Part shown: one piece after another, positions 1 to 64,000 of the stretch
How positions within the stretch are numbered: the stretch's first letter is position 1
Layout: every line of letters starts with the position of its first letter
Assembly (NCBI GenBank): GCA_037128175.1
Contig: JBAXWY010000004.1
Span: 64,001-128,000, forward strand
Source of the DNA: Methanothrix sp.
Lineage (GTDB): Archaea > Halobacteriota > Methanosarcinia > Methanotrichales > Methanotrichaceae
Direction of reading: 5' to 3'
DNA length: 64,000 nt
The notes under the pieces: model-generated
What the model saw: the letters and a program-made list of their open reading frames with translations, nothing else
What the model was told of the DNA's origin: nothing
The model's database searches: none
Translations under genes and position numbers: made by a program

Positions 1-1
1 T

Positions 2-526
2 CGAAAGGGAATTATGCGAACTGATGAGGACGCCGCCTTCACCAGGAAGAGCTGGAATGTCAGCGATCTGGAGCCGCAAATAGCGCTGCCCCACAACGTG
101 GACAATGTTTTGCCGGTAAGCGAGGTGCCGGAGACGAAGCTTGATCAGGTCTTCCTGGGCTCGTGCACCAACGGAAGATTCGAGGACCTGCTGCTTGCCT
201 CGCAGATGATGAAGGGCGAGCCCGTGGCCAAGGGCGTGCGCATGATTGTGGTGCCCGCCAGCCGGGAGGAGTACATGAAATGTCTGCATGCTGGCCTCAT
301 AGAGAAGTTCATGGAGGCGGGGGCCATGTTTGAGTCGGCCTGCTGCGGGCCGTGCATGGGCGGGTCCTTTGGGCTGCTGGGTGCAGGCGAGCGCTGCCTC
401 GCCACGTCCAACCGAAACTTCGTGGGCAGGCAGGGAAGCCCCCAGGCATTTGTCTACCTCTGCTCGCCCGCCACAGCCGGTGCCAGCGCCATCACCGGGT
501 ACATCACCGACCCACGGGAGATTTGA
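2..526 (+). CDS. 3-isopropylmalate dehydratase/homoaconitase family large subunit, C-terminal part (5' end outside window)
   Basis: [12 protein letters not shown] and CGPCMGG Fe-S Cys motifs, STSNRNF-like motif ([12 protein letters not shown]); frame open to window edge. Confidence 0.9.
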
Positions 527-534
527 TCTATTAA

Positions 535-1341
535 ATGAAGGTTGCACTCAAGCTCGCCTACCTGGGCGACAACTACTACGGCTTTCAGAAGCAGCCGGAT
601 CTGGTCACCGTCGATTCCGTGGTTAGGAAGGCGCTGGCCCAAATTGGCGTAATTCACGGCGACTTCTGCTACGCCGGAAGAACGGACCGGGGCGTCTCGG
701 CTCTGGGCCAGGTCATCGACTTTTGGATCGACGAGGACAGGGCCAAGTTGACCCGACCGCGCTGCGTGAACGGCCGGCTGCCCCGCGATATCTGGACCTG
801 GGCCTGGGCCAAAGCCCCCATCGGTTTCAGTGCCCGCTGGAATGCCCAGTGGCGAGAGTACCGTTATCTGCTCTGGCATCCGGGCCTCGATCTGGAGAGG
901 ATGCACGCGGCAGCAGAGCAGCTTTTGGGCGAGCACGACTTTAGAAATTTCTCCTCGGCCAAGGTGGATACGGTGAAGACGCTGCAAAAATTGCAGATCT
1001 CTGAGGAGGGCGGGCTTTTCGTCTTCGACATTCGGGCCAACGGCTTTCTCTGGAATATGGTGCGAAAGATAGTAGGGGCTCTGGAGAAGGTGGGAGCGGG
1101 CCAAAAAGAGATGAGCTGGTTCTCCGATCTTCTGCGCCCGGAGCTGAACCACGGCGCGCCCACCGCCCCAGCGGATGGTCTGATCCTCATGGATGTGGGC
1201 TATGAGGGGCTGGACTGGCAGGTGGACGAGTACTCCCGAGCACGGGCGGCGACGAGCCTTGCGGCAACGGTGCAGAGCAGGATGGCCAGGGCGAGCGTGG
1301 CCAGGGTGATGGAAAGGGCGATGATTGTGGAAAGAGTTTAA
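535..1341 (+). CDS. truA: tRNA pseudouridine(38-40) synthase
   Basis: YYGFQKQP, AGRTDRGVSALGQV catalytic Asp motif, GEHDFRNF, FLWNMVRKIVG. Confidence 0.95.
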   Translation: MKVALKLAYLGDNYYGFQKQPDLVTVDSVVRKALAQIGVIHGDFCYAGRTDRGVSALGQVIDFWIDEDRAKLTRPRCVNGRLPRDIWTWAWAKAPIGFSARWNAQWREYRYLLWHPGLDLERMHAAAEQLLGEHDFRNFSSAKVDTVKTLQKLQISEEGGLFVFDIRANGFLWNMVRKIVGALEKVGAGQKEMSWFSDLLRPELNHGAPTAPADGLILMDVGYEGLDWQVDEYSRARAATSLAATVQSRMARASVARVMERAMIVERV

Positions 1342-1416
1342 TCGCCCCACCAATCCAGGGATTCTTTTTGCAATTGTAGAGAGGAATATCTTCCAGATTC
1401 CATAGGCAGGCGCAGC

Positions 1417-1761
1417 TTACATTTTCTCTTTCAAAATAGCTTCTACATTGTCCATAAACTCCGGTCGGCTCATCTCTTGTAGCTCTTCCGGGGTGAAGAA
1501 TTCATACCAATCATATGGCCTAACTACAAGAACAGACCTGCCATCCTTTTCCATCTTCTCGATGTGGACCAGCTTCGATTTTTCCAAACGTCTAACCGAG
1601 GCATATGTCTTGCCGTTGCTCCAGGCCATCAGCTTGGCCAGAGAATATACGCTCTCTCCGGGACTATTCTCTATTACGTCGTAGAGCTCCAGGTCGGTAT
1701 CAATACCCTTGTCCTCGACTGCTTGAATGGCCTGTGCGATGCTCATGATATGAATACTCAT
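1417..1761 (-). CDS. winged-helix domain hypothetical protein
   Basis: 114 aa; SVYSLAKLMAWSNGKTYASVRRLEKSKLV resembles a wHTH. Confidence 0.6.
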   Translation of the reverse strand: MSIHIMSIAQAIQAVEDKGIDTDLELYDVIENSPGESVYSLAKLMAWSNGKTYASVRRLEKSKLVHIEKMEKDGRSVLVVRPYDWYEFFTPEELQEMSRPEFMDNVEAILKEKM

Positions 1762-1842
1762 TGGAAGTTATTTAAATCTTTTTGCTATTACCAAATATCA
1801 GTATTCCAAACATTTATATCCATATAAGCTATTCTAAAAGGT

Positions 1843-2121
1843 ATGATAGATGCAATGGAAAGACGTGTTTTGACAAGCATCTGTCAGGCAACCAATTCCA
1901 GCAAATCCGCCCATGTTCCTAAGCCTTATTTCATGAAAAAGTTCCAGCAGGACAAGCGCACGAAAAAATTAGCAGAGAAAGCACTCGTTTCTCTCATTGC
2001 ACATGGGTATGTAAGCCTGCACAAAACCCGAAATGAAACGACTTATGAGCTTACTGACATCGGGTTGGATATCTGCCGCGAGATATTTCAAAAATATGGT
2101 AGGGGGATCAAATTGCTATGA
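1843..2121 (+). CDS. small basic winged-helix-like hypothetical protein
   Basis: 92 aa; ALVSLIAHGYV...YELTDIG is a wHTH wing pattern; divergent from 1417..1761 with TATA-like TTTAAAT/TTTATAT between them. Confidence 0.6.
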   Translation: MIDAMERRVLTSICQATNSSKSAHVPKPYFMKKFQQDKRTKKLAEKALVSLIAHGYVSLHKTRNETTYELTDIGLDICREIFQKYGRGIKLL

Positions 2122-2218
2122 TTGCCTCTAAGAACATTATAACTCGATAGACGAACGCTCAAGCTATACTTGAATTAAAGAGCGCATAAATCTAAAGCAT
2201 ACGGAGAATTCGATATAA

Positions 2219-2962
2219 ATGCCCACCCCCGCCTGGCAATACCACGAGCCCGACCACCCCGGCGCCGACTTCGACGCTCTGGCTGAGATCTACGATCGCA
2301 ATATGCAAAAATTTCGAGATGTTCAGGGCGAGATTGAAGAGGTCATGGACTTCCTCACCCTCCGTCCCGATCAGAGCATCCTGGAGATAGGCACGGGCAC
2401 AGGCGAGTTCGCCCTGGCCGCCGCCCGCCGCTGTGCCCGGGTCTACGCCGTGGACCTCTCGCCAGGCATGCTGCGTTATGCCGAAAAGAAGGCCCAGATG
2501 CGCGGTGTGGCCAACGTCGAATTTCTGCCGGGCGGCTTTCTCACCTACCGGCATGAGGGCAAGCCGCTGGACGCCATCGTTAGCCAGATTGCTCTGCACC
2601 ATCTGCCCGACTTTTGGAAGCAGATCGCGCTTTTACGCATGGCAGAGATGCTGGCCGAGGGCGGAAAGCTATGTCTACGGGATGTGGTATACTCCTTTGA
2701 TCCGGCGAAGCACGGGGAATTCCTGGATGAGTTTATCTCGAAGGCCGCAGAAAGAGCAGGCCCGCAGTTTGCTGGCAGAATATCCGACCACGTGAAGAAC
2801 GAGTACTCCACCATGGACTGGATCATGCGGGGCATGATCGAGAGGGCGGGCTTTGAGATAGAAAGGGCGAAGCATAGCCATGGATTCTTCGCCCTCTACC
2901 TGTGCAAGAAGACTACTAATAGCGCATCAGCAGAAGGGATTTCTAATGATCGACTTGGATGA
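2219..2962 (+). CDS. class I SAM-dependent methyltransferase
   Basis: ILEIGTGTG motif I, AVDLSPGML motif II, ALHHLPD. Confidence 0.9.
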   Translation: MPTPAWQYHEPDHPGADFDALAEIYDRNMQKFRDVQGEIEEVMDFLTLRPDQSILEIGTGTGEFALAAARRCARVYAVDLSPGMLRYAEKKAQMRGVANVEFLPGGFLTYRHEGKPLDAIVSQIALHHLPDFWKQIALLRMAEMLAEGGKLCLRDVVYSFDPAKHGEFLDEFISKAAERAGPQFAGRISDHVKNEYSTMDWIMRGMIERAGFEIERAKHSHGFFALYLCKKTTNSASAEGISNDRLG

Positions 2963-4610
2963 GGATGATCTCAGAAAAATGTGCACAGAGGCCTCTTTCG
3001 ACCGGGGGGAGCGATATTTCGAGGAGGGAAGAGTGCGCATCAAGGAGGCAACGCCCACCAGGATAAAGGCGGTTGTGAGAGGGACAGATGATTACCAGGT
3101 GGAAATTGAGCTGGGCGACGAACTCTCAGGCGAATGCAACTGTCCTTACGACTTGGATGGGCTATGCAAACACATAGTTTCTACCTTTCTGGCAGTCATC
3201 CGCGATGATGGGGAGATCGAGCCTCTGATGAAGAAAAGCATCTGTGAATTGGAGGATACTGAATCCCTCCTGAAGCGGGCCGATCCTGAAACTTTGCGAA
3301 ATTTCCTGCTCTCCGAGATGGAACAGCGACCCGATCTTCAGAATCGGTTCAAAGCCGTCTTCGGCAAAAAAGGCGAGGGAAGAAGCCTGAATGATTATAA
3401 GGCTGATGTGGAATCGCTCTACGATGATGTCGAGGATCACGGTTATATCCCTTACGGAGAGGACGTGGATTTCTCTTCGCTAAGCGATCTGGCTGAGATT
3501 TATATTCAGAAAGACGATCTCCTGGAGGCAGCCAAGATCTACCAGGCCATTTCCGAGGTCATAGCTGAGAAAATGGATGATGTGGACGACTCAGACGGCA
3601 ACTATGGAGAAGAGTTCACGGACAGCCTGGATGCATTCACTGACTGCATATCCACGGCCGGACTGGATTCTAATGACAGGAGACCTTACATCAAGTATCT
3701 CTTCGACAGGTACCTGCTAGGTGATCCCGACTATTTCCAGGACGACTACAGCGAAGCCCTGGATAAGCTCTGCAGCGAAGAGGCGGACCGGCGATACTGG
3801 AAAGATCAGCTGGAGCCGCATATGCCTGGTGAGATTCCAAGTGAAAAGGATTGGGGGCACCATCATGATGCAATTGAGCAGGTCTCGATGATGCTTGACC
3901 TTCTCCTAAAACTCGGTGAGAAGGACGAATTTTATGGGCTCATAGAAAAATATTACCGTGCCAGCCATGATCTCTGTCTCAGGTATGGAGAAAAGCTCCT
4001 GGCGGATGGAGAGAAAGCGAAAGCGCTGAAGGTGGCTGAGGAGGGCGTGGCCATCTTTGAAGATCATTTAACCAAGGAATTGCGAGATTTCCTGAGCAGG
4101 ATCTACAAAGAAACCGATCCTAAAAAGTACCGGGATACACTACAGTCGCTATTTCTCCAGAGCGGGGATTGGAAGTATTACGGGCCGCTCAAGAAGTCCT
4201 CTCAGCCGGAGGAGTGGCAAGAGCGGCTGGGCAAGATACTGGCTCACTTTGCAGAGAACAGATCAAACTGGTCCGGCATGAGCAAGCTAATTGATATCTA
4301 TCTTAAAGAGAAGATGTACGATCAGGCCCTGACAGAGGTACTGGCCAAGAGAAGCCTCTCCACTTTGAGACAGTATCAAAATGATCTGGCCTTCCGCTAC
4401 TCTGAGCAGTACTTCAACGTCTACCGGGAGTTAATTATTCCCTTTGCCGATAAGGATACGGGAAGGAAACACTACCAAGAAGTGGTCTCTTATTTGAAGA
4501 GGATGAAATGCATCGAGGGCTACGAAGGGGCCGTTTCAGAGATCGTGGGGCAGCTCAGGGTAGAGCACAGGAGAAAGCCTGCATTCATCGACGAGATGAA
4601 AGAACTCTGA
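2946..4610 (+). CDS. SWIM zinc-finger domain protein
   Basis: RGERYFEEGRV N-terminus, ECNCPYDLDGLCKH SWIM motif, C-terminal HRRKPAFIDEM; ATG 2946 preferred over the ORF-track start. Confidence 0.85.
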   Translation: MIDLDEDDLRKMCTEASFDRGERYFEEGRVRIKEATPTRIKAVVRGTDDYQVEIELGDELSGECNCPYDLDGLCKHIVSTFLAVIRDDGEIEPLMKKSICELEDTESLLKRADPETLRNFLLSEMEQRPDLQNRFKAVFGKKGEGRSLNDYKADVESLYDDVEDHGYIPYGEDVDFSSLSDLAEIYIQKDDLLEAAKIYQAISEVIAEKMDDVDDSDGNYGEEFTDSLDAFTDCISTAGLDSNDRRPYIKYLFDRYLLGDPDYFQDDYSEALDKLCSEEADRRYWKDQLEPHMPGEIPSEKDWGHHHDAIEQVSMMLDLLLKLGEKDEFYGLIEKYYRASHDLCLRYGEKLLADGEKAKALKVAEEGVAIFEDHLTKELRDFLSRIYKETDPKKYRDTLQSLFLQSGDWKYYGPLKKSSQPEEWQERLGKILAHFAENRSNWSGMSKLIDIYLKEKMYDQALTEVLAKRSLSTLRQYQNDLAFRYSEQYFNVYRELIIPFADKDTGRKHYQEVVSYLKRMKCIEGYEGAVSEIVGQLRVEHRRKPAFIDEMKEL

Positions 4611-4672
4611 AGATCTGCGATTGAAAGCGACCTCATGCTAAAGTCCAAATATGAACCGAGAGAATAATTAAA

Positions 4673-5379
4673 TTGATGCATAAACTCACCGCCTTTGTCT
4701 TTGGAAAAGTGCAGATGGCCGGCTACAGATCTAAGGTAGCGACCATAGCCAGAGCATTTGGCCTTAAAGGGTATGTAAGAAATCTGCAGAACGGCAGAGT
4801 GAAGATATTGGCCGAGGGCCCCCTTGACGATCTGGAGCGGTTTCTTAAGGCCATAAAAATTGATAATACTCTTATCAAAGTTGACGATATCCAAAGCGAG
4901 TTTTCCGATGCATTGGGTGCTTACGACGATTTTTTCAAGGTGGCTGGCGAGAATGAGACCGATGCCCGGCTTGATGTTGCTGCCGGTCATCTTAAAGAAC
5001 TGATTGTGGTAGTGAAAGACGGTTTTAAGGAGACGGTCTCCAAGCTAGGGGGCATGGACGGCAGCCTGAAAGAGATCTCCCATAAACAGGACGAAATGAT
5101 AGTGGAGATGAGAGGCGGATTCAAGGAGCTATCCGGAAAGCAGGACGAAATGATAGCCGAGACGAGAGGCGGCTTCAAGGAAAACAACGAACTGCTCCAA
5201 GAGTTCTCCGCAAAGCAAGATTATGTGATCGATGCCATTGACGAAGCCCGCGCGGACGTCGTCTCCGAAGTGCAAGGCCTGCGCTCGGATCTGAAGGGGA
5301 TCTGAAGGGTCGCATGGATGAGCGGCTGCAGAGGATCGAGAGCGATGTGGTGGAGATCAAGGCCCGCATGAGGCCTTAG
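4673..5379 (+). CDS. acylphosphatase domain plus coiled-coil tail; C-terminus frameshifted by an 11-bp duplication (current stop at 5305, ancestral stop at 5379)
   Basis: VFGKVQMAGYR and GYVRNLQNGRV acylphosphatase motifs; GATCTGAAGGG tandem at 5288-5298/5299-5309. Confidence 0.8.
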
Positions 5380-5454
5380 CTCGTTGTCGTTGTAGCCGAC
5401 GGGTTGATCCCTTAGGAGCAGTATTGGGGTAAACATTACCAGGCCGAGAACATA

Positions 5455-5596
5455 TTCGATTCGTGTTCTAGGCCTGCCTGGGGCGGCGTGGCAGTGTCGC
5501 CCTGCAGAAATCCAGGAAACCGGTGAGACGGGGACGCGATCGGGCCCTTGATTGGGGAGAAGCGCCACCATTTGAGAGGCGGCCCGAGGGCCTGGA
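5455..5596 (+). repeat. GC-rich inter-cassette repeat, copy 1 (diverged)
   Basis: GCCTGCCTGGGGCGGCGTGGCAGT; GCAGAAATC at 5504-5512; CGGGCCCTTG ... GAGGCGGCCCGAGGGCCTGG. Confidence 0.85.
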
Positions 5597-5666
5597 GGAT
5601 GATGATATGGAATGCCGCGTTTCCAGATAGACAAAGAATTTATTCTGACAGTTCTGTTATCAATCC

Positions 5667-6797
5667 ATGAGACTCATCTGGATATTTCTGGGCATAATTG
5701 CCATCGCCGCCAGTACGCCAGACAGAACGCTCGAACAAGCGGACAATGCTACTTCAATAGTGTTCGTATTCGACAGGGATTTCGTGCCCTTCACCTATGA
5801 GGAGAACGGCTCGATCCATGGCTTCGAATTGGACCTGCTCCGGCTGCTGGGCGAAGAGGAAGGTTTTCAGATAATTCCAAAGCCAATGGTTTGGACACAG
5901 GCCATGCTCTCCTTCCAGAAAGGAGATGCTGATGTGATAGGAGGATTGGTCAAGACCCAGGAGAGGCAAAAGCTATACAACTTCACAGCCCACCCACATG
6001 GAACTTTTGACATATTGACCTTCGTTTTGGATGATAGTGAAATCAGATCGACTGCCATGCTTCAGGGCAGAAGAGTGACGGCGCAGAAGGGAAGCATTTC
6101 TTTGGACCTCCTCAAGAATCAGACCGGTTCCCTGGTGCAGGCTTACGATTCCGAGGGCGAGGGGCTTCAGGCTCTCCTCCAGGGAAAGGCAGATGCCTTC
6201 GTGGGCGGAGGTTCCACCACATGGTTTAGGATTAAGCAGCAGAACATCTCCGGCATCAGAGCTCTGGCCATGCCCTGGGAGATGCACTCACTCTACTTTG
6301 GGGTAAGAGATGCAAAGCTCTTGCAGTCCCTTAACCGTGGCATGGAGAAGCTGATTTCGGACGGAAGGTACGACCGGCTCTATCGCAGATGGTTTGTGCA
6401 AGAGCTTGGTGAGGCTGAGATTTTGGCCCTGGTGAATGCCTCCCGCCGGGCCGGTTTCAATGCTTATGCACCATACTCGCGCTACTCGGTGGGTTCGGCG
6501 GTGCTCGCCTCCTCGGGCAAGATCTACACCGGCTGCAATGTCGAGAATGCCCTTTATGGCCTGTCCACCAGCGCTCTGAAGGTGGCGGTCTTCAAGGCGG
6601 TATCAGAGGGCGATGGCAACATCCGGGCAGTGGCCAATTACCTACCGGACGGAAAGGCTGCTGCGCCTACAGGAGACGAACGTCAGATCCTATTCGAGCT
6701 AGGCAGAGGCATTCTGGTAGTCCTGGGGGAAGAAGGAAATTATACGACTAAAATGGTGTCTGAAATCTTCCCCTACCCCTTTGAGATGAGGGATTAA
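5667..6797 (+). CDS. secreted family-3 solute-binding protein fused to a degenerate cytidine deaminase domain
   Basis: signal peptide; DFVPFTY..GFELDLL and DGRYDRLYRRWF SBP_bac_3 motifs; AYAPYSRYSVGSAVL..GKIYTGCNVENA CDA fold without the Zn ligands. Confidence 0.85.
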   Translation: MRLIWIFLGIIAIAASTPDRTLEQADNATSIVFVFDRDFVPFTYEENGSIHGFELDLLRLLGEEEGFQIIPKPMVWTQAMLSFQKGDADVIGGLVKTQERQKLYNFTAHPHGTFDILTFVLDDSEIRSTAMLQGRRVTAQKGSISLDLLKNQTGSLVQAYDSEGEGLQALLQGKADAFVGGGSTTWFRIKQQNISGIRALAMPWEMHSLYFGVRDAKLLQSLNRGMEKLISDGRYDRLYRRWFVQELGEAEILALVNASRRAGFNAYAPYSRYSVGSAVLASSGKIYTGCNVENALYGLSTSALKVAVFKAVSEGDGNIRAVANYLPDGKAAAPTGDERQILFELGRGILVVLGEEGNYTTKMVSEIFPYPFEMRD

Positions 6798-6849
6798 ATG
6801 GGTTCACCTTGATAGTGCCGAAATCCTGCGATTTTTGTGCAGGCTCCGG

Positions 6850-6946
6850 GCCTGCCTGCCTGCCCGTGCGCGCCCACCCACGGGCGCGCACACATGCACG
6901 GGAGCGGGCGCGTGCCAGTGGCAGAGCCAGAATCCTGGGAAGGGCG
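6850..6946 (+). repeat. GC-rich inter-cassette repeat, copy 2 (3'-truncated)
   Basis: CGCCCACCCACGGG..CACGGGAGCGGGCGCGTGCC matches copies 3 and 6; degenerate core GTGGCAGAGCCAGAATCCTGG. Confidence 0.75.
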
Positions 6947-7056
6947 ACTACAGCAAAGAGCGCTCTCATGTGTGTGATCTTGGAATTGACGAGATATTTC
7001 AGGGAATAGAGAGAATGAAGAAGGAGAAAGCGAGAGGCCACCAAGATGACAGATGA
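6933..7056 (+). pseudogene. 3' fragment of an antitoxin paralogous to 8729..8947
   Basis: GKGDYSKERSHVCDLGIDEIFQGIER vs GRGDYTKERSHVLGLTLDEIFMGIEK; no 5' half present. Confidence 0.8.
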
Positions 7057-7417
7057 TATTGCAGGAGATAAGACAGCAGCTCGCAGGCAATCCAAGACCC
7101 GTCAGTATTGCGGCTTTGTGGGCGAGACCAATTACAATGAGGCGTTTATTGAAGAGCTCTACCGTGATTGTGAGGAGAGTGGTTATGATTGCAGCCAGAT
7201 TCCTCTGCCGCGGGATGAGCGGATCGTCGTCGATCCCAAGATCGCCCACGGCAAGCCCATCATACGAGGAACGCGAGTGCCTGTGGCCGTCATCCTGGGT
7301 GCGCTGGCCGGGGGCATGCAGATCGATGAGACTGCCCGGGAGTATGGGATAAGTCAGGAGGACGTGAGGGAGGCGATCGGGTACGCGGCCTGGATCGTCT
7401 CTCAAGAAGATATTTAA
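7046..7417 (+). CDS. chimeric ORF: C-terminal fragment of an AbrB-type antitoxin fused to a DUF433 domain
   Basis: SKTRQYCGFVGETNYNEAFIEELYRDCEESGYD matches the C-terminus of 9305..9526; RIVVDPKIAHGKPIIRGTRVPV..EDVREAIGYA is DUF433. Confidence 0.8.
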   Translation: MTDDIAGDKTAARRQSKTRQYCGFVGETNYNEAFIEELYRDCEESGYDCSQIPLPRDERIVVDPKIAHGKPIIRGTRVPVAVILGALAGGMQIDETAREYGISQEDVREAIGYAAWIVSQEDI

Positions 7418-7440
7418 TCCTGGCAAGCCGATGGTAGTTC

Positions 7441-7587
7441 ATGTATGAGCAAGCTACTCCAATGTCAAAGGGAGAACAAGAGAGATCAGCAAATGCTGTT
7501 GAAGGTTTGACTCCTGGCGAGAGACAGCGCCTTGAAGAAAGCATGCGGCGTAATGAAAAACTCATGAAGCGTTTAGCCGAAATGTGA
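7441..7587 (+). CDS. 48-aa small protein, putative Doc-associated antitoxin (below ORF-track cutoff)
   Basis: hand translation MYEQATPMSKGEQERSANAVEGLTPGERQRLEESMRRNEKLMKRLAEM; C-terminal helix like Doc-partner antitoxins; ends 4 bp from the doc stop. Confidence 0.55.
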   Translation: MYEQATPMSKGEQERSANAVEGLTPGERQRLEESMRRNEKLMKRLAEM

Positions 7588-7591
7588 GCGC

Positions 7592-7951
7592 TCAGAGTCT
7601 ACCGGTGTTTTTCAAAAGCCAGATTTTGACTTCATCGACCTGACATTTGTAACTGGCGATTCTTAGCAGCATTCGGATTATTCTCTCTTCTTTTGCAGTG
7701 ATGGCGTACCCTTCGCTGCTCAGGATTAATTCTGCAATTTGAAAGGCAGATCTCTTGTTTCCATCCAGGAACGGGTGGCAATTAGCGACGAAATGCAGAG
7801 CGATTGCAGCTTTGCGGAAAAGATCTGACTCGGCATTGATCTGATCGACCAGGTAATCGATCGTCCCCTGGCAAAGAACTCCATCTATTCCGCCAAAATT
7901 GCGGATTATAAGCTTATGAATATCCAGGATTTTCTCGGAAGTGAGGATCAT
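7592..7951 (-). CDS. Fic/Doc (death-on-curing) family toxin
   Basis: HPFLDGNKRSA Doc-type motif; likely start MILTSEKILDIH; the ORF-track N-terminal extension is translated repeat copy 3. Confidence 0.9.
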   Translation of the reverse strand: MILTSEKILDIHKLIIRNFGGIDGVLCQGTIDYLVDQINAESDLFRKAAIALHFVANCHPFLDGNKRSAFQIAELILSSEGYAITAKEERIIRMLLRIASYKCQVDEVKIWLLKNTGRL

Positions 7952-8004
7952 GATCGCCACCATTGCGTGAGTTGGCATCATTACTACTAACTTGCGGTGC
8001 CAGT

Positions 8005-8216
8005 CAGCCCTCGCCCACCCGCGGGAGCGCGCGCACGGGCATGGGGGCGGGCGCGTGCCTGAGGCAGCGTGGCAGTCGTTGCAGAAATCAGGAGGGATTG
8101 GGAGGACTGGGGCGTGGTCGGGCCCTCGCCTGGGGGAGATCACCGCCGGTACGGGACGGCCCGAGGGCCCCGGCCACGCTGCGAGGGCAAGGGCGCTGTG
8201 TCGTGGTGGCTCCCGC
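8005..8216 (+). repeat. GC-rich inter-cassette repeat, copy 3 (most complete)
   Basis: GCAGAAATC 8081-8089; G-tract block 8094-8122; inverted arms GCGTGGTCGGGCCCTCG/CGAGGGCCCCGGCCACGC and GCGGGAGC/GCTCCCGC. Confidence 0.9.
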
Positions 8217-8304
8217 AAAAGGGCATTTCGAAGAAAAGATTTAATGTCTATGAGGTCATTTTATCTAGCAGCGTTATTGGCCAAATATTAATAATCATGA
8301 TGAT

Positions 8305-8745
8305 ATGAAAGTCTATATGGACGCCTGCTGTTTATGCAGACCCTTTGATGATCGGACACAAGATCGAATTAGGATCGAAACCGAAGCAGTTTTGACCATC
8401 TTGGGCAGGTGTAATGAGGACTGGATTTTGGTCGGAAGTGAGGCAATTGATTTTGAATTATCCGCCGTGATGGATCAGAAGAAAAGAACAGATGCTTTTG
8501 TACTGGCATCCCTTGCCAAAGAAAAAATAAAGACCGACAAGAGAATCATCAAAAGTGCATCAGAGCTTGAAAAACTTGGCTTTAAAACTATGGACGCCGC
8601 ACACATTTCATGTGCAGAACGAGCAGCGGACATTATGTTTACAGTCGATGATGACGTGCAGAGAGTCGCGAGAATAAAACGAAACCAGATCTCTATCGAA
8701 ATAGAGAATCCTTTGAGGTGGTTGATAAATGTCTTCCAAGACTGA
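8305..8745 (+). CDS. PIN domain toxin
   Basis: KVYMDACCLCRPFDD N-terminus; MDAAHISCAE and FTVDD acidic active-site residues. Confidence 0.85.
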   Translation: MKVYMDACCLCRPFDDRTQDRIRIETEAVLTILGRCNEDWILVGSEAIDFELSAVMDQKKRTDAFVLASLAKEKIKTDKRIIKSASELEKLGFKTMDAAHISCAERAADIMFTVDDDVQRVARIKRNQISIEIENPLRWLINVFQD

Positions 8746-8947
8746 TGTTAGAAGCACAGAGGAGATAAGAAGGATCGGGATAGAAGCACTGGCTGAAGCC
8801 CTCGGACCTTTGGATGCCGTTCGCTTCCTGCAAAGCTTCGACCTGGGGAGAGGCGACTATACCAAGGAGCGCTCTCATGTGCTCGGTTTGACATTGGATG
8901 AAATCTTCATGGGTATCGAAAAACGAAGAAATATTGGTTTAGATTAG
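8729..8947 (+). CDS. small protein, putative antitoxin of the upstream PIN gene
   Basis: 72 aa, overlaps the PIN stop; GIEALAEALGPLDAVRFLQSFDLGRGDYTKER is a pattern typical of PIN-partner small proteins. Confidence 0.7.
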   Translation: MSSKTDVRSTEEIRRIGIEALAEALGPLDAVRFLQSFDLGRGDYTKERSHVLGLTLDEIFMGIEKRRNIGLD

Positions 8948-9190
8948 CATAGATTACAGCGGTTCTGATCCGTGTTCTGGGCCAAAAATGCCAGGCACTC
9001 GTATCACTTATCATTCGGCCCCTGCCCACCCGCGGATGCGCGCCTGCCTGGAGCGGCGTGGCATTCGTCGGCAGAAATCAGGGGGAGCGGGTGAAGGGCG
9101 CGGTCGGGCCTTCGCCTGGGGGATCACCACCGTTACGGAGGCGGCCCGAGGGCCTGGGCCACAGGGGCAAGGGCGCTGAGTCGTGGGGAT
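8942..9190 (+). repeat. GC-rich inter-cassette repeat, copy 4
   Basis: GATTAGCATA at the upstream stop (shared with copy 5); GATCCGTGTTCTGGGCC (shared with copy 1); GCAGAAATC 9071-9079; GCAAGGGCGCTG.GTCGTGG tail shared with copy 3. Confidence 0.9.
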
Positions 9191-9304
9191 GCTGGCCAAG
9201 GTTGTTTGGTGTCGGATAGTGAGCGCGGCCAGGATCGTTAGGGACAAGAATTTGTTATGATGACCAGAAATCATTAAAAGAAGGAGTGCAATAGTACTGA
9301 TAAC

Positions 9305-9526
9305 ATGACTGAAGCCGTAATGGTTGATGGAGGTCTCCTTATTCCAAATAGCCTTCTAACGAAGCTTGGCACAGAAAATCTCGAAGTCTTGACCAGAGGT
9401 CGCGAGATTGTGATCCGGCCAAAAACCAAGACCCGGCAGTATTATGGTTTCATGGGGATCACTAAATATGATGAAAAGCTCATCAAAGAGCTAGAGCATG
9501 ATTGGGAAGAGAGTGGCAAAGATTGA
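9305..9526 (+). CDS. AbrB/MazE-like antitoxin (VapB-type)
   Basis: GGLLIPNSLLTKLG...EIVIRP swapped-hairpin pattern; acidic C-terminus; overlaps the PIN start. Confidence 0.75.
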   Translation: MTEAVMVDGGLLIPNSLLTKLGTENLEVLTRGREIVIRPKTKTRQYYGFMGITKYDEKLIKELEHDWEESGKD

Positions 9527-10029
9527 ATCTAGCAGAGTATTCTTCTCAACATCCGATTTTCATCGACGCCAATATATTTCTTGATTACGCGCTTCCCAAC
9601 ATTGAATTTAGCTGCGCAGCCTCCGATTTCTTAGAGCGAGTCGAGCTGCAAGATATAGTTGCCATCACAACTCCTGTCGTCCTAAACGAAGTCTCTTATA
9701 TTCTGCTCCTCCAACAGGGAATGACGATTTTAGATACCGAAAATAGAGATACTGTGAGGAACAAGATTAAGGCAAATGGCCATTTTGCTCATCTGTGCTA
9801 TGATGCAGTCGATACGTTCAATGAATTTATCAGCGGTCTTGATGGCTTGAAATTGACCCCAGTCCAACCTGAGGATTATTTGCTTGCGTCCGATCTGGGA
9901 AGGGCTTACAATTTGCTGCCAATCGATGCACTCCATCTATCTGCAATGAGGCGGGCCCATATCGTGGATATCGCCAGCAGAGATCGGGATTTTGAGCGAG
10001 TCGATGGAATCGTGATCTGGAGTCCGTGA
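9523..10029 (+). CDS. VapC/PIN domain ribonuclease toxin
   Basis: IFIDANIFL, VLNEV, DALHL, ASRDRDF; TTG at 9523 overlaps the antitoxin TGA. Confidence 0.9.
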   Translation: MNLAEYSSQHPIFIDANIFLDYALPNIEFSCAASDFLERVELQDIVAITTPVVLNEVSYILLLQQGMTILDTENRDTVRNKIKANGHFAHLCYDAVDTFNEFISGLDGLKLTPVQPEDYLLASDLGRAYNLLPIDALHLSAMRRAHIVDIASRDRDFERVDGIVIWSP

Positions 10030-10188
10030 TTAGCATATCTCCGGGTCCCGGTCCCGGTTGAAGATGCCCCGTCGGCCCCCCCGCCCACCCACGGGAGCGC
10101 GCTGGCGTGCGGGCGCATGCCTGGGGGCGGCGTGGCAGTTGTCGGCAGAAATCCGGGTGAGCGGGGGAAGGGCGCGGTCGGGCCTTCC
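10028..10188 (+). repeat. GC-rich inter-cassette repeat, copy 5 (truncated after GGGCCTTC)
   Basis: CGCCCACCCACGGGAGCGC; GCAGAAATC 10145-10153; G-tracts 10155-10182; abrupt switch to AT-rich DNA. Confidence 0.9.
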
Positions 10189-10202
10189 TTAAATAGAAAT
10201 TA

Positions 10203-12782
10203 TTAATTTTCTGAAATTATTATATTCCTAATATCTATTCTACCCAAGTTTAATTGTACATACTTGATTAGCTGCTTCTTATGAGTTCTTAACCATGCGG
10301 GATTGTTTCCCCGATGCAACTCAATTTCCAAGGTTACATCTAGACGGTTTGCAGTTTTCTCATTTATTTCTGAAACCGCTTGGCTGTGATAGAAGAAGTT
10401 GATAATTCTTTTCAGCACGCATATATTTATCTCAGAGCTTGGCTTTTCGAAAAATCTTAGTTCTTTTTTGGGTTCATCTAATGGAGATTCCATTTTCTTG
10501 AAATCGATTTCATCCCTGTTTTTTTTATGATTACATTCACTGCATAATGTCTGTAAATTCTCCATCCTTGTTTCGCCATCCATAGAATCTGGCTTTATAT
10601 GGTCCATCTCCAACTTTGCCAAATGCCCATTCTTCCCGCAACAGAGACATGTATTTTCGTCCCTCTTTAGGATTTGTTTTTTCAATTCCAGTTTCTCTTC
10701 AAGTGTCAACTTATTTTTCGGTTTGCTCAATCCGATTTTGATTTCCGGCCATTTTCCGGTACGCTTATGGTAATTGTATGTATTTAGTGCAGCATCAAAT
10801 GCCGTCTTAAATTTAAATAGATCTTCATTATATACATCAACCCATAAATTGCCTTCTTTGTTAAATTCGAGTTCTAGCTCTTCCCATTGCTCATTGTCAT
10901 TTTTCCGTTCTAATTTCTTAACCAAGACATCTAGATCGTATTTTTCTCGATCCTCCATCGGGTAGAATTCAGGAGCTTCGCCATTTTGTGCAATATGTCT
11001 TGCAATTTTCATTAGGCTATTTTCTAGTGCCTCACTAATATTATCTTCACCCAAATCAAAATACTTCGTCATCCAATTATGAATCTTTGGGGCTAACGTC
11101 CTTTCGTCCAATTTTTCATTTGCCCACTCATGCGGTATGTTCCTGGATTCATTCTTTATAAATTTAATAAACTTTTCTTTCGTCTTATTGTAGACCATCA
11201 CATATTCAACGAATGATGGCAACTCTTCATCGCCACTATTATTACCATTTGAGCTAACGACGATCTCTGTCCTATACCATCCTACTGGTATGTACTCTAA
11301 AAACGGGCCGTCATTAAAATTGATGCCACTTTCAATCTGCCTGCTCAACAGTTCAATCAAACGTATTGGTATTAGTTCACGAGGTCGATATCCTCTAACG
11401 ACCGGAGGTTGTTCCTCTTCGCCTTCTGGATGGGCCCAAACATCAATCAATCCCTTCCAGTTGTCCATGAACAGAATAATATTGGCATGGGTCTTATTTG
11501 GACCGCCCCCTGCCTTTTTGCCCCGTAATGCTCTCCCAATCATCTGCGTCATTAAAATAGGACTAGTCGTTTGTCTCGTGAGCATTACCGTCTTGACATC
11601 AGGGACATCGACACCTTCTGTAAGCATGCGAACATTCGCCAGCACATCATATTTTCCATCCCTAAATTCTTTTATAATCAATTCGGCATCTGGCGTTTTG
11701 TGGGAATCTTTATCGACTTTAGAATAAATGGCTTCGGATTTTATATTAGTATTGCTCAAGCCATTCTTGGTCCGAATTGATCTGACGAGATTCTTATCAT
11801 TTAATTTGCTCTTAAAATATTCACATTGAAACCATCTATCTGCAAAAATTATCGTCTTCCCATATTCTTCACTATTCTTTATATAGTCTGCTATTATAAA
11901 ATCATTTCGTTCATGATCATCAGCTAATTTTTCAATTATATCTTCACGCAAATCTTTATGTTCTCGGACAAGTCGATCTCTGAGGTCGTCATCAACTTCA
12001 AAATCTCTACCAGTCGGCTTAGGAAGATACCTGGGGTTTGCAAGAATATTTTGTGCAATCAAATCCGCCTTTTTGGCTTCATATATAATCTTTTGATTAA
12101 AAATTTTAAAAAGCCAGCCGCTGATTTTCTTTTCAGTATGAGTAGGTGTTGCAGTTAGCCCCAGAACACAAGGCGTTTTAATAATCTCTTTGATGCCCAT
12201 TAGAAGTGTTCGACAACCATAAGCGGGCGCATGATGGGCTTCATCAAGTACAACAAAAAGTCCAGTGTCAACACAACTTTTTATGTATTTTTTAAATTGG
12301 GTTTCTGTTTTCTTTCCTTTTCCATCTTCTGGCTTTGCGTTAAAATAATTGATTGCCGTTTGGGTTGTGACAATTAGAACATCATCTGTCTCCTTGATGG
12401 ATGACGCTTTAGATTGGGATGGATTGCTTGATACAACTCTTATATTCAATGTATTCCTTGTACGAGGTATCTCAATGGCATTGTCTAAAAAAGACTTGCT
12501 TGCCTGATCCAACAAATACGAAGACTGGGCCAACCAAAGAACTTTTATTTTTTTTGGAATAACGTTCCTGCATATCCAATTGATTGCCGTAAAAGTTTTC
12601 CCGGCCCCGGTAGGGAGCACTAACAGCCCGCCAGTGTATTCGTTCGAAGGGAGCAAAAAAGTACTGCTCAATTTTTTAAACGCTTTCTTTTGATGTGGAA
12701 ATGGCTCTTTTGGCAAGTATTCTGAGTTGTCTTTTCTTAATTTTTTAAGATCGATTGATTCATATTGGAGCTTGTTTTCCAT
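10203..12782 (-). CDS. SF2 DEAH helicase (ResIII-like) with C-terminal HNH endonuclease; putative defence protein
   Basis: LPTGAGKT, DEAHH, LGLTATP, QMIGRALR; CLCCG..LEMDHIKP..G...ENLQTLCSECNHKK HNH; markedly AT-rich; ATG 12782 preferred. Confidence 0.9.
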   Translation of the reverse strand: MENKLQYESIDLKKLRKDNSEYLPKEPFPHQKKAFKKLSSTFLLPSNEYTGGLLVLPTGAGKTFTAINWICRNVIPKKIKVLWLAQSSYLLDQASKSFLDNAIEIPRTRNTLNIRVVSSNPSQSKASSIKETDDVLIVTTQTAINYFNAKPEDGKGKKTETQFKKYIKSCVDTGLFVVLDEAHHAPAYGCRTLLMGIKEIIKTPCVLGLTATPTHTEKKISGWLFKIFNQKIIYEAKKADLIAQNILANPRYLPKPTGRDFEVDDDLRDRLVREHKDLREDIIEKLADDHERNDFIIADYIKNSEEYGKTIIFADRWFQCEYFKSKLNDKNLVRSIRTKNGLSNTNIKSEAIYSKVDKDSHKTPDAELIIKEFRDGKYDVLANVRMLTEGVDVPDVKTVMLTRQTTSPILMTQMIGRALRGKKAGGGPNKTHANIILFMDNWKGLIDVWAHPEGEEEQPPVVRGYRPRELIPIRLIELLSRQIESGINFNDGPFLEYIPVGWYRTEIVVSSNGNNSGDEELPSFVEYVMVYNKTKEKFIKFIKNESRNIPHEWANEKLDERTLAPKIHNWMTKYFDLGEDNISEALENSLMKIARHIAQNGEAPEFYPMEDREKYDLDVLVKKLERKNDNEQWEELELEFNKEGNLWVDVYNEDLFKFKTAFDAALNTYNYHKRTGKWPEIKIGLSKPKNKLTLEEKLELKKQILKRDENTCLCCGKNGHLAKLEMDHIKPDSMDGETRMENLQTLCSECNHKKNRDEIDFKKMESPLDEPKKELRFFEKPSSEINICVLKRIINFFYHSQAVSEINEKTANRLDVTLEIELHRGNNPAWLRTHKKQLIKYVQLNLGRIDIRNIIISEN

Positions 12783-12894
12783 CCCAGTCACTACTAGTGC
12801 AAATCCTCCCCAGCCATATAATCTTATCGGAAAATTACAGATGCGACACATCTAATACAAAAGACAATGATGTCATCGCTTTCACAAACCCCAG

Positions 12895-13075
12895 GAACGG
12901 CAGAGATTGCCTCGTCTCCCCGTGGGCCTTCGTCCACCCGCGGGAGCACACGCACAGGCACGGGGGCGGGCGCGTGCCTTGGTCGGTGGCAATCGTCGGC
13001 AGAAATCAGGGGGGTTGGGAGGAGGAAGACGCGGTCGGCCCTCTCACCCGGAGAGAGCGCCGCCGATCCGGGACA
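12895..13075 (+). repeat. GC-rich inter-cassette repeat, copy 6
   Basis: CACCCGCGGGAGCAC..GGCACGGGGGCGGGCGCGTGCC; GCAGAAATC 12999-13007; GCGGTCGGCCCTC. Confidence 0.9.
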
Positions 13076-13164
13076 GCTCACCGCCGCGCCGACCTGCATG
13101 GATCTCTAAATTGAGAAATCTATTTTTAGAGGCAGGGGCGTATTAGTAATGTTTGGTGAGATAG

Positions 13165-13377
13165 ATGGAGGTTCTTGTTAAGAAAGGCGGGATAATTGAG
13201 CTTCCGAGTTCAATATTATCTGAGATCGACCTTTGTGAAGGCAAACGAGTAGCTCTGAGCGTGAAAGGTGGAGAATTGCTCGTCAAGCCGATAAAAAGTC
13301 TTACTGATCAACTTATTGGCTCAATCCGATTCGATGATCAAAAACTTATAGAAGAGATAATCGAATCAGAGGATTAG
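13165..13377 (+). CDS. AbrB/MazE-like antitoxin
   Basis: VKKGGIIELPSSIL...GELLVKP; acidic tail; directly upstream of a PIN gene. Confidence 0.8.
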   Translation: MEVLVKKGGIIELPSSILSEIDLCEGKRVALSVKGGELLVKPIKSLTDQLIGSIRFDDQKLIEEIIESED

Positions 13378-13379
13378 CT

Positions 13380-13886
13380 GTGATTAGCTCTCTGGATTTG
13401 CTTGCGCCCCAATCCAAGATATTTATAGATACAAACATATTTTTGTATGGCGCCATGGACTATTCAAAATACCGAGCTACATGTCGTACGTTCCTGCAAA
13501 ATATTGAATCCGGCACTTATTTTGCAGCCACTTCTGTCCAGGTTTTAAATGAGATCGTCCACAAGCTCATTCTCGCCGAGACCACAAAGACATATCGTTT
13601 GCGAAGCTAGAGCGAAGCCAAGAAGCTAATAGAAGACAAGCCGGAAACGATCTCAAGCCTTACGAGGGTCTGGAAGACCTACGCTGTAATTAGAGCATAT
13701 CCTTTGGTCATCTACAGCATCGATAAGGCCACAATGGATATGGCCGCAGATCTCTCAAGCAGGTATGGGCTCTTCATATCCGATGCATCTCACCTGGCAG
13801 TCATGAAAATGAACGGCATTTCCAATATCGTTACTAATGACAACGATTTTCAGCTAGCAGAAGACATCAGCATTTACAAACCATAA
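13380..13886 (+). pseudogene. VapC/PIN toxin interrupted by an in-frame TAG at 13608-13610
   Basis: IFIDTNIFL and VLNEI before the stop; the same frame continues to DASHL and VTNDNDF; total 507 nt, equal to the paralog 9523..10029. Confidence 0.85.
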
Positions 13887-14025
13887 CGGCATCTGCCCGT
13901 CTTCGTTCCCCGATTGCGGCGACGCTCGCGCCCGCGAGCGTGCGCTGGCGCCTGCCTGGGGCAGCGTGGCAGTCGGCGGCAGAAATCAGGGGGAGCGGGG
14001 GAAGGGCGCGGTCGGGCCCTCGCCC
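13885..14025 (+). repeat. GC-rich inter-cassette repeat, copy 7 (truncated after GGGCCCTCGCC)
   Basis: GCCTGCCTGGGGCAGCGTGGCAGTCGGCGGCAGAAATCAGGGGGAGCGGGGGAAGGGCGCGGTCGGGCCCTCGCC; core at 13979-13987. Confidence 0.9.
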
Positions 14026-14123
14026 TAATAATGAATTGTGGTCGCGTTCGGATTATGTGATGCCATTTATTTCATCAGTCGATAATTTATAGAACTAATA
14101 ACAACTCTATATGGGTTGTGTTG

Positions 14124-16262
14124 ATGACAAAACCAGAAGATAACTCATTGTCTGCTGATAGGGCGTTAGTAGACCCTGATAAAGATCAATTGGGCTATTC
14201 ATCATTTGCAGAACATATATCTAAAATAATTAGCAGTATGGAGCCCTATGACGGATTCGTCATTGCTATCTATGGACCTTGGGGGTCGGGGAAAACTACT
14301 TTGCTAAATTTTGTAAATCACTATCTAAGTCATGCTAATGAAAATGAACCGCCAGTTGTAGTGAGTTTTAATCCGTGGTGGTTTTCTGGCCACGAAGATT
14401 TAACGATACGTTTCTTCTATCAGCTGCAGGCTATCTTGAGCAAGGGAAAGTTCTCAATGAATGATTTAACAAAACAAATGGCAGATTTTGCAGACATTGT
14501 TTCAGATATCCCTATACCATATGCTTCAACCGGAAAAGTAGTATCAAAAATAATTCGCGCAAGGCAAAAAGATATAAATGAATTAAAAAATAATATTTCT
14601 AGATCATTGAAAAAGCAAAACAAGAAGATACTTGTTACAATCGACGACATCGACAGATTGACTCCAGAAGAAATTAGGCAAATATTCAGAGTCGTAAAGG
14701 CAATCGCAGATTTTCCTAATATAATCTATTTAATGGCTTTTGATAAAAGGATAGCCATTAAGGCTTTATCCGAACAAAATGGTTTATCTGGTGAAGAATA
14801 CCTTGAAAAAATCGTTCAACTACCTTTAGAATTACCCCCGCCAGACGAAGCATCTTTCCGATCGATGTTTTTTGGAAAATTAAATAAAATTTTAGGGGAT
14901 ATTCCCGAAGAAGAATTTGATAAAAAATATTGGGAAGAGATTTATTGGAGGGGGTTAGATCGCCTTATCTTCACCCCTCGAGACATAGTTCGTCTCACGA
15001 ATACTCTGAGCATCACTTATCCACTTGTCAAAGGCGAAGTAAATCCGGTAGATTTTATTGCTCTAGAATCAATTAAGATTTTTTGTCCAATAGTTTATAA
15101 TTCTATATCAAACGAGTCTCGAATGTTCATAGGAGTAATTGATGAATATGGATTTAGAGGAGCTCCAAGTCTGGAAGATCACAAGAGCTTTCTTAATTTA
15201 TTATTCGAAAAAGTAGACGACAGAATCAAAGAACCGATTAAGCGTCTTTTAAACCTAATGTTCCCAAAACTGCGAAAAATTTATAGTGATAATAAGAATT
15301 TTTTCGCAGATCAATCCGTGTGCAGAAAGCAACTTCGTATATGCAGCCCAGACATATTTCCAATATATTTCCGATTAGCAATTCCAAAAGGAAGCATATC
15401 AACAATGGAAATAGGTTCAATACTTGCTTTCGCGAGAGATTCGAGGTTATTTGGTTTGAAGCTTTCAGAATTAACTACTATAAAAAGGCCAGATGGTACA
15501 ACTATGGCCAAAGCATTTATTGATCGCCTTAACGACTATACAGATGAGAAAATATTGCTCGAAGAAATACCTACCATAACCAGAGCGCTATTCGAAATGG
15601 GCGATAAATTGCTCGTTCCAGAAGATGAACCACAGGTCGGATTAGAATTATCTTCCGATGCTAAGTTAAGATTTTTGATACGAGATCTCTTATCACGTTT
15701 GGATAAAAAAACAAGATCCGACTTATTAAAGCAAGCCATCACTGAGGGTCATGCTCTTACAATTATCGTTGAATTTGTCGCAATGCTTGATCATGAACAT
15801 GGCAGATTCGATGGAAGTAGTATACTCTCAGAAGAGACTAGAATTGTCGGAGAAGATTGTCTAGACGAATTTGAAGGTATTGCTGTTGAAAAAGTGAATG
15901 AAGCAATTAAAAATGGCAACCTATTAAATGCTAAAAATTTGCCGTCTATCTTGTATTACTGGCATAATTGGCGAAAAGAACAAGTAGTAGGTTGGATTCA
16001 GCAAATCGCAACAGATGACAATAATTTAGTTACATTTTTAGAGAAATTTGTCGCGAAGAGCTATACAAATCTTGGAATCAAATACTTCCTCGATCCAGAT
16101 TCGATAAAGCCATTTATCGATCCCGCCCAAATCATTGATCGAATTCGGACAATTTCGGAAAAAGAAGATCTGAATGAAGGTCAAAGAGCTGCAATTAATT
16201 ATTTCATTCATGGATATGAATTAAAACAGCAGGGCAAAAGCCCAAGCTGGTTCGCAGAATGA
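14124..16262 (+). CDS. KAP family P-loop NTPase (PifA-like), putative defence protein
   Basis: DQLG N-terminal motif, IAIYGPWGSGKT Walker A, FNPWWFS, VTIDDIDRL Walker B, YLEKIVQLP, TPRDIVR; AT-rich. Confidence 0.9.
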   Translation: MTKPEDNSLSADRALVDPDKDQLGYSSFAEHISKIISSMEPYDGFVIAIYGPWGSGKTTLLNFVNHYLSHANENEPPVVVSFNPWWFSGHEDLTIRFFYQLQAILSKGKFSMNDLTKQMADFADIVSDIPIPYASTGKVVSKIIRARQKDINELKNNISRSLKKQNKKILVTIDDIDRLTPEEIRQIFRVVKAIADFPNIIYLMAFDKRIAIKALSEQNGLSGEEYLEKIVQLPLELPPPDEASFRSMFFGKLNKILGDIPEEEFDKKYWEEIYWRGLDRLIFTPRDIVRLTNTLSITYPLVKGEVNPVDFIALESIKIFCPIVYNSISNESRMFIGVIDEYGFRGAPSLEDHKSFLNLLFEKVDDRIKEPIKRLLNLMFPKLRKIYSDNKNFFADQSVCRKQLRICSPDIFPIYFRLAIPKGSISTMEIGSILAFARDSRLFGLKLSELTTIKRPDGTTMAKAFIDRLNDYTDEKILLEEIPTITRALFEMGDKLLVPEDEPQVGLELSSDAKLRFLIRDLLSRLDKKTRSDLLKQAITEGHALTIIVEFVAMLDHEHGRFDGSSILSEETRIVGEDCLDEFEGIAVEKVNEAIKNGNLLNAKNLPSILYYWHNWRKEQVVGWIQQIATDDNNLVTFLEKFVAKSYTNLGIKYFLDPDSIKPFIDPAQIIDRIRTISEKEDLNEGQRAAINYFIHGYELKQQGKSPSWFAE

Positions 16263-16280
16263 TTTAGAAACGGAATGAAG

Positions 16281-17891
16281 TCAAGGGCCGGACCTACTTT
16301 TCCCCTTCATCGCTTCCACAAAAGCCAGGAACGGCGGCGACGGCTTGCCCGGTCTGGACTTCATCTCCGGGTGGAACTGCGAAGCAAAGAAGAAGGGATG
16401 CTCGGCGATCTCGCAGATCTCCATCAAATCCCCGTTGGTGCCCGAGAAGATCATGCCCTTCTCCTCAATCTGGGCGATGTAAGCGGGATTAACCTCGTAG
16501 CGGTGCCGGTGCCTCTCCACGATCTCGTCTGTTCCGTAAATCCTGTGCGCCAGGCTGCCCGCTTTCAAATGGGCGGGATAGTTGCCTAACCTCATCGTCG
16601 CGCCCATGTGCCTGATCTTCTCCTGCTCCGGGAGAAGGGCAATCACTGGATTGGGCGTGGCCCCAAACTCCGTGCTGCTAGCGCCCTGCAGGCCGCAGAC
16701 GTTGCGGGCGTACTCGATTACAGCGAGCTGCATTCCGAAGCATATCCCCAGGTAGGGAACCTTCATCTCCCGGGCGTACTGCACGGCCTTCATCTTGCCC
16801 TCTGTCCCGCGGAACCCAAAGCCGCCCGGAACCAGTATGCCGTCCGCGTCTCTCAGGATGATATCCGCCGAGCCGTGCTCCAGCTCCTCGGCATCGATCC
16901 ACTGCACATCAATCTTCACCCCGGCCTCAATGCCGGCGTGCTTGAGGGACTCCCGAATGGAAAGGTAAGCATCCTCCATGGGGTCAGCACACTGCGAGCC
17001 CACGGTGTACTTGCCCACGATGGCCACCTTGACGATGCCCTCGGCTGCGTCCATCTTCTGCACGAACTCGTCCCAGTCTTTCCGCTCTTCCAGGGGGAAG
17101 AGCCGCATGGCCTTCATCAGATACCTGGCCAGGCCCTCCGCCTCCATCTGCAAGGGAACGCGGTAAATGTCGTCGGAATTGTGGGCGCTGATTACGGCCT
17201 CCATAGGCACATCGCAGAAGTGGGCGATCTTGTGCTTGGTCTCCTCCAGGAGGGGGCGCTCGCATCTTACTACGATCATGTCCGGCTGCAAACCCAGCTG
17301 GCGCATCTCTTTCACGCTGTGCTGAGTGGGCTTGGTCTTCTGCTCGCCATCCATGGTGGAAGGGGCGAGGGTGACATGCACAAAGAAGATGTTGCCCGTC
17401 TCTTCATACTTGAGCTGGCGCATGGCCTCCAGGAAGGGCATGGACTCGATGTCGCCCACCGTCCCACCCACCTCGATCAGACATATCTCGCAGCCTCCGT
17501 CCCGGGAAACCTGGCGAATGCGTCTCTTGATCTCTTCGGTGATGTGGGGGATGATCTGCACCGTCTTGCCCAGATACTCGCCTCTGCGCTCTTTTTCGAT
17601 GACAGTGCTGTAAACCTTGCCGGTGGTGATGTTGTGGTCGCGGGTCAGTTCCACATCTAAAAAGCGTTCGTAGTTGCCCAGATCAAGGTCCACCTCGCCC
17701 CCATCCTTGAGGACATAAACCTCTCCATGCTGGAATGGGCTCATGAGTCCGGCATCGATGTTGATGTAAGGATCAATTTTAATGGCTGTAACCTTATAGC
17801 CCCTGTTCATGAGCAGCCTGCCGATGGACGCCGCAGTAATGCCCTTGCCAAGGCCGCTCATAACCCCGCCTGTGACCACGATATATCTCAT
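16281..17891 (-). CDS. pyrG: CTP synthase
   Basis: [49 protein letters not shown]. Confidence 0.98.
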
Positions 17892-17901
17892 AAATTACAT
17901 C

Positions 17902-19092
17902 TCACGCCTTGAGGAGCGTAGCCGCTCCGTATATGATAAGGGTGACGATCAGGATGGACGAAGCCAAAGCGCCGGGAAACTCAGGAATGCTTTCTGTGAT
18001 GAACGTCAAAACCAAAACGATAACCAGCGCCAGGAATAGGGCAGCAGGGATGATTTTTAATGCGCCCATGCCGCCAAAAGCGCCCAACCGCTCCAGATAG
18101 ATGGACTCTGGTCCTTCATCCTGCTCGACATAGACCTCCGGCTCTTCAGGGGCCCTTTCCTCGGATCTTTGCTCCCTCTCGGCTGCTGAAGCAGAAGTTG
18201 GGATCTCCTCCCGGTTCTCGCTGTCTGTGTCCCGGAAGCCCTGGTAGCGGTCCTCCTCATAGCCGGAGTTGAACCTTTGCTTCTCTTCTGTCCTCTCTTC
18301 CTTCCACTCTTCCCTCTTCTCTTCCTGGATCCCCAGAGGTACCTTTCTGGGGACGAAACGCGGGCCCTCGTCCTGCCTATTGCTGGGGTCTACAAAACGA
18401 TCATCAATACGGCTTCCTGCCGGCTTTTGGCCGCGCTTCTCCTTGCTTCGTTCTATTCCGCCGGCTCTTTGCTGACGGGTGGCGGATCGGTATCTTTGCA
18501 GATCTTTATCGCGAGAGAATGCTATGCGCCGTGGCTCTTTCTCCGTCTCTTCGTCCCCGTCTTCATCATCATCCTCGTCATCGGACCGCTTCACTCGCCG
18601 AATTCCCAGAGATTCTTCTTCATCCTCGTCCTCATCTTCGGTTTCTTCTCTGTCCCCTCCGTCTCTTTTCCGGGCAAGATCAGCATCTTCGTCTTCTTCA
18701 TCCACTTCGTCGTCTTTCAATTCCTCGTCCCCCTGCAGGCCGGGGTCTTCCAGATCGTCGCCCGGATCTTCTGAATCGCGTAAAAGAGTGATGGGCACCC
18801 GGCTTTCTCCACCGCGGCCACAAAGAAGAATCTCGCCATCCAAACGCTTCTTGTTGGCAGGCATCCTGGCCAGAATGGGAATGATCTCCTCTTGGACTAC
18901 ATATTGATCCGGCTTCTTCAAATGCACCGCCTTTAAGACAGGACTGCTGGCCTGCAGAGAAATATTAGATGGCTCCCCGTGATTGACGACCTTGAGATTG
19001 AATATGGTCTCCTCACCAGGAAGAAGACGAAGAACTATGGGCTTGGCCGCACCACCGCCATTGTTGATGTGAACAACATGATCCAATGCCAA
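17902..19092 (-). CDS. hypothetical membrane protein with long acidic/charged disordered linker and two C-terminal TM helices
   Basis: 396 aa ORF with D/E-rich centre and hydrophobic C-terminus; co-oriented with pyrG, 10-bp gap. Confidence 0.7.
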   Translation of the reverse strand: MALDHVVHINNGGGAAKPIVLRLLPGEETIFNLKVVNHGEPSNISLQASSPVLKAVHLKKPDQYVVQEEIIPILARMPANKKRLDGEILLCGRGGESRVPITLLRDSEDPGDDLEDPGLQGDEELKDDEVDEEDEDADLARKRDGGDREETEDEDEDEEESLGIRRVKRSDDEDDDEDGDEETEKEPRRIAFSRDKDLQRYRSATRQQRAGGIERSKEKRGQKPAGSRIDDRFVDPSNRQDEGPRFVPRKVPLGIQEEKREEWKEERTEEKQRFNSGYEEDRYQGFRDTDSENREEIPTSASAAEREQRSEERAPEEPEVYVEQDEGPESIYLERLGAFGGMGALKIIPAALFLALVIVLVLTFITESIPEFPGALASSILIVTLIIYGAATLLKA

Positions 19093-19190
19093 AATTCCCC
19101 CTCACTACATATCCCATAATATTGTATAAATATTTTGCTAGTGAATACCTTGCCCTTGCCTGGCCTCTTGCCCGGCCGGTCAAAGTTGGA

Positions 19191-19373
19191 CTAATCCCTC
19201 AGATCGGGCGGCAGCATATTGGGTATGCCGTCTTCAATAGGATAGCATTCCCGGCAGGCCTGACAGCAAAGCTTGCCCGTCACAATCTCTTTCTCGTTCT
19301 CCTCGAATACCTCAAGTGTCAAGTTGCCTTTGCAGAGCGGACAGGCTAAAATGTCAAGCAGATCGTGTTTCAT
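19191..19373 (-). CDS. Trm112-like methyltransferase activator
   Basis: LLDILACPLCKG...CQAC...YPIEDGIPNMLP. Confidence 0.9.
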   Translation of the reverse strand: MKHDLLDILACPLCKGNLTLEVFEENEKEIVTGKLCCQACRECYPIEDGIPNMLPPDLRD

Positions 19374-19418
19374 GGATCAGAACATCTATTCTAAAGAAGT
19401 ATAAACCTTTGGCCCACT

Positions 19419-20285
19419 TTACGAGTCCAAGTCGTCTTTGTGCCTTTGTGCCTTTGTGGTGAGCGTGGTAGTAAGCTCTAAGTCCACATCCAGAAGCTTG
19501 GCCGCATTCTTGCCAAGGATTGCCTGCTCTTCCTCTTCACAAAGACCCAGGCCCTTGATAATCTCCACTGCCCTTCCCGGCTCCTCCCAGGGGTAATCGC
19601 TGCCGAAGATGACCCTCTCCTGCCCGATTTCACTTATCAGCTCTCTCATCTCTTCCCATCCCATGTAAAAGGAGACGTAAGCCGTATCAAAATAGACATT
19701 TTCGCCGGCTGGCAAAAGGTACCGTCTCACATCATCCCACATGCGCAGACCTCCCAGGTGGGCCAGCACAAATCGCAGCTCTGGATAGCATTCCACAGTT
19801 CTGCTAAACCGATCCGGCGTGCCAAAGACCTCCTGCCGGTCGAGTGGATCGCGGCCCGCGTGAGCCACCAGGATCATCTTCCTCTCGATCAATGCCTCGT
19901 AAAAGTTGCCGCAGCAAGGATCGTCAGGATAGACCTCCTGCAAGAGCGGCATCATCTTGACTCCCTTGATGCCCTGTGAGGCCAAGCGGTCCAGCTCAGT
20001 CTCCAGGTTTGGCATGAAGGGATGAACGGCCCCGAAGGCTGTCAGCTCCTCGCTCTTTCCCCCGGAGACAGAAAGGATCCAGTCGTTGAGGCTGGAGACA
20101 TCCTCTCTGCCTTTGGCCAGGGGCAGGAGCACCGATCCGGTAATTCCGGCAGCCTGCATCATGCGGAGCAGATCCTGAGGGGCGCCGCTGCCCGGCACTG
20201 CCACCTTCAGCTTTCTTTTCGCCGCAGGCAGGATCTTGGCCGCCACCCATTCCGGGTAGATGTGAGTATGAAAATCGATGATCAA
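19419..20285 (-). CDS. amidohydrolase 2 family protein
   Basis: IIDFHTH, LAHLGG, YFDTA, FGSDYPW. Confidence 0.9.
   Translation of the reverse strand: MIIDFHTHIYPEWVAAKILPAAKRKLKVAVPGSGAPQDLLRMMQAAGITGSVLLPLAKGREDVSSLNDWILSVSGGKSEELTAFGAVHPFMPNLETELDRLASQGIKGVKMMPLLQEVYPDDPCCGNFYEALIERKMILVAHAGRDPLDRQEVFGTPDRFSRTVECYPELRFVLAHLGGLRMWDDVRRYLLPAGENVYFDTAYVSFYMGWEEMRELISEIGQERVIFGSDYPWEEPGRAVEIIKGLGLCEEEEQAILGKNAAKLLDVDLELTTTLTTKAQRHKDDLDS
19436..19462. repeat. short tandem octamer repeat (CTTTGTGC)x2-CTTTGTGGTGA inside the 3' end of the amidohydrolase gene
   Basis: read directly; encodes LTTKAQRHKD on the minus strand. Confidence 0.7.
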
Positions 20286-20287
20286 AC

Positions 20288-21424
20288 TCAGATTATCCCC
20301 ATCTCAGTAAGCCTTTCCGGCAAGTAGGTCTTGGTCACATAATCCAGGCCCTTGCCGGCAAAAGCCTGCTGCTCTGCCTTTTTCTTGAGATCGATCTGCA
20401 GCTTAATCTGCTTTTCCCAGTAGGGCGTGGCAAACCGGGGGTCGGTCAGCTCGCTTCGCAGTGCCTGCATGTCCTTATCGGTCAGCTTGTCTGTGGAGAG
20501 GTTGTAGTCCACGATATCGCTGGGCTGCACCCCCAGGAAGCGCGCCCCGGGAGTGACCAGGTGCTCGGAGAGGTGAGCGCTCTTGATGGCCCCATAGGCG
20601 ATGCTGGCAAAGATGCGATAGGACCAGGGATCGCCATCCGTGAAGACCACAACTGGGATGTTCAGTTCCGTATTCAGCCTCTTTATGATGCGGCGCGTGG
20701 ACCTGGCCGGCTGTCCTTTGATATGCACCAGGATGGCATTGTACTCCTCATCAAAGCCGTTCTCGATCAGCCGGGCGTACATTCCGCCCGTCTCAATGGC
20801 CATGACCATTTTTGCATCGTGGCTCAAAAATTCGATGTTATCCACATTGAAGGGTATCTGGTAGCCGGCCTCGCCCACATCCTCCTGGCAGTGCATCTCC
20901 CTCTCCCCCCGCCGGGTTTGCTCCTTGAGGCGCAGCGGCCCGAAGACGGCCGCACCATCTTCCTCCGGCCGAACGTGAAAGTCCTCCCGGTGCAAAGAAG
21001 TTACGATCTCCAGATCCTCGATAAGCCGGTCACTTTCCGCCTGCTCATGGAATTTGGCGATATCCCAGTTCTCGGAAATGTAATAGATCTCTCTCAAAGT
21101 CGAGCCGCGATTGTTCTTGAGATGCTCTTTGATGAGAAGCTCAGCCAGATGAACCGTCTTGAGCAGCGTCTTGGCTCCCCGCACGGTCTTGACGCTGCGT
21201 GTCGTCTCCTGGTCACCATAAACCCAGACATCGTCCTTAGTGGAAAACTCGATGTTTCCTTTGGTTCGGGAGGGCAGAGAGATATGGGGCACGATGCCCT
21301 GCTGGAACTGGTTGTAAAGAGTATCGGCGAGGAGAAGCAGATTCTCCTGGGCGATTTTTGATTTTTCTGCTTTTTTAATATTTAGCTTCCTTTCAAATTC
21401 ATTTTTCTCGTCGGATTTTTCCAT
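20288..21424 (-). CDS. top6A: DNA topoisomerase VI subunit A
   Basis: STLREIYY catalytic Tyr, IETGGM, KGQP, FTDGDPW, KAEQQA. Confidence 0.97.
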
Positions 21425-21427
21425 TGG

Positions 21428-23263
21428 CTAGATCACCCTGGCCCCTGTGACAATTTCCGCTTCCAGGCCCTCAATCACCGGCTCTTTTAAGGCTACGCCT
21501 TCCGCGGTGATGTTGTAGCTGAGGGTGGTGCTCTGGCCCGGAGGAATTGCGAGCTTCCAGTGATAGTCGTAGCCGTCTCCCATGGGAATGACTTTGGCAG
21601 CAGGCGAGACAGAGTCGGCCTGCACAGCCAGCACCTCATGCAGCTTAAAGGAGCGTAACTGTTCGCTGTGATTTTCTACCTGGATTTTGACGAATAGCTG
21701 TCCGTTATTTCTCTCCACTTTCCGGAAGACGAGTAGATTGCCCATGATCTTGGCTACCACCGGCCCGATATCCGGCAGCTCTTTTTCCAGGACATCGGAG
21801 AGCTTCTGGGCGATGCGCGGCAGGATCTTTCTTATGATCTCCTCCTTCTCCCGCCTCTCTGAAAGGACGCTCTGACGGCTCAGGTAGCGGCGCAGCTTTC
21901 TGGCTACCTCTTTCAGCCCCAGATCGATCTCTGTCAAAATCTCCGGCATATCGGCCACGGCATCTTTGCTCTCCGAAGTGAAGGGAATGTTGGTGGAGGC
22001 GATATGCACCAGCAGCACCGCCGGGCCGACCGGCACGCCGCTTCCCGTAGGCTGGCCCAGGGAATAATTCTTCCAGGATACGTTCTCCACAGCATGAGTT
22101 ACGGCGCAGGCACCCTGCTGGTAGACGAGTGGAACGCGATTGGCAAAGCGCAAAAGTTCAATGCGGCTCTCCTTCTCCAGCTCTCCTCCGTATCCCAGTC
22201 CCACCTCAACTAGGAAGGGATTGCCCGAATAGACGGATACGGGCCGAACCGTGGTGGCGATATAGTCCAGCCGAAACTCCTTTTCCAAACCGGCCTTGAT
22301 CAGCTCCTCGCCAATGGGAGACAGACAGTCCACGGGAGGCGACTTGACCTTGATCTGTTTGAAGGCAGTGTGCAGGCGAGATGCGGCATCATGGTCTAGG
22401 TCGGTAGGGGCCACTTCCGGATCCAGGCCCGCCCGGCTGCATAGCTCCTGAGCAGAGATGGTGCCGATGGAAGAGAAGGTCTCTTTTAAAAAGACGCGCA
22501 GCTTCTTTTTATCGGTGTAGCGGAGGAGCTTGATCAGCTCGCCAAGCTCTATTCCGTCCGGATGAGGGGAAATGGCATAGGCTTTTTTGGGCAGACTCTC
22601 CGTGGCTCTCTCGAAGACCTCCACGTTGCCCTCCGGCTCCACTAAGGTCAGGCGCGCATGGGGATTGACAATGGCTGTGCTCTTCAGCGAGCCATAGACC
22701 GACTGGCGCCGCCCCCTCACATAGGTGCCCTCCATCTCCAGCTCCACGCGCGTGCCCCTGGGGCGTTCCCAGTCCATATCCTCAGATTTAAGAATCTCGG
22801 GCTCGTTTTTGGCTGTATTTATGAGCAGCTCGCAGTAACGGGCAGGTCTGTCCGGAGCGATCTTGGAGATGACCTTGGTGGGTCTGCCGCTGGTGAGCTG
22901 GGAATAAAGCACCGCCGCGGATATGCCTATGCCCTGCTGGCCGCGGCTTTGGCGTAGCGTATGAAAACGCGATCCATAGAGCAGTTTGGCAAAGACGCGG
23001 GGGATCTCCTCTTGCACAATGCCCGGCCCGTTGTCCTCAACAATAACCTGATAGTATTCGCCGTTCTTCTTTATCTGCACAAAAATATCCGGCAGTATCC
23101 CGGCATCTTCGCAGGCATCCAGGGAATTGTCCACAGCCTCCTTCACGCAGGTGATGAGCGCTCGCGGAGCGGAGTCGAATCCCAGGATCTGACGATTCTT
23201 CTCAAAAAATTCAGCTACGGATATGGCCTTTTGCTGCTTGGCCAGCTCCTCGGCAATTTCCAT
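21428..23263 (-). CDS. top6B: DNA topoisomerase VI subunit B
   Basis: [32 protein letters not shown] motifs; RFANRVPL. Confidence 0.97.
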
Positions 23264-23280
23264 AAAAAGGGGAAAAAGGG

Positions 23281-23511
23281 CTAAAGTTCAGCCCCGACTA
23301 CGGTTTGGGTGGCGGTTACGTTATCAATCTCACGGATGACGTCCACGAGCTTATTCAACATACTCAGGCCCTCGACCTCGATGATGACTACGAAGTCGAA
23401 CTCGCCGAAGACATGGTAGACATCTTTAATGCCATCTATCTCTTGCAAGGCATTGTAGACGGTCTTTTCCTGTCCCGGCACCACCTTTACCATCGTTACT
23501 CCAATTACCAT
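23281..23511 (-). CDS. Lrp/AsnC ligand-binding domain protein
   Basis: 76 aa; [17 protein letters not shown] domain, upstream of top6B. Confidence 0.85.
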
Positions 23512-23558
23512 ATTGATTCACCCATGTCATACAGCTTCAGTACATTATATAAAACTTT

Positions 23559-24407
23559 TCAGCTCTTCTTGCCGAAATTAATGGTCTCGACTTCGTCCTC
23601 GTTCTCCGCTTCCGGCCAGGTATTGTTGGGCTCGCTCTTCTTGGGCTTGCTTTTTCGGGAAGAGGGCACATCTTCCGGCTCTGCCGGCGTAGCGGCGGGC
23701 TTCTTCTCGCTCTCGATAGTCGCACTCTTCGCCGTTTTTGTCTCCGGAAGTGTGTCGCTCTTGGCCAAATCCGCCTTCAAGGAGGAGAGCGCGCGAAGGA
23801 CCATCTGCCGGAAGTGCTCTATGTCGGTGTGGTAATGCTGCAAAGCTCTATCGTTGTCCTGTTCTGGAGTGGACGAGGAAGAGGAAGCCGGCACATTGTC
23901 TGCAGTGGCGAAATCGCTGGATACTGGGATTGGCCTGGCATTCTTCAGTGCCTCCAGCCTCTCTAAGGTCCGGCGGGCGGTGTCTATTATCCACTGGTTT
24001 CTCGTATTCTCGTCTACTCGCTGAATGGATTCAGCACGCAGAGATATGATGATGTTTCCGTCATCGGTCTGGTAGAGATTGGGCTTGCCCACCACGGCGA
24101 CATATGAGGGCGCCTCCATGCAGGCGAGTATTTGAGCGGCCTCAGGCTGGTACTGACCGGCATAGATCAGTATGCTGCCCGTAGGATCTACCACTCTTCC
24201 CCTCCAGTACTCCGTGTCGCTGCCTATGTCATCCTTCTCTGTGAGGGTGCCGACCACGAAAACGCGATTACATTTAGCACCCGTAGGGGTGAGAAGATAC
24301 GAAGGTGCATATTGGTGCTGATCCTCGCCGTCGCGGAAGGAGTAGTTAGAACTCTTTAGCTCCTCGGCGAAGATCCTTTTAGCCACTTCTCGTGAAAATC
24401 CTGCCAT
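23559..24407 (-). CDS. RPA-associated OB-fold protein
   Basis: REVAKRIFAEEL, LLTPTGAKCNRVFVVGTL, DPTG..YAGQYQPEA; downstream of rpa. Confidence 0.85.
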   Translation of the reverse strand: MAGFSREVAKRIFAEELKSSNYSFRDGEDQHQYAPSYLLTPTGAKCNRVFVVGTLTEKDDIGSDTEYWRGRVVDPTGSILIYAGQYQPEAAQILACMEAPSYVAVVGKPNLYQTDDGNIIISLRAESIQRVDENTRNQWIIDTARRTLERLEALKNARPIPVSSDFATADNVPASSSSSTPEQDNDRALQHYHTDIEHFRQMVLRALSSLKADLAKSDTLPETKTAKSATIESEKKPAATPAEPEDVPSSRKSKPKKSEPNNTWPEAENEDEVETINFGKKS

Positions 24408-24409
24408 TT

Positions 24410-25645
24410 TTATGCCACCTCCGCGCTAGCTATGAGCTCGTCCACTTGCGTTTGCGACACCGGCGGGATTTCATTAATGCTTTCCACCAGAAGATAGCGA
24501 TCAATCCTCGGCCCGGTTATGGAATAGTATCTTCCCATCAGCTTGCTCTCAATTAATGAGTGCACTACCTCATGATCGAGCGCCTCCATAGCCATCTGTT
24601 TTGCCTCTTCTAATGTGAGATTTAGCAGCCTCTCCGTGGTCTCCCGGTTGACGAGTAGATCCTGCACCCGGCGGCCGTCGTCCAGCACTGCTTTGATGCG
24701 CAGATCATAGGTGCCGTCCACTTTTCCGTGCTCACTGCAGACACCCTTGGCCAAAGATCGCTTGCAAACCGGGCAGCGCTTGATTAGCCCGGAGCCCTTC
24801 TGCACATCCACCAGGGCGCCAGAGAACTCCGCGGCGATGGAGCCAATCTCCACATCGACATCTAACGGCTCGATCTGGCTGGTGCGATTCAGTTTCACGG
24901 AAAACCTGCCCTGAAACTCGTCTGTAACCAGGTTTTTGAGAAGGTAGCTTTTGCCATCCACAAGTTCCGGTAAATCGGCCTTAACCCACTTCACAAATTT
25001 TATGGCACCGGTCTCATCGCCCACCAGTCCTGACTGGGAGATGGCTTCGCTATTCGTCTCCCAGAGCTGTGCCACCTTGACCTTCAGATCAACCCACAGA
25101 CCTGGCTCATTGATCTCTGCCACTGTTACGAGCTGTGCAGCTTTGCTGGCGGGCTTTGCCTCCACATCGACATCTAACGGCTCGATCTGGCTGGTACGAT
25201 TCAGTTTTACGGAAAACCTGCCCTGAAACTCGTCCGTGACCAGCTTTTTTAAGAGATAGCTTCGGCCAAGTTCCAAGTTGGGCAGATCGGACTTGGTCCA
25301 CTTCACAAACTTCATGGACCCCGTCGCATCGCCCACAAGTCCCGTCTGAGAGATGGTCTGGGCCGCAGGCTCCCAGAGATCTAAAACCTTGACCTCCAAA
25401 TCCACCCACTTGCCGGACTCCTTGATCTCGGCGATCTTGACCTTCTCCGAGCCGGCCCTAACCTGAGGCACTATGCCATGCTCTTTGAAAAAGTAATTCA
25501 AAACAGATCTTCTCGCCTCGCCTTCAGGAACGCGAAAATCCACGATGAGCTTCTTTAGGCGAGATTCGATATCCTCCTCAGAGACCTCGATCTTCTGATC
25601 CCTGAGACGAGCTTTTATCTGATCAACCAGTTCTTTCATAAACAA
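24410..25645 (-). CDS. replication protein A (OB folds plus CxxC-x8-CxxH zinc finger)
   Basis: repeated OB folds (QTGLVGDATG, QSGLVGDETG); CPVCKRSLAKGVCSEH; DLRIKAVLDDG. Confidence 0.92.
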   Translation of the reverse strand: MFMKELVDQIKARLRDQKIEVSEEDIESRLKKLIVDFRVPEGEARRSVLNYFFKEHGIVPQVRAGSEKVKIAEIKESGKWVDLEVKVLDLWEPAAQTISQTGLVGDATGSMKFVKWTKSDLPNLELGRSYLLKKLVTDEFQGRFSVKLNRTSQIEPLDVDVEAKPASKAAQLVTVAEINEPGLWVDLKVKVAQLWETNSEAISQSGLVGDETGAIKFVKWVKADLPELVDGKSYLLKNLVTDEFQGRFSVKLNRTSQIEPLDVDVEIGSIAAEFSGALVDVQKGSGLIKRCPVCKRSLAKGVCSEHGKVDGTYDLRIKAVLDDGRRVQDLLVNRETTERLLNLTLEEAKQMAMEALDHEVVHSLIESKLMGRYYSITGPRIDRYLLVESINEIPPVSQTQVDELIASAEVA

Positions 25646-25760
25646 TTCAGCCCCCTAATTTTTTTTTTGAGAGGTAACTGTAACTTAGGTCCGGAAGTAT
25701 TTAAACTAAATCTGTGCGGGGCGAAAGTAATCTATTCAAGATCGAGCAGAAGTATATGCA

Positions 25761-26627
25761 ATGGTGATCCTAACCTGGTTTGGAAGAGTTGACCTGCTGA
25801 CCGGATCTTTGCTGACCGAAGCCATGCTTGGCAGAGAAGAGTCGGATGGGATATCAGAGCCTCAGCAGGAGACATCCGGTGCCTTTCCTCTTCCCCAGAC
25901 GGATCTACGCGCCCTGGCCAGGGCCTGTGGCTTTGCAGCCGACGACGGAGAATATAACAGGCTGCTGCGAGAGGCGGCCTTAGGCCTGGTGCGGCGAAGC
26001 ATCCTGTCCGGCAGCACCGTTGAGCAGGATCTGCTCCAGGCCATGGAGGCCCTGGATAATTTGACTCAGGCGATCAATCTGCTGGACGAGAGGCTCTACG
26101 AGTGGTCCCGCCTGCACAGCCAGGAGATCGTCCACGGAAAGGATCTGGCGGAAGGGCTAAAAGAAGACGAAAATATGGGGCTCCTGGCAAAAGCGATCCT
26201 GGGCCTGCGGGAGGCCAGGAAGGCCACGGAGACCGACGTCTCGGCCACGGTGCAGGCCCTGGCCCCCAATCTCTCCTCCCTGGCAGGCAGCGTCCTGGCG
26301 GCAAGGCTCATCTCTCGGGCCGGCGGCCTGTCTCGTCTGGCAAAGATGCCCTCCAGCCGAGTGCAGGTCATGGGCGCAGAAAAGTCTCTCTTCAAGCATC
26401 TTCGGGGCCATGCACCTTCTCCCAAGCACGGCATCATCTTCCGCCATCCTGCCGTGATCGGATCGCCCCGAATGTTGCGGGGACGTGTGGCCCGAACCCT
26501 GGCGGCAAAGCTGGCCATCGCCGCCCGCCTGGACCATTTCGGGGCCGGACTCTCTTTGGATCTGCAGGCATCATTGGACGCCCGCCTGAGAGATATCAAG
26601 CAGAGAGGACGCAATAAGGGCAAATAG
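25761..26627 (+). CDS. Nop5/Nop56-58 family box C/D sRNP protein
   Basis: APNLSSLAG..LAARLI, QVMGAEKSLFKHL, PKHGIIF, KLAIAARLD. Confidence 0.92.
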   Translation: MVILTWFGRVDLLTGSLLTEAMLGREESDGISEPQQETSGAFPLPQTDLRALARACGFAADDGEYNRLLREAALGLVRRSILSGSTVEQDLLQAMEALDNLTQAINLLDERLYEWSRLHSQEIVHGKDLAEGLKEDENMGLLAKAILGLREARKATETDVSATVQALAPNLSSLAGSVLAARLISRAGGLSRLAKMPSSRVQVMGAEKSLFKHLRGHAPSPKHGIIFRHPAVIGSPRMLRGRVARTLAAKLAIAARLDHFGAGLSLDLQASLDARLRDIKQRGRNKGK

Positions 26628-26683
26628 GGATCAGATTTATATTCAATGCCCAGCCATGATGCTTCTGAGGTTGAGGTGTGCAG

Positions 26684-27322
26684 ATGAGATGGTGGTCCGG
26701 ATCGTTGACGCTTGGAGTTTTGATTATATTTATTATAGCTGGCACTAGCATTCTCGTTCCTACGGCAAACAGCGTGCCTCAAAACCTCACCGAGCATTCC
26801 TGGATCTACAGCCAGGGAATTACCGACGATATGCGCATCTACCAGTCGGCAGCCGGTTTTCATGGACAGAAGCTGGTCACGGGAACAAGAGGCACCGGCA
26901 CTGTGTCCCGATCCATAGATGCAGAGGTCTACGGCGGCTTTGAGGACGGCTACAATGAGATCTGGGCGAACGAATGGGGCGTATTCCAGAACCGTCCGTC
27001 CAGATACAGTGCGCCCATAACCAATAGCGAGCTTAAGAATGCTCTATGCGCCAAGAATTATGAGGTAGGATCTATCTATTCGGAGAGCTACTCAGGTCTG
27101 GTGGAACTGATCAAGGATACCTCCGTCGCCCAGACAGACAACAACTCTGTCTACAGCATTCATTCCGAGGTAGAGGGAACAACCAGAGTGGGTGCGCGGG
27201 TGCAAAAGGGCTCCAGGGCGGTGCCCATTTATGTCATGAGCGGAACCTATTCCGGATACCTAAATATGAGGATGTCACTGGAGAGTGGCGACGCATCCGT
27301 CTTGACCCTGCCCTGCCCCTGA
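26684..27322 (+). CDS. hypothetical secreted protein
   Basis: N-terminal hydrophobic signal/anchor; ~212 aa ORF with its own SD-like GAGGTG. Confidence 0.65.
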   Translation: MRWWSGSLTLGVLIIFIIAGTSILVPTANSVPQNLTEHSWIYSQGITDDMRIYQSAAGFHGQKLVTGTRGTGTVSRSIDAEVYGGFEDGYNEIWANEWGVFQNRPSRYSAPITNSELKNALCAKNYEVGSIYSESYSGLVELIKDTSVAQTDNNSVYSIHSEVEGTTRVGARVQKGSRAVPIYVMSGTYSGYLNMRMSLESGDASVLTLPCP

Positions 27323-27352
27323 GGGCATCAAAAATTATTTTGTAATGATATC

Positions 27353-28165
27353 ATGGATTACCTCTCAAGTGGATTCTCGGATATCGATCATTCTAATGAT
27401 CCCTCTTTTTTCTCATCCTGCCTGGTCACCTTGAACTCTCTGCCCTACTTCCAGGATTACAAGAGAAAAAGCTTCAATCTTATGAACGCCCGGACGGGTT
27501 CCAGGGTCCTGGAAGTGGGCTGTGGCCTGGGCTTCGATGCCATTGCCCTGGCCAGGATAGTAGGAAGCACCGGCCGGGTAGTGGCGGTGGACTCCAGCCA
27601 GACCATGCTGGAGACGGCCCGGTCAAGGGCTGAGAACCTCGGCCTTCCTATAGAGTTCGTGCTGGGAGATGCCGGCCGTTTGGACTTCGATGATGGATGC
27701 TTCGACTGTTCCAGAGTGGACAGAACCCTTCAACATATACCTGAGCCTGAGAAGGTCCTAACCGAGATGGCCAGGGTCACCAGGAGCGGGGGCCGTGTCG
27801 TGGCCTATGAGCCGGACTGGGGAACCTTCACCATAGGGTCAATGAACCGAAAGGTTACTCGTAAGATAACAGACCTCTGGTGTGACACCTTCAGGAGCGG
27901 CTGGATAGGACGTAACCTCTACGGGTATTTCAGAGATATGGGACTGGAGGGCGTCCAGGTTTACCCAAGCACCCTTGTAATCACTGACCTTAACCTTGCC
28001 GAAAAGGTCTTCGATCTGTCCAAGAACGCAGAGAAGGCCATGGGTTTGAGTCTGGTATCAAGGTCCGATGCAGAGGACTGGTTAAGGGGACTTGAGGAAG
28101 ATAACCTTAGAGGCAAGTTCTTCTGCACCTACACAGGCTTTTTGGCTTATGGTAGGAAGCCGTAG
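27353..28165 (+). CDS. class I SAM-dependent methyltransferase (UbiE-like)
   Basis: VLEVGCGLG, AVDSSQTML, GDAGRLDF, RTLQH, EPDW. Confidence 0.9.
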   Translation: MDYLSSGFSDIDHSNDPSFFSSCLVTLNSLPYFQDYKRKSFNLMNARTGSRVLEVGCGLGFDAIALARIVGSTGRVVAVDSSQTMLETARSRAENLGLPIEFVLGDAGRLDFDDGCFDCSRVDRTLQHIPEPEKVLTEMARVTRSGGRVVAYEPDWGTFTIGSMNRKVTRKITDLWCDTFRSGWIGRNLYGYFRDMGLEGVQVYPSTLVITDLNLAEKVFDLSKNAEKAMGLSLVSRSDAEDWLRGLEEDNLRGKFFCTYTGFLAYGRKP

Positions 28166-28427
28166 ATAACTGAATGCTGCCTATTTTAGCTGAAGCCGAT
28201 TGGACTGAGAACGAAGGAATGGAAAAGAAGGAGGGAGGCAAAAGTCTCAGGGATGTAGGAGGGAAGAATAGCCATCGACTTTCGCCAATACACTATACGT
28301 CAATTGCCGAGATAAAAGGCTTTCGCTTCACGTTAAGAAAAGACCATTCTCCACCCTAAGAAATAATGGTTCCTCGCTGTATCGAGTGGGTAATAGACTA
28401 ATCGAGTCCTCAGTGAGTCCTCCCTCG

Positions 28428-28537
28428 CGCTCTGTGTCTGCGGTGGTGGTAGTATCGTCAGCCACTTGGTTATAACCAGCGGCCAACGACGTTTTCACCA
28501 CATAGACACCACAGTTCACAGAAGGACGCACAGAGCG
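28428..28537. repeat. ~110-bp imperfect intergenic palindrome
   Basis: centre TGGTTATAACCA (28467-28478); arms GTGGTG/CACCAC, GTGTCT/AGACAC, CGCTCTGTG/CACAGAGCG. Confidence 0.75.
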
Positions 28538-28609
28538 ACTAACAACTGGAAATAGCGAAAAGCCAACAAAAATTTTAGGGGTTTAGCTGAGCCGGACTGG
28601 CGTGCGGGC

Positions 28610-29017
28610 TCAAGCGGTAACTTTGGTCTTGGCGATGTACTTGATCAGCTCCGAGCCGATCCTGGCCTTCCTCTGAATCTGATTGGCCACGTCGTCTGCG
28701 GATGCGCCGCTGGCGGCCAGGGCGTGAATCTCCGCAAGCGTGCTGTCTTCCACGGTGAAGTACTCGTCCAGGTCCTTTCTGTGGCCCCAAACGTCGCCTT
28801 CCAGCATCTCAATGCCCTGCATCTCCAGGAATACCTGGATGGCATTGGACATGGTCTTGCGGTAGGATGGCGGAACCTGAATCATCCTTAGCCGGGGACA
28901 CCTCTGCATCAGGTTAAGGAAATCTACATTACTGGCCCGGAAAGCCAGATGAACAGTCTTCTCATTGGGGTTCAAATTGGGGATCTCGTTTCTGGCGCTG
29001 ATTACTCTAAGTCTCAT
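28610..29017 (-). CDS. DUF1699 family protein
   Basis: MRLRVISARNEIPNLNPNEKTVHLAFRASN...GDVWGHRKD methanogen family signature. Confidence 0.88.
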   Translation of the reverse strand: MRLRVISARNEIPNLNPNEKTVHLAFRASNVDFLNLMQRCPRLRMIQVPPSYRKTMSNAIQVFLEMQGIEMLEGDVWGHRKDLDEYFTVEDSTLAEIHALAASGASADDVANQIQRKARIGSELIKYIAKTKVTA

Positions 29018-29197
29018 TTTAGCACTCCATACCTTAAAAGGCATTCCTAATATTAATAGACACTTTCGCTGTACACATCATACTAAAACGATTGCGACAG
29101 AGACAATCAGCACTAAAAAATTGAAATTTAGTACTGTGCGAAAGTCAACTACCACGCCCTAAAGGATGGGGCCTCCTTGGGCAACGAGGTGATAAAT

Positions 29198-30109
29198 TCA
29201 TAGTCCCGCCCCCAGAGACAGCCCTGTTCGCAGCAGCACATCGGCAATTATGGCCGCAAAGAGCACGGCGCGGTAGTTGGCCGACTGGTAGAACAGCTTT
29301 TCACCCCTCTCTGGCGTAGGGTGGCGCACGAAGTCCATGTTTTGCAGCAGAAGCCATCCTCCGGCCGCAGCCGCTGCGGCCAGGTAGAGCCATCCGAGAT
29401 TAGCAGCAAGGCCCAGGGCGAGAGAGAGAATGACGCCGATGATCCAAAAGAGCGCCACCATCTTGGCAGTGGCCGCAATGCCGTAGGTGGCGGGCGTTGT
29501 GGGAATGCCTTTCTCTTTATCACCGGCCACATCTCGCGAGGCATCGCAGTTGGTAAAGCCCCAATCGGTGATGACGATCATGGCCGCCAGGATCAGGGCG
29601 GCGGGATGCATTCCAGGGCCTGCTTTGAGAAGCCCGGCCGGCTCCAGGGCCAGCCAGACGCCCAGGGGCACCAGGCCGAAGGACAATCCCACAAAGATCC
29701 AGGAGAAGGGCGTATTTCTCTTGGCCCAGGCGGAGTAGATGGTGATGAGCAGCGTGGCAGTCAGGAGGATGGCAAAGCTCTCCGGGTTAAGGTAGAGGGA
29801 TATGGCCGCAGCCACGAGAAAAAGAAATAGCGACCATAACTGAGCCTCGCGCTTGCTCAGCATTGCCGAGGGCAGGGGCCGATTGGGCATAGCGACGCTG
29901 TCCACATCGATGTCGCAGCAGTCGTTGTAGACATAGGAGCTGGTGATGGCAGCGTAGGCTCCAATGGAGGCTATGATAAAGGGCAGCAAAGGCGGCAAAG
30001 TCCCCTCTACGGCGTATTCGGCTAGTAGGGCCGCGGCGGCTGGCATGGCCAGATCCATTGCCGCGAGTGGCGGGCGCAGCAGCTCGATGTGCGCCCTGAA
30101 TCTATGCAT
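29198..30109 (-). CDS. UbiA family prenyltransferase
   Basis: NDCCDIDVD..PNRPLPS and DASRDVAGDKEKG Asp-rich motifs; multiple TM segments. Confidence 0.9.
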   Translation of the reverse strand: MHRFRAHIELLRPPLAAMDLAMPAAAALLAEYAVEGTLPPLLPFIIASIGAYAAITSSYVYNDCCDIDVDSVAMPNRPLPSAMLSKREAQLWSLFLFLVAAAISLYLNPESFAILLTATLLITIYSAWAKRNTPFSWIFVGLSFGLVPLGVWLALEPAGLLKAGPGMHPAALILAAMIVITDWGFTNCDASRDVAGDKEKGIPTTPATYGIAATAKMVALFWIIGVILSLALGLAANLGWLYLAAAAAAGGWLLLQNMDFVRHPTPERGEKLFYQSANYRAVLFAAIIADVLLRTGLSLGAGL

Positions 30110-30844
30110 TCAGATGAGTCCCGCGAAGAGCTCCAGATGCTTCTCGGGCTTCGTCATGTAATCCAGAAGACCCGGAACTCTCAGCAGTGGATACATCTCC
30201 CTGCCCTTAGCCAGGCCGAGTTTGCGAAGGCTTGAGCTGTTGGGCGCCTCTACCCTGCGCAGCTCTGCCGCCCCAGGGCATCGAATGTTCTTTATCCAGC
30301 CATCCCTGGTGAAAAAGTAAGCTCCCCCCCCATTCTCTCGGATGGGATCGTAAAGCGATGAGAAGTTCCTGGCCACGTAGTTGGCCATCTTCAGAGTCTT
30401 ATTGGAGCGGTTTATGGTGATATGACCGTAACCGGGTGGCACGAGGACCTTATCTCCCGCTGAGGCGTGGACTGCCACCACATCGCTAAGGTCCTGGTTT
30501 TGCAAAAGGTAAAGTGCTTCACCTTCTATTACCTCGTAAAGCTCCGGGTAGGTGACGCTGCCACCGGGCACAAGCGGATGGTAATGGCCGGCCGTCTTGA
30601 TGTATTCGCATCCGAGCATATTTGGTGGAATAATAGTGATATCATAACGTAGATCCTGTTGCAGGAGCTTCTCTTTATCCGCCCTGCTTAAGAAAAGGTC
30701 GCGATACATGTAATAAAGCTCAAAGTCCTCTGCCCCGGAAAGCCAGCTTTGATCAAAGATCACGTCCTTCATATCAAAAAGCCGACGAACATCGGCCGTT
30801 CGCATTTTGCCGCTAAACTCCATCTGCATTTTCTCTGCCACCAA
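30110..30844 (-). CDS. cupin-type glucose-6-phosphate isomerase
   Basis: LRYDITIIPP, KTAGHYH, YPELYEV, VPPGYGHITIN. Confidence 0.9.
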   Translation of the reverse strand: MVAEKMQMEFSGKMRTADVRRLFDMKDVIFDQSWLSGAEDFELYYMYRDLFLSRADKEKLLQQDLRYDITIIPPNMLGCEYIKTAGHYHPLVPGGSVTYPELYEVIEGEALYLLQNQDLSDVVAVHASAGDKVLVPPGYGHITINRSNKTLKMANYVARNFSSLYDPIRENGGGAYFFTRDGWIKNIRCPGAAELRRVEAPNSSSLRKLGLAKGREMYPLLRVPGLLDYMTKPEKHLELFAGLI

Positions 30845-30971
30845 ACGATTATGAGCATTTCTGGATTAAATATGTTCCATTTCCTGTCGATCTTTTCTTT
30901 CCAGAAAATATCACCCGCACAGCTAAGACCGGCCAATTCTAAAGGCAAGATGTCTTCAGTTGCTACTAGCT

Positions 30972-31421
30972 TTAGCAGGCTTCTGGACTGGTGATAGTGA
31001 AGTACTCTGTGAGCACCTTCCGATAGTCCACAATCACATCCACCTTCCAGGTTCCAGGCAGGCGGGCGACGTCTGTTCCCTTGATCTTAAGGCAGCTCCA
31101 GACAGGTGCGGCCCACATTCCCGTAAATCCGTCGATGGGCGGTATGGTGCTAAAAGACCGGGCATACGTCCTGCCCTCGGGCCAGTACCATCTCCATTCC
31201 ACACTGTGTACCTTGGCGTCCCGCCAGATGAGCAGCCAGGAGGCTACCTGCTCGTCATCGGAGGTAAATGTATACGTCCTGTAAAGCGGCATGCCGTTTT
31301 GGCTAATCTCTTTGGCTATGGTATGCTCGGAAAGCGGAAAGAACATGGGATGGGATGCTTGAACTACCCCGCCCATGAGCAAAACCGCCAGAACGACTAT
31401 TGCTAGAACTCTTTCTCTCAT
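30972..31421 (-). CDS. hypothetical secreted protein
   Basis: signal peptide ending VQA-S; Trp-rich beta domain (PGTWKVDV). Confidence 0.65.
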   Translation of the reverse strand: MRERVLAIVVLAVLLMGGVVQASHPMFFPLSEHTIAKEISQNGMPLYRTYTFTSDDEQVASWLLIWRDAKVHSVEWRWYWPEGRTYARSFSTIPPIDGFTGMWAAPVWSCLKIKGTDVARLPGTWKVDVIVDYRKVLTEYFTITSPEAC

Positions 31422-31526
31422 TGCTCCTCACCCACTACTCCTTAAGTTTATTGCGACCCTAATAGTATAATAATTAACTGTACCATAAAAAGATGACGAT
31501 TGGATTTTTTTCAAGGACAATCCTGT

Positions 31527-32186
31527 TTAGACCAATAACGGGCTTATGCCCCGTCCTCTGGCAATTTCTCCAGGAAGATCTATCACGCTCGATACGGCAT
31601 CGATCACATTTCCGTCACTGCTGGCAACTATGGATCCGCATGTTTTGAGCTGATGATCGACATCTCTCGCGCACCTGGCCGCGCCAGGAAGAGCCCGCTC
31701 TGCCATCAGGCGGCGCACCTCTTTGGCCAGTTCTCCGCTGCGGCTAATTTGCTGGTCCAAGAGCACCTCTACGCGAGCAGCCCCGGCAGCAGCCAGCAGA
31801 TCCAAAATATTGGAGAACGCGCAAACGGTAATTCGCGATGCATTGTCGCTTCTGAAAAATCCTCGCGTATCTCGCAAAAAGCCGTCGTCACAGAGGTAGA
31901 CGGGAAATCCCGCCAGCAGGCTTTGTGTAGTGATGAGAACATTGTAGCCGTCCACGAACACCGCCATGCCGCGTAGGGCATGTAGCCGCCGGGCCTTGGC
32001 CATTCTGGCGAGCGCCGTATCCGCAGAAACTACGGTCCTCAGGAGCACAAACCTCTGCGCCTCCGGCAAACGGTGGTGATCCGAGACATAGCGAACTGCA
32101 GAGTCATTGGGATAGCCGCGATCTACCAGGTACCGGGCCTCCTGGACGGCTCGCTTCAGTGCGTCTACGGCTCCAGGGCCGACCGT
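31527..32186 (-). CDS. DUF434 domain protein (PIN-like); start codon uncertain
   Basis: ARYLVDRGYP..AVRYVSDHHRL upstream of the track start, VDGYNVLIT, DDGFLRD, SSDGNVID. Confidence 0.8.
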   Translation of the reverse strand, partial: TVGPGAVDALKRAVQEARYLVDRGYPNDSAVRYVSDHHRLPEAQRFVLLRTVVSADTALARMAKARRLHALRGMAVFVDGYNVLITTQSLLAGFPVYLCDDGFLRDTRGFFRSDNASRITVCAFSNILDLLAAAGAARVEVLLDQQISRSGELAKEVRRLMAERALPGAARCARDVDHQLKTCGSIVASSDGNVIDAVSSVIDLPGEIARGRGISPLLV

Positions 32187-32689
32187 CTCACCTCCAGATA
32201 AAGATCTTTTCCGTGGGCGTCTACTGCCACGATCATGGGCCCGAATTCTTTGGCCTCAAACACCCAGAGGGATTCGGCCATGCCAAGCTCTTGCAGGTGC
32301 ACGCCCAACACCCTCAGCTGCTGCGCCGCCGCCGCACCGCATCCTCCCGGATAGGCCAGGTAGACGGCGCGGTTTTGGAAGGGCTCGCCGGGCAGGCCAC
32401 CCTTGCCGATGATGGCCCGTACCCCCAGGCTCAGGATCTCATCAGTGTAGCGGGCCATGCGACCGCTGGTGGTCGGCCCGGCGGACAGAACCCGATCGTC
32501 CAAGATGAGCGGACCGCAGTGATAGAGGGCGGCCCCCTCCAGGGAGACGGGGCTTCCCACGCGACGCATCAGGGCATGGGCTTTGTCGCGGGCGGTGAAG
32601 AGCGTCCCGCTCAAAAATACCACATCACCGGCCACGAGCTTTTGCACTTCCCCCTCGGACAAGGGTGTACGGAGATGATACTCAGTCAT
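32165..32689 (-). CDS. Fe-S hydro-lyase (fumarate hydratase/tartrate dehydratase) beta subunit
   Basis: TARDKAH, YHCGP, GPTTSGRM, IIGKGG, ELGMAES, FGPMIVAVDAHG. Confidence 0.92.
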   Translation of the reverse strand: MTEYHLRTPLSEGEVQKLVAGDVVFLSGTLFTARDKAHALMRRVGSPVSLEGAALYHCGPLILDDRVLSAGPTTSGRMARYTDEILSLGVRAIIGKGGLPGEPFQNRAVYLAYPGGCGAAAAQQLRVLGVHLQELGMAESLWVFEAKEFGPMIVAVDAHGKDLYLEVRRSALEP

Positions 32690-33492
32690 TGGATCACCTC
32701 TGTTGCAGAACGGTTAGCCCAGCACTGAAAGTTTATGGCTACGGGCAAAGAGGCAGTATGGCAGCAGGCCGTCTCGATTTTTATGCCAAGAGCGGTTGTG
32801 TCCCCGCCCAGGCCCATGGGGCCGATGCCAAGTGAGTTGATCCTCTCCAAGAGCTGCAGTTCTTCCTGGGATTCGCCGGGCATGTTCAGCAGAGCCCGCT
32901 TGGCCAGGCGCGCTGCCAGGTCGAAGCTGCCGCCCAGACCAATGCCCAGGAAGAGGGGGGGGCAGGCATTGGCAGCCCGCTTCGCAACGCTCTTCACAAT
33001 GAAATCAAATGGATCGTCGGCCGGATTGAGCATGCCAACCAGGCTCATGTTCTCCGAGCCTGCCCCTTTGGGAAAGGCAGTGAGCGTGAGGGCCCGGCCA
33101 TCTACATAATCCAGAATAATATCGGGCATGCCTGTACCGGTGTTGTCTTCGCTGTTCTTGCGGGTCAAGGGATGGACGGCATTGGGGCGCAGTGGAATCA
33201 TTCTGGTAGCGATCCTTACACCTTCCGCGAACGCTTCAGAAAGGCTGAAGTCCAAAATCAGTTCCCGGCCCATTTGCACATGAAATATGGCAAGTCCCGT
33301 GTCCTGGCAGAGAGGCAGGCCTTTGGCCTTGGCAATCGCCACATTCTCCAGCATGAACTGCAGATGGTGCCGGGCTAAGGGATGACTCTCCCTAGCCGCA
33401 GCATCTTCGATTCTCTGCATGACCCAATCGGGCAGAGACGTTTCCGCTCTTTGCAAGGCACGCACCGTGGCCTCTACCACCTTTTCTCTCAT
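32686..33492 (-). CDS. Fe-S hydro-lyase (fumarate hydratase/tartrate dehydratase) alpha subunit
   Basis: PLCQDTG, PKGAGSEN, ACPP, GIGPMGLGG, CHTASLPV, QCWANR. Confidence 0.92.
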   Translation of the reverse strand: MREKVVEATVRALQRAETSLPDWVMQRIEDAAARESHPLARHHLQFMLENVAIAKAKGLPLCQDTGLAIFHVQMGRELILDFSLSEAFAEGVRIATRMIPLRPNAVHPLTRKNSEDNTGTGMPDIILDYVDGRALTLTAFPKGAGSENMSLVGMLNPADDPFDFIVKSVAKRAANACPPLFLGIGLGGSFDLAARLAKRALLNMPGESQEELQLLERINSLGIGPMGLGGDTTALGIKIETACCHTASLPVAINFQCWANRSATEVIQ

Positions 33493-34223
33493 GCCTTTCG
33501 CCCCTTCTTGCCCGGTTCGATCTTGATGGGCCGGGACTGCTCGGGCAGCCGAAGGTTGGTCAGCTTGCCCAGAGCTCTTTCCATGGCATCTTTGTGCAGG
33601 TCTCCTGAGGTGTGGATGCCTCCCGGAGTTCCGCGCACGGCGCGACAGGGATACTGCTGGCAGAAGAGACCGGTCATAGACGCCGCTTCCTCCACGGTCT
33701 TTCCCACTATGCCCGCTGCGGCATGCCAGGTGGCTCCGCAGGGCGAGCCGCGCACGACTTTAACTCGGCTGATGCGACCGTCCTTGGTCTCCACCTCCAG
33801 CTCCGGTTTTCCCAGCTTCCGGGCAAACTCATCGAGGACGGGAACGCCGCACTCTTCCAGGGTGCAGCAGATCTCATCCACCTCGATATGGATGCCATAC
33901 TTCTCTGCGATACTCTCCAGCTCGCCGATGGAACCGGCCCGGCCCATGCCTCCGGGAATTATGGCCGCTTTGACTCCGCCCTTCGCCGCCAGGCGCACGA
34001 TCTCCGGAGTCAGGTCGGGGTGAAAAGTATAGAGAATGAGCAGGTCCACCTGGAAGATCCTGGGATCAAGGTTTAGCTCTTTGACAAACTCTTCCGGATC
34101 CTCGATGAAGCCGGGCAGCACCTGGGGAACCTCGACGGAGAAGACTGCAAAGTCAGTTCTAGTCTTGATGGTCTCCAGCAGGCGCTCGCCGTACTTTCCT
34201 CTTTTAACTACGCCAACCAGCAT
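33489..34223 (-). CDS. DUF166 family protein
   Basis: HPDLTPE, EICCTL, VVRGSPCGATW, QQYPCRA, IHTSGDLH. Confidence 0.75.
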   Translation of the reverse strand: MLVGVVKRGKYGERLLETIKTRTDFAVFSVEVPQVLPGFIEDPEEFVKELNLDPRIFQVDLLILYTFHPDLTPEIVRLAAKGGVKAAIIPGGMGRAGSIGELESIAEKYGIHIEVDEICCTLEECGVPVLDEFARKLGKPELEVETKDGRISRVKVVRGSPCGATWHAAAGIVGKTVEEAASMTGLFCQQYPCRAVRGTPGGIHTSGDLHKDAMERALGKLTNLRLPEQSRPIKIEPGKKGRKA

Positions 34224-34341
34224 GGATCAAGTGATGGATGCCAGGTGTTAATAGAGATTTGTAGAGGCATTTGTGATCTTCTTTCGGGACAGGGCCATCC
34301 TGGTGGTTTAATATCGTAGCAATTGCATTAACCGTTCGGAA

Positions 34342-35679
34342 ATGAGCGAAATAGAAACAAATATCCCTTCCGTCCTTATCGCAGGCACCCACAGCGGCGT
34401 GGGCAAGACCACAGTTACCCTGGGCCTCATGGCCGCGCTTCGCGCTCGCGGCCTGAAGGTACAGCCCTTCAAGGTGGGCCCGGACTTCATCGACCCGTCT
34501 CATCATACCGCCATCTGCGGGCGGCCCTCGCGCAATCTCGATCCCTTCATGATGGGCGAAGAGGGCGTGCGCCGCTCTTTCTCCTCGGCCCTGCAGGATG
34601 CGGATGTAGCCGTGGTGGAGGGGGTTATGGGCCTTTACGACGGCATGGACGGAACCGAGGTCGCCAGCAGCGCAGAGGTCGCCAAGATCCTGGACCTTCC
34701 GGTTCTGTTGGTCATTAATGTGCACGGTATGTCGCGCAGCGCTGCGGCTATGGAGAAAGGCTTTGCAGAATTTGACAGAGGCGTGCGCCTGGCTGGCACG
34801 GTCCTCAATCAGGTGGGAAGCGAGCGTCACCTGGCCATGCTGAAAAGCTGCCTGGACAAGCCCGTCTTCGCCGCTCTGCCGCGAGAGAGGGAGATGGAGA
34901 TGAAGAGCCGTCACCTGGGCCTGGTGATGGGCTTTGAGAAGGAGCACGATGTTGCCGCTTTAGCCGCCTTGCTGGAAAAGCATGCAGCCATCGACGAGAT
35001 CCTGAAGCTACGCCCTCCCGCCTGTCCAGCTAAGGGGGAGTTGGCTGATGCAAAGAAAACCGTCCGCATTGGCATTGCAGAGGATGAAGCCTTCTGCTTT
35101 TATTACTACGAGAACCTGCGCGAATTGGAAAGGCGAGGCGCAGATCTGGTCTTTTTCAGTCCGCTAGATGACAATCTGCCCGATGTGGACGGCCTTTACA
35201 TCGGTGGGGGCTATCCGGAGCTACATGCTGCCCGTCTGGAGAGCGCCCCCGCCAGAAGAGAGATTAAGCGGGCCTCAGAAGACGGCATGCCCATTTATGG
35301 AGAGTGCGGCGGCCTGATGTACCTGGGCCGCGCCATCGAACTGGAGACCGGCACTTTTAGAATGGTGGGGGCGCTGCCCGGCTCTACTATCATGACGAAG
35401 CGGCTTCGGGCTTTGGGGTATGTCCAGGCAGAGGCAGTAGGGCAAAATCCGGTAGCAGGGCTTGGCAAGACCCTTCGTGGGCACGAGTTTCATTACTCAC
35501 GCTTTGACTGCGACAGGGACGCTCGCTTCGCTTACCGTTTATGCAGAGGCAAAGGCATCCAGGACGGCCGGGACGGCCTGGTGGAGCACAATACAATTGG
35601 TGGGTACCTGCATGCTCATTTCTATTCTTTTTCTGTGGACCGGTTCATAGAGAGTTGCAAGAACTACCGGAGAACATAA
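34342..35679 (+). CDS. cobyrinate (or Ni-sirohydrochlorin) a,c-diamide synthase, CbiA/CobB/CfbB family
   Basis: AGTHSGVGKT, FKVGPDFIDP, VEGVMGLYDG, SRHLGL, GECGGLMYL, GHEFHYS. Confidence 0.93.
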   Translation: MSEIETNIPSVLIAGTHSGVGKTTVTLGLMAALRARGLKVQPFKVGPDFIDPSHHTAICGRPSRNLDPFMMGEEGVRRSFSSALQDADVAVVEGVMGLYDGMDGTEVASSAEVAKILDLPVLLVINVHGMSRSAAAMEKGFAEFDRGVRLAGTVLNQVGSERHLAMLKSCLDKPVFAALPREREMEMKSRHLGLVMGFEKEHDVAALAALLEKHAAIDEILKLRPPACPAKGELADAKKTVRIGIAEDEAFCFYYYENLRELERRGADLVFFSPLDDNLPDVDGLYIGGGYPELHAARLESAPARREIKRASEDGMPIYGECGGLMYLGRAIELETGTFRMVGALPGSTIMTKRLRALGYVQAEAVGQNPVAGLGKTLRGHEFHYSRFDCDRDARFAYRLCRGKGIQDGRDGLVEHNTIGGYLHAHFYSFSVDRFIESCKNYRRT

Positions 35680-35956
35680 GATTACAAAAATTATTTGCGG
35701 TTAACTTCTTAAAATCAGTTTTCTGAGAAAAATGCACTATTTCTATCTGAAAAATAATTTTAATTTTAATATTTATTCGTACATGATGCATAATTAAATG
35801 TTATGAATAGTATCTTATCGTTTCCTATTTAGTGAAAATACATTGATTATTGACCAACGCCCTTTGCATTCTAAAATATATAGATTCAGTCTGGAGAAAA
35901 GTTTAAATGCAGGTCCATGTTTATACCTGCCAATTAACGTAAATGGAGTGTTAACT

Positions 35957-36193
35957 ATGAGCAAAATAACAAGTGGAATTGTGCTCTTCTCTCTCCTGAT
36001 GGCTCTCTCTTTGGGAGTTGCCTTCGCAGAGTCCGAAGTTGCTGCTACTGAGAATGTAACAGAGAACGCTACCAACAACACAACCATCAACACGACCATA
36101 AATACAACCATAAACACAACCATCAACGAGACTGAAAACGCGACCATCGAGACAGAAACCAAGACCATCGAGACCGAAACTATTACCAAATAA
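35957..36193 (+). CDS. small secreted Thr/Asn-rich repeat protein
   Basis: signal peptide MSKITSGIVLFSLLMALSLGVAFA followed by INTT and IETET repeats; SD-like GGAG upstream. Confidence 0.7.
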   Translation: MSKITSGIVLFSLLMALSLGVAFAESEVAATENVTENATNNTTINTTINTTINTTINETENATIETETKTIETETITK

Positions 36194-36381
36194 GAGTAAT
36201 TATATCTCGGCGTGATTAAAACAGTCTTCATTGGCGAGATATCAAGGCAGGTTTTCCCTGCCGATCAACTTTTCTTGATTTTAAGATAAAAGGATTGGTA
36301 ACTTAACTAGTATGATTAATGAATGTAAAAGTCTTTTTAGAAAGGCTTATATTTTTCTGAGAAAAAAGCATTGTTTGAGGT

Positions 36382-37089
36382 ATGAATATGAGAAGCCTAA
36401 ATGCGTTGATACTATTAGCAGTATTAGTGACCTTATCATCTGGGCCCGTCCTGGCACAGGATGCCCTAAATATCACAAATGACATGAATGCCACAAATGA
36501 GACGATTGCCGCAGACGTCGCTCCAGTCGTTGAAGCTGCCGCCCCTCTGACGGAAACCGTGCAAGCGGCAGAAGTTATCCAAAAAGAGACAGCATCAAGG
36601 TTCAAACAGCTCTCCACCTTTGTTAAGGGAGACACTACAATCCTTGGAAAGAGCACGGCCCAGGAATACATGGATGTGTCTAAGACCGCTAACCGAGATA
36701 CCGTATTCACCCGTGAGGCGGGCGCTTCCACTCCAGCCGTGAAGGTTGGCATCACCAAGGTAAACACGGCAGAAGACAAGTACGTCCAGGTGACCAATAA
36801 GGCAGTTGGATCCTGGGACCTGGCAAGATGGACCCTGGCCTCGGCCGGAAACACCACCTTCACCTTCCCGGCGCTGACCCTGGAAGAGGAAGACTCTGTG
36901 CGCGTCCATGAGGGTGAGGGTGTGGGCAGCTTGACCGATATCTACACCAATGGCACTGCTCCGCTCTGGATCGATAACCTGGTATCCTTGCAGGATGCCG
37001 ATGGAAGTATCATATCTACTTATGATGTCTCCACAGCTCCAGCAGCAGGCGCGTGGGTCGATCCTCTGGCCAAGCAGATCCAGTACTAG
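36382..37089 (+). CDS. secreted protein with lamin-tail-like domain
   Basis: signal peptide; YVQVTNKAVGSWDLARWTL..FTFP..SVRVHEGEG..W..VSLQDADG LTD pattern. Confidence 0.75.
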   Translation: MNMRSLNALILLAVLVTLSSGPVLAQDALNITNDMNATNETIAADVAPVVEAAAPLTETVQAAEVIQKETASRFKQLSTFVKGDTTILGKSTAQEYMDVSKTANRDTVFTREAGASTPAVKVGITKVNTAEDKYVQVTNKAVGSWDLARWTLASAGNTTFTFPALTLEEEDSVRVHEGEGVGSLTDIYTNGTAPLWIDNLVSLQDADGSIISTYDVSTAPAAGAWVDPLAKQIQY

Positions 37090-37440
37090 ATACAGTTGGC
37101 CGCAATTCTAGGTCGGCATATCTCTTTTTTTTAATGCATTTAGCAACTATTCAGCTCTGCCCACTAATGGTTTCCCTTCAAAGGCTCCCTGAATAGCGTC
37201 GATAACTGAGATTGATGTACCTGATTAGACTATTTCTGGGGGAGATCCAGAACGAGGGCCTGACTGCCTGCCAGTTGACCCTCGCATCTGGTGTTGAATG
37301 GACGCATGGAATAACCAGTTATTCCAATATACTTTTCTTTAATCAACCAATATTTACTTAAATGTTTCGGGACTGCACAGTATCCCGGCAGGATTCATCT
37401 CTGTGGTTAAACTTCGATTGACGGTTCGCTTTTTGATGCT

Positions 37441-38595
37441 TCATTGCAAAAGCCCGATCGCCTCGATCTTCGTCCCGGACTCCAGGCCGTAGTCCTTGAT
37501 TCTCTGCAAAGTATGTCCTACCATTCCCCCGGAGGTCATGATGAGGGAGCTCTTGCCGATCAATGCTTTGAGGATACACTTGTCGATAACGCCGTAGGTA
37601 AAATTTATTGTGATGCCGCACTTCTCCGCCATGACCTTGGCACTGGTACCCATCGCACCCTTAAAGTCGACCGGAATCTTATCGAACATGGCCCGAATCT
37701 CTGCCCCATCTTTCTCATCTACGTTGCAGATGTAGATTTTACCCCAAACCCCGGCCCGCGCCCCCGCCTTTGGTTGCAAGAGGTCGCAAAGCTCAAGGAT
37801 GTTCCTGGGCGGCTTTGATCCTCTGGCAATGCCCCTTCCGGCCAGCTCCTGGTAGAGGTCCACCACGAGGGGAAGCTTGAGCCGGGCATCCCTTATCAGC
37901 CCGGCATCTCCGAATACCTCCTGTGCCGTGCCCCGGCGCACCACCCCACCCTCCTTCATGAGGATGACCTCATCTGCCCAGCGGTAGGCCAGGTCCACAT
38001 CATGAGTGGAGATGATCAATGTCTTTCCGCCTAAGTTCAGCTCATCGAGCATCTCCATGATCTCTTCCGAGCTGGCTGGATCGAGGTTGGAGGTAGGCTC
38101 ATCGAGAATAATCACCTCCGGCTCCATGGCCAGTATGCCGGCAATGGCCACCCGCTTCTTCTCGCCGCCGCTCAGGTGATGAGGTGGACGGCGCTCATAT
38201 CCAAATAGGCCCACGTACTGCAGGGCAAAGCCCACGTACCTCTTCACCTTCTCCGCAGCGTAGCCCAAATTGGTAGGGCCGAAGGCCACGTCCTGGTAGA
38301 CGGTAGGCGCAAAGAGCTGGTCGTCCGAATTCTGGAAGACCATGCCCACGGCTCGGCGGATGGATCGCAAACTTACGGCATCGTAACTCATGGGCCGGCC
38401 CCGGAAGAGAACTTCTCCTTCACGAGGCCTCAGGATGCCGTTGAACATGAGCATGAGTGTGGACTTACCGGCCCCATTGGGCCCCACCAGAGCCACCTTT
38501 TTCCCCGCCTCCAGAGAGATGCTCACATCCAACAGAGCCCCGGTCCCGTCTCCATAGGAATAGCTGAGACATCTGGTTTCAAGGATAATCGTCAT
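37441..38595 (-). CDS. cbiO: ECF cobalt/nickel transporter ATPase with C-terminal extension
   Basis: GPNGAGKST, FQNSDDQLF, LSGGEKKRVA, ILDEPT. Confidence 0.92.
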   Translation of the reverse strand: MTIILETRCLSYSYGDGTGALLDVSISLEAGKKVALVGPNGAGKSTLMLMFNGILRPREGEVLFRGRPMSYDAVSLRSIRRAVGMVFQNSDDQLFAPTVYQDVAFGPTNLGYAAEKVKRYVGFALQYVGLFGYERRPPHHLSGGEKKRVAIAGILAMEPEVIILDEPTSNLDPASSEEIMEMLDELNLGGKTLIISTHDVDLAYRWADEVILMKEGGVVRRGTAQEVFGDAGLIRDARLKLPLVVDLYQELAGRGIARGSKPPRNILELCDLLQPKAGARAGVWGKIYICNVDEKDGAEIRAMFDKIPVDFKGAMGTSAKVMAEKCGITINFTYGVIDKCILKALIGKSSLIMTSGGMVGHTLQRIKDYGLESGTKIEAIGLLQ

Positions 38596-38602
38596 AGTAG
38601 CC

Positions 38603-39385
38603 TCACAGGAGCAGGACGCTCCTGGTTAAAACAGCGATGGCTGTAGCTGCGGCCAAATATGCTGCTACCGCAAGAATCGCTCCGGGCTTCGCCCCCTCAG
38701 TCTGCTCCATGAGATCGAGCTTGCCGTCGTAACAGCGGGAGTCCATGGCCACGATGAGCCTCTCCCCCTGCTCCCAGGAGCGGAGGAATAGAACGCTGCA
38801 GAGCATGGCAAAAGAGTTCAGGGAATTTTTTGTTCCGGCATCTCCCAGGCGCATCATCTGGGCGCTGTGGATCATAGCCGCCTGGTCCAAAAAGACGAAG
38901 ATGTATCGATAAATCATCATGGACAGTTCAATGACCGACTGCGGTATGTGCAACGTTTTGAGCACGGCGAATATCTCAATCATGGGCGTGGTTAAAGCTA
39001 TGAAATACAAAGAGCACATGCCGCCAAAGGTCCGGGCGATAAGAAGAACGGCCAGGTTTGCTCCTTCCTCTCGGATGGCCAAATTAAGGCAGAAGAGTTG
39101 CACGGAAAATAGTGTCTGGCCGCTGCCATGCATGAAGGCCACCACGCCGGCGCTAAGCATTGCGAAGGAGAGGGGCACCAGCAGCAGCCGGGAATAGATG
39201 CGTCCGGGAATTTTGGCCAGCATCACAGTTATCAGGCTCATGGTTATGGCCACGAATAAAGGCGCGACCGGAGTCGAGGATGATACGCAAAGGAGAATGG
39301 CCCAGAGGCCCAAGAACAATTTGAGCCGGGCACTGGTCTCACGCAGGGCGTTGCTAATGGCGTAGTCGTCGAGAAGGTTATGCAT
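38603..39385 (-). CDS. cbiQ: ECF cobalt transporter T component
   Basis: TTPM, MIYRYIFVF, AMDSRCYDG; operon context. Confidence 0.9.
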   Translation of the reverse strand: MHNLLDDYAISNALRETSARLKLFLGLWAILLCVSSSTPVAPLFVAITMSLITVMLAKIPGRIYSRLLLVPLSFAMLSAGVVAFMHGSGQTLFSVQLFCLNLAIREEGANLAVLLIARTFGGMCSLYFIALTTPMIEIFAVLKTLHIPQSVIELSMMIYRYIFVFLDQAAMIHSAQMMRLGDAGTKNSLNSFAMLCSVLFLRSWEQGERLIVAMDSRCYDGKLDLMEQTEGAKPGAILAVAAYLAAATAIAVLTRSVLLL

Positions 39386-39707
39386 CCGACTTTCCTTCTT
39401 GCTCCGGGGCAGATTTATCTGCTTTTATCTTGGACATAGCCCGGTAGTAGCCTAAAAAATAGCCGATGATGAGACTGCCGATAGCTGCCTGCAGGGCAAA
39501 GAGAAGGCTCTCGATCTCGCCACTGGGAGGCTGGTAAATGGACTGGAACCATGGAATGTATGTGCCGCCGGTAAGAATGGAAATCACATCCTCTGCTTGG
39601 CTGTCTGCTCCACTCCACTCGTGATTTTGGGTAGAGCTGACATAAGCAAAGGCGGCGATGAAGAGCACGATGACGCTTAAAGTTAAAAGCTCCAGTTTTA
39701 TTTTCAT
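39378..39707 (-). CDS. cbiN: cobalt transport protein
   Basis: WSGADSQA, PWF..PPSGEIESLLFALQAAIG. Confidence 0.93.
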   Translation of the reverse strand: MKIKLELLTLSVIVLFIAAFAYVSSTQNHEWSGADSQAEDVISILTGGTYIPWFQSIYQPPSGEIESLLFALQAAIGSLIIGYFLGYYRAMSKIKADKSAPEQEGKSDA

Positions 39708-40399
39708 GTCAAAGCCTCCTTCAGCTTTTTTATCGTATTTTGGGAGACCACGTTCATTCTCACCAGCACATCGCTTCTCAGTTGAACGATGTATTTGAAC
39801 ATTAATGCCGTCACCATTCCTTCCACTATAGCCAGGGGAATCTGGGTTATGGCAAAGACGGCGGCAAATGCCTCAAAAGAGGCCAAGACTCCACCAGAAG
39901 TCGCCGGAAAGGCCAGAGCCAGCTGGACAGATGTGACAAGATAAGTGGCCCAATCAGCCAATGTCGCAGCCAGGAAAACAGCCAGATACAGATGCAGCCT
40001 GACTTTTGTGGCGGCTTTGTAGACCAGGTATCCGACAGCAGGACCGGCAATGCCCATGGAAAAGGTGTTGGCCCCGAGAGTGGTCAGGCCGCCGTGCGCC
40101 AGAAATACTGCCTGGTAGACCAGAACGATCATGGCCAGGACCGATGTTATCCAGGGGCCGAAAATTATGGAGCCCATTCCCGTACCGGTGGGATGAGAGC
40201 AGCTCCCAGTAACGGAGGGCAGCTTCAGAGAAGAGAGGACGAATACGAAAGCACCGGCCACGGCCAGCAAGGGCAGAGTCTCACGACTCTCCTTGATCAT
40301 CCTGTTCATTTTGTAGACACCAAAGGCAACTACTGGAAGGGAGAGCAGAAACCAGATCTCCCACCAGGGATGAGGAAGAAAACCCTCCATTATGTGCAT
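39704..40399 (-). CDS. cbiM: ECF cobalt transporter S component
   Basis: MHIMEGFLP N-terminus, GSCSHPTG, AHGGLTTLGAN. Confidence 0.96.
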   Translation of the reverse strand: MHIMEGFLPHPWWEIWFLLSLPVVAFGVYKMNRMIKESRETLPLLAVAGAFVFVLSSLKLPSVTGSCSHPTGTGMGSIIFGPWITSVLAMIVLVYQAVFLAHGGLTTLGANTFSMGIAGPAVGYLVYKAATKVRLHLYLAVFLAATLADWATYLVTSVQLALAFPATSGGVLASFEAFAAVFAITQIPLAIVEGMVTALMFKYIVQLRSDVLVRMNVVSQNTIKKLKEALT

Positions 40400-40573
40400 T
40401 GCAATGGCAAAGATATTCTGCCATATAAAGTTTTCTTGTGTTAGGATCAGATAAGTTTAACAAAGTGATAAATCTACCGATGCATCACTAAAACAGAAAA
40501 ATCTCATATTTCATCAGTTTCGCTCCAAGCATGAATCGCACTTAAATATTCAGCCTGTGCAAAGGAATCCATC

Positions 40574-41779
40574 TTGACCCAGATATTCACAGTCACCGAC
40601 CTGAATCAGAGGATAGCAGACCGCCTGGAGAACGATCCCCGCCTTCACGACCTCTGGGCACGAGGCGAGGTCTCCAACTACCTGCATCACCGGTCGGGGC
40701 ACAGGTATTTCACCCTCAAGGACCAGGGCTCTTCCATCTCCTGCGTTCTCTTCAAAGGCAGCGCCCTCTCCCTGGACATTGAACTGAAGGACGGCACAAA
40801 TGTTATGGTATTCGGAGACGTTGCCGTTTACAGGCCGCAGGGCAGAGTACAGCTGGTAGCTCGCGGCATAAAGCAGGATGAGGGGCTCGGTTTCCGGCAC
40901 CTGCAACTGGAGGCGCTAAAAAAGAAGCTGGCTGGAGAGGGGTTATTCGCCCTGGAGAGAAAGCGGGCGCTGCCTTTGTATCCGGAGCGGATCGGCATTG
41001 TCACCTCGCCCCAGGGAGCGGCACTGCAAGATGTTCTGCGAACCTTAGGCTCCTATCCCGCCCGAATCATCCTCTCTCCGGCCCAGGTGCAGGGAGAAGG
41101 AGCTGAGGAAAGCATTGCCTCTGCCATACTGGCCCTGCAAGGCCGGGCTGATGTAATCATAGTATGTCGCGGGGGCGGTTCGACTGAGGATTTGTGGTGC
41201 TTCAACTCTGAAATCGTAGCCCGTGCCATATTCGCCTGCGACGTGCCAGTCATCTCCGCAGTCGGGCACGAGACGGATGTAACCATTGCCGACTATGTGG
41301 CGGATACGCGAGCAGCGACACCTACCGCTGCGGCGAAGATGGCCGTGCCTGATGTGGAGGAATTGAAGGAGCGGCTCGCTACCACCCAGGTCAGAATAAT
41401 GCGAGCTCTCTGGACAAACCTGGAACGAAAAGAGGAGCGTCTGGAATATTTAAAGCACAATGTCTCCGCCAAAAGGATGTACTCTCTGGCGCGAGATGCT
41501 CGCCAGCGACTGGATATTCTTTGCCAAAGCCTGGATGCCGCTCAGGCGGATAAGATGCTGGCCCTGAAAAGCCGTCTGGAGCTGGCCAAAGGGCGCCTGA
41601 CGGCTGTGGGGCCGCGGGCCACCCTTCTGCGGGGCTATGCCATCGCACGCTCAGAGAAGGGCCTGATACTGCAAGCCCAGGACGCCCGGCCCGGTGAAGA
41701 GATAGAGTTGATCTTAGGGAGAGGAAGGCTGCGGTGCAGGGTGCTGGAATGCCGGGATGATGAAGAGGCTTCACTATGA
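40574..41779 (+). CDS. xseA: exodeoxyribonuclease VII large subunit
   Basis: GEVSN..SGHRYFTLKD, IVTSPQGAALQD, RGGGSTEDL, SAVGHETD..TPTAAA. Confidence 0.95.
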   Translation: MTQIFTVTDLNQRIADRLENDPRLHDLWARGEVSNYLHHRSGHRYFTLKDQGSSISCVLFKGSALSLDIELKDGTNVMVFGDVAVYRPQGRVQLVARGIKQDEGLGFRHLQLEALKKKLAGEGLFALERKRALPLYPERIGIVTSPQGAALQDVLRTLGSYPARIILSPAQVQGEGAEESIASAILALQGRADVIIVCRGGGSTEDLWCFNSEIVARAIFACDVPVISAVGHETDVTIADYVADTRAATPTAAAKMAVPDVEELKERLATTQVRIMRALWTNLERKEERLEYLKHNVSAKRMYSLARDARQRLDILCQSLDAAQADKMLALKSRLELAKGRLTAVGPRATLLRGYAIARSEKGLILQAQDARPGEEIELILGRGRLRCRVLECRDDEEASL

Positions 41780-41985
41780 AGAAGAATGAGATGGGCCTGG
41801 AAGAGGCACTGGACAGTCTGGAGCAGATTGTAGAGGTGCTGGAAGAAGGAAAGATGACTTTAGAGGAGAGTTTGGACCTGTATGAAAAAGGCATGAAGCT
41901 GGTCAAGCTCTGCAATGCCCGGTTGGAGGGCGCACAGAGAAGGATAGAGTCACTTACCGGAGAGCTGCCCACCGATCTGAGCTGA
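41776..41985 (+). CDS. xseB: exodeoxyribonuclease VII small subunit
   Basis: LEEALDSLEQIVEVLEEG..LEESLDLYEKGMKL..C. Confidence 0.93.
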   Translation: MKKNEMGLEEALDSLEQIVEVLEEGKMTLEESLDLYEKGMKLVKLCNARLEGAQRRIESLTGELPTDLS

Positions 41986-42066
41986 TAAGTTTAAATACAA
42001 CCAATGATGTACTTTTTCATACATCATAGTATTGATTAGTACATTTAAAAGCAAGCCGGTGATCCT

Positions 42067-43263
42067 TTGCATACAGAGATATCCGAAAAAGCAGCAGTCA
42101 AGTTCGGCAGGTACGGGGGCCTCTTTGTGCCCGAGACGCTGGTGCCGCCTCTGGCGGAGCTGGCGAAAGCTTACCAGCGCCTCATGAAGAGCGAAGATTT
42201 CAAAGAAGAGTTGAACCTGGCTCTTAAAACCTTTGCCGGTAGGCCGACCCCCCTCTACTATGCCCGAAACCTCAGCCAAAAACTGGGTCGCAAGGTCTAC
42301 CTGAAGAGAGAGGATCTGGTGCACGGCGGTGCGCACAAGCTCAACAATACCCTGGGCCAGGCACTGGTGGCCAAGAAGATGGGCAAGACCCGGCTCATCG
42401 CTGAAACGGGCGCCGGCCAGCATGGCGTGGCCACGGCCATTGTAGGAGCCAATCTGGGTTTTGAGACCCAGGTCTACATGGGCGAGGTGGACATCGAGCG
42501 GCAGAAGATGAATGTCTACCGCATGCAGCTCATGGGGGCAGAGGTCATACCCGTGCGCTCCGGGTCGCGGACCCTCAAGGACGCCATCAACGAGGCCATG
42601 CGAGACTGGGCATCCAGCTTTGATCAAACCCATTATCTGCTGGGCACGGCGGCGGGCGCTCATCCCTTCCCCAGCATGGTGCGCGACTTTCAGAGCGTCA
42701 TAGGCAAAGAGGCGAGAAGCCAGATCCTGCAAGCAGAAGGCCGACTGCCGGACAGCATTACGGCCTGCGTGGGCGGAGGCAGCAATGCCATGGGCATCTT
42801 CGCTCCATTCCTGCTGGACGAGGACGTTCGGCTTTTGGCTGTGGAGGCGGGCGGACGAGGCCTTGGCAAGACGGATAGAATTGCGGACCACGGAGCCAGT
42901 CTGGGTCTGGGCACAGACGGCATTTTGCATGGCGCTCTAACCAAAATTTTGCAGGACCCCTACGGCCAAATTCTGGAGTCCTATTCCGTGGCGGCAGGCC
43001 TGGACTATCCCGGTGTGGGCCCGGAGCTGGCTTTTTTGGCGGAGAAGGGGCGCGTGCTGACCAGGATCGCTGATGATAAGACGGCCATGCGAGGATTTCA
43101 TGCCCTCTCCAAACTGGAGGGCATCATCCCGGCTCTGGAGTCGGCGCACGCCGTGGGCTATGCCCTGCAGGAGCCGCAGGCCCTGGGAGATCTGGCCATC
43201 ATCAATATCTCCGGTCGCGGTGACAAGGATCTGGCAACGGTGATGGACTATGAAAATCTCTGA
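42067..43263 (+). CDS. trpB: tryptophan synthase beta chain
   Basis: [48 protein letters not shown]. Confidence 0.97.
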
Positions 43264-44035
43264 AGCATTTATTGCAGCGCCCTTGCTCATTGTTTACATC
43301 TGCGCAGGGGACCCGGCGCCGGCTGCAACGCCCGATCTGGTGCGGCGACTGGCTGCCGCCGGGGCGGATATCATTGAGCTGGGACTGCCTCACTCTGACC
43401 CAATAGCGGACGGCCCGACCATCCAGGCGGCAGCGCAAAGAGCCATCGCCGCCGGCATGAACACTGATGTCTATTTCCAAAAGGCCGCCGAGGCAGATGT
43501 CGCCATCCCCAAGATCTTCATGGGCTATTACAACATGGTTTATGCCCGCGGCCTGGACCGGTTTGCAGAGGACTGCGCCCGTTCGGGCATAACGGGCATG
43601 ATTGTGCCCGACCTGCCCCCCGAGGAGGCCGGACCTCTGCAAGAGGCCTGCGCCAAATTCGACGTGGACCTGATCTTCCTGGCTGCGCCCAACACCCCTG
43701 CCGGGCGGCTGAAGATGATCGAAAAAGAGACTTCGGGCTTTCTTTATCTGGTGGCCCGCACGGGCGTGACTGGTGCACAAAGCGATATCCTGCAAAGCAC
43801 GCGCGACCTCATAGCTCGCGTTCCGGGCAGCAAGCCCAAGGCTGTCGGCTTTGGCATCTCCACTCCCGCCCAGGCCGCTGAAGTGATTGCCGCCGGAGCA
43901 GATGCCGCCATTGTGGGCTCGGTCTGCGTGGACCTGATCGCACGGGGAGAAGTGGAGAAGCTGGAGCAGCTCGTCCGCGACATGAAAGCGGCGGTAGTGG
44001 CGGCAGGAAAGAGCAAAGCTCCAATAGTTGTCTGA
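43250..44035 (+). CDS. trpA: tryptophan synthase alpha chain
   Basis: [36 protein letters not shown]. Confidence 0.96.
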
Positions 44036-44048
44036 AGGATTTACCTCT

Positions 44049-44666
44049 ATGGACGAAGTGCAACATAAATTTGTGGAAAAGACGAGGCGAGACCTGGAAA
44101 ACGGCAGTAATGTCACCATTGTAGCCTTCGGCGACTCCATCACCGCCGGCTACTGCGTGCGGCGCGGCTTTCCTTCTTTCTGGAAAGCATTGCTGGCTGA
44201 GAAGTATCCCGACTCGAGAGTGGAAATGATCAATTCCGGCTTCTCCGGAGACACGAACATGGACGGCCTGGCCCGGCTGGACTGGGCGGTTCTCGCTTAC
44301 GAACCTGACCTGGTCACCATCAACTTCGGCATCAACGACTGCGTGCTCGGTCTGGATTTGGAGGAGTTCGAGATGAACTTCGTAGAGATGGTGCGGCGCA
44401 TCCGGGCCGGCCCCAACTCGGAGATACTCCTATTATCCTCCCAGCCCCTGGAGACGCCGCCCTACGATCGGCTGGTGCAAGACTACTATCAGGCCGTCGA
44501 GCGGGTGGCGAAGCAGATGGATGTGGGATTTGTGGATGTTTACGGGGCCTGGATGCGGCACGTTCACGCGGGCACGCCCCTGGGGAGCCTCATCCTGCCG
44601 GGCCTGGACCACCCCAACGAGGCCGGCTACAAAATCATAGCAGAGGAGTTGATGAGGCTATTCTAA
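44049..44666 (+). CDS. SGNH/GDSL hydrolase
   Basis: FGDSITAG, NSGFSG, FGINDC, DHPNEAGY. Confidence 0.9.
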   Translation: MDEVQHKFVEKTRRDLENGSNVTIVAFGDSITAGYCVRRGFPSFWKALLAEKYPDSRVEMINSGFSGDTNMDGLARLDWAVLAYEPDLVTINFGINDCVLGLDLEEFEMNFVEMVRRIRAGPNSEILLLSSQPLETPPYDRLVQDYYQAVERVAKQMDVGFVDVYGAWMRHVHAGTPLGSLILPGLDHPNEAGYKIIAEELMRLF

Positions 44667-45362
44667 TCAATAAGCTTCTCCCGTGTAGCCGCACATGCCC
44701 ATGCGCGGGGAGTTGACCACCGGCAGTAGCATATCCTCTCCGCACTCGTGCCTTTCTGCGCAGTCCTCGCAGACAAAGCCGGTGCCTTCATCGATGCACT
44801 GGCAGCAAACGGCAACTGCCGGTTTGCCGCAGCTTTCGCATCTTATGTCAGGAGGAGTGTTTTGGGCCATGATCCTCACTGCTTTTCCCTGTGCCAGGCC
44901 TTGCCTGGCGGATATCACCTTTAGCGAAAGTTCAGTTGAGGTTCCGAAGTCGTAAGTGTGCTCGAACTTCATTCCCGGCCCGATGGCTTTCCCAATGCGT
45001 TTGTTCATGCTTAGATCACCCGGCTCCATTATTTCGGAGAAGAATGTCTCGCCTGCGATCTCGAAGCTACTGAGATGGCCGCAGCATTCCAGCCAGGTTC
45101 GGCGCAAGAAATCATCCAAATCCGTCAGGGTGGCATCGGCAGGAATCTCGATATGCATCCAGTACATCGGTCTGTCGCGACCCACCACCTGCAAATGAAG
45201 GATAGTTCTTTTGGCGCTGCCTTTGGGGGAACTGCTGGCATCAGATTCGTCTTCCTTCTGCCTTGCTTTGCAGGCCATTAAATGCCGGGCCATGGCCGAC
45301 TTGGCATAGCTTCCCTGGCAATAGCTGCAGTTTCCACTTGAGCTTTGTCGAGTCATTTTCAT
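44667..45362 (-). CDS. pRiA4b ORF-3-like Cys-rich protein
   Basis: TLTDLDDFLRRTWLECCGHLSSF, YDFGTSTEL; terminal Cys clusters. Confidence 0.75.
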   Translation of the reverse strand: MKMTRQSSSGNCSYCQGSYAKSAMARHLMACKARQKEDESDASSSPKGSAKRTILHLQVVGRDRPMYWMHIEIPADATLTDLDDFLRRTWLECCGHLSSFEIAGETFFSEIMEPGDLSMNKRIGKAIGPGMKFEHTYDFGTSTELSLKVISARQGLAQGKAVRIMAQNTPPDIRCESCGKPAVAVCCQCIDEGTGFVCEDCAERHECGEDMLLPVVNSPRMGMCGYTGEAY

Positions 45363-45451
45363 CCCTCAGATACATCCCGTAGATAATTCAAAATCAAAAA
45401 CTCTTCGCAGCACGCAAAAAGTTGAACTTCTGAAACCGAGAGGACTTCATC

Positions 45452-45640
45452 ATGAAGCTAGAGAAGATCCGGGAGGTATGCCCGGTCTGCGGCAGCGCTG
45501 ACCTGTATTACGAGGCGGGCGGCTACACCGGCAAAATCTACCGCTGCAAGAACTGTGATTACATGGGCGCTTTGATCGTGGAAGCGGACGAAGAGATGGC
45601 CAGAGCCATAAGAGAGGACTACGAGCAAAATAAGAAATAA
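45452..45640 (+). CDS. small zinc-ribbon protein
   Basis: CPVCGS...YRCKNCDYMG. Confidence 0.75.
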   Translation: MKLEKIREVCPVCGSADLYYEAGGYTGKIYRCKNCDYMGALIVEADEEMARAIREDYEQNKK

Positions 45641-45834
45641 TAATTCTCGGCAGCTCTTTGACCCTCTTTAGTTGTCACCACTTCTGGCAGGATTAGGTAA
45701 GATTTATATAGCCATAGTATCTTAATACGTCAAATGTCGTAATCGTGGTAAGTGACAACCGTCAGATGCAGGTGATCCACCCAAGATAGAAAAATCATCT
45801 GCCATTAGCTTAAAAAAATGGAGATTCGCAAAAT

Positions 45835-46560
45835 ATGAAGTCCTCAATCAAATCCCTGATACTGGTGGCCTCTGTGGCTCTTTGCCTAATGGCCATGCCA
45901 GCGTTTTCAGCACCGTCTGATAGCCAAAACAACACATCCAGCATTGGATGCAAGCTTACAGGCGACACGGGCAGGTTCCCTGATATTGCCGCACATAATG
46001 CTTCCAACTCGCTGCCGGTATCAGCCCACTACTCGGGCAGCGGTTTTGCCACGAGCGACAGCCAGTACCACACCATCAAAATGAATATTGTGGGCGTAAT
46101 CGAGTTCGATATCGCGAAGATCAACGGACTCATCTCCGATAACAAGACCCTTGCACAGATTAAGTCAGATGTGCAGTCCGAGATATATTCTGAGATGGAT
46201 GCGGCACAGTATAACGGAACCCTGGTGCTTGGAAATGAATATTTCCTTCTTTCCAACATCAGGTCCAAGACGACAAGTGATGATAATTCCACAATAGATG
46301 CCGATGTTGCAGGCCCGATAACATTTGAGGATAAGAGCAATTCAACCGATGTTGTAGGCCATATCGCTTTGGTCGTCTTAAATCATGAGAATAGCATCAT
46401 AGGAGAGGGTAAGTTGACCATGAACAATGGCAATTACAATGGCGAATATGATGCCCTGATCAAAATGAATTCCGGAAGCAATGATTTTGATAGAGCCGGA
46501 ATGAGACAGTGCAAAATGAAATGCATGGACGGAATGAAAGACGAGCACTGCAAAATTTGA
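45835..46560 (+). CDS. hypothetical secreted protein
   Basis: signal peptide ending AFS-A; several N-x-S/T sequons. Confidence 0.7.
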   Translation: MKSSIKSLILVASVALCLMAMPAFSAPSDSQNNTSSIGCKLTGDTGRFPDIAAHNASNSLPVSAHYSGSGFATSDSQYHTIKMNIVGVIEFDIAKINGLISDNKTLAQIKSDVQSEIYSEMDAAQYNGTLVLGNEYFLLSNIRSKTTSDDNSTIDADVAGPITFEDKSNSTDVVGHIALVVLNHENSIIGEGKLTMNNGNYNGEYDALIKMNSGSNDFDRAGMRQCKMKCMDGMKDEHCKI

Positions 46561-46633
46561 AAAAAAGATTATCTGGTAGCAGTTCCCGATTGTTGGTAAA
46601 CCCGCCAACCAGATCCCTCATTTTTTAGCATTA

Positions 46634-47479
46634 TCAGGCACCCTGTTTTTCATCCTCAGCGACTCTCTTCTGCACTTTGATCACCTCTGCCCCGAAGAGG
46701 AAGATCTGGGCAGAGTAGTAGATCCAGAAGAGAAATATCACCAGAGATCCGGCTGCTCCGTAGGCGGAGCCCAAGTTGACTATGCTCACATAGGCCTCGA
46801 TGCAAAAGTTTCCTGCTGCAAACAAAAGAGCTGCCAGAGCCGAGCCGGGAAGCACCTCTCGCCACTGCAGCTTCACCTCGATCAGAGTCTTGAAGGTGGC
46901 GGCAAAGAGCAAAGTCACAAAGGAAAAGGAGACCAGGAATGTGAGAAGACGGAGCAGCCCCAGGTGAATGGGCAGAGACTCCTCGATCTGCTTTCCTGCA
47001 GGCAGGAGAAGAGCGGTAAAGATGGATGTGGCCAGCAGCAGAAAGGCGACCAGGGCGATGAGCAGGTATGAGCGCAGGTAAGAGAGGACGGTGTCCATGA
47101 GCGGGACGACTTTTTCCGGGATCTTCCAGATGAGTCGAAAGGCCTTCCTGGTATGAACGAAGAGACCGGCAGCACCAAAAAGCAAGAGACCAACGCTTAG
47201 CAGAGTAAATGGGTAGGACGCAGCCTGATCAGAAGCCTGGTCGATCAGCTCGCTTGCCACTCCAGGCATCTGCTGGCCCACCAGATCCTGAGAGGTGGCC
47301 ACCACCTGGCTGTCGAGAAATCCATGCGAGAATAAAGAATTTATAAATATTAATGATAATATGAGTAGCGGGACGAAAGAGAAGAGGCCATAGTAGGCGA
47401 GAGCCGCCGCCAGTAGCGAAGCATCGTCTTTGAGCCACTCTTTAATGGCTTCACTAAGAAGATAGAATATATTTTTCAT
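46634..47479 (-). CDS. YihY/BrkB family membrane protein
   Basis: AAALAYYGLFS, SAYGAAGSLVIFLFWIYYSAQIFLFGAE; ATG 47479 overlaps the upstream TGA. Confidence 0.9.
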   Translation of the reverse strand: MKNIFYLLSEAIKEWLKDDASLLAAALAYYGLFSFVPLLILSLIFINSLFSHGFLDSQVVATSQDLVGQQMPGVASELIDQASDQAASYPFTLLSVGLLLFGAAGLFVHTRKAFRLIWKIPEKVVPLMDTVLSYLRSYLLIALVAFLLLATSIFTALLLPAGKQIEESLPIHLGLLRLLTFLVSFSFVTLLFAATFKTLIEVKLQWREVLPGSALAALLFAAGNFCIEAYVSIVNLGSAYGAAGSLVIFLFWIYYSAQIFLFGAEVIKVQKRVAEDEKQGA

Positions 47480-48198
47480 CTGTAGAGAGCCAATCCTATG
47501 AGAGAGACTAACCACTCATTAAAATGCTTACATTCATTGCTTATGTTATCAATGCCGATGCGCTTTGCTATACGAGATCCAAATACATATTTATTATAAA
47601 AGTAATACAAGTTTAATAATCTTTTCGACGGGGCAGTTTCCGCGCCGTCATTGATATCTTCTGGCGTAGCAAATTGGCTACGAATATCTCTTAACTTATC
47701 AAGTTGGGACCTATCTTGATACGGTCTCATAACTTCGTCTATTACCTCTATATTGCTAAATAATAATCCTTCAAACTCAGGTAGTTGAATGTAGGGAATA
47801 AAATGAGAATTATTTATTTCTTTTCTAAATCCGTCTTCAATTACTTTTACTTTTTTATACGGATTGGACTTGCGCATCGCTTCATCGAATCTAGGAAAGT
47901 CGTTTGGCAATGCGTAAAGATCAAACATGGTTGTCAAATAAGCACTTTTATCTTCAGTCAGCCATCGATTAATATCGCGTCTCACCTTTTCAAAATTTTG
48001 AACGCCTCCACGATAGATTCTTACCTGTTTTCCTGGTTTATAATAATCTACATTTCGCAGTTGCTTTCGACTTGTTTCGACCCTACGTGCACTGACAAAT
48101 ATATATTTTTCAGCAAAAGATTCGTTAAGTACATCACGAACGAATATTTCTTCGGTTGTGCCTTCTACAATAAAATTTAGGCGGATGCTATTCTGCAC
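47476..48198 (-). CDS. DUF4276 family protein
   Basis: FIVEGTTEEIFV, TTMFDLYALP, PYIQLPEFEGLLFS, PEDIND..TAPSKRL, CKHFNEW; AT-rich. Confidence 0.85.
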   Translation of the reverse strand: MQNSIRLNFIVEGTTEEIFVRDVLNESFAEKYIFVSARRVETSRKQLRNVDYYKPGKQVRIYRGGVQNFEKVRRDINRWLTEDKSAYLTTMFDLYALPNDFPRFDEAMRKSNPYKKVKVIEDGFRKEINNSHFIPYIQLPEFEGLLFSNIEVIDEVMRPYQDRSQLDKLRDIRSQFATPEDINDGAETAPSKRLLNLYYFYNKYVFGSRIAKRIGIDNISNECKHFNEWLVSLIGLALYR

Positions 48199-49112
48199 TA
48201 CGGTCTACCACCCAAAACGTTCTTTTCCCATAGCTCACCAAGGGCATATTCCTCTAGCCAGGCATCCAATTTCTCAGAATCAATTCGCTCAATTACAGTA
48301 GACGGCATTTCCGGCTGAAGCAATAGTGTTGCCAGGCAAATAAAGCGCAGCGTTCCATCCGAGAGGTGATAGACTTGAAAGGGAAAATCAGATCCCTTTT
48401 CTCGCCACTCCAGGCGAATCATATTCTCATTTTCAGGATGTGGGCGCAAGAGGAAATCATCAAAAAATGGGGTAACCAATCGTACCGTATCTCGGATTGC
48501 TGAGAAATGTTCTTTTTTTGTGCTCTGAAGCATGTAAAGAAATGCTGCCAGATTGCTGGCGTCATGTCTTAAATAGATATTATCATTTATATCTCTTGAT
48601 TTTTTAACCGCTGCAGATTCGCTTGTATCATTAAAGTGATAGACTTTCCAGCTTTTGAGACTGTCGAGCACATACGCATCTATATTTGTAGGATTATTAC
48701 TTGTGCCATATTTGGATCTTATTGCGAGTTTGCTCTCTTTATGTCCAGATCCCATATAATGTTTTGTTGGATGTCCATATGCATCTAAGGAACAAACCTC
48801 TTCATCAAAGAATAATTCATCATTAACAGTAGGTAACCAAGTACATTCGTATGCATTTTGGCCGAAATTAAGTTTAACGTAAATATTCTTTGTTACCTTT
48901 TGTCCATAATATAGAAAATATTCTGCACTACCAGCTTTGGTTACGAAAGACTGAAATTTCCCCTCAACAATATGATTTAGCAGTTCAAATAGAGCGATGA
49001 AGTTGCTTTTGCCCGCACCGTTAGCGCCGATTAGCACGTTCAGTGGACTCAAATCCAATTCGAGCTTACGAATTGATTTAAAACCCGTTACTTCAATGCG
49101 GTCCAGCTTCAT
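48198..49112 (-). pseudogene. AAA_21-type ABC ATPase with an apparent in-frame deletion of the Walker B/H-loop region
   Basis: GANGAGKS and LSDGTLR present, but no DEPE; PSTVI joins directly to the C-terminal ..LGELWEKNVLGGRP. Confidence 0.75.
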
Positions 49113-49158
49113 TTGGCGTGCTCCCAGCTAATTTTTAGAAAAAAGGATCATGGGAAGC

Positions 49159-50376
49159 TTACGGTGCTCCCTTCAGATCCTCTCTTTGGGTGATGTTCTT
49201 GATCTCCTGCTTCAGATCATCAGGCAGCCCCTTGATCTCCACATCCAAAAAACCGCGCACGATAACGCTGGTGGCCTCTTCGGATGAGAGACCGCGGGAC
49301 ATGAGGTACTCCAGCTCCTCCTCGGAGATGCGGCCCACTGCCGCCTCATGGGACATATCCAGGTCCCGGCTCTGGCCGTCCAGCTCCGGTATGGAGTAGA
49401 TTCTGCCCTTGTCCGAGAGCAGAAGGCCGACGCACTCCAAGTGGGCCCGGGCGCCCGGCACTCTGCCGGTCATTCTGCCCCGGGCAATAACCTCGCCTCC
49501 CACACAGACCACGCGGGAGATGGACTCGGCACTGGTCTCGGGCGCATTGAGATTGACGTTGCTTCCCACATCAATATTGCCCATGGTGGCATAAATCACC
49601 GTGTTGAAGCTGGCCACTGCTCCGCGACCGGCAAGCGTGGCCGTGGGGAAGGTCTGAATGGTCTTGACCGGCTTTAAAAGGATGTAATTGTTGGAGAGCG
49701 AGCCACCCTCGGCAATGGTGATGCCTGTTCTGGGCCGCACCTCGACCTCTTTGCCCCAGCTATGCACCATGGTAAAACTCACCTTGGCATTCTTCTGGAT
49801 GAAGAACTCCGAGACTCCAACGTGCAATCCCCTCTGCACATGTTCCGGAGTGGTACAGCCGGTGATGACATGCAGCTCTGAGCCCTCTTCGGCAATGATG
49901 ACGTTATGCACGCGCTGGTTGAGGTTGCTGGACCCAAGATACAGGCAGCTCTTAACTGGAAATACGGTCTTCATGCCCTTCTTGGCGCGGATGAAGTAGC
50001 CCGCCGGTGGCGCTGCCGCTACTTCCGCCGTGTACTTGTCGGCATCCGGTGCCACCAGCTTCCACCAGTAGTCCTGCAGGAAGTCGTACTTCTCCAGGGC
50101 GGAGGCCATGTCCATGATCTCCACACCCTCGTAGAGAGACTTGGCGATGACTGGTGTCTGGTCCATCTGAACAAAAGAGCCTGAAGATTCGCCGTCCAGC
50201 TTTACGCCCACATCCATAGCCGCCTTCTTGACAACGCTAGGCAGATCTTCGGCATTGGCTACAATGACCTGGGGTTTGGCCTCTGATTCGTAGCTCTCCA
50301 GGTCCACATCTGTGCCGTATAAGGCCTTCTTATCGCGTGCCTTTCTGGCCTTATCTTCTATACCGGACACGTGCAT
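49159..50376 (-). CDS. sufB: SufB/SufD family Fe-S assembly protein
   Basis: HNVIIAEEGSELHVITGC, HLECVGLLL, SIPEL, SHEAAVG, YLMSRGL. Confidence 0.9.
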   Translation of the reverse strand: MHVSGIEDKARKARDKKALYGTDVDLESYESEAKPQVIVANAEDLPSVVKKAAMDVGVKLDGESSGSFVQMDQTPVIAKSLYEGVEIMDMASALEKYDFLQDYWWKLVAPDADKYTAEVAAAPPAGYFIRAKKGMKTVFPVKSCLYLGSSNLNQRVHNVIIAEEGSELHVITGCTTPEHVQRGLHVGVSEFFIQKNAKVSFTMVHSWGKEVEVRPRTGITIAEGGSLSNNYILLKPVKTIQTFPTATLAGRGAVASFNTVIYATMGNIDVGSNVNLNAPETSAESISRVVCVGGEVIARGRMTGRVPGARAHLECVGLLLSDKGRIYSIPELDGQSRDLDMSHEAAVGRISEEELEYLMSRGLSSEEATSVIVRGFLDVEIKGLPDDLKQEIKNITQREDLKGAP

Positions 50377-51092
50377 CCTACACACCCCTCATATCCGCTT
50401 TTTTTGATCTGCTCCAGGATTTCGCCCGGATTGCCGCTGCAGACGATCGAGCCGCCCAGCATGACATGGGCTCGGTCCGCTTTCATATAATCCAGAATAT
50501 GGCCGAAGTGGGTGATGATCACGCCGGACTTGGTCCTCTGGCTGGGACGCTGGTCTTTCTGGGTGAGAGTGTTTATGGCTTCGCCTATGAGCTTGATGTT
50601 CTCCAGGTCCACGCCGGAGTCCGGCTCATCCAGCATGACGAAATCAGGCTGCTGCGCTAAGAGCTGAACCATCTCGGAGCGCTTAACCTCGCCCCCCGAG
50701 AAGCCACGATTGACATCCCGATCAGCAAAGGCCTCAAAGTCCATCTTTTTAAGAATGGCCATTGCATCGGCCTTGGGATTGATGATCTTGATGAGGTCTT
50801 TGAGCCGCAGGCCGCGAATGGCCGGAGGCCGCTGAAAAGCCATGCCTATGCCCAGGCGTGCCCTTTCGTCCATGGACATGTGCGTAATATCTTCACCCTT
50901 GAATACAATGCGCCCCCCATCGATAACGTACCTGGGAATTCCAGCGATGACATTCAAGAGAGTTGTTTTGCCCGTTCCATTGGGCCCAAAGAGAACGTGG
51001 GTCTCGCCACGACTTATTCTAAGGTTGAAGTTCTTTAGAACCTGCTTACTGCCGATGCTGACCGACAGATCTTCAATCTCCAGCAGCCACAT
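50358..51092 (-). CDS. sufC: Fe-S assembly ABC ATPase
   Basis: GPNGTGKT, RDVNRGFSGGEVKRSE, LDEPDSGVD; terminal CVGC. Confidence 0.92.
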   Translation of the reverse strand: MWLLEIEDLSVSIGSKQVLKNFNLRISRGETHVLFGPNGTGKTTLLNVIAGIPRYVIDGGRIVFKGEDITHMSMDERARLGIGMAFQRPPAIRGLRLKDLIKIINPKADAMAILKKMDFEAFADRDVNRGFSGGEVKRSEMVQLLAQQPDFVMLDEPDSGVDLENIKLIGEAINTLTQKDQRPSQRTKSGVIITHFGHILDYMKADRAHVMLGGSIVCSGNPGEILEQIKKSGYEGCVGCTCPV

Positions 51093-51147
51093 CACCTCCA
51101 ATCACTAGTTCAATCGATCGTAGGAATATAATATCTTTTGCCGCAGC

Positions 51148-51726
51148 TTAATATCGCGCCAGGATTTGCAGCTCATCGATCGACCGGTTCAGGCTGGCGT
51201 AGCTTCTTACAATCCTTCCCGCCGCGCTCTCCCCGCAACCGAGCAGCTCGCACAGCTCTCGATCAAAGTCCTCCAGATCGACCTTCCGCTTGCGCAGATA
51301 CTCATGTCCCCAGGGCCCGGCCACCAGATACTTGTTGAGCGGATCGGAGCTGCTCAGAAAGTGCTCCAGCATGGCCTTGGCAGGATTTTCCAGCCGGTCG
51401 AAGGTCTTTTGCAACGCCATAGCTTTCTTATGCTCGTCGGTTTTGCTGGCCAGCCTGGGCCGCCAGACCAGTACCTCCAGGGCCGCCACCAGGACGGCAT
51501 CTAAATTGAGATGGGCGAAGCGAATGAAGTTGCCAAACGATTTTGCATCCCGGGCTTTGGCCGAGGACTGCACGTAGACTGAGATCTTGCCGATCTTCTC
51601 CGAGAACTCGCCCTGACGCAGAGGCACGAGCATGCCCTGCACCTCTTCGATAGCCTCTGCCAGCGAGCCTCCTTGCGGGCCCGTCAGCCAGCCGCTCTCT
51701 TGCCCGCCCGTCCTCTCGTTTGCCAT
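51148..51726 (-). CDS. hypothetical protein
   Basis: 192 aa ORF with host-like codon use, co-oriented between lysA and sufC. Confidence 0.6.
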   Translation of the reverse strand: MANERTGGQESGWLTGPQGGSLAEAIEEVQGMLVPLRQGEFSEKIGKISVYVQSSAKARDAKSFGNFIRFAHLNLDAVLVAALEVLVWRPRLASKTDEHKKAMALQKTFDRLENPAKAMLEHFLSSSDPLNKYLVAGPWGHEYLRKRKVDLEDFDRELCELLGCGESAAGRIVRSYASLNRSIDELQILARY

Positions 51727-51734
51727 TTTTACTC

Positions 51735-53018
51735 CTACCACATGAGCCGGGGCAGGATTCTCTGCCCGGCCAAAAGGGCGCTGGAGTCCTCTGCCCGCCG
51801 GGTGACCTCAGCCTTGTCCCCGGAAACGAGTACCTCTGCCGGACGGGGCTGGCCGTTGTACTGGGAGGCCATGGAAAAGCCATAGGCTCCGGCATCCAGG
51901 AAGGCCAGAACGTCGCTGCGCTCAAGAGCTGGCAGCCGCCGGTCTTTGGCCAGAACATCCCCGGTCTCGCAGATTGGTCCCACCACGGTGTAGGTCTCCT
52001 CGGCAGGCGCATCGATGCGGCTGGCCACCACGACATGATGATAGGAGTCGTAGAGCATGGGCCGGGCCAGGACGTTGAAGCCGGCATCCACCGCCACGAA
52101 ATTGACATGCGCCCTCTTGACCACGTTGACCGTTGTGAGCATGACTGTGGTATCGGCCACAATGCTGCGTCCCGGCTCCAGGATGAGCTTGGGGGCAATG
52201 CCTAGATCGCGGCTGCGGTCCTGGAAAATAGGCAGCACTGCCGCCGCCAGGTCGTCGGGTGTGGGCGCAGGCAGGTCGGGATGGTACTGGATGCCCAATC
52301 CCCCGCCTAGATCGATCCGCTTCACCTCGCCGCCCAGAGCTACGACCGCAGCAACGATGTCCATCATCTTGCCCGCCGCCTCAGCAAAGGGCGCGATGTC
52401 CAGGATCTGCGAGCCGATGTGGCAGTGCAGGCCCACCGGCTTTACCCCCTCCTGGCCCATGGCCTTCAGGTAGGTCTCGGCCACCTGCTCCGCAGGAATG
52501 CCGAACTTGGAGGAACGAAGGCCCGTGGCGATCTTGGGATGAGTCTTGGGGGAGACATCGGGATTTACCCGGAAGAGGATCTCCGCCTCTTGCCCCATTC
52601 GCTTCGCGGTCTTTGCGAGATGCTCCAGCTCCTCGCGCGAGTCCACGGACATGCGCACGCCGGCCTGGATGGCCATCTCGTGATCCTTCTCGCTCTTGGA
52701 GTTGCCGTTGTAGAGGATCATATCCCGGGGGATGCCGGCCATGCGCACCACGGAAAGCTCCCCTGCCGAAAATACATCAGCGCCCATGCCTTCCTGGGCG
52801 GCGATGCGTAGGATTGTGAGGTTGCCGTTGGCCTTTACGGCGAAGTACTTGTCCGCATCAGGAAAGGCGCGATGATAGGCGCGAATGTTCTCACGCAGGC
52901 GGCTCTCGGAGGTGACGTAAAGAGGGGTGCCCTGCTGCTGGGCGAGGGCAACGCAGTCAACGTCTTCCATGAAAAGATGATCGCTACGAGAGGTGAGATG
53001 GGATTTAGGTCCGAACAT
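51735..53018 (-). CDS. lysA: diaminopimelate decarboxylase
   Basis: FAVKAN PLP Lys, SKFG, HCHIGSQ, DLGGG, EPGRS, GPICETGD, GAYG..YN. Confidence 0.95.
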   Translation of the reverse strand: MFGPKSHLTSRSDHLFMEDVDCVALAQQQGTPLYVTSESRLRENIRAYHRAFPDADKYFAVKANGNLTILRIAAQEGMGADVFSAGELSVVRMAGIPRDMILYNGNSKSEKDHEMAIQAGVRMSVDSREELEHLAKTAKRMGQEAEILFRVNPDVSPKTHPKIATGLRSSKFGIPAEQVAETYLKAMGQEGVKPVGLHCHIGSQILDIAPFAEAAGKMMDIVAAVVALGGEVKRIDLGGGLGIQYHPDLPAPTPDDLAAAVLPIFQDRSRDLGIAPKLILEPGRSIVADTTVMLTTVNVVKRAHVNFVAVDAGFNVLARPMLYDSYHHVVVASRIDAPAEETYTVVGPICETGDVLAKDRRLPALERSDVLAFLDAGAYGFSMASQYNGQPRPAEVLVSGDKAEVTRRAEDSSALLAGQRILPRLMW

Positions 53019-53246
53019 GATTTTAACAGATCTCTCAGGGATTACTAAATCGTTTCTATGCAGAAGAGAAAAACATGATTATTAGTCTTAGTAAATCGGG
53101 GCGTACAATCTAACGATCGCGATTAATCAGCACCATCAATAGCAAAAAGTAAGTCCACAATCCGCCGCGCACCATAAGGTGGTTCGGTTCCCGATTACCA
53201 CCACCTCATAATGCAACAGTCAAACCTGGACGGTCATCCTTCCGGA

Positions 53247-53969
53247 TTACTCTTCTATCGATGCATTACCGGCGATCTCTATCTGGGGAAAGATATAGTT
53301 CACCCAACAGAGGGCCACCAGAGATGTCCCATACTTTTTCTGCACCTGAAGATAGTCGATGGCGTAGGTTGGGTCAGAGAATTGATACTCACTGGCATTG
53401 TACCTTCGATTCACCTCTCCCATCAGGGAAGTGTGCAAAGCCTCTTTTGCATCCACCCTGGCCTTTTCTTCAGGCACTGTCTGGTTTTCATACTTCTCCT
53501 TATACTCAGCAGCAAACCCGCCGACCAGCACTCCTTCCTGGGTGCTCACCCATATCCTGCCTACCCCGGTACACAGAGTATCGCCCTTCACGCCATTAAG
53601 ATCGGACATGATGGTTTCAATGGCAGCACCGTGGTGGAAGTACTCCCTGGCTTCACTCAAGGTGATCTCTCTAGATTCGGGAGGAAGCACCGAGGTGTAT
53701 TTCAGCACATTGAAGTTCTCAATGCTTGCATTCATCAGGGCCAAGTCGTAAGACCCCGTTTCCCAGGGATCGTCGCCGGGGCCTAAATCGGTGTCGTTAT
53801 GGCCCATGGTGACGAAGTACTCATTGGGGATCCTGTTGCCGAGGACGAGGCCGTACATCACACCCATATCTTCATTTGCCTGGGCCCCTTTAGCGATGGC
53901 CAGGCCAGCCAAGGGTGTTGCGAGTAAGACTAACAAAATTATCGTCGATAGAGATGTTGTTATTTTCAT
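53247..53969 (-). CDS. pyruvoyl-dependent arginine decarboxylase family protein with N-terminal signal peptide
   Basis: ETGSYDLAL..IENFNVLKYTSVLP self-cleavage region and GGFAAEY, as in AaxB/PdaD. Confidence 0.8.
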   Translation of the reverse strand: MKITTSLSTIILLVLLATPLAGLAIAKGAQANEDMGVMYGLVLGNRIPNEYFVTMGHNDTDLGPGDDPWETGSYDLALMNASIENFNVLKYTSVLPPESREITLSEAREYFHHGAAIETIMSDLNGVKGDTLCTGVGRIWVSTQEGVLVGGFAAEYKEKYENQTVPEEKARVDAKEALHTSLMGEVNRRYNASEYQFSDPTYAIDYLQVQKKYGTSLVALCWVNYIFPQIEIAGNASIEE

Positions 53970-54096
53970 AAAAAGTCCCTCTTTTTTCCTATAAAGTTAC
54001 GCTCCTATTAAATAGCATTTCGGTAGCGTGCCTTGGTACAATCCACCACTTACCGGAACTACGTCTTGCGCCTACCGGATTTCCTGGGGAGCGGGA

Positions 54097-54158
54097 TTTC
54101 GCGGCTTCGCGCCTTCGCGTCATCCGGTTTCTCGCGCGAAGCCGCGAAGGACGCGATG
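54097..54158. repeat. REP-like palindrome of inverted octamer arrays
   Basis: TTTCGCGG-CTTCGCGC-CTTCGCGT facing GCGCGAAG-CCGCGAAG; perfect 15-bp inverted repeat 54098-54112 / 54134-54148. Confidence 0.75.
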
Positions 54159-54381
54159 AAGCAACGATGAAGCTCTTTTGGTTCTCTGCTGCAATTTCAT
54201 CATCATAAGTTCGAAATTGTATCCGCCCTGGAAAGAGCCGATGCAAAAGCGGCCATGAGCCCGGACGCCTGTTGGATGAGGATGATTTTCGGGACGAACT
54301 CTGAGTACTTAGCTGGCCAAAAAGGAGGAGGGAGTGGCCTGGAAGGCGGCCCTCGATTGTGCCGGCGAGCCTGCTCCGTCT

Positions 54382-54663
54382 TCAGACGGTAATGGAGCAG
54401 AGTCCTGGAGCCGAACCATTGGGGGTGAGCTTGCAGATGCGGCCCTCTAAGCCGACCTCTACATAGCCGCCTTTGGGTTTGGCATCGAAGTCATGAGTTA
54501 CCAGATAGAAGGCCAGATCCTCTGCGTCCATGCGAGGATCATCGAAAGACGATATTGTGGACTTCAAGTCCGAGAGAGAGGCATTCGATGCGCCGACGGT
54601 TGGCAGCGCCAGCATGATCACAATCGAGATGAGACATATTGCACTTATTTGCTTCCAGGCCAT
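54382..54663 (-). CDS. small secreted hypothetical protein
   Basis: signal peptide; DLAFYLVTHDFDAKP; terminal Cys pair. Confidence 0.6.
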   Translation of the reverse strand: MAWKQISAICLISIVIMLALPTVGASNASLSDLKSTISSFDDPRMDAEDLAFYLVTHDFDAKPKGGYVEVGLEGRICKLTPNGSAPGLCSITV

Positions 54664-54737
54664 AGTCACTCTTAAAGACTTCGAGAATCATATAGACGAT
54701 TGAGTACAACTTAGACGCCAACTTTTAACAGATGAGA

Positions 54738-55595
54738 TCAGCGTGACATCTTGATCCTCGATCCAAACCTTTCCGCATATACCCGTGTGAACTCAGCACC
54801 CATGAGGAAGATCTGAGCGGAGTAATAGACCCAGAGCATGAGTATAACCACTGAGCCTGCAGCACCATAAGCTGACCCCTCCGCGCTACATTCAATGTAA
54901 AGCCCTATCAGAAACTTGCCCGCAATGAAGAGCAGGGTGGTGAATACTGCCCCGATCCAGACGTCACTCCAGGCGACACGAGCATCTGGTACCACTTTAT
55001 AGATAAGGGCAAAGAGGAAAGTGATGACCACAAAGGATGCGAGGAAGTTGACGGCTCTAAGAAAGGTCTCATTGTCTGGCAGAAGCGTGCCTACTAAAGT
55101 CCCAAAGGCCGATAAGGAGGCGTCGACCAACAGGGATACCAGCAACAAAAACCCTATGCCTACAACCATGCTAAGCGAGAAGAAGTATTCCTTGATGGTG
55201 CCAAAGATCCCCTTATCAGGCCTTGACTTCACATCCCATATGTCATTTAGCGAATCCTTTAGCTGAATGAACACCTCTGCAGCACCAAAAAGCAGGATGA
55301 TGAGGCCCATGATCTCAGCCAAAGTACTATGTCCGGGCATGGCGGCATTCTCCATAACCATCTTTATCGCACTTGCCCCATCTTCGCCCACCAGGCTTTG
55401 CATGGCGTATGCGATCTCCTCCCGAACGGCCGGCTCCCCAAAAGCAAAGCCGGCAATGTCTATTACTATGATCAGGATGGGTGCAAGAGATAGGATGGTG
55501 TAGAAAGCCAGTGCAGCTGCAAGCCGGGATGCCTTATCATCGCTCCAGTCATGGTAGACCTCGATCAGCATCTTCCACAAGGCATTGGGGCTCAT
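54738..55595 (-). CDS. YihY/BrkB family membrane protein (second paralog)
   Basis: RLAAALAFYTILS, SAYGAAGSVVILMLWVYYSAQIFLMGAEF. Confidence 0.92.
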   Translation of the reverse strand: MSPNALWKMLIEVYHDWSDDKASRLAAALAFYTILSLAPILIIVIDIAGFAFGEPAVREEIAYAMQSLVGEDGASAIKMVMENAAMPGHSTLAEIMGLIILLFGAAEVFIQLKDSLNDIWDVKSRPDKGIFGTIKEYFFSLSMVVGIGFLLLVSLLVDASLSAFGTLVGTLLPDNETFLRAVNFLASFVVITFLFALIYKVVPDARVAWSDVWIGAVFTTLLFIAGKFLIGLYIECSAEGSAYGAAGSVVILMLWVYYSAQIFLMGAEFTRVYAERFGSRIKMSR

Positions 55596-55646
55596 CTACT
55601 GTAAACAGCCGTGAGTTCATAAATACTTTCGCGAAGTGGTTCTTCT

Positions 55647-56117
55647 TCACAAGATTCTTTCCTTCACCCTTACCACCTCAATTCCCGCCTGCCGCAAGAA
55701 ATCCAGCGCCGTCCCATCAGGGTAGCTCAGCTGGTAGACCACTTTTGTCACTCGGGCATTGATCATCATCTTGGCGCAGAGGATGCAGGGCTGGTGCGTG
55801 CAGTAAAGCGTTGCCCCCTCGATGCTGATGCCGTGCAGTGCCGCCTGGATGATGGCATTCTGCTCAGCGTGCACCGCCCGGCATAGCTCGTGGTGCGTGC
55901 CCGAGGCCACGCCTTCCCGCGCGCAGCCCACAATGTCGCAGTGCTCCAGGCCGGAGGGTGCGCCATTGTAGCCCGTAGTAAGAATGCGCTTGTTCCTCAC
56001 AAAGAGCGCACCTACCTGATTGCGCAGGCAGGTAGAGCGTTTGGCCACCACAGAGGCTATCTCCATGAAGTAATCGTCGGACGAGGGACGCTCGATGGAT
56101 TTCATTATAAATTCCAA
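55647..56117 (-). CDS. dCMP/cytidine deaminase family protein
   Basis: RSTCLR, TGYNG, HAEQNA, PCILC intact Zn site. Confidence 0.92.
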   Translation of the reverse strand: MEFIMKSIERPSSDDYFMEIASVVAKRSTCLRNQVGALFVRNKRILTTGYNGAPSGLEHCDIVGCAREGVASGTHHELCRAVHAEQNAIIQAALHGISIEGATLYCTHQPCILCAKMMINARVTKVVYQLSYPDGTALDFLRQAGIEVVRVKERIL

Positions 56118-56189
56118 AGGCCTTTAGCTTAAAAACCTCTCGCAGGTCAGGGCAAGATTAATATTAGTTTCCCTACGCGATTAAAGGCC

Positions 56190-57686
56190 ATGTCTATTCA
56201 TTGGGCTGACGTCATCGCCGAGAAGCTCGAAAAGAGCGGCCCGCACACCATTGCCACGGGCATAACCCCATCCGGGCCGGTTCATATCGGAAACATGCGC
56301 GAGGTCATGACGGCAGAGGCCGTCTACCGCGCTCTTCTGGACAGGGGTGTAGAGGCAAAGCTCATCTACATCGCCGACACCTACGACCGCCTGCGAAGGC
56401 TCTACCCCTTCCTGCCGGAGAGCTTCACCGAGCACATCGGAAAACCGCTCTCGGAAATACCCTGCCCCCTGGGATGCTGCGCCAGCTACGCCGACCATTT
56501 TCTTAATCCCTTCTTGAAAAGCATGGAGAGGCTGGGCATCAAGCCAGAGGTCTACCGCGCCGATGTGCTCTACAAAGAGGGCAAGTACAATGAAGCCATC
56601 AAGACTGCCTTGCAGCGCAAGGACGACATCGCCCGCATCCTAAAAGAGGTCTCGGGCCGCGATGTTCCGGCAGGCTGGAGCCCCTTTGATGCCATATGCA
56701 GTAGCTGCGGCCGCACCAACACCACGCATGTCACGGGCTTTGATCTGGTGGGCGAGACGGTGGACTACGAGTGCTCTTGCGGCTCACGGGGCACCGTATC
56801 CATGAGCGGCGGAGGAAAGCTGGTCTGGCGGGTGGACTGGCCGGCCCGCTGGCCCATTTTTAATGTTACTGTGGAGCCCTTCGGCAAGGACCATGCCACA
56901 TCCGGCGGCTCCTACGACACAGGCAAGCGCATCAGTGAAGAGATCTACGGCTACCCTGCCCCCTTCCCCATGGTCTACGAGTGGATTCATCTCAAGGGCG
57001 TGGGCGCCATGCACAGTTCCACGGGAATTGTGGTCACCATCCAGGAGATGCTGGACGTGGTGCCCCCCGAGGTCCTGCGCTACCTGATCATCAGGAACAA
57101 GCCTGAGAAGCACATCGAGTTTGACCCGGGACTGCCGCTGCTCTCCCTGGTGGACGAGTACGACCAGCGAAAGGGCGATGAGAGGGCCATTGAGCTATCC
57201 AATATCAGTAAGAGCGGGCCCTTCGAGATTCCCTTCCGCCACATGGTCACGGCGGTGCAGATCGCTCGCGGCGACGAGGACGGCCTCTTCGTGGCCCTGA
57301 AAAGATCCGGCTACGATGTCATCACGAGGCGCGAAGAGATCTTAGGCCGGGCAAGAAATGTGCAGACGTGGCTGGACAAATATGCGCCGGCTTACGTCAA
57401 GTTCCAGGTGCAAGAGGCACTTCCGGCCGCAGTCAATAACCTCACTCCCGAAGAAAGGAAGAGCCTGGGCATCTTGGCCGAGCAGGTAGAGGAGAAAACG
57501 GCAGCCGACATTCATGAACTAGTCTATGCCGTGGCCAAGGAGCAGGGCCTCGACTCCAAGAAGTTCTTCCAGGCCATCTATCTGACCTTCCTGGGCGACC
57601 GGCAGGGCCCCAAGGTGGGCTGGTTCCTGGCCAGCCTGGAGAGAGGATTTGTTAAAGCCAGACTGAAGGAAGCAGCGGCCACGTAG
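56190..57686 (+). CDS. lysS: class I lysine--tRNA ligase
   Basis: GITPSGPVHIGN, WRVDWPARW, EPFGKDH, MHSSTG (KMSKS-like), GPKVG. Confidence 0.96.
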   Translation: MSIHWADVIAEKLEKSGPHTIATGITPSGPVHIGNMREVMTAEAVYRALLDRGVEAKLIYIADTYDRLRRLYPFLPESFTEHIGKPLSEIPCPLGCCASYADHFLNPFLKSMERLGIKPEVYRADVLYKEGKYNEAIKTALQRKDDIARILKEVSGRDVPAGWSPFDAICSSCGRTNTTHVTGFDLVGETVDYECSCGSRGTVSMSGGGKLVWRVDWPARWPIFNVTVEPFGKDHATSGGSYDTGKRISEEIYGYPAPFPMVYEWIHLKGVGAMHSSTGIVVTIQEMLDVVPPEVLRYLIIRNKPEKHIEFDPGLPLLSLVDEYDQRKGDERAIELSNISKSGPFEIPFRHMVTAVQIARGDEDGLFVALKRSGYDVITRREEILGRARNVQTWLDKYAPAYVKFQVQEALPAAVNNLTPEERKSLGILAEQVEEKTAADIHELVYAVAKEQGLDSKKFFQAIYLTFLGDRQGPKVGWFLASLERGFVKARLKEAAAT

Positions 57687-57691
57687 ATGTC

Positions 57692-58108
57692 ATGGTGCAC
57701 AAGATCTACCTGTCCGGCCCGCTCTTCTCGCGGGGCGAGATCGCCTGGGGGAAATGTGTCAAGAGATTCCTAGAGGACAGGCTAGATGGCGTCCCAATAA
57801 TCTGGCCCCATGAGATCGTCCCTTGCTCTGCGAAGCCGGCAGAGATCTTCCAGGCCAATTTGCAGGCCTTAAACGAATGCGATATCATGGTGGCCATGCT
57901 GGACGGCTCTTCGGTTGACGACGGCACCGCCTGGGAGATTGGCTACTTCTTCATGCAGGGCAAAAAAATCCTGGGGATAAGAACGGACTTTCGCCGCGCC
58001 GGAGAAACGGATAGTTCTCGCGTCAACCTCATGATAGAGTGCTCCTGCCAGTGCATAGCCTCGGGCCTGGAAGAGCTGGCAATGGATCTGAAGAGGCTCT
58101 TAGATTGA
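57692..58108 (+). CDS. nucleoside 2-deoxyribosyltransferase family protein
   Basis: KIYLSGPLFS, DDGTAWEIGY, RTDFR, VNLMI. Confidence 0.88.
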   Translation: MVHKIYLSGPLFSRGEIAWGKCVKRFLEDRLDGVPIIWPHEIVPCSAKPAEIFQANLQALNECDIMVAMLDGSSVDDGTAWEIGYFFMQGKKILGIRTDFRRAGETDSSRVNLMIECSCQCIASGLEELAMDLKRLLD

Positions 58109-58863
58109 TCTCGCCCGTCTTTGACGCGCCCCTTCTCCTGGTGGAGGGAGAGGAGCGCGTCCTGGTGGCCGCCGATCTTCACCTGGGCCTGGAGTATGAA
58201 CTGTGGCGGGGTGGCGTCTCTATTCCCAGCCAGACCGAAAAGATTCTGGCGGCGCTGTCGGGCTTTTTAGCCGTGATAAAACCGGATCGTCTTCTGCTTT
58301 TAGGGGATATCAAGCACAACGTTCCAAAGACGAGCTGGCAGGAGAAGAGGGAGATTCCCGAATTCTTGCGCCGGCTCTCTGCCCAGGTTTTGGTGGAGAT
58401 CGTGCCGGGAAATCATGACAGCAACCTTGCCGACATGGCCCCCCTGGGTGTGCGGGTGCGTGCGTCCTCCGGTTTTGTGCTGGACAATGTGGGCTATTTC
58501 CACGGGCACACCTGGCCGGATGAAAAGGTTATGCGCGCTGTTGCCCAGGTGGCGGGGCACCTGCATCCGGCAGTAAGGCTCCCTGACCCTTTAGGCCGCT
58601 CTCCTTCCCGCCCCGTTTGGGCAAAAACGCGGCTTGTGAGTCGCGCGGTGCAAGAGCATTACGGTTTTGCCAGTGATAGTGAGATCATCATCGCCCCCGC
58701 GTTCAACATTCTTTGCGGTGGACTGCCACTCAATGAGCCGGTCGAGGAAATGCGCGGCCCACTGCTTACTATAGCCGACTGGGAGGGAGCGCGCCTCTAT
58801 CTGCTGGACGGAACCAACCTTGGCACCCTGGCGGAGATAAAAGCGGTGCAAAGAAAGCCATAA
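58105..58863 (+). CDS. metallophosphoesterase
   Basis: ADLHLG, LGDIKH, GNHD, FHGH, GHLHP, PAFN; TTG at 58105 coupled to the upstream stop. Confidence 0.88.
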   Translation: MISPVFDAPLLLVEGEERVLVAADLHLGLEYELWRGGVSIPSQTEKILAALSGFLAVIKPDRLLLLGDIKHNVPKTSWQEKREIPEFLRRLSAQVLVEIVPGNHDSNLADMAPLGVRVRASSGFVLDNVGYFHGHTWPDEKVMRAVAQVAGHLHPAVRLPDPLGRSPSRPVWAKTRLVSRAVQEHYGFASDSEIIIAPAFNILCGGLPLNEPVEEMRGPLLTIADWEGARLYLLDGTNLGTLAEIKAVQRKP

Positions 58864-58906
58864 GAATTATTACCAATGCAATTCTTACAAGAGAGGGGAT
58901 TAAGAA

Positions 58907-59458
58907 GTGAAAGATAAAGAGAGGCTTTTAGAATTGCTCAAGGACAAATCCCTTGAGGTGAGGCCGGTCACCCTGTCCTCAGGTAAAATCAGCGATTATT
59001 ACATGGACTGCAAGCGCGTTACCTTGAGTGCGGAAGGGGCTTACCTCACCGGCAAGCTTATGCTGGAGATGATCCGTCCGGAGGTATCCGCCGTGGCCGG
59101 TCTCACCCTGGGCGCGGACCCCATTGTATCATCCATCTCGGTCCTAAGCCATATGCAAAAGAGAGACCTGGCTGGCCTGATTGTACGAAAAGAGCCCAAG
59201 AAGCACGGCACCATGAGCTATGTGGAGGGACCTGCTCTGCAAAAAGGAGCTATGGTCGCAGTGGTGGAAGACGTGGTCACCTCAGGAGCATCCCTTCTTA
59301 GAGCCATCGATCGCATTGAGGCCGCAGGCTATCGGCCTGTGCAAGCACTGACCATACTGGACCGCCAGGAAGGCGGAAGAGAAGCCATCGAAGAACGTGG
59401 ATTCATGCTGAAAGCACTCTTTACACGCGACGATTTGGATATAGATAAACGAATATAG
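58907..59458 (+). CDS. pyrE: orotate phosphoribosyltransferase
   Basis: LSSGKISDYYMD, GADP, VRKEPKKHG, VVEDVVTSGAS. Confidence 0.96.
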   Translation: MKDKERLLELLKDKSLEVRPVTLSSGKISDYYMDCKRVTLSAEGAYLTGKLMLEMIRPEVSAVAGLTLGADPIVSSISVLSHMQKRDLAGLIVRKEPKKHGTMSYVEGPALQKGAMVAVVEDVVTSGASLLRAIDRIEAAGYRPVQALTILDRQEGGREAIEERGFMLKALFTRDDLDIDKRI

Positions 59459-59497
59459 ATAAAAAAAAAAAGAATTATACCAATCAGGATTCATTTC

Positions 59498-60106
59498 CTA
59501 TACCGGGGGGCGTTCTCCCTGGTCAGGGGCATCTTCAGGAAATGTGCTGTCTCCCGTCCCGTTATTATCGGGCGGCGAATCCGGTGGCGATACTCCGTCG
59601 GGCAGATCGCCGCCTGGTGGAATTTCTGGTGGCATTGCCAAGGGGTCCGTACCCATCGGATTTGAGCCGTCCTGCCCTGCACCGGGCGTTTGCTCTCCCG
59701 GCATTGGCCGGGGCTCGGGCACAACTAAATCTGTAGCCGTAAACGGCGCTTCCAATCGAAGATTGCGCATTGTCCCATCTTCCGCGTAGGAGATATCAGA
59801 TACGATCCAGTAAGTCCCGCTCTGCTCTGCGGTGAGTGGGTAGCTGATCTGCTGCATGACCCCAGGGTACAGCTGTGTGCTCTGGCCGCCCGCGTTCGCG
59901 ACAACTCCAGAAGGAAGGATAGGAGTGACCACAGCCTGTGTAGGAGTCTGTCCGTTGTAGGTCAGCGATACGGTTACAGTTACCATCTGTCCCACTTCTG
60001 CCGACGGTATCGGATTCGGATAGGCCGTCAGATCTGCCGCCGCCTGCCCGAATAGTAGCCCCACCCCAACGAGCAGAAGAATGTGCCCCAATCCCAAATG
60101 CTTCAT
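59498..60106 (-). CDS. secreted Ig-like domain protein with Pro/Asp-rich tail
   Basis: signal peptide ending QAAA-D; beta-rich domain followed by low-complexity P/D/G tail. Confidence 0.65.
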   Translation of the reverse strand: MKHLGLGHILLLVGVGLLFGQAAADLTAYPNPIPSAEVGQMVTVTVSLTYNGQTPTQAVVTPILPSGVVANAGGQSTQLYPGVMQQISYPLTAEQSGTYWIVSDISYAEDGTMRNLRLEAPFTATDLVVPEPRPMPGEQTPGAGQDGSNPMGTDPLAMPPEIPPGGDLPDGVSPPDSPPDNNGTGDSTFPEDAPDQGERPPV

Positions 60107-60266
60107 CGGATCTCTATTGTTCTGCCTGCGAGATTTAAAGATACCTGTCATACGAGATTGATATGAGATATATTCGATGACTTGATACTCATTTCGCTCA
60201 TTTTGCCGGTACCTCGCCCCTTTCTATACATAAAATACTTATTTGGTTTGGTGATATTCTCCTCTG

Positions 60267-61463
60267 ATGGACGTCTCTTTCTCTGCCTGGCGGCATTCGC
60301 GAGAAGAGAGCTTGCAGCTCAAAGGAGATAGCTTCTCCTTTCTCTTCGATAGGCGCTACACCAATCGGCTCAACAGAATGAGCCGTGTTTTCTTCGAAGC
60401 CTATGTCGTGGCCACTAAAGAACTGGCCGCGCAGGAAGACCGCTTCCCCAGCCTTAGCGAGATAGACGCCAAGATGGAAAGCGGGGCAGTTTACGCTTTC
60501 AAGGATCGTTTGATGAAGAATACCGAGTTCTTCGAAGAAGTCAAGATCTCCGGCGTCTCCTACCTGGTTCCGCGCGCACTCAAGTTCATGGATGTTAGCG
60601 GCACATATACAGATTTAATCTTGAACTTCGAGGAAGGCATCGTGGTGCTGCCCACGCGAAGGAAGACCCCCTCGCTCCCGGATAGCCCAATGCCGATAGA
60701 AGAGGATGAGCAGGAGCCAAAAACGGCTCACGTGGATGAGACCGCAAATAATGCGCCTGCCATTGCCGAAGATAAGGACTCAGAAGCAAAACAGCTGTCA
60801 TATCCCCTGCACACGCCAGAGGCCTTTGAGGAGATCTCCTCGGCAACGGATACAGTAGAAGCGCCTCCTCCCAGCGAGCCTGCCGAAAAGATAGTAGTAA
60901 ATGCAAAAGTGCCGGAGAAGCCCCTATTTACCAAGAAGAAGATGGCAATGCCGCCGAAAACAGTAACCTTGCTTGGCGCGGCCATCTTGCTGGCTCTTTT
61001 TGCCGTTGTATCCTTCTATGGCCCAACGCTAGTACAGGCACCGGTACAGCCAACGTTCCTGGTTTTGTATTCCACATACCTATCCAATTCCAGCAACGAA
61101 AGCTATCTGGGCCTGAACATCACCAACCCAGAGGGAATGGCCAATGATATGGAAATGGCTCTGCCCCAGAATATCGACCAGAGCATCAGTGCCAGAGGCG
61201 GAATTGTTACCATCTCCCATGGAGAGAATACACTGGTGCGAATGAACTCCACGGGAGACGCCAGCGTGAAGATATATCTGCAGGGCAACTGGACAACAAT
61301 TCCTGTCGGCCTCAGCTTTTATGCGCCGAAAGGCTTCGACACCAACCTGCTGGTTCACGGACTGGCATCGACTGTCACACGCAAGAATGAGACATCGGTC
61401 TTGACGTTCAACCTGACTGGAGTTGGGGTAAGCTTTGAGCAGAGCTACACCCGAAAAAATTAG
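60267..61463 (+). CDS. hypothetical single-pass membrane protein
   Basis: cytoplasmic N-domain, P/E-rich linker, TM LLGAAILLALFAVVSFY, sequon-rich external domain. Confidence 0.7.
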   Translation: MDVSFSAWRHSREESLQLKGDSFSFLFDRRYTNRLNRMSRVFFEAYVVATKELAAQEDRFPSLSEIDAKMESGAVYAFKDRLMKNTEFFEEVKISGVSYLVPRALKFMDVSGTYTDLILNFEEGIVVLPTRRKTPSLPDSPMPIEEDEQEPKTAHVDETANNAPAIAEDKDSEAKQLSYPLHTPEAFEEISSATDTVEAPPPSEPAEKIVVNAKVPEKPLFTKKKMAMPPKTVTLLGAAILLALFAVVSFYGPTLVQAPVQPTFLVLYSTYLSNSSNESYLGLNITNPEGMANDMEMALPQNIDQSISARGGIVTISHGENTLVRMNSTGDASVKIYLQGNWTTIPVGLSFYAPKGFDTNLLVHGLASTVTRKNETSVLTFNLTGVGVSFEQSYTRKN

Positions 61464-62469
61464 ATTGGCGGTAATAGCCAAGAAAAAGGACGCTGATGCG
61501 GCTCTAAAAAGGGCAGTATCTCTAGGAGTTTTTGATAAGAGCCGCAAGGTAATAAAGAGACAAAGCCATGTAGAGATCCCGGTCATCAGATCCGTCTCCG
61601 GCTGCGAGCTCGTTTTGCAAGAGGACCCTCTCTTCTACAAGAAAAAGCTGGATCTCTTCCATGCCTTGCAAGGAAAGATTCCCGAAGAATGCATCCATCT
61701 TATTCCGCGCGGCTGGTTCTTACTCGGTGAGGTAATAGTAGTCAAAATTCATCCCGACCTGACGGCGTATGAGCACCATATCGGCCAGGCACTTTTAGAC
61801 TTTTATCCTCGCTGCTGCACGGTCTTAGCTGACGAGGGCATCTTTGGCCCCTTTCGCGAGCCCGTACGAAGAGTTATAGTCGGCAACAAGACCCAGACGG
61901 TGCACAAAGAAAATAAAGTGATCTTCAATCTGGATGCAAGCCTGGTGATGTTCTCGCCTGGGAACCTTATGGAGCGCATAAGAATGAGCCGCTTTGGCAA
62001 GGGCGAGTATATAGTGGACATGTTTGCTGGAATTGGCTACTTCACTCTTCCCATGGCCGTTCATTCCCGGCCTAGGAAGATCGTGGCCATTGAGCTGAAT
62101 CCCAACGCCTACCATTATCTCTGCCAGAATATCCGGCAAAACCATGTAGAAGAGATCGTAGAGCCGGTATTAGGTGACTGCGCGAAGGTGACTCCACAGG
62201 GCGTTGCCGACAGGGTGGTGATGGGCATGGTTCAGGTAACCGACCAATACCTGCAAAAGGGCATTTCCGCTCTGAGGCCGGGAGGCATACTGCATTATCA
62301 TCAGACCATTGCTGCCAGCATGTATCCGGCCGCAGCCATTAGAGATGTGATAGAAGCGGCAACATCTTTGGGCTGCCGGGCCGAGATCCAGAACTGTGTG
62401 CTGGTCAAAAAGTACTCACCCGGAGTAGTTCATGCCGTGATCGATGCCCGAATCGATAGAGATTTTTAG
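61435..62469 (+). CDS. Trm5/Taw2 (Met-10+-like) tRNA-modifying SAM-dependent transferase
   Basis: HKENKVIF.LD..VMFSPGN.ER, VDMFAGIGYF, IELNP, VKKYSPG. Confidence 0.88.
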   Translation: MSRATPEKIRLAVIAKKKDADAALKRAVSLGVFDKSRKVIKRQSHVEIPVIRSVSGCELVLQEDPLFYKKKLDLFHALQGKIPEECIHLIPRGWFLLGEVIVVKIHPDLTAYEHHIGQALLDFYPRCCTVLADEGIFGPFREPVRRVIVGNKTQTVHKENKVIFNLDASLVMFSPGNLMERIRMSRFGKGEYIVDMFAGIGYFTLPMAVHSRPRKIVAIELNPNAYHYLCQNIRQNHVEEIVEPVLGDCAKVTPQGVADRVVMGMVQVTDQYLQKGISALRPGGILHYHQTIAASMYPAAAIRDVIEAATSLGCRAEIQNCVLVKKYSPGVVHAVIDARIDRDF

Positions 62470-62490
62470 CAGGAGATCTTATTTGCAGCT

Positions 62491-63153
62491 ATGATTGTCA
62501 CATGGCTGGGACACTCCTGCTTTTTTTTAAAGAGCGAAGAAGGTCTTTCTCTGCTTTTGGATCCGTTTCATGAGAGCGATGTGGGCTATGCCATGCCGAT
62601 AACTGAGGCGGACATCGTAATTATAAGCCACGACCATATGGATCACAATAATGTCGATGCCGCAGGAAGCGACCCGGATGTGATCTTCGGGCCCGGCGAA
62701 TACATCAGCAGGGAAATGGATATCATAGGCATAAAGTCATATCATGACGCGAAGAGAGGAAAGCTGCGAGGTGAGAACACGATCTTCTGCTTCGCGCTGG
62801 ACGGCATAAGAGTCTGTCACCTGGGAGATTTGGGGCATACTTTGAGCCGGGCCCAGGTAGAGGCCATAGGCCCGGTAGATCTGCTTTTTCTGCCTGTGGG
62901 CGGGATATACACCATCGATGCCGTGGGCGCGAACAAGGTGATGATCCAACTGCATCCGGCGGTGACGATACCCATGCACTATCGGACAGGGGCCTTGGGC
63001 TTTGAGCTTGATCCTGTGGACGATTTTCTCAAAGGCAAGGGGCCAGTAAAGCCGCAAGAAAACCTGCAACTGGCCAAAGAGGATATTTCGGGCGAGGGCA
63101 AAGTGGTGCTTCTCACCTGCCCCGAAGCCGAAAGGGAGCCCGCCAATCGATAG
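62491..63153 (+). CDS. MBL-fold metallo-hydrolase
   Basis: WLGHSCF, LDPF, SHDHMDH, HLGDLG, IPMHY. Confidence 0.9.
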   Translation: MIVTWLGHSCFFLKSEEGLSLLLDPFHESDVGYAMPITEADIVIISHDHMDHNNVDAAGSDPDVIFGPGEYISREMDIIGIKSYHDAKRGKLRGENTIFCFALDGIRVCHLGDLGHTLSRAQVEAIGPVDLLFLPVGGIYTIDAVGANKVMIQLHPAVTIPMHYRTGALGFELDPVDDFLKGKGPVKPQENLQLAKEDISGEGKVVLLTCPEAEREPANR

Positions 63154-63186
63154 ATTAATAACTACCTGCTGCAAGGGTAGAGGCGA

Positions 63187-63259
63187 AGCCCGGTAGTGTA
63201 GCGGTCAATCACAGGAGGCTCTGGACCTCCCCACCCAGGTTCGAATCCCGGCCGGGCTA
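63187..63259 (+). tRNA. tRNA-Gln (anticodon CTG)
   Basis: acceptor AGCCCGG/CCGGGCT with archaeal A1-U72; anticodon stem GGAGG/CCTCC with loop CT-CTG-GA (anticodon 63221-63223); GTTCGAATC T loop; no encoded CCA. Confidence 0.93.
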
Positions 63260-63332
63260 CTATCTTATAGATTACAATTTGCTTTTTCGCGAGCCCATCT
63301 GCCTTAGAAAAGAATCAATTTGCAATTGCGTT

Positions 63333-63659
63333 TCAGGGTTCGAGGTGATCTCTCTTCAGCTCGTCTATTGCCTCAGGCGTGAGACGGATTTCTGCCAATT
63401 GAATGGCACCCATGGAAGAGATCATCCTGATCATCAGATCCGAGATGGAGCGTCCGAGATCCTCATCTTTGCTGGATAGAGCCATGGACAGGGCACATCC
63501 CAGGTTATAGGCGGTCCAGCTGGCATAAGTGAAATGGACCATAAGATCCTCCATTCCTCCTTCAATCCAGGGGCCCTCAGAGTCAGGCCCGATCACCCTC
63601 GATCTGATACTCTTGAAGCTCTGGATTTTTGCCTCAAACTGAACTAAGCCATCTATCAT
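63333..63659 (-). CDS. hypothetical protein
   Basis: 108 aa ORF only; no recognised motif. Confidence 0.45.
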   Translation of the reverse strand: MIDGLVQFEAKIQSFKSIRSRVIGPDSEGPWIEGGMEDLMVHFTYASWTAYNLGCALSMALSSKDEDLGRSISDLMIRMISSMGAIQLAEIRLTPEAIDELKRDHLEP

Positions 63660-64000
63660 AAATACACATCCTGGCGGCTTTCAGAGTCCGTCATCATTCT
63701 TCCTTGCACGGCTTTAGGCTCTTTTTGCCCTGACTACAATGACTATATTCTAGCATCCTAGTTCCTATTTAAGATTCCCATGCATGCCCGAAAACTAGAT
63801 ATATCTATAACGAATATAGTAGTAGTTTGTCGCGTAGTGTTCCAAAAGGACCATGGTCCATAGGCCGATTAAGTCTGTCCGACCAATCATTCTGGCGCAG
63901 GATGATAGATTTCATCCTCCATCTCAGCTCGGATCGATCAATAATCCGAGGTCGGAAGGCGCCGCGCAAATTTCGGCGTAGGTCTTCGGCAGTGGCGAAA

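Follow-up and report, generated by a model that had tools for sequence, protein, structure and literature searches.

Beside the CTP synthase gene pyrG of Methanothrix lies an array of small toxin-antitoxin (TA) and anti-virus modules, each of which is followed by a G-rich, non-coding repeat. In the window (the whole 64,000-nucleotide stretch of Methanothrix DNA analysed here, part of the 140-kb contig C4) seven GC-rich repeats in a single orientation, as an earlier preliminary description had stated, span positions 5472-14031 (Table 1); their GC content is 62-71% and that of the genome 51%. The acylphosphatase-domain gene on the left is kept beside the array in G012, G051, G065 and G052 and is found by tblastn at 55-89% in L021, L035, L038 and L077; pyrG on the right is 89-100% identical across the genus.

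Table 1. Genes, repeat copies and flanking features of the array, in window positions.
Feature	Position	Strand	Basis and remarks
Left flank, acylphosphatase-domain gene	4673..5305	+	Pfam PF00708, 5.9e-19
Repeat copy 1	5472..5616	+	Core and 3′ extension, without GC-rich 5′ part; nhmmer 78 bits, model positions 84-202
Solute-binding domain fused to cytidine deaminase	5667..6797	+	Pfam SBP_bac_3 5.7e-24, dCMP_cyt_deam_2 2.8e-8; NCBIfam cytidine deaminase 96 bits (cut-off 74)
Repeat copy 2, truncated	6830..7001	+	5′ half (~6850-6912) only, without core; nhmmer 94.5 bits, the copy itself being among the sequences that built the model
DUF433 antitoxin-like gene	7046..7417	+	Pfam DUF433 3.7e-20
Fic/Doc toxin gene	7592..7990	-	Pfam Fic 1.2e-10
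Repeat copy 3, long form	7983..8204	+	nhmmer 146 bits
PIN-domain gene (8305-8745) and 72-aa partner (8729-8947)	8305..8947	+	Pfam PIN 2.5e-4, below cut-off
Repeat copy 4, fullest	8945..9200	+	Begins at upstream gene's stop codon; nhmmer 127 bits for 8992-9184
AbrB-like antitoxin (9305-9526) and VapC/PIN toxin (9502-10029)	9305..10029	+	Pfam PIN 1.6e-11
Repeat copy 5	10030..10200	+	Begins at VapC stop codon, ends directly after core; nhmmer 105 bits, model positions 6-169
ResIII/DEAD helicase-HNH nuclease fusion	10203..12851	-	Pfam ResIII 1e-20, Helicase_C 1.6e-12, HNH 4.2e-11; partial PADLOC matches, PbeA and type IV restriction enzyme
Relic of pyrG 3′ end	12873..12906	-	3.4 kb from real pyrG end
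Repeat copy 6	12903..13096	+	nhmmer 140 bits
AbrB-like antitoxin (13165-13377) and VapC/PIN (13380-13886, one in-frame TAG)	13165..13886	+	NCBIfam AbrB domain 8.8e-4; Pfam PIN 3.4e-11 with TAG read as X
Repeat copy 7	13885..14031	+	Begins at VapC stop codon, ends 7 nt past core; nhmmer 101 bits, model positions 24-166
KAP-family NTPase, PifA type, last cassette	14118..16262	+	Pfam KAP_NTPase 3.7e-66; PADLOC PifA 1.2e-119, positions 3-707 of 720
Right flank, CTP synthase pyrG	16281..17891	-	Pfam CTP_synth_N, 8.8e-124

Pfam, NCBIfam and PADLOC assignments agree with the earlier reading of one TA or defence module per interval. Many of these modules recur elsewhere: the SBP-deaminase cassette is placed elsewhere in the arrays of L062 and L040, the 132-aa Fic/Doc product is found at 78-92% identity in L004, L025, L037 and L043, the PIN gene and its 72-aa partner at 86-100% in the differing array contexts of L021, L027 and L061, and the AbrB-like/VapC cassette at 9305..10029 at 92-99% in L003 and L024. 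An ortholog of the TAG-broken VapC in G015 (96% identity) has E at the affected codon, and the DUF433 protein shares similarity at its N-terminus with the C-terminal part of the AbrB-like antitoxin (residues 7-48 vs 9398-9523, 52%). Across loci the cargo consists mostly of TA and defence genes, with AbrB/VapC, DUF433/DUF5615 and Doc as common modules and PifA, helicase-HNH, TIR and SBP-deaminase as occasional ones; the window carries PifA, and the array of G068 carries SIR2+HerA and TIR. The repeat-to-repeat interval is cassette-sized, with a median of 876 nt (54 intervals).

The repeat unit is 135-250 nt long and contains a conserved core of 66 nt (TGCCTGGGGCGGCG..GGCAG..GGCRGAAATC..GGGCGCGGTCGGGCC), in which short blocks are at least 95% conserved across 48 distinct copies, while identity over the core between different repeats is ~75% (0.77 within a genome, 0.75 between genomes). 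A further extension of 100 nt follows the core in most copies (44 distinct long-form copies aligned). The repeat is preceded by the stop codon of its module and followed by a T-rich, promoter-like stretch belonging to the next; the 10-mer GATTAGCATA is located, as had been noted, at the stop codons preceding copies 4 and 5, and copy 7 does indeed begin at the VapC stop, at 13885. The word GCAGAAATC, described earlier as invariant, has + strand exact matches at 5504, 8081, 9071, 10145, 12999 and 13979; one more exact match, at 63387 and on the opposite (-) strand, completes the set for the window. With one mismatch allowed it has 22 matches against 23.9 expected by chance, so that the signal is the long repeat and not this word. 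The shared blocks named earlier were recovered by repeat search and MAFFT. What had been called a degenerate copy near 6925 is repeat sequence, but consists of the 5′ half only and lacks the core; it is fused to a remnant (6922-7020) of a gene like 8729-8947 (tblastn 61%), and in L021, L035 and L038 that half-repeat precedes full-length versions of the gene. The leader of copy 4 is common to copies of L021 and L032.

The proposal that the repeat is non-coding, with indels that break its frames, is borne out by the lengths of the 48 distinct cores, which modulo 3 are distributed 29/10/9, and Pfam returned nothing for the open reading frames overlapping it. Single-strand folding gave no excess over shuffled controls (28 folds, z -1.81 to +1.82), RNAalifold detected no covariation (0 pairs on A2, covariation term -0.01 on A4), and searches of the repeat for an Rfam match (E up to 1), attC motifs and terminal inverted repeats found none. 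A canonical G-quadruplex motif is present in 27 of the 48 cores.

A profile built from the seven window copies has seven matches on contig C4 (E 6.5e-22 to 9.9e-43) and none outside the array in the whole assembly (2.96 Mb, 98 contigs), where the next matches have E 0.053 and 2.9; the earlier remark that no copy lies elsewhere in the window thus extends to the assembly. blastn agrees, its sole match elsewhere being 28 nt on C61. Of 59 Methanothrix genomes 25 have the repeat, and none of 16 that belong to other genera of the class does; a sequence-pattern search of 185,579 species genomes produced 13 matches, all titled Methanothrix or Methanotrichaceae. The copies of each relative are clustered on a single contig, and where both are on one fetched stretch the repeat is beside pyrG (10 loci as well as the window). 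In G067 one copy is 145 kb away from pyrG. Strand is consistent within every locus (98 copies, 44 loci, none of mixed strand).

About ten cassette types recur across arrays in varying order, and the AbrB-a/VapC-a cassette has at least seven different successors in nine arrays. Repeat pairs with a common neighbour cassette share the upstream one only in 39 cases, the downstream one only in 44 and both in three. Locus L061, 92-93% identical to the window, has the order PIN cassette, hybrid repeat, KAP, pyrG, with three fewer cassettes; its hybrid repeat combines the 5′ part of copy 4 with the 3′ end of copy 7, so that the junction between copy 7 and the KAP cassette recurs there. L024 is without the helicase-HNH cassette at the matching junction, and the two cassettes that flank it in the window are joined through one repeat, 5′ end copy 5-like and 3′ end copy 6-like. 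Judged by their sequences, both loci differ from the window through clean loss or gain of cassettes that left hybrid repeats. Contigs X4 and X6, from two other lake samples, agree in the pieces listed with the array of the window. The suggested comparison of module order, made here between species, reveals differing orders with breakpoints in the repeat, and the same modules in different orders in related species make the locus look like a cassette system without known integron machinery.

The junction zone was delimited with pairs at least 88% identical, in coordinates that start at the core's first base. Twelve pairs that share their upstream cassette keep an identity of 0.74-0.97 through +75, which has dropped to 0.48 by +100; eight that share their downstream cassette have 0.34-0.51 ahead of -25 and 0.81-0.98 beyond +75. 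In these alignments the switch from upstream- to downstream-cassette linkage falls inside or just past the 66-nt core. Homology with the shared neighbour stops at varied points (~+66, +85, +105 and +155), and downstream cassettes have no single nucleotide as a constant left edge.

The pyrG relic forms direct repeat D13 with 16307-16340 (85% over 34 nt), its in-frame peptide resembles the pyrG C-terminus, and it matches the pyrG ends of other genomes at ~89%. In both the window and G068, the cassettes nearest pyrG lie between two copies of a 34-40-nt segment from the 3′ end of pyrG, which is counted in favour of insertion through homology.

Several known systems resemble the array in part. The dif modules of Acinetobacter plasmids, which are bounded by Xer sites and often carry TA genes, are likewise discrete, with a short conserved site bounding each, and reshuffle (between replicons) without a recombinase of their own, but their sites are ~28-bp palindromes in alternating orientation, whereas the Methanothrix site is 135-250 nt long, non-palindromic, chromosomal and in direct orientation throughout. 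In Neisseria, minimal mobile elements are gene cassettes whose conserved flanks allow exchange by homologous recombination, and pilin cassette recombination at a single locus is promoted by a G-rich sequence prone to form a quadruplex. Cassette exchange via conserved flanks and a G-rich sequence at one recombining locus may by analogy be common to both genera, although the Neisseria systems have a single flank pair or one G4 and Methanothrix has a repeat after every module; for the putative Methanothrix G4, the canonical motif is present in only 27/48 cores. To our knowledge, the modules inside the defence-island hotspots of E. coli are not each followed by a conserved repeat. As described in PMC10121019, those hotspots lie between core genes and lack mobility genes, and the Methanothrix array is similar in its fixed chromosomal position between core genes (here the truA side and pyrG), in defence systems that differ by lineage and in having no integrase. 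Similar in layout are the cassette arrays of chromosomal integrons and CALINs, among them some reported from archaeal MAGs (PMC9668308), which share one co-oriented site per cassette, sites <4 kb apart, small TA-rich cassettes, a site 3′ of the gene(s) that moves with them, an order that varies between relatives and a single chromosomal locus. The Methanothrix site departs from integrons in having no attC core motifs, hairpin or covariation and in being sequence-conserved and G-rich, and the array in having no IntI, variable cassette left edges and a range of one archaeal genus. The array is not an integron: attC motifs, excess fold, covariation, an Rfam match and a linked or co-occurring recombinase are all absent.

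The reading that we favour, with about even confidence, is a genus-specific, undescribed cassette array reshuffled through recombination in a sequence-conserved, G-rich repeat, with homologous recombination as the most likely mechanism. Homologous recombination is usually inefficient at ~25% divergence, and the ~75% identity between these cores is therefore counted against it, as is the expectation that direct repeats vanish by deletion unless maintained. The agreement of X4 and X6 with the window and the distant copy of G067 are also counted against this reading. Alone, it does not explain the conservation (at least 95%) of the short core blocks, the framing of unrelated cargo (PifA, helicase-HNH, TIR, SBP-deaminase) by the repeat, or the absence of inverted copies among the 98.

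The preliminary description had instead proposed capture sites of an integron-analogous system, in the present form of which a dedicated recombinase encoded elsewhere, from a known family or a new one, would read the double-stranded core and would excise and insert cassettes by crossing over at its 3′ edge. Its units would be gene(s) then site, as in integron cassettes, with a repeat that moves with the upstream cassette, and it would suit a linkage switch near the core 3′ end, three unrelated genes whose stop codon marks the start of the repeat behind them, three different cassettes that begin 3-7 nt past the core, one site type framing unrelated cargo, strict co-orientation without a mixed-strand locus, and core blocks conserved in otherwise diverged copies, where the words CTGCC..GGCAG..GGCAG, as read from alignments, could be protein-binding sites. 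However, the reported lack of a recombinase gene in the window holds for the whole of contig C4, and the two full-length tyrosine recombinases of the genome do not track the repeat among 59 genomes (14/25 and 15/25 with it, 21/34 and 10/34 without). Also against it, a neighbouring SWIM-like protein occurs in 12/25 repeat-bearing and 7/34 repeat-free genomes, viral contigs searched with two sequence patterns yielded no copy, and most copies extend 100 nt further, with homology endpoints that vary from ~+66 to +155. The cassette layout is supported and recombinase-driven capture is not, given the lack of attC, fold, covariation and a tracking recombinase and the variable left edges; we regard such a system as unlikely, and homologous recombination between repeats fits the data at least as well.

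Somewhat less probable again is a local functional element (3′-UTR, insulator, or regulator- or chromatin-protein binding array) that would control the modules, with reshuffling as a by-product. The conservation of sequence blocks and not structure agrees with this, as does the position between a stop codon and a T-rich, promoter-like stretch, which would make the repeat a transcribed 3′ tail, should the T run be where transcription ends; moreover, the G-rich strand is the coding strand of most cargo, the orientation of the repeat being that of 90 of 125 open reading frames. G052, which retains TA modules at the locus with the repeat only as decayed remnants, is a further point for it. It leaves strict one-locus confinement unexplained, however, TA modules elsewhere in the genome being without the repeat, as the profile shows by finding no further copy, and Rfam, searched to E 1, has no match; the two RNA runs listed contain only 0.06 of the sampled words. 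Ordinary duplication in tandem of a single vapBC unit and its spacer, followed by divergence and without cassette mobility, is very improbable: although 46 of 54 intervals are TA-sized (481-1214 nt), many cassettes are AbrB/VapC paralogs and the L021 array has two cassettes at least 88% alike, the two VapC proteins of the window are only 26% identical and their repeats ~77-92% (nucleotide), the cargo families are mutually unrelated, and the neighbour-sharing counts, the clean gain or loss marked by hybrid repeats such as that of L061, and cassette maps in which one cassette has many different neighbours bring it close to refuted. A dispersed MITE/REP-type element or decayed gene, which a short, GC-rich, repeated, non-coding sequence might suggest, is scarcely credible and is rejected for the window's assembly, in which the repeat is confined to one locus, has neither terminal inverted repeats nor fold, keeps no frame and is without Pfam matches in overlapping reading frames. 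Dispersal, gene decay and a fixed module order, which the preliminary description had itself set against its proposal, were not what was found.

Under homologous recombination, the favoured mechanism, the repeats would act as portable homology for general recombination, through unequal exchange with relatives' DNA and through putative circles looped out and re-entering at another repeat. We suspect that the core is a protein-binding site or a recombination-promoting G-quadruplex, either of which would explain its block conservation. In this reading Methanothrix keeps beside pyrG a hypervariable TA/defence island whose unit is one small module and then a repeat, and its lineages swap, drop, acquire and reorder these units at recombination junctions in or just past the core.

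The word GCAGAAATC is by itself weak, with 22 matches in the window when one mismatch is allowed and 23.9 expected. It forms the centre of a long repeat, seven copies of which lie beside pyrG; the word has six exact plus-strand matches there and one more in the window on the opposite strand. A profile built from the seven copies and run against the 2.96-Mb, 98-contig assembly returned just those seven (E 6.5e-22 or better), all within one 8.6-kb stretch, and the next-best matches had E values of 0.053 and 2.9, with concordant results from blastn. The first of these is a weak match at G000:C61:3882-3927, on another contig of the same genome (13 bits; 28 nt by blastn). All seven copies have the same orientation, are spaced 0.8–2.7 kb apart and have a GC content of 62–71%, compared with 51% for the genome. 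The preliminary description had placed these copies and their shared blocks correctly, as confirmed by word search, repeat search and alignment, and the module contents that it gave agree with domain and defence-model searches (see table); its degenerate copy, copy 2, is present but consists of the repeat 5′ half alone, fused to a small-gene remnant. A dispersed MITE or REP element, raised there as a rival, is rejected by the confinement of the seven profile matches to 8.6 kb, with no significant copy elsewhere in the assembly.

Features of the repeat array and its flanks in the window
Feature	Position (nt)	Details
Left flank		truA, methyltransferase, SWIM-like protein, acylphosphatase
SWIM-like protein	2880-4610	576 aa; partial match to PADLOC PDC-S62 (9e-20) and to the DpdE N-terminus
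Repeat copies 1-7	5472-14031
Word GCAGAAATC, exact matches	5504 to 13979	six, + strand
SBP_bac_3-cytidine deaminase fusion	5667-6797	deaminase complete
DUF433 + Doc module	7046-7417 (DUF433)	DUF433 3.7e-20; Fic 1.2e-10
G-quadruplex motifs	8094-14016	+ strand
PIN + partner module		partner of 72 aa
AbrB-like + VapC module	9305-9526 (AbrB-like)	PIN 1.6e-11
Helicase-HNH module
pyrG 3′-end relic	12873-12906	34 nt
AbrB-like + VapC module	13380-13886 (VapC)	one TAG in VapC
KAP NTPase		PADLOC PifA, full-length, 1.2e-119; residues 9-688 on model 3-707 of 720
Right flank		pyrG
pyrG segment matching the relic	16307-16340

The fullest copies are approximately 250 nt long, start at the stop codon of the upstream gene and comprise, in order, a short leader, a 5′ part that is rich in GC, weakly palindromic and includes GCCCACCCGCGGG, a 66-nt core, and a 3′ extension that includes GGCCCGAGGGCC and GGGGCAAGGGCGCTGGG. 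The extension is found in most copies, and 44 distinct long-form copies could be aligned. Across the 48 distinct cores from all loci, the blocks TGCCTGGGGCGGCG, GGCRGAAATC and GGGCGCGGTCGGGCC are at least 85–95% conserved and are separated by variable stretches. The core is composed of 51% G and 24% C, and 27 of the 48 carry a canonical G-quadruplex motif; the array contributes six of the 97 such motifs in the genome within 8.7 kb, with motifs at corresponding positions of copies 3, 4, 5 and 7 and a second in copy 4. Core lengths modulo 3 are distributed 29/10/9, indicating that the core is not a reading frame, and ORFs overlapping the repeat have no Pfam match, so that a protein-coding remnant, the decayed gene contemplated in the preliminary description, is rejected. 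An RNA or folded-DNA element is rejected as well: among 28 single-strand DNA folds covering the cores and the 5′ part plus core on both strands, none went beyond shuffled controls (z −1.81 to +1.82), consensus folding gave no pairs for 47 copies and, for the 3′ extension aligned from 44 copies, nine pairs whose covariation term was −0.01, and Rfam 15 yielded no match at the gathering score and none at E up to 1 over 5300-14200. The 5′ part is 70–76% complementary in copies 2, 3 and 5 by inverted-repeat scan and folds no better than shuffles.

The cargo includes predicted type II toxin-antitoxin (TA) modules of the VapBC, Phd/Doc-like and DUF433/DUF5615 kinds, small adjacent gene pairs in which a PIN or Fic/Doc toxin domain accompanies a DNA-binding partner; the PIN matches of the VapC genes have E values of 1.6e-11 and 3.4e-11, and the AbrB domain 8.8e-4. 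The TAG in the second VapC gene occupies the position of a glutamate codon in an ortholog from another Methanothrix genome (G015; 96% identical otherwise), and is thus a plain nonsense mutation; this module has an intact antitoxin gene but probably an inactive toxin. The full-length PADLOC match of the KAP NTPase assigns it, at the level of sequence, to the PifA abortive-infection family. Residues 7–48 of the DUF433 protein are 52% identical to the C-terminus of the AbrB-like antitoxin at 9305-9526, a likeness that points to mosaic antitoxins formed via recombination between cassettes. The SBP-deaminase gene also behaves as a cassette, occupying other array positions in two fetched stretches (L040 and L062), and the presence of a deaminase within an array of G-rich, R-loop-prone repeats is a curious pairing. 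In the left flank, the SWIM-like protein may itself represent accessory defence cargo. Simple tandem duplication is rejected, since the cargo belongs to families unrelated to each other and the two VapC products in the window share 26% identity, compared with 77–92% for their repeats.

Within the genus, 25 of 59 genomes carry the repeat (14 of the 30 of high quality), and none of 16 genomes of other genera of the class does. A search of 185,579 species genomes with an exact pattern detected 13 stretches, every one under a Methanothrix or Methanotrichaceae title, and the same pattern detected 15 metagenome stretches. Viral contigs contained no copy by two patterns, on which basis a mobile-element origin is rejected. 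Tallied by pyrG product, the repeat occurs in 13 of 14 genomes where that product is full-length and at least 96% identical to the window's, the single miss (G050) being an assembly in which a short contig ends at pyrG, and in 7 of 25 where it is 89–95% identical. Where assemblies permit a comparison, the copies occupy the same location: in 10 fetched loci and the window, pyrG shares a stretch with the repeat and is always on the opposite strand to it; acylphosphatase and SWIM genes are found at the other array end in four genomes (G012, G051, G065 and G068). No mixed-strand locus was seen among 98 copies at 44 loci, and the gap from repeat to repeat is of cassette size, with a median of 876 nt, with 46 of 54 intervals being 481–1214 nt. 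The 61 non-redundant ORFs in these gaps, some of which are surely spurious frames, include nine PIN, six Fic/Doc and three DUF433 proteins, as well as single representatives of families such as DUF5615, TIR, pentapeptide, metallophosphatase, TPR, helicase-HNH and SBP-deaminase. The complete genome G052 is more distant (pyrG 91.6%) and profile-negative; it encodes Doc and AbrB/VapC between acylphosphatase and pyrG, and its intergenic GC-rich remnants (L077 3500-4700) keep the repeat 5′ part, the core being gone, so the arrangement is an old one within the genus. Elsewhere, one repeat copy and an AbrB-like gene are located on the contig that carries pyrG but 145 kb away from that gene (L041; G067:C11, ~284.8 kb), which implies either a relocation of all or part of the array or a rearrangement of the genome. 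In the G012 stretch L021, an IS605-type TnpB gene (Cas12f1-like TNB, OrfB_IS605; 6185-7009, minus strand) is inserted within a DUF433 gene, at a point corresponding to 7148/7149 of the window, where the sequence is uninterrupted.

The gain, loss and reordering of modules with breakpoints in the repeat, predicted in the preliminary description, are borne out by cassette maps and by hybrid repeats. Protein-cluster maps distinguish about ten cassette types whose order varies. In nine arrays the AbrB-a/VapC-a cassette is followed by helicase-HNH, PIN, AbrB-c/VapC-b (twice), pentapeptide plus phosphatase, DUF433/DUF5615, SBP-deaminase, VapC-c or one unnamed frame. Among repeat pairs from the fetched loci that have a neighbouring cassette in common, 39 share the upstream cassette only, 44 the downstream only and three both. 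Two close relatives provide clear-cut examples. A metagenome contig (L061; 92–93% identical) has the order PIN cassette, repeat, KAP and pyrG and is without the three cassettes that lie between copies 4 and 7 in the window; its repeat is a hybrid that resembles window copy 4 over the leader and 5′ part and copy 7 at the 3′ end. Similarly, in G016 (L024) a single repeat, copy 5-like at its 5′ end and copy 6-like past the GAAATC word, links both AbrB/VapC cassettes that flank helicase-HNH in the window. The position of the junctions was measured next to recently related cassettes (at least 88% identical), with offsets counted from the first base of the core. In pairs sharing only the upstream cassette (12), repeat identity is 0.84–0.97 from −250 to −50, 0.74–0.84 from the core to +75 and 0.48 by +100; in those sharing only the downstream cassette (8), it is 0.34–0.51 before −25 and 0.81–0.98 after +75; 60 sampled unrelated pairs show ~0.4 before the core and a peak of 0.76 in its first 25 nt. 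These profiles indicate that the repeat moves with the upstream cassette and that linkage switches in or just past the core. In single alignments the homology shared with a neighbour ends near +66, +85, +105 or +155, so the switch point is not one nucleotide; KAP, helicase-HNH and one AbrB cassette type start 3–7 nt past the core. Cores from one genome have an identity of 0.77 (16 pairs) and those from different genomes 0.75 (419 pairs), no clear signal of concerted evolution within a genome. No recombination event was seen directly. In sequencing runs of two other lake-water samples (X4 and X6), the contig pieces listed match the window array without differences and so show no variation, the contigs often ending at repeats, and a third run (X7) gave just short pieces. 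Related strains in X8 (90% likeness) yielded contigs that join copies 3 to 4, 4 to 5, 1 to 6 and 6 back to 1; with sides of 25–54 nt and contigs of mixed relatives, this amounts to no more than a hint.

An attC site, being imperfectly palindromic, folds in single-stranded form and bears the core sites RYYYAAC and GTTRRRY at its two ends, and an IntI gene next to the array is not required for a CALIN. The layout used to recognize a CALIN consists of two or more like-oriented sites spaced by under 4 kb (PMC9668308), and the seven co-oriented copies with gaps of 0.8–2.7 kb have this layout, though the sites are not attC. The end motifs occur in none of the seven copies, with no paired occurrence in the array on either strand, and together with the failed fold tests this rejects an attC array and upholds the non-attC character proposed at the outset. 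The archaeal integron study in question relied on attC models and IntI, a search that the present array would escape (PMC9668308). Likeness to the integron resides in the cassette-then-site order, since the array repeat travels with the upstream cassette; unlike the integron, the switch point is not at one nucleotide and no IntI-type recombinase adjoins the array.

It is proposed, at about an even chance, that the array is reshuffled by general homologous recombination in which the repeats serve as portable homology. Three observations agree with this reading: the junction zone is the only part common to different repeats, the end points are variable and a piece of a flanking core gene is duplicated. 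Three processes would be included, namely unequal exchange with the DNA of relatives through repeats, cassette loss through direct-repeat deletion and, possibly, loop-out circles that re-enter at another repeat. The duplicated piece, which is the 34-nt relic listed in the table, immediately precedes copy 6 at a distance of 3.4 kb from the genuine 3′ end of pyrG; it is 85% identical to the corresponding segment and similar in frame. In G068 a 40-nt relic of the same segment (L042 5607-5646) is found 2.9 kb from pyrG, with a SIR2 and HerA defence pair in between. Duplications of this type would be expected if a circle had entered by a single crossover via homology to pyrG, or if an integrase had targeted the end of that gene. 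At one base the two relics agree with each other and not with the genuine pyrG ends, so they may go back to a single old event or to a single type of inserting element.

Against plain homologous recombination are the core identity of only ~0.75 between different repeats, the strong conservation of the core blocks, the strict co-orientation and the framing of unrelated cargo by the repeat. These properties keep alive a dedicated site-specific recombination system, although we consider one unlikely. The preliminary description noted no recombinase in the window, and the statement extends to the whole 140-kb contig for the phage-integrase and IS200-type Y1 transposase families, both of which have matches in the genome (PF00589 on contigs C5, C6, C7, C28 and C29). 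A co-occurring recombinase is also rejected for the candidates compared, as neither full-length tyrosine recombinase nor the SWIM-like neighbour tracks the repeat. By tally, the first tyrosine recombinase is found in 14 of 25 genomes with the repeat and 21 of 34 without it, the second in 15 of 25 and 10 of 34, and the SWIM-like protein in 12 of 25 and 7 of 34 (a patchy 19 of 59 overall), the last being absent from the complete, array-bearing genome G020. The comparison covered these three candidates. Both tyrosine recombinases resemble integrases of mobile elements, occurring in multiple copies of which many are broken. In a further reading, to which we give only a small chance, the array would be an independently evolved parallel to the integron, with a double-stranded, sequence-specific, G-rich and hairpin-free site served by an enzyme of unknown family acting in trans or by breaks triggered by G-quadruplexes or R-loops. 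If true, this would constitute a second, archaeal route to modular gene capture, stocking TA and anti-virus modules at pyrG. The same conserved blocks, low core identity, co-orientation and framed cargo also sustain a primarily regulatory or protein-binding repeat, which appears more doubtful still.

Among systems that keep single-gene cassettes at one locus and reshuffle them, only integrons, which depend on folded attC sites and IntI, are to our knowledge well understood. Full-text literature searches, which did not extend to supplements that could mention either, returned no description of the array or its repeat. Cassette arrays and defence hotspots are of a known kind, and what is unusual here is the punctuation repeat, which is not attC, is conserved in sequence and is confined to a single archaeal genus. 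The locus shows integron-like behaviour at the population level, with one locus, one site per module and an order shuffled across species, without the hallmarks of the integron site. Methanothrix is an abundant methanogen genus whose members play a key part in producing methane from acetate in lakes, sediments and digesters. If homologous recombination is responsible, a simple repeat can make an archaeal defence island a modular, exchangeable library, and if a dedicated enzyme is involved the array would represent a new recombination system; either way, it provides a concrete, easily scored locus for gene flow and defence turnover in Methanothrix.
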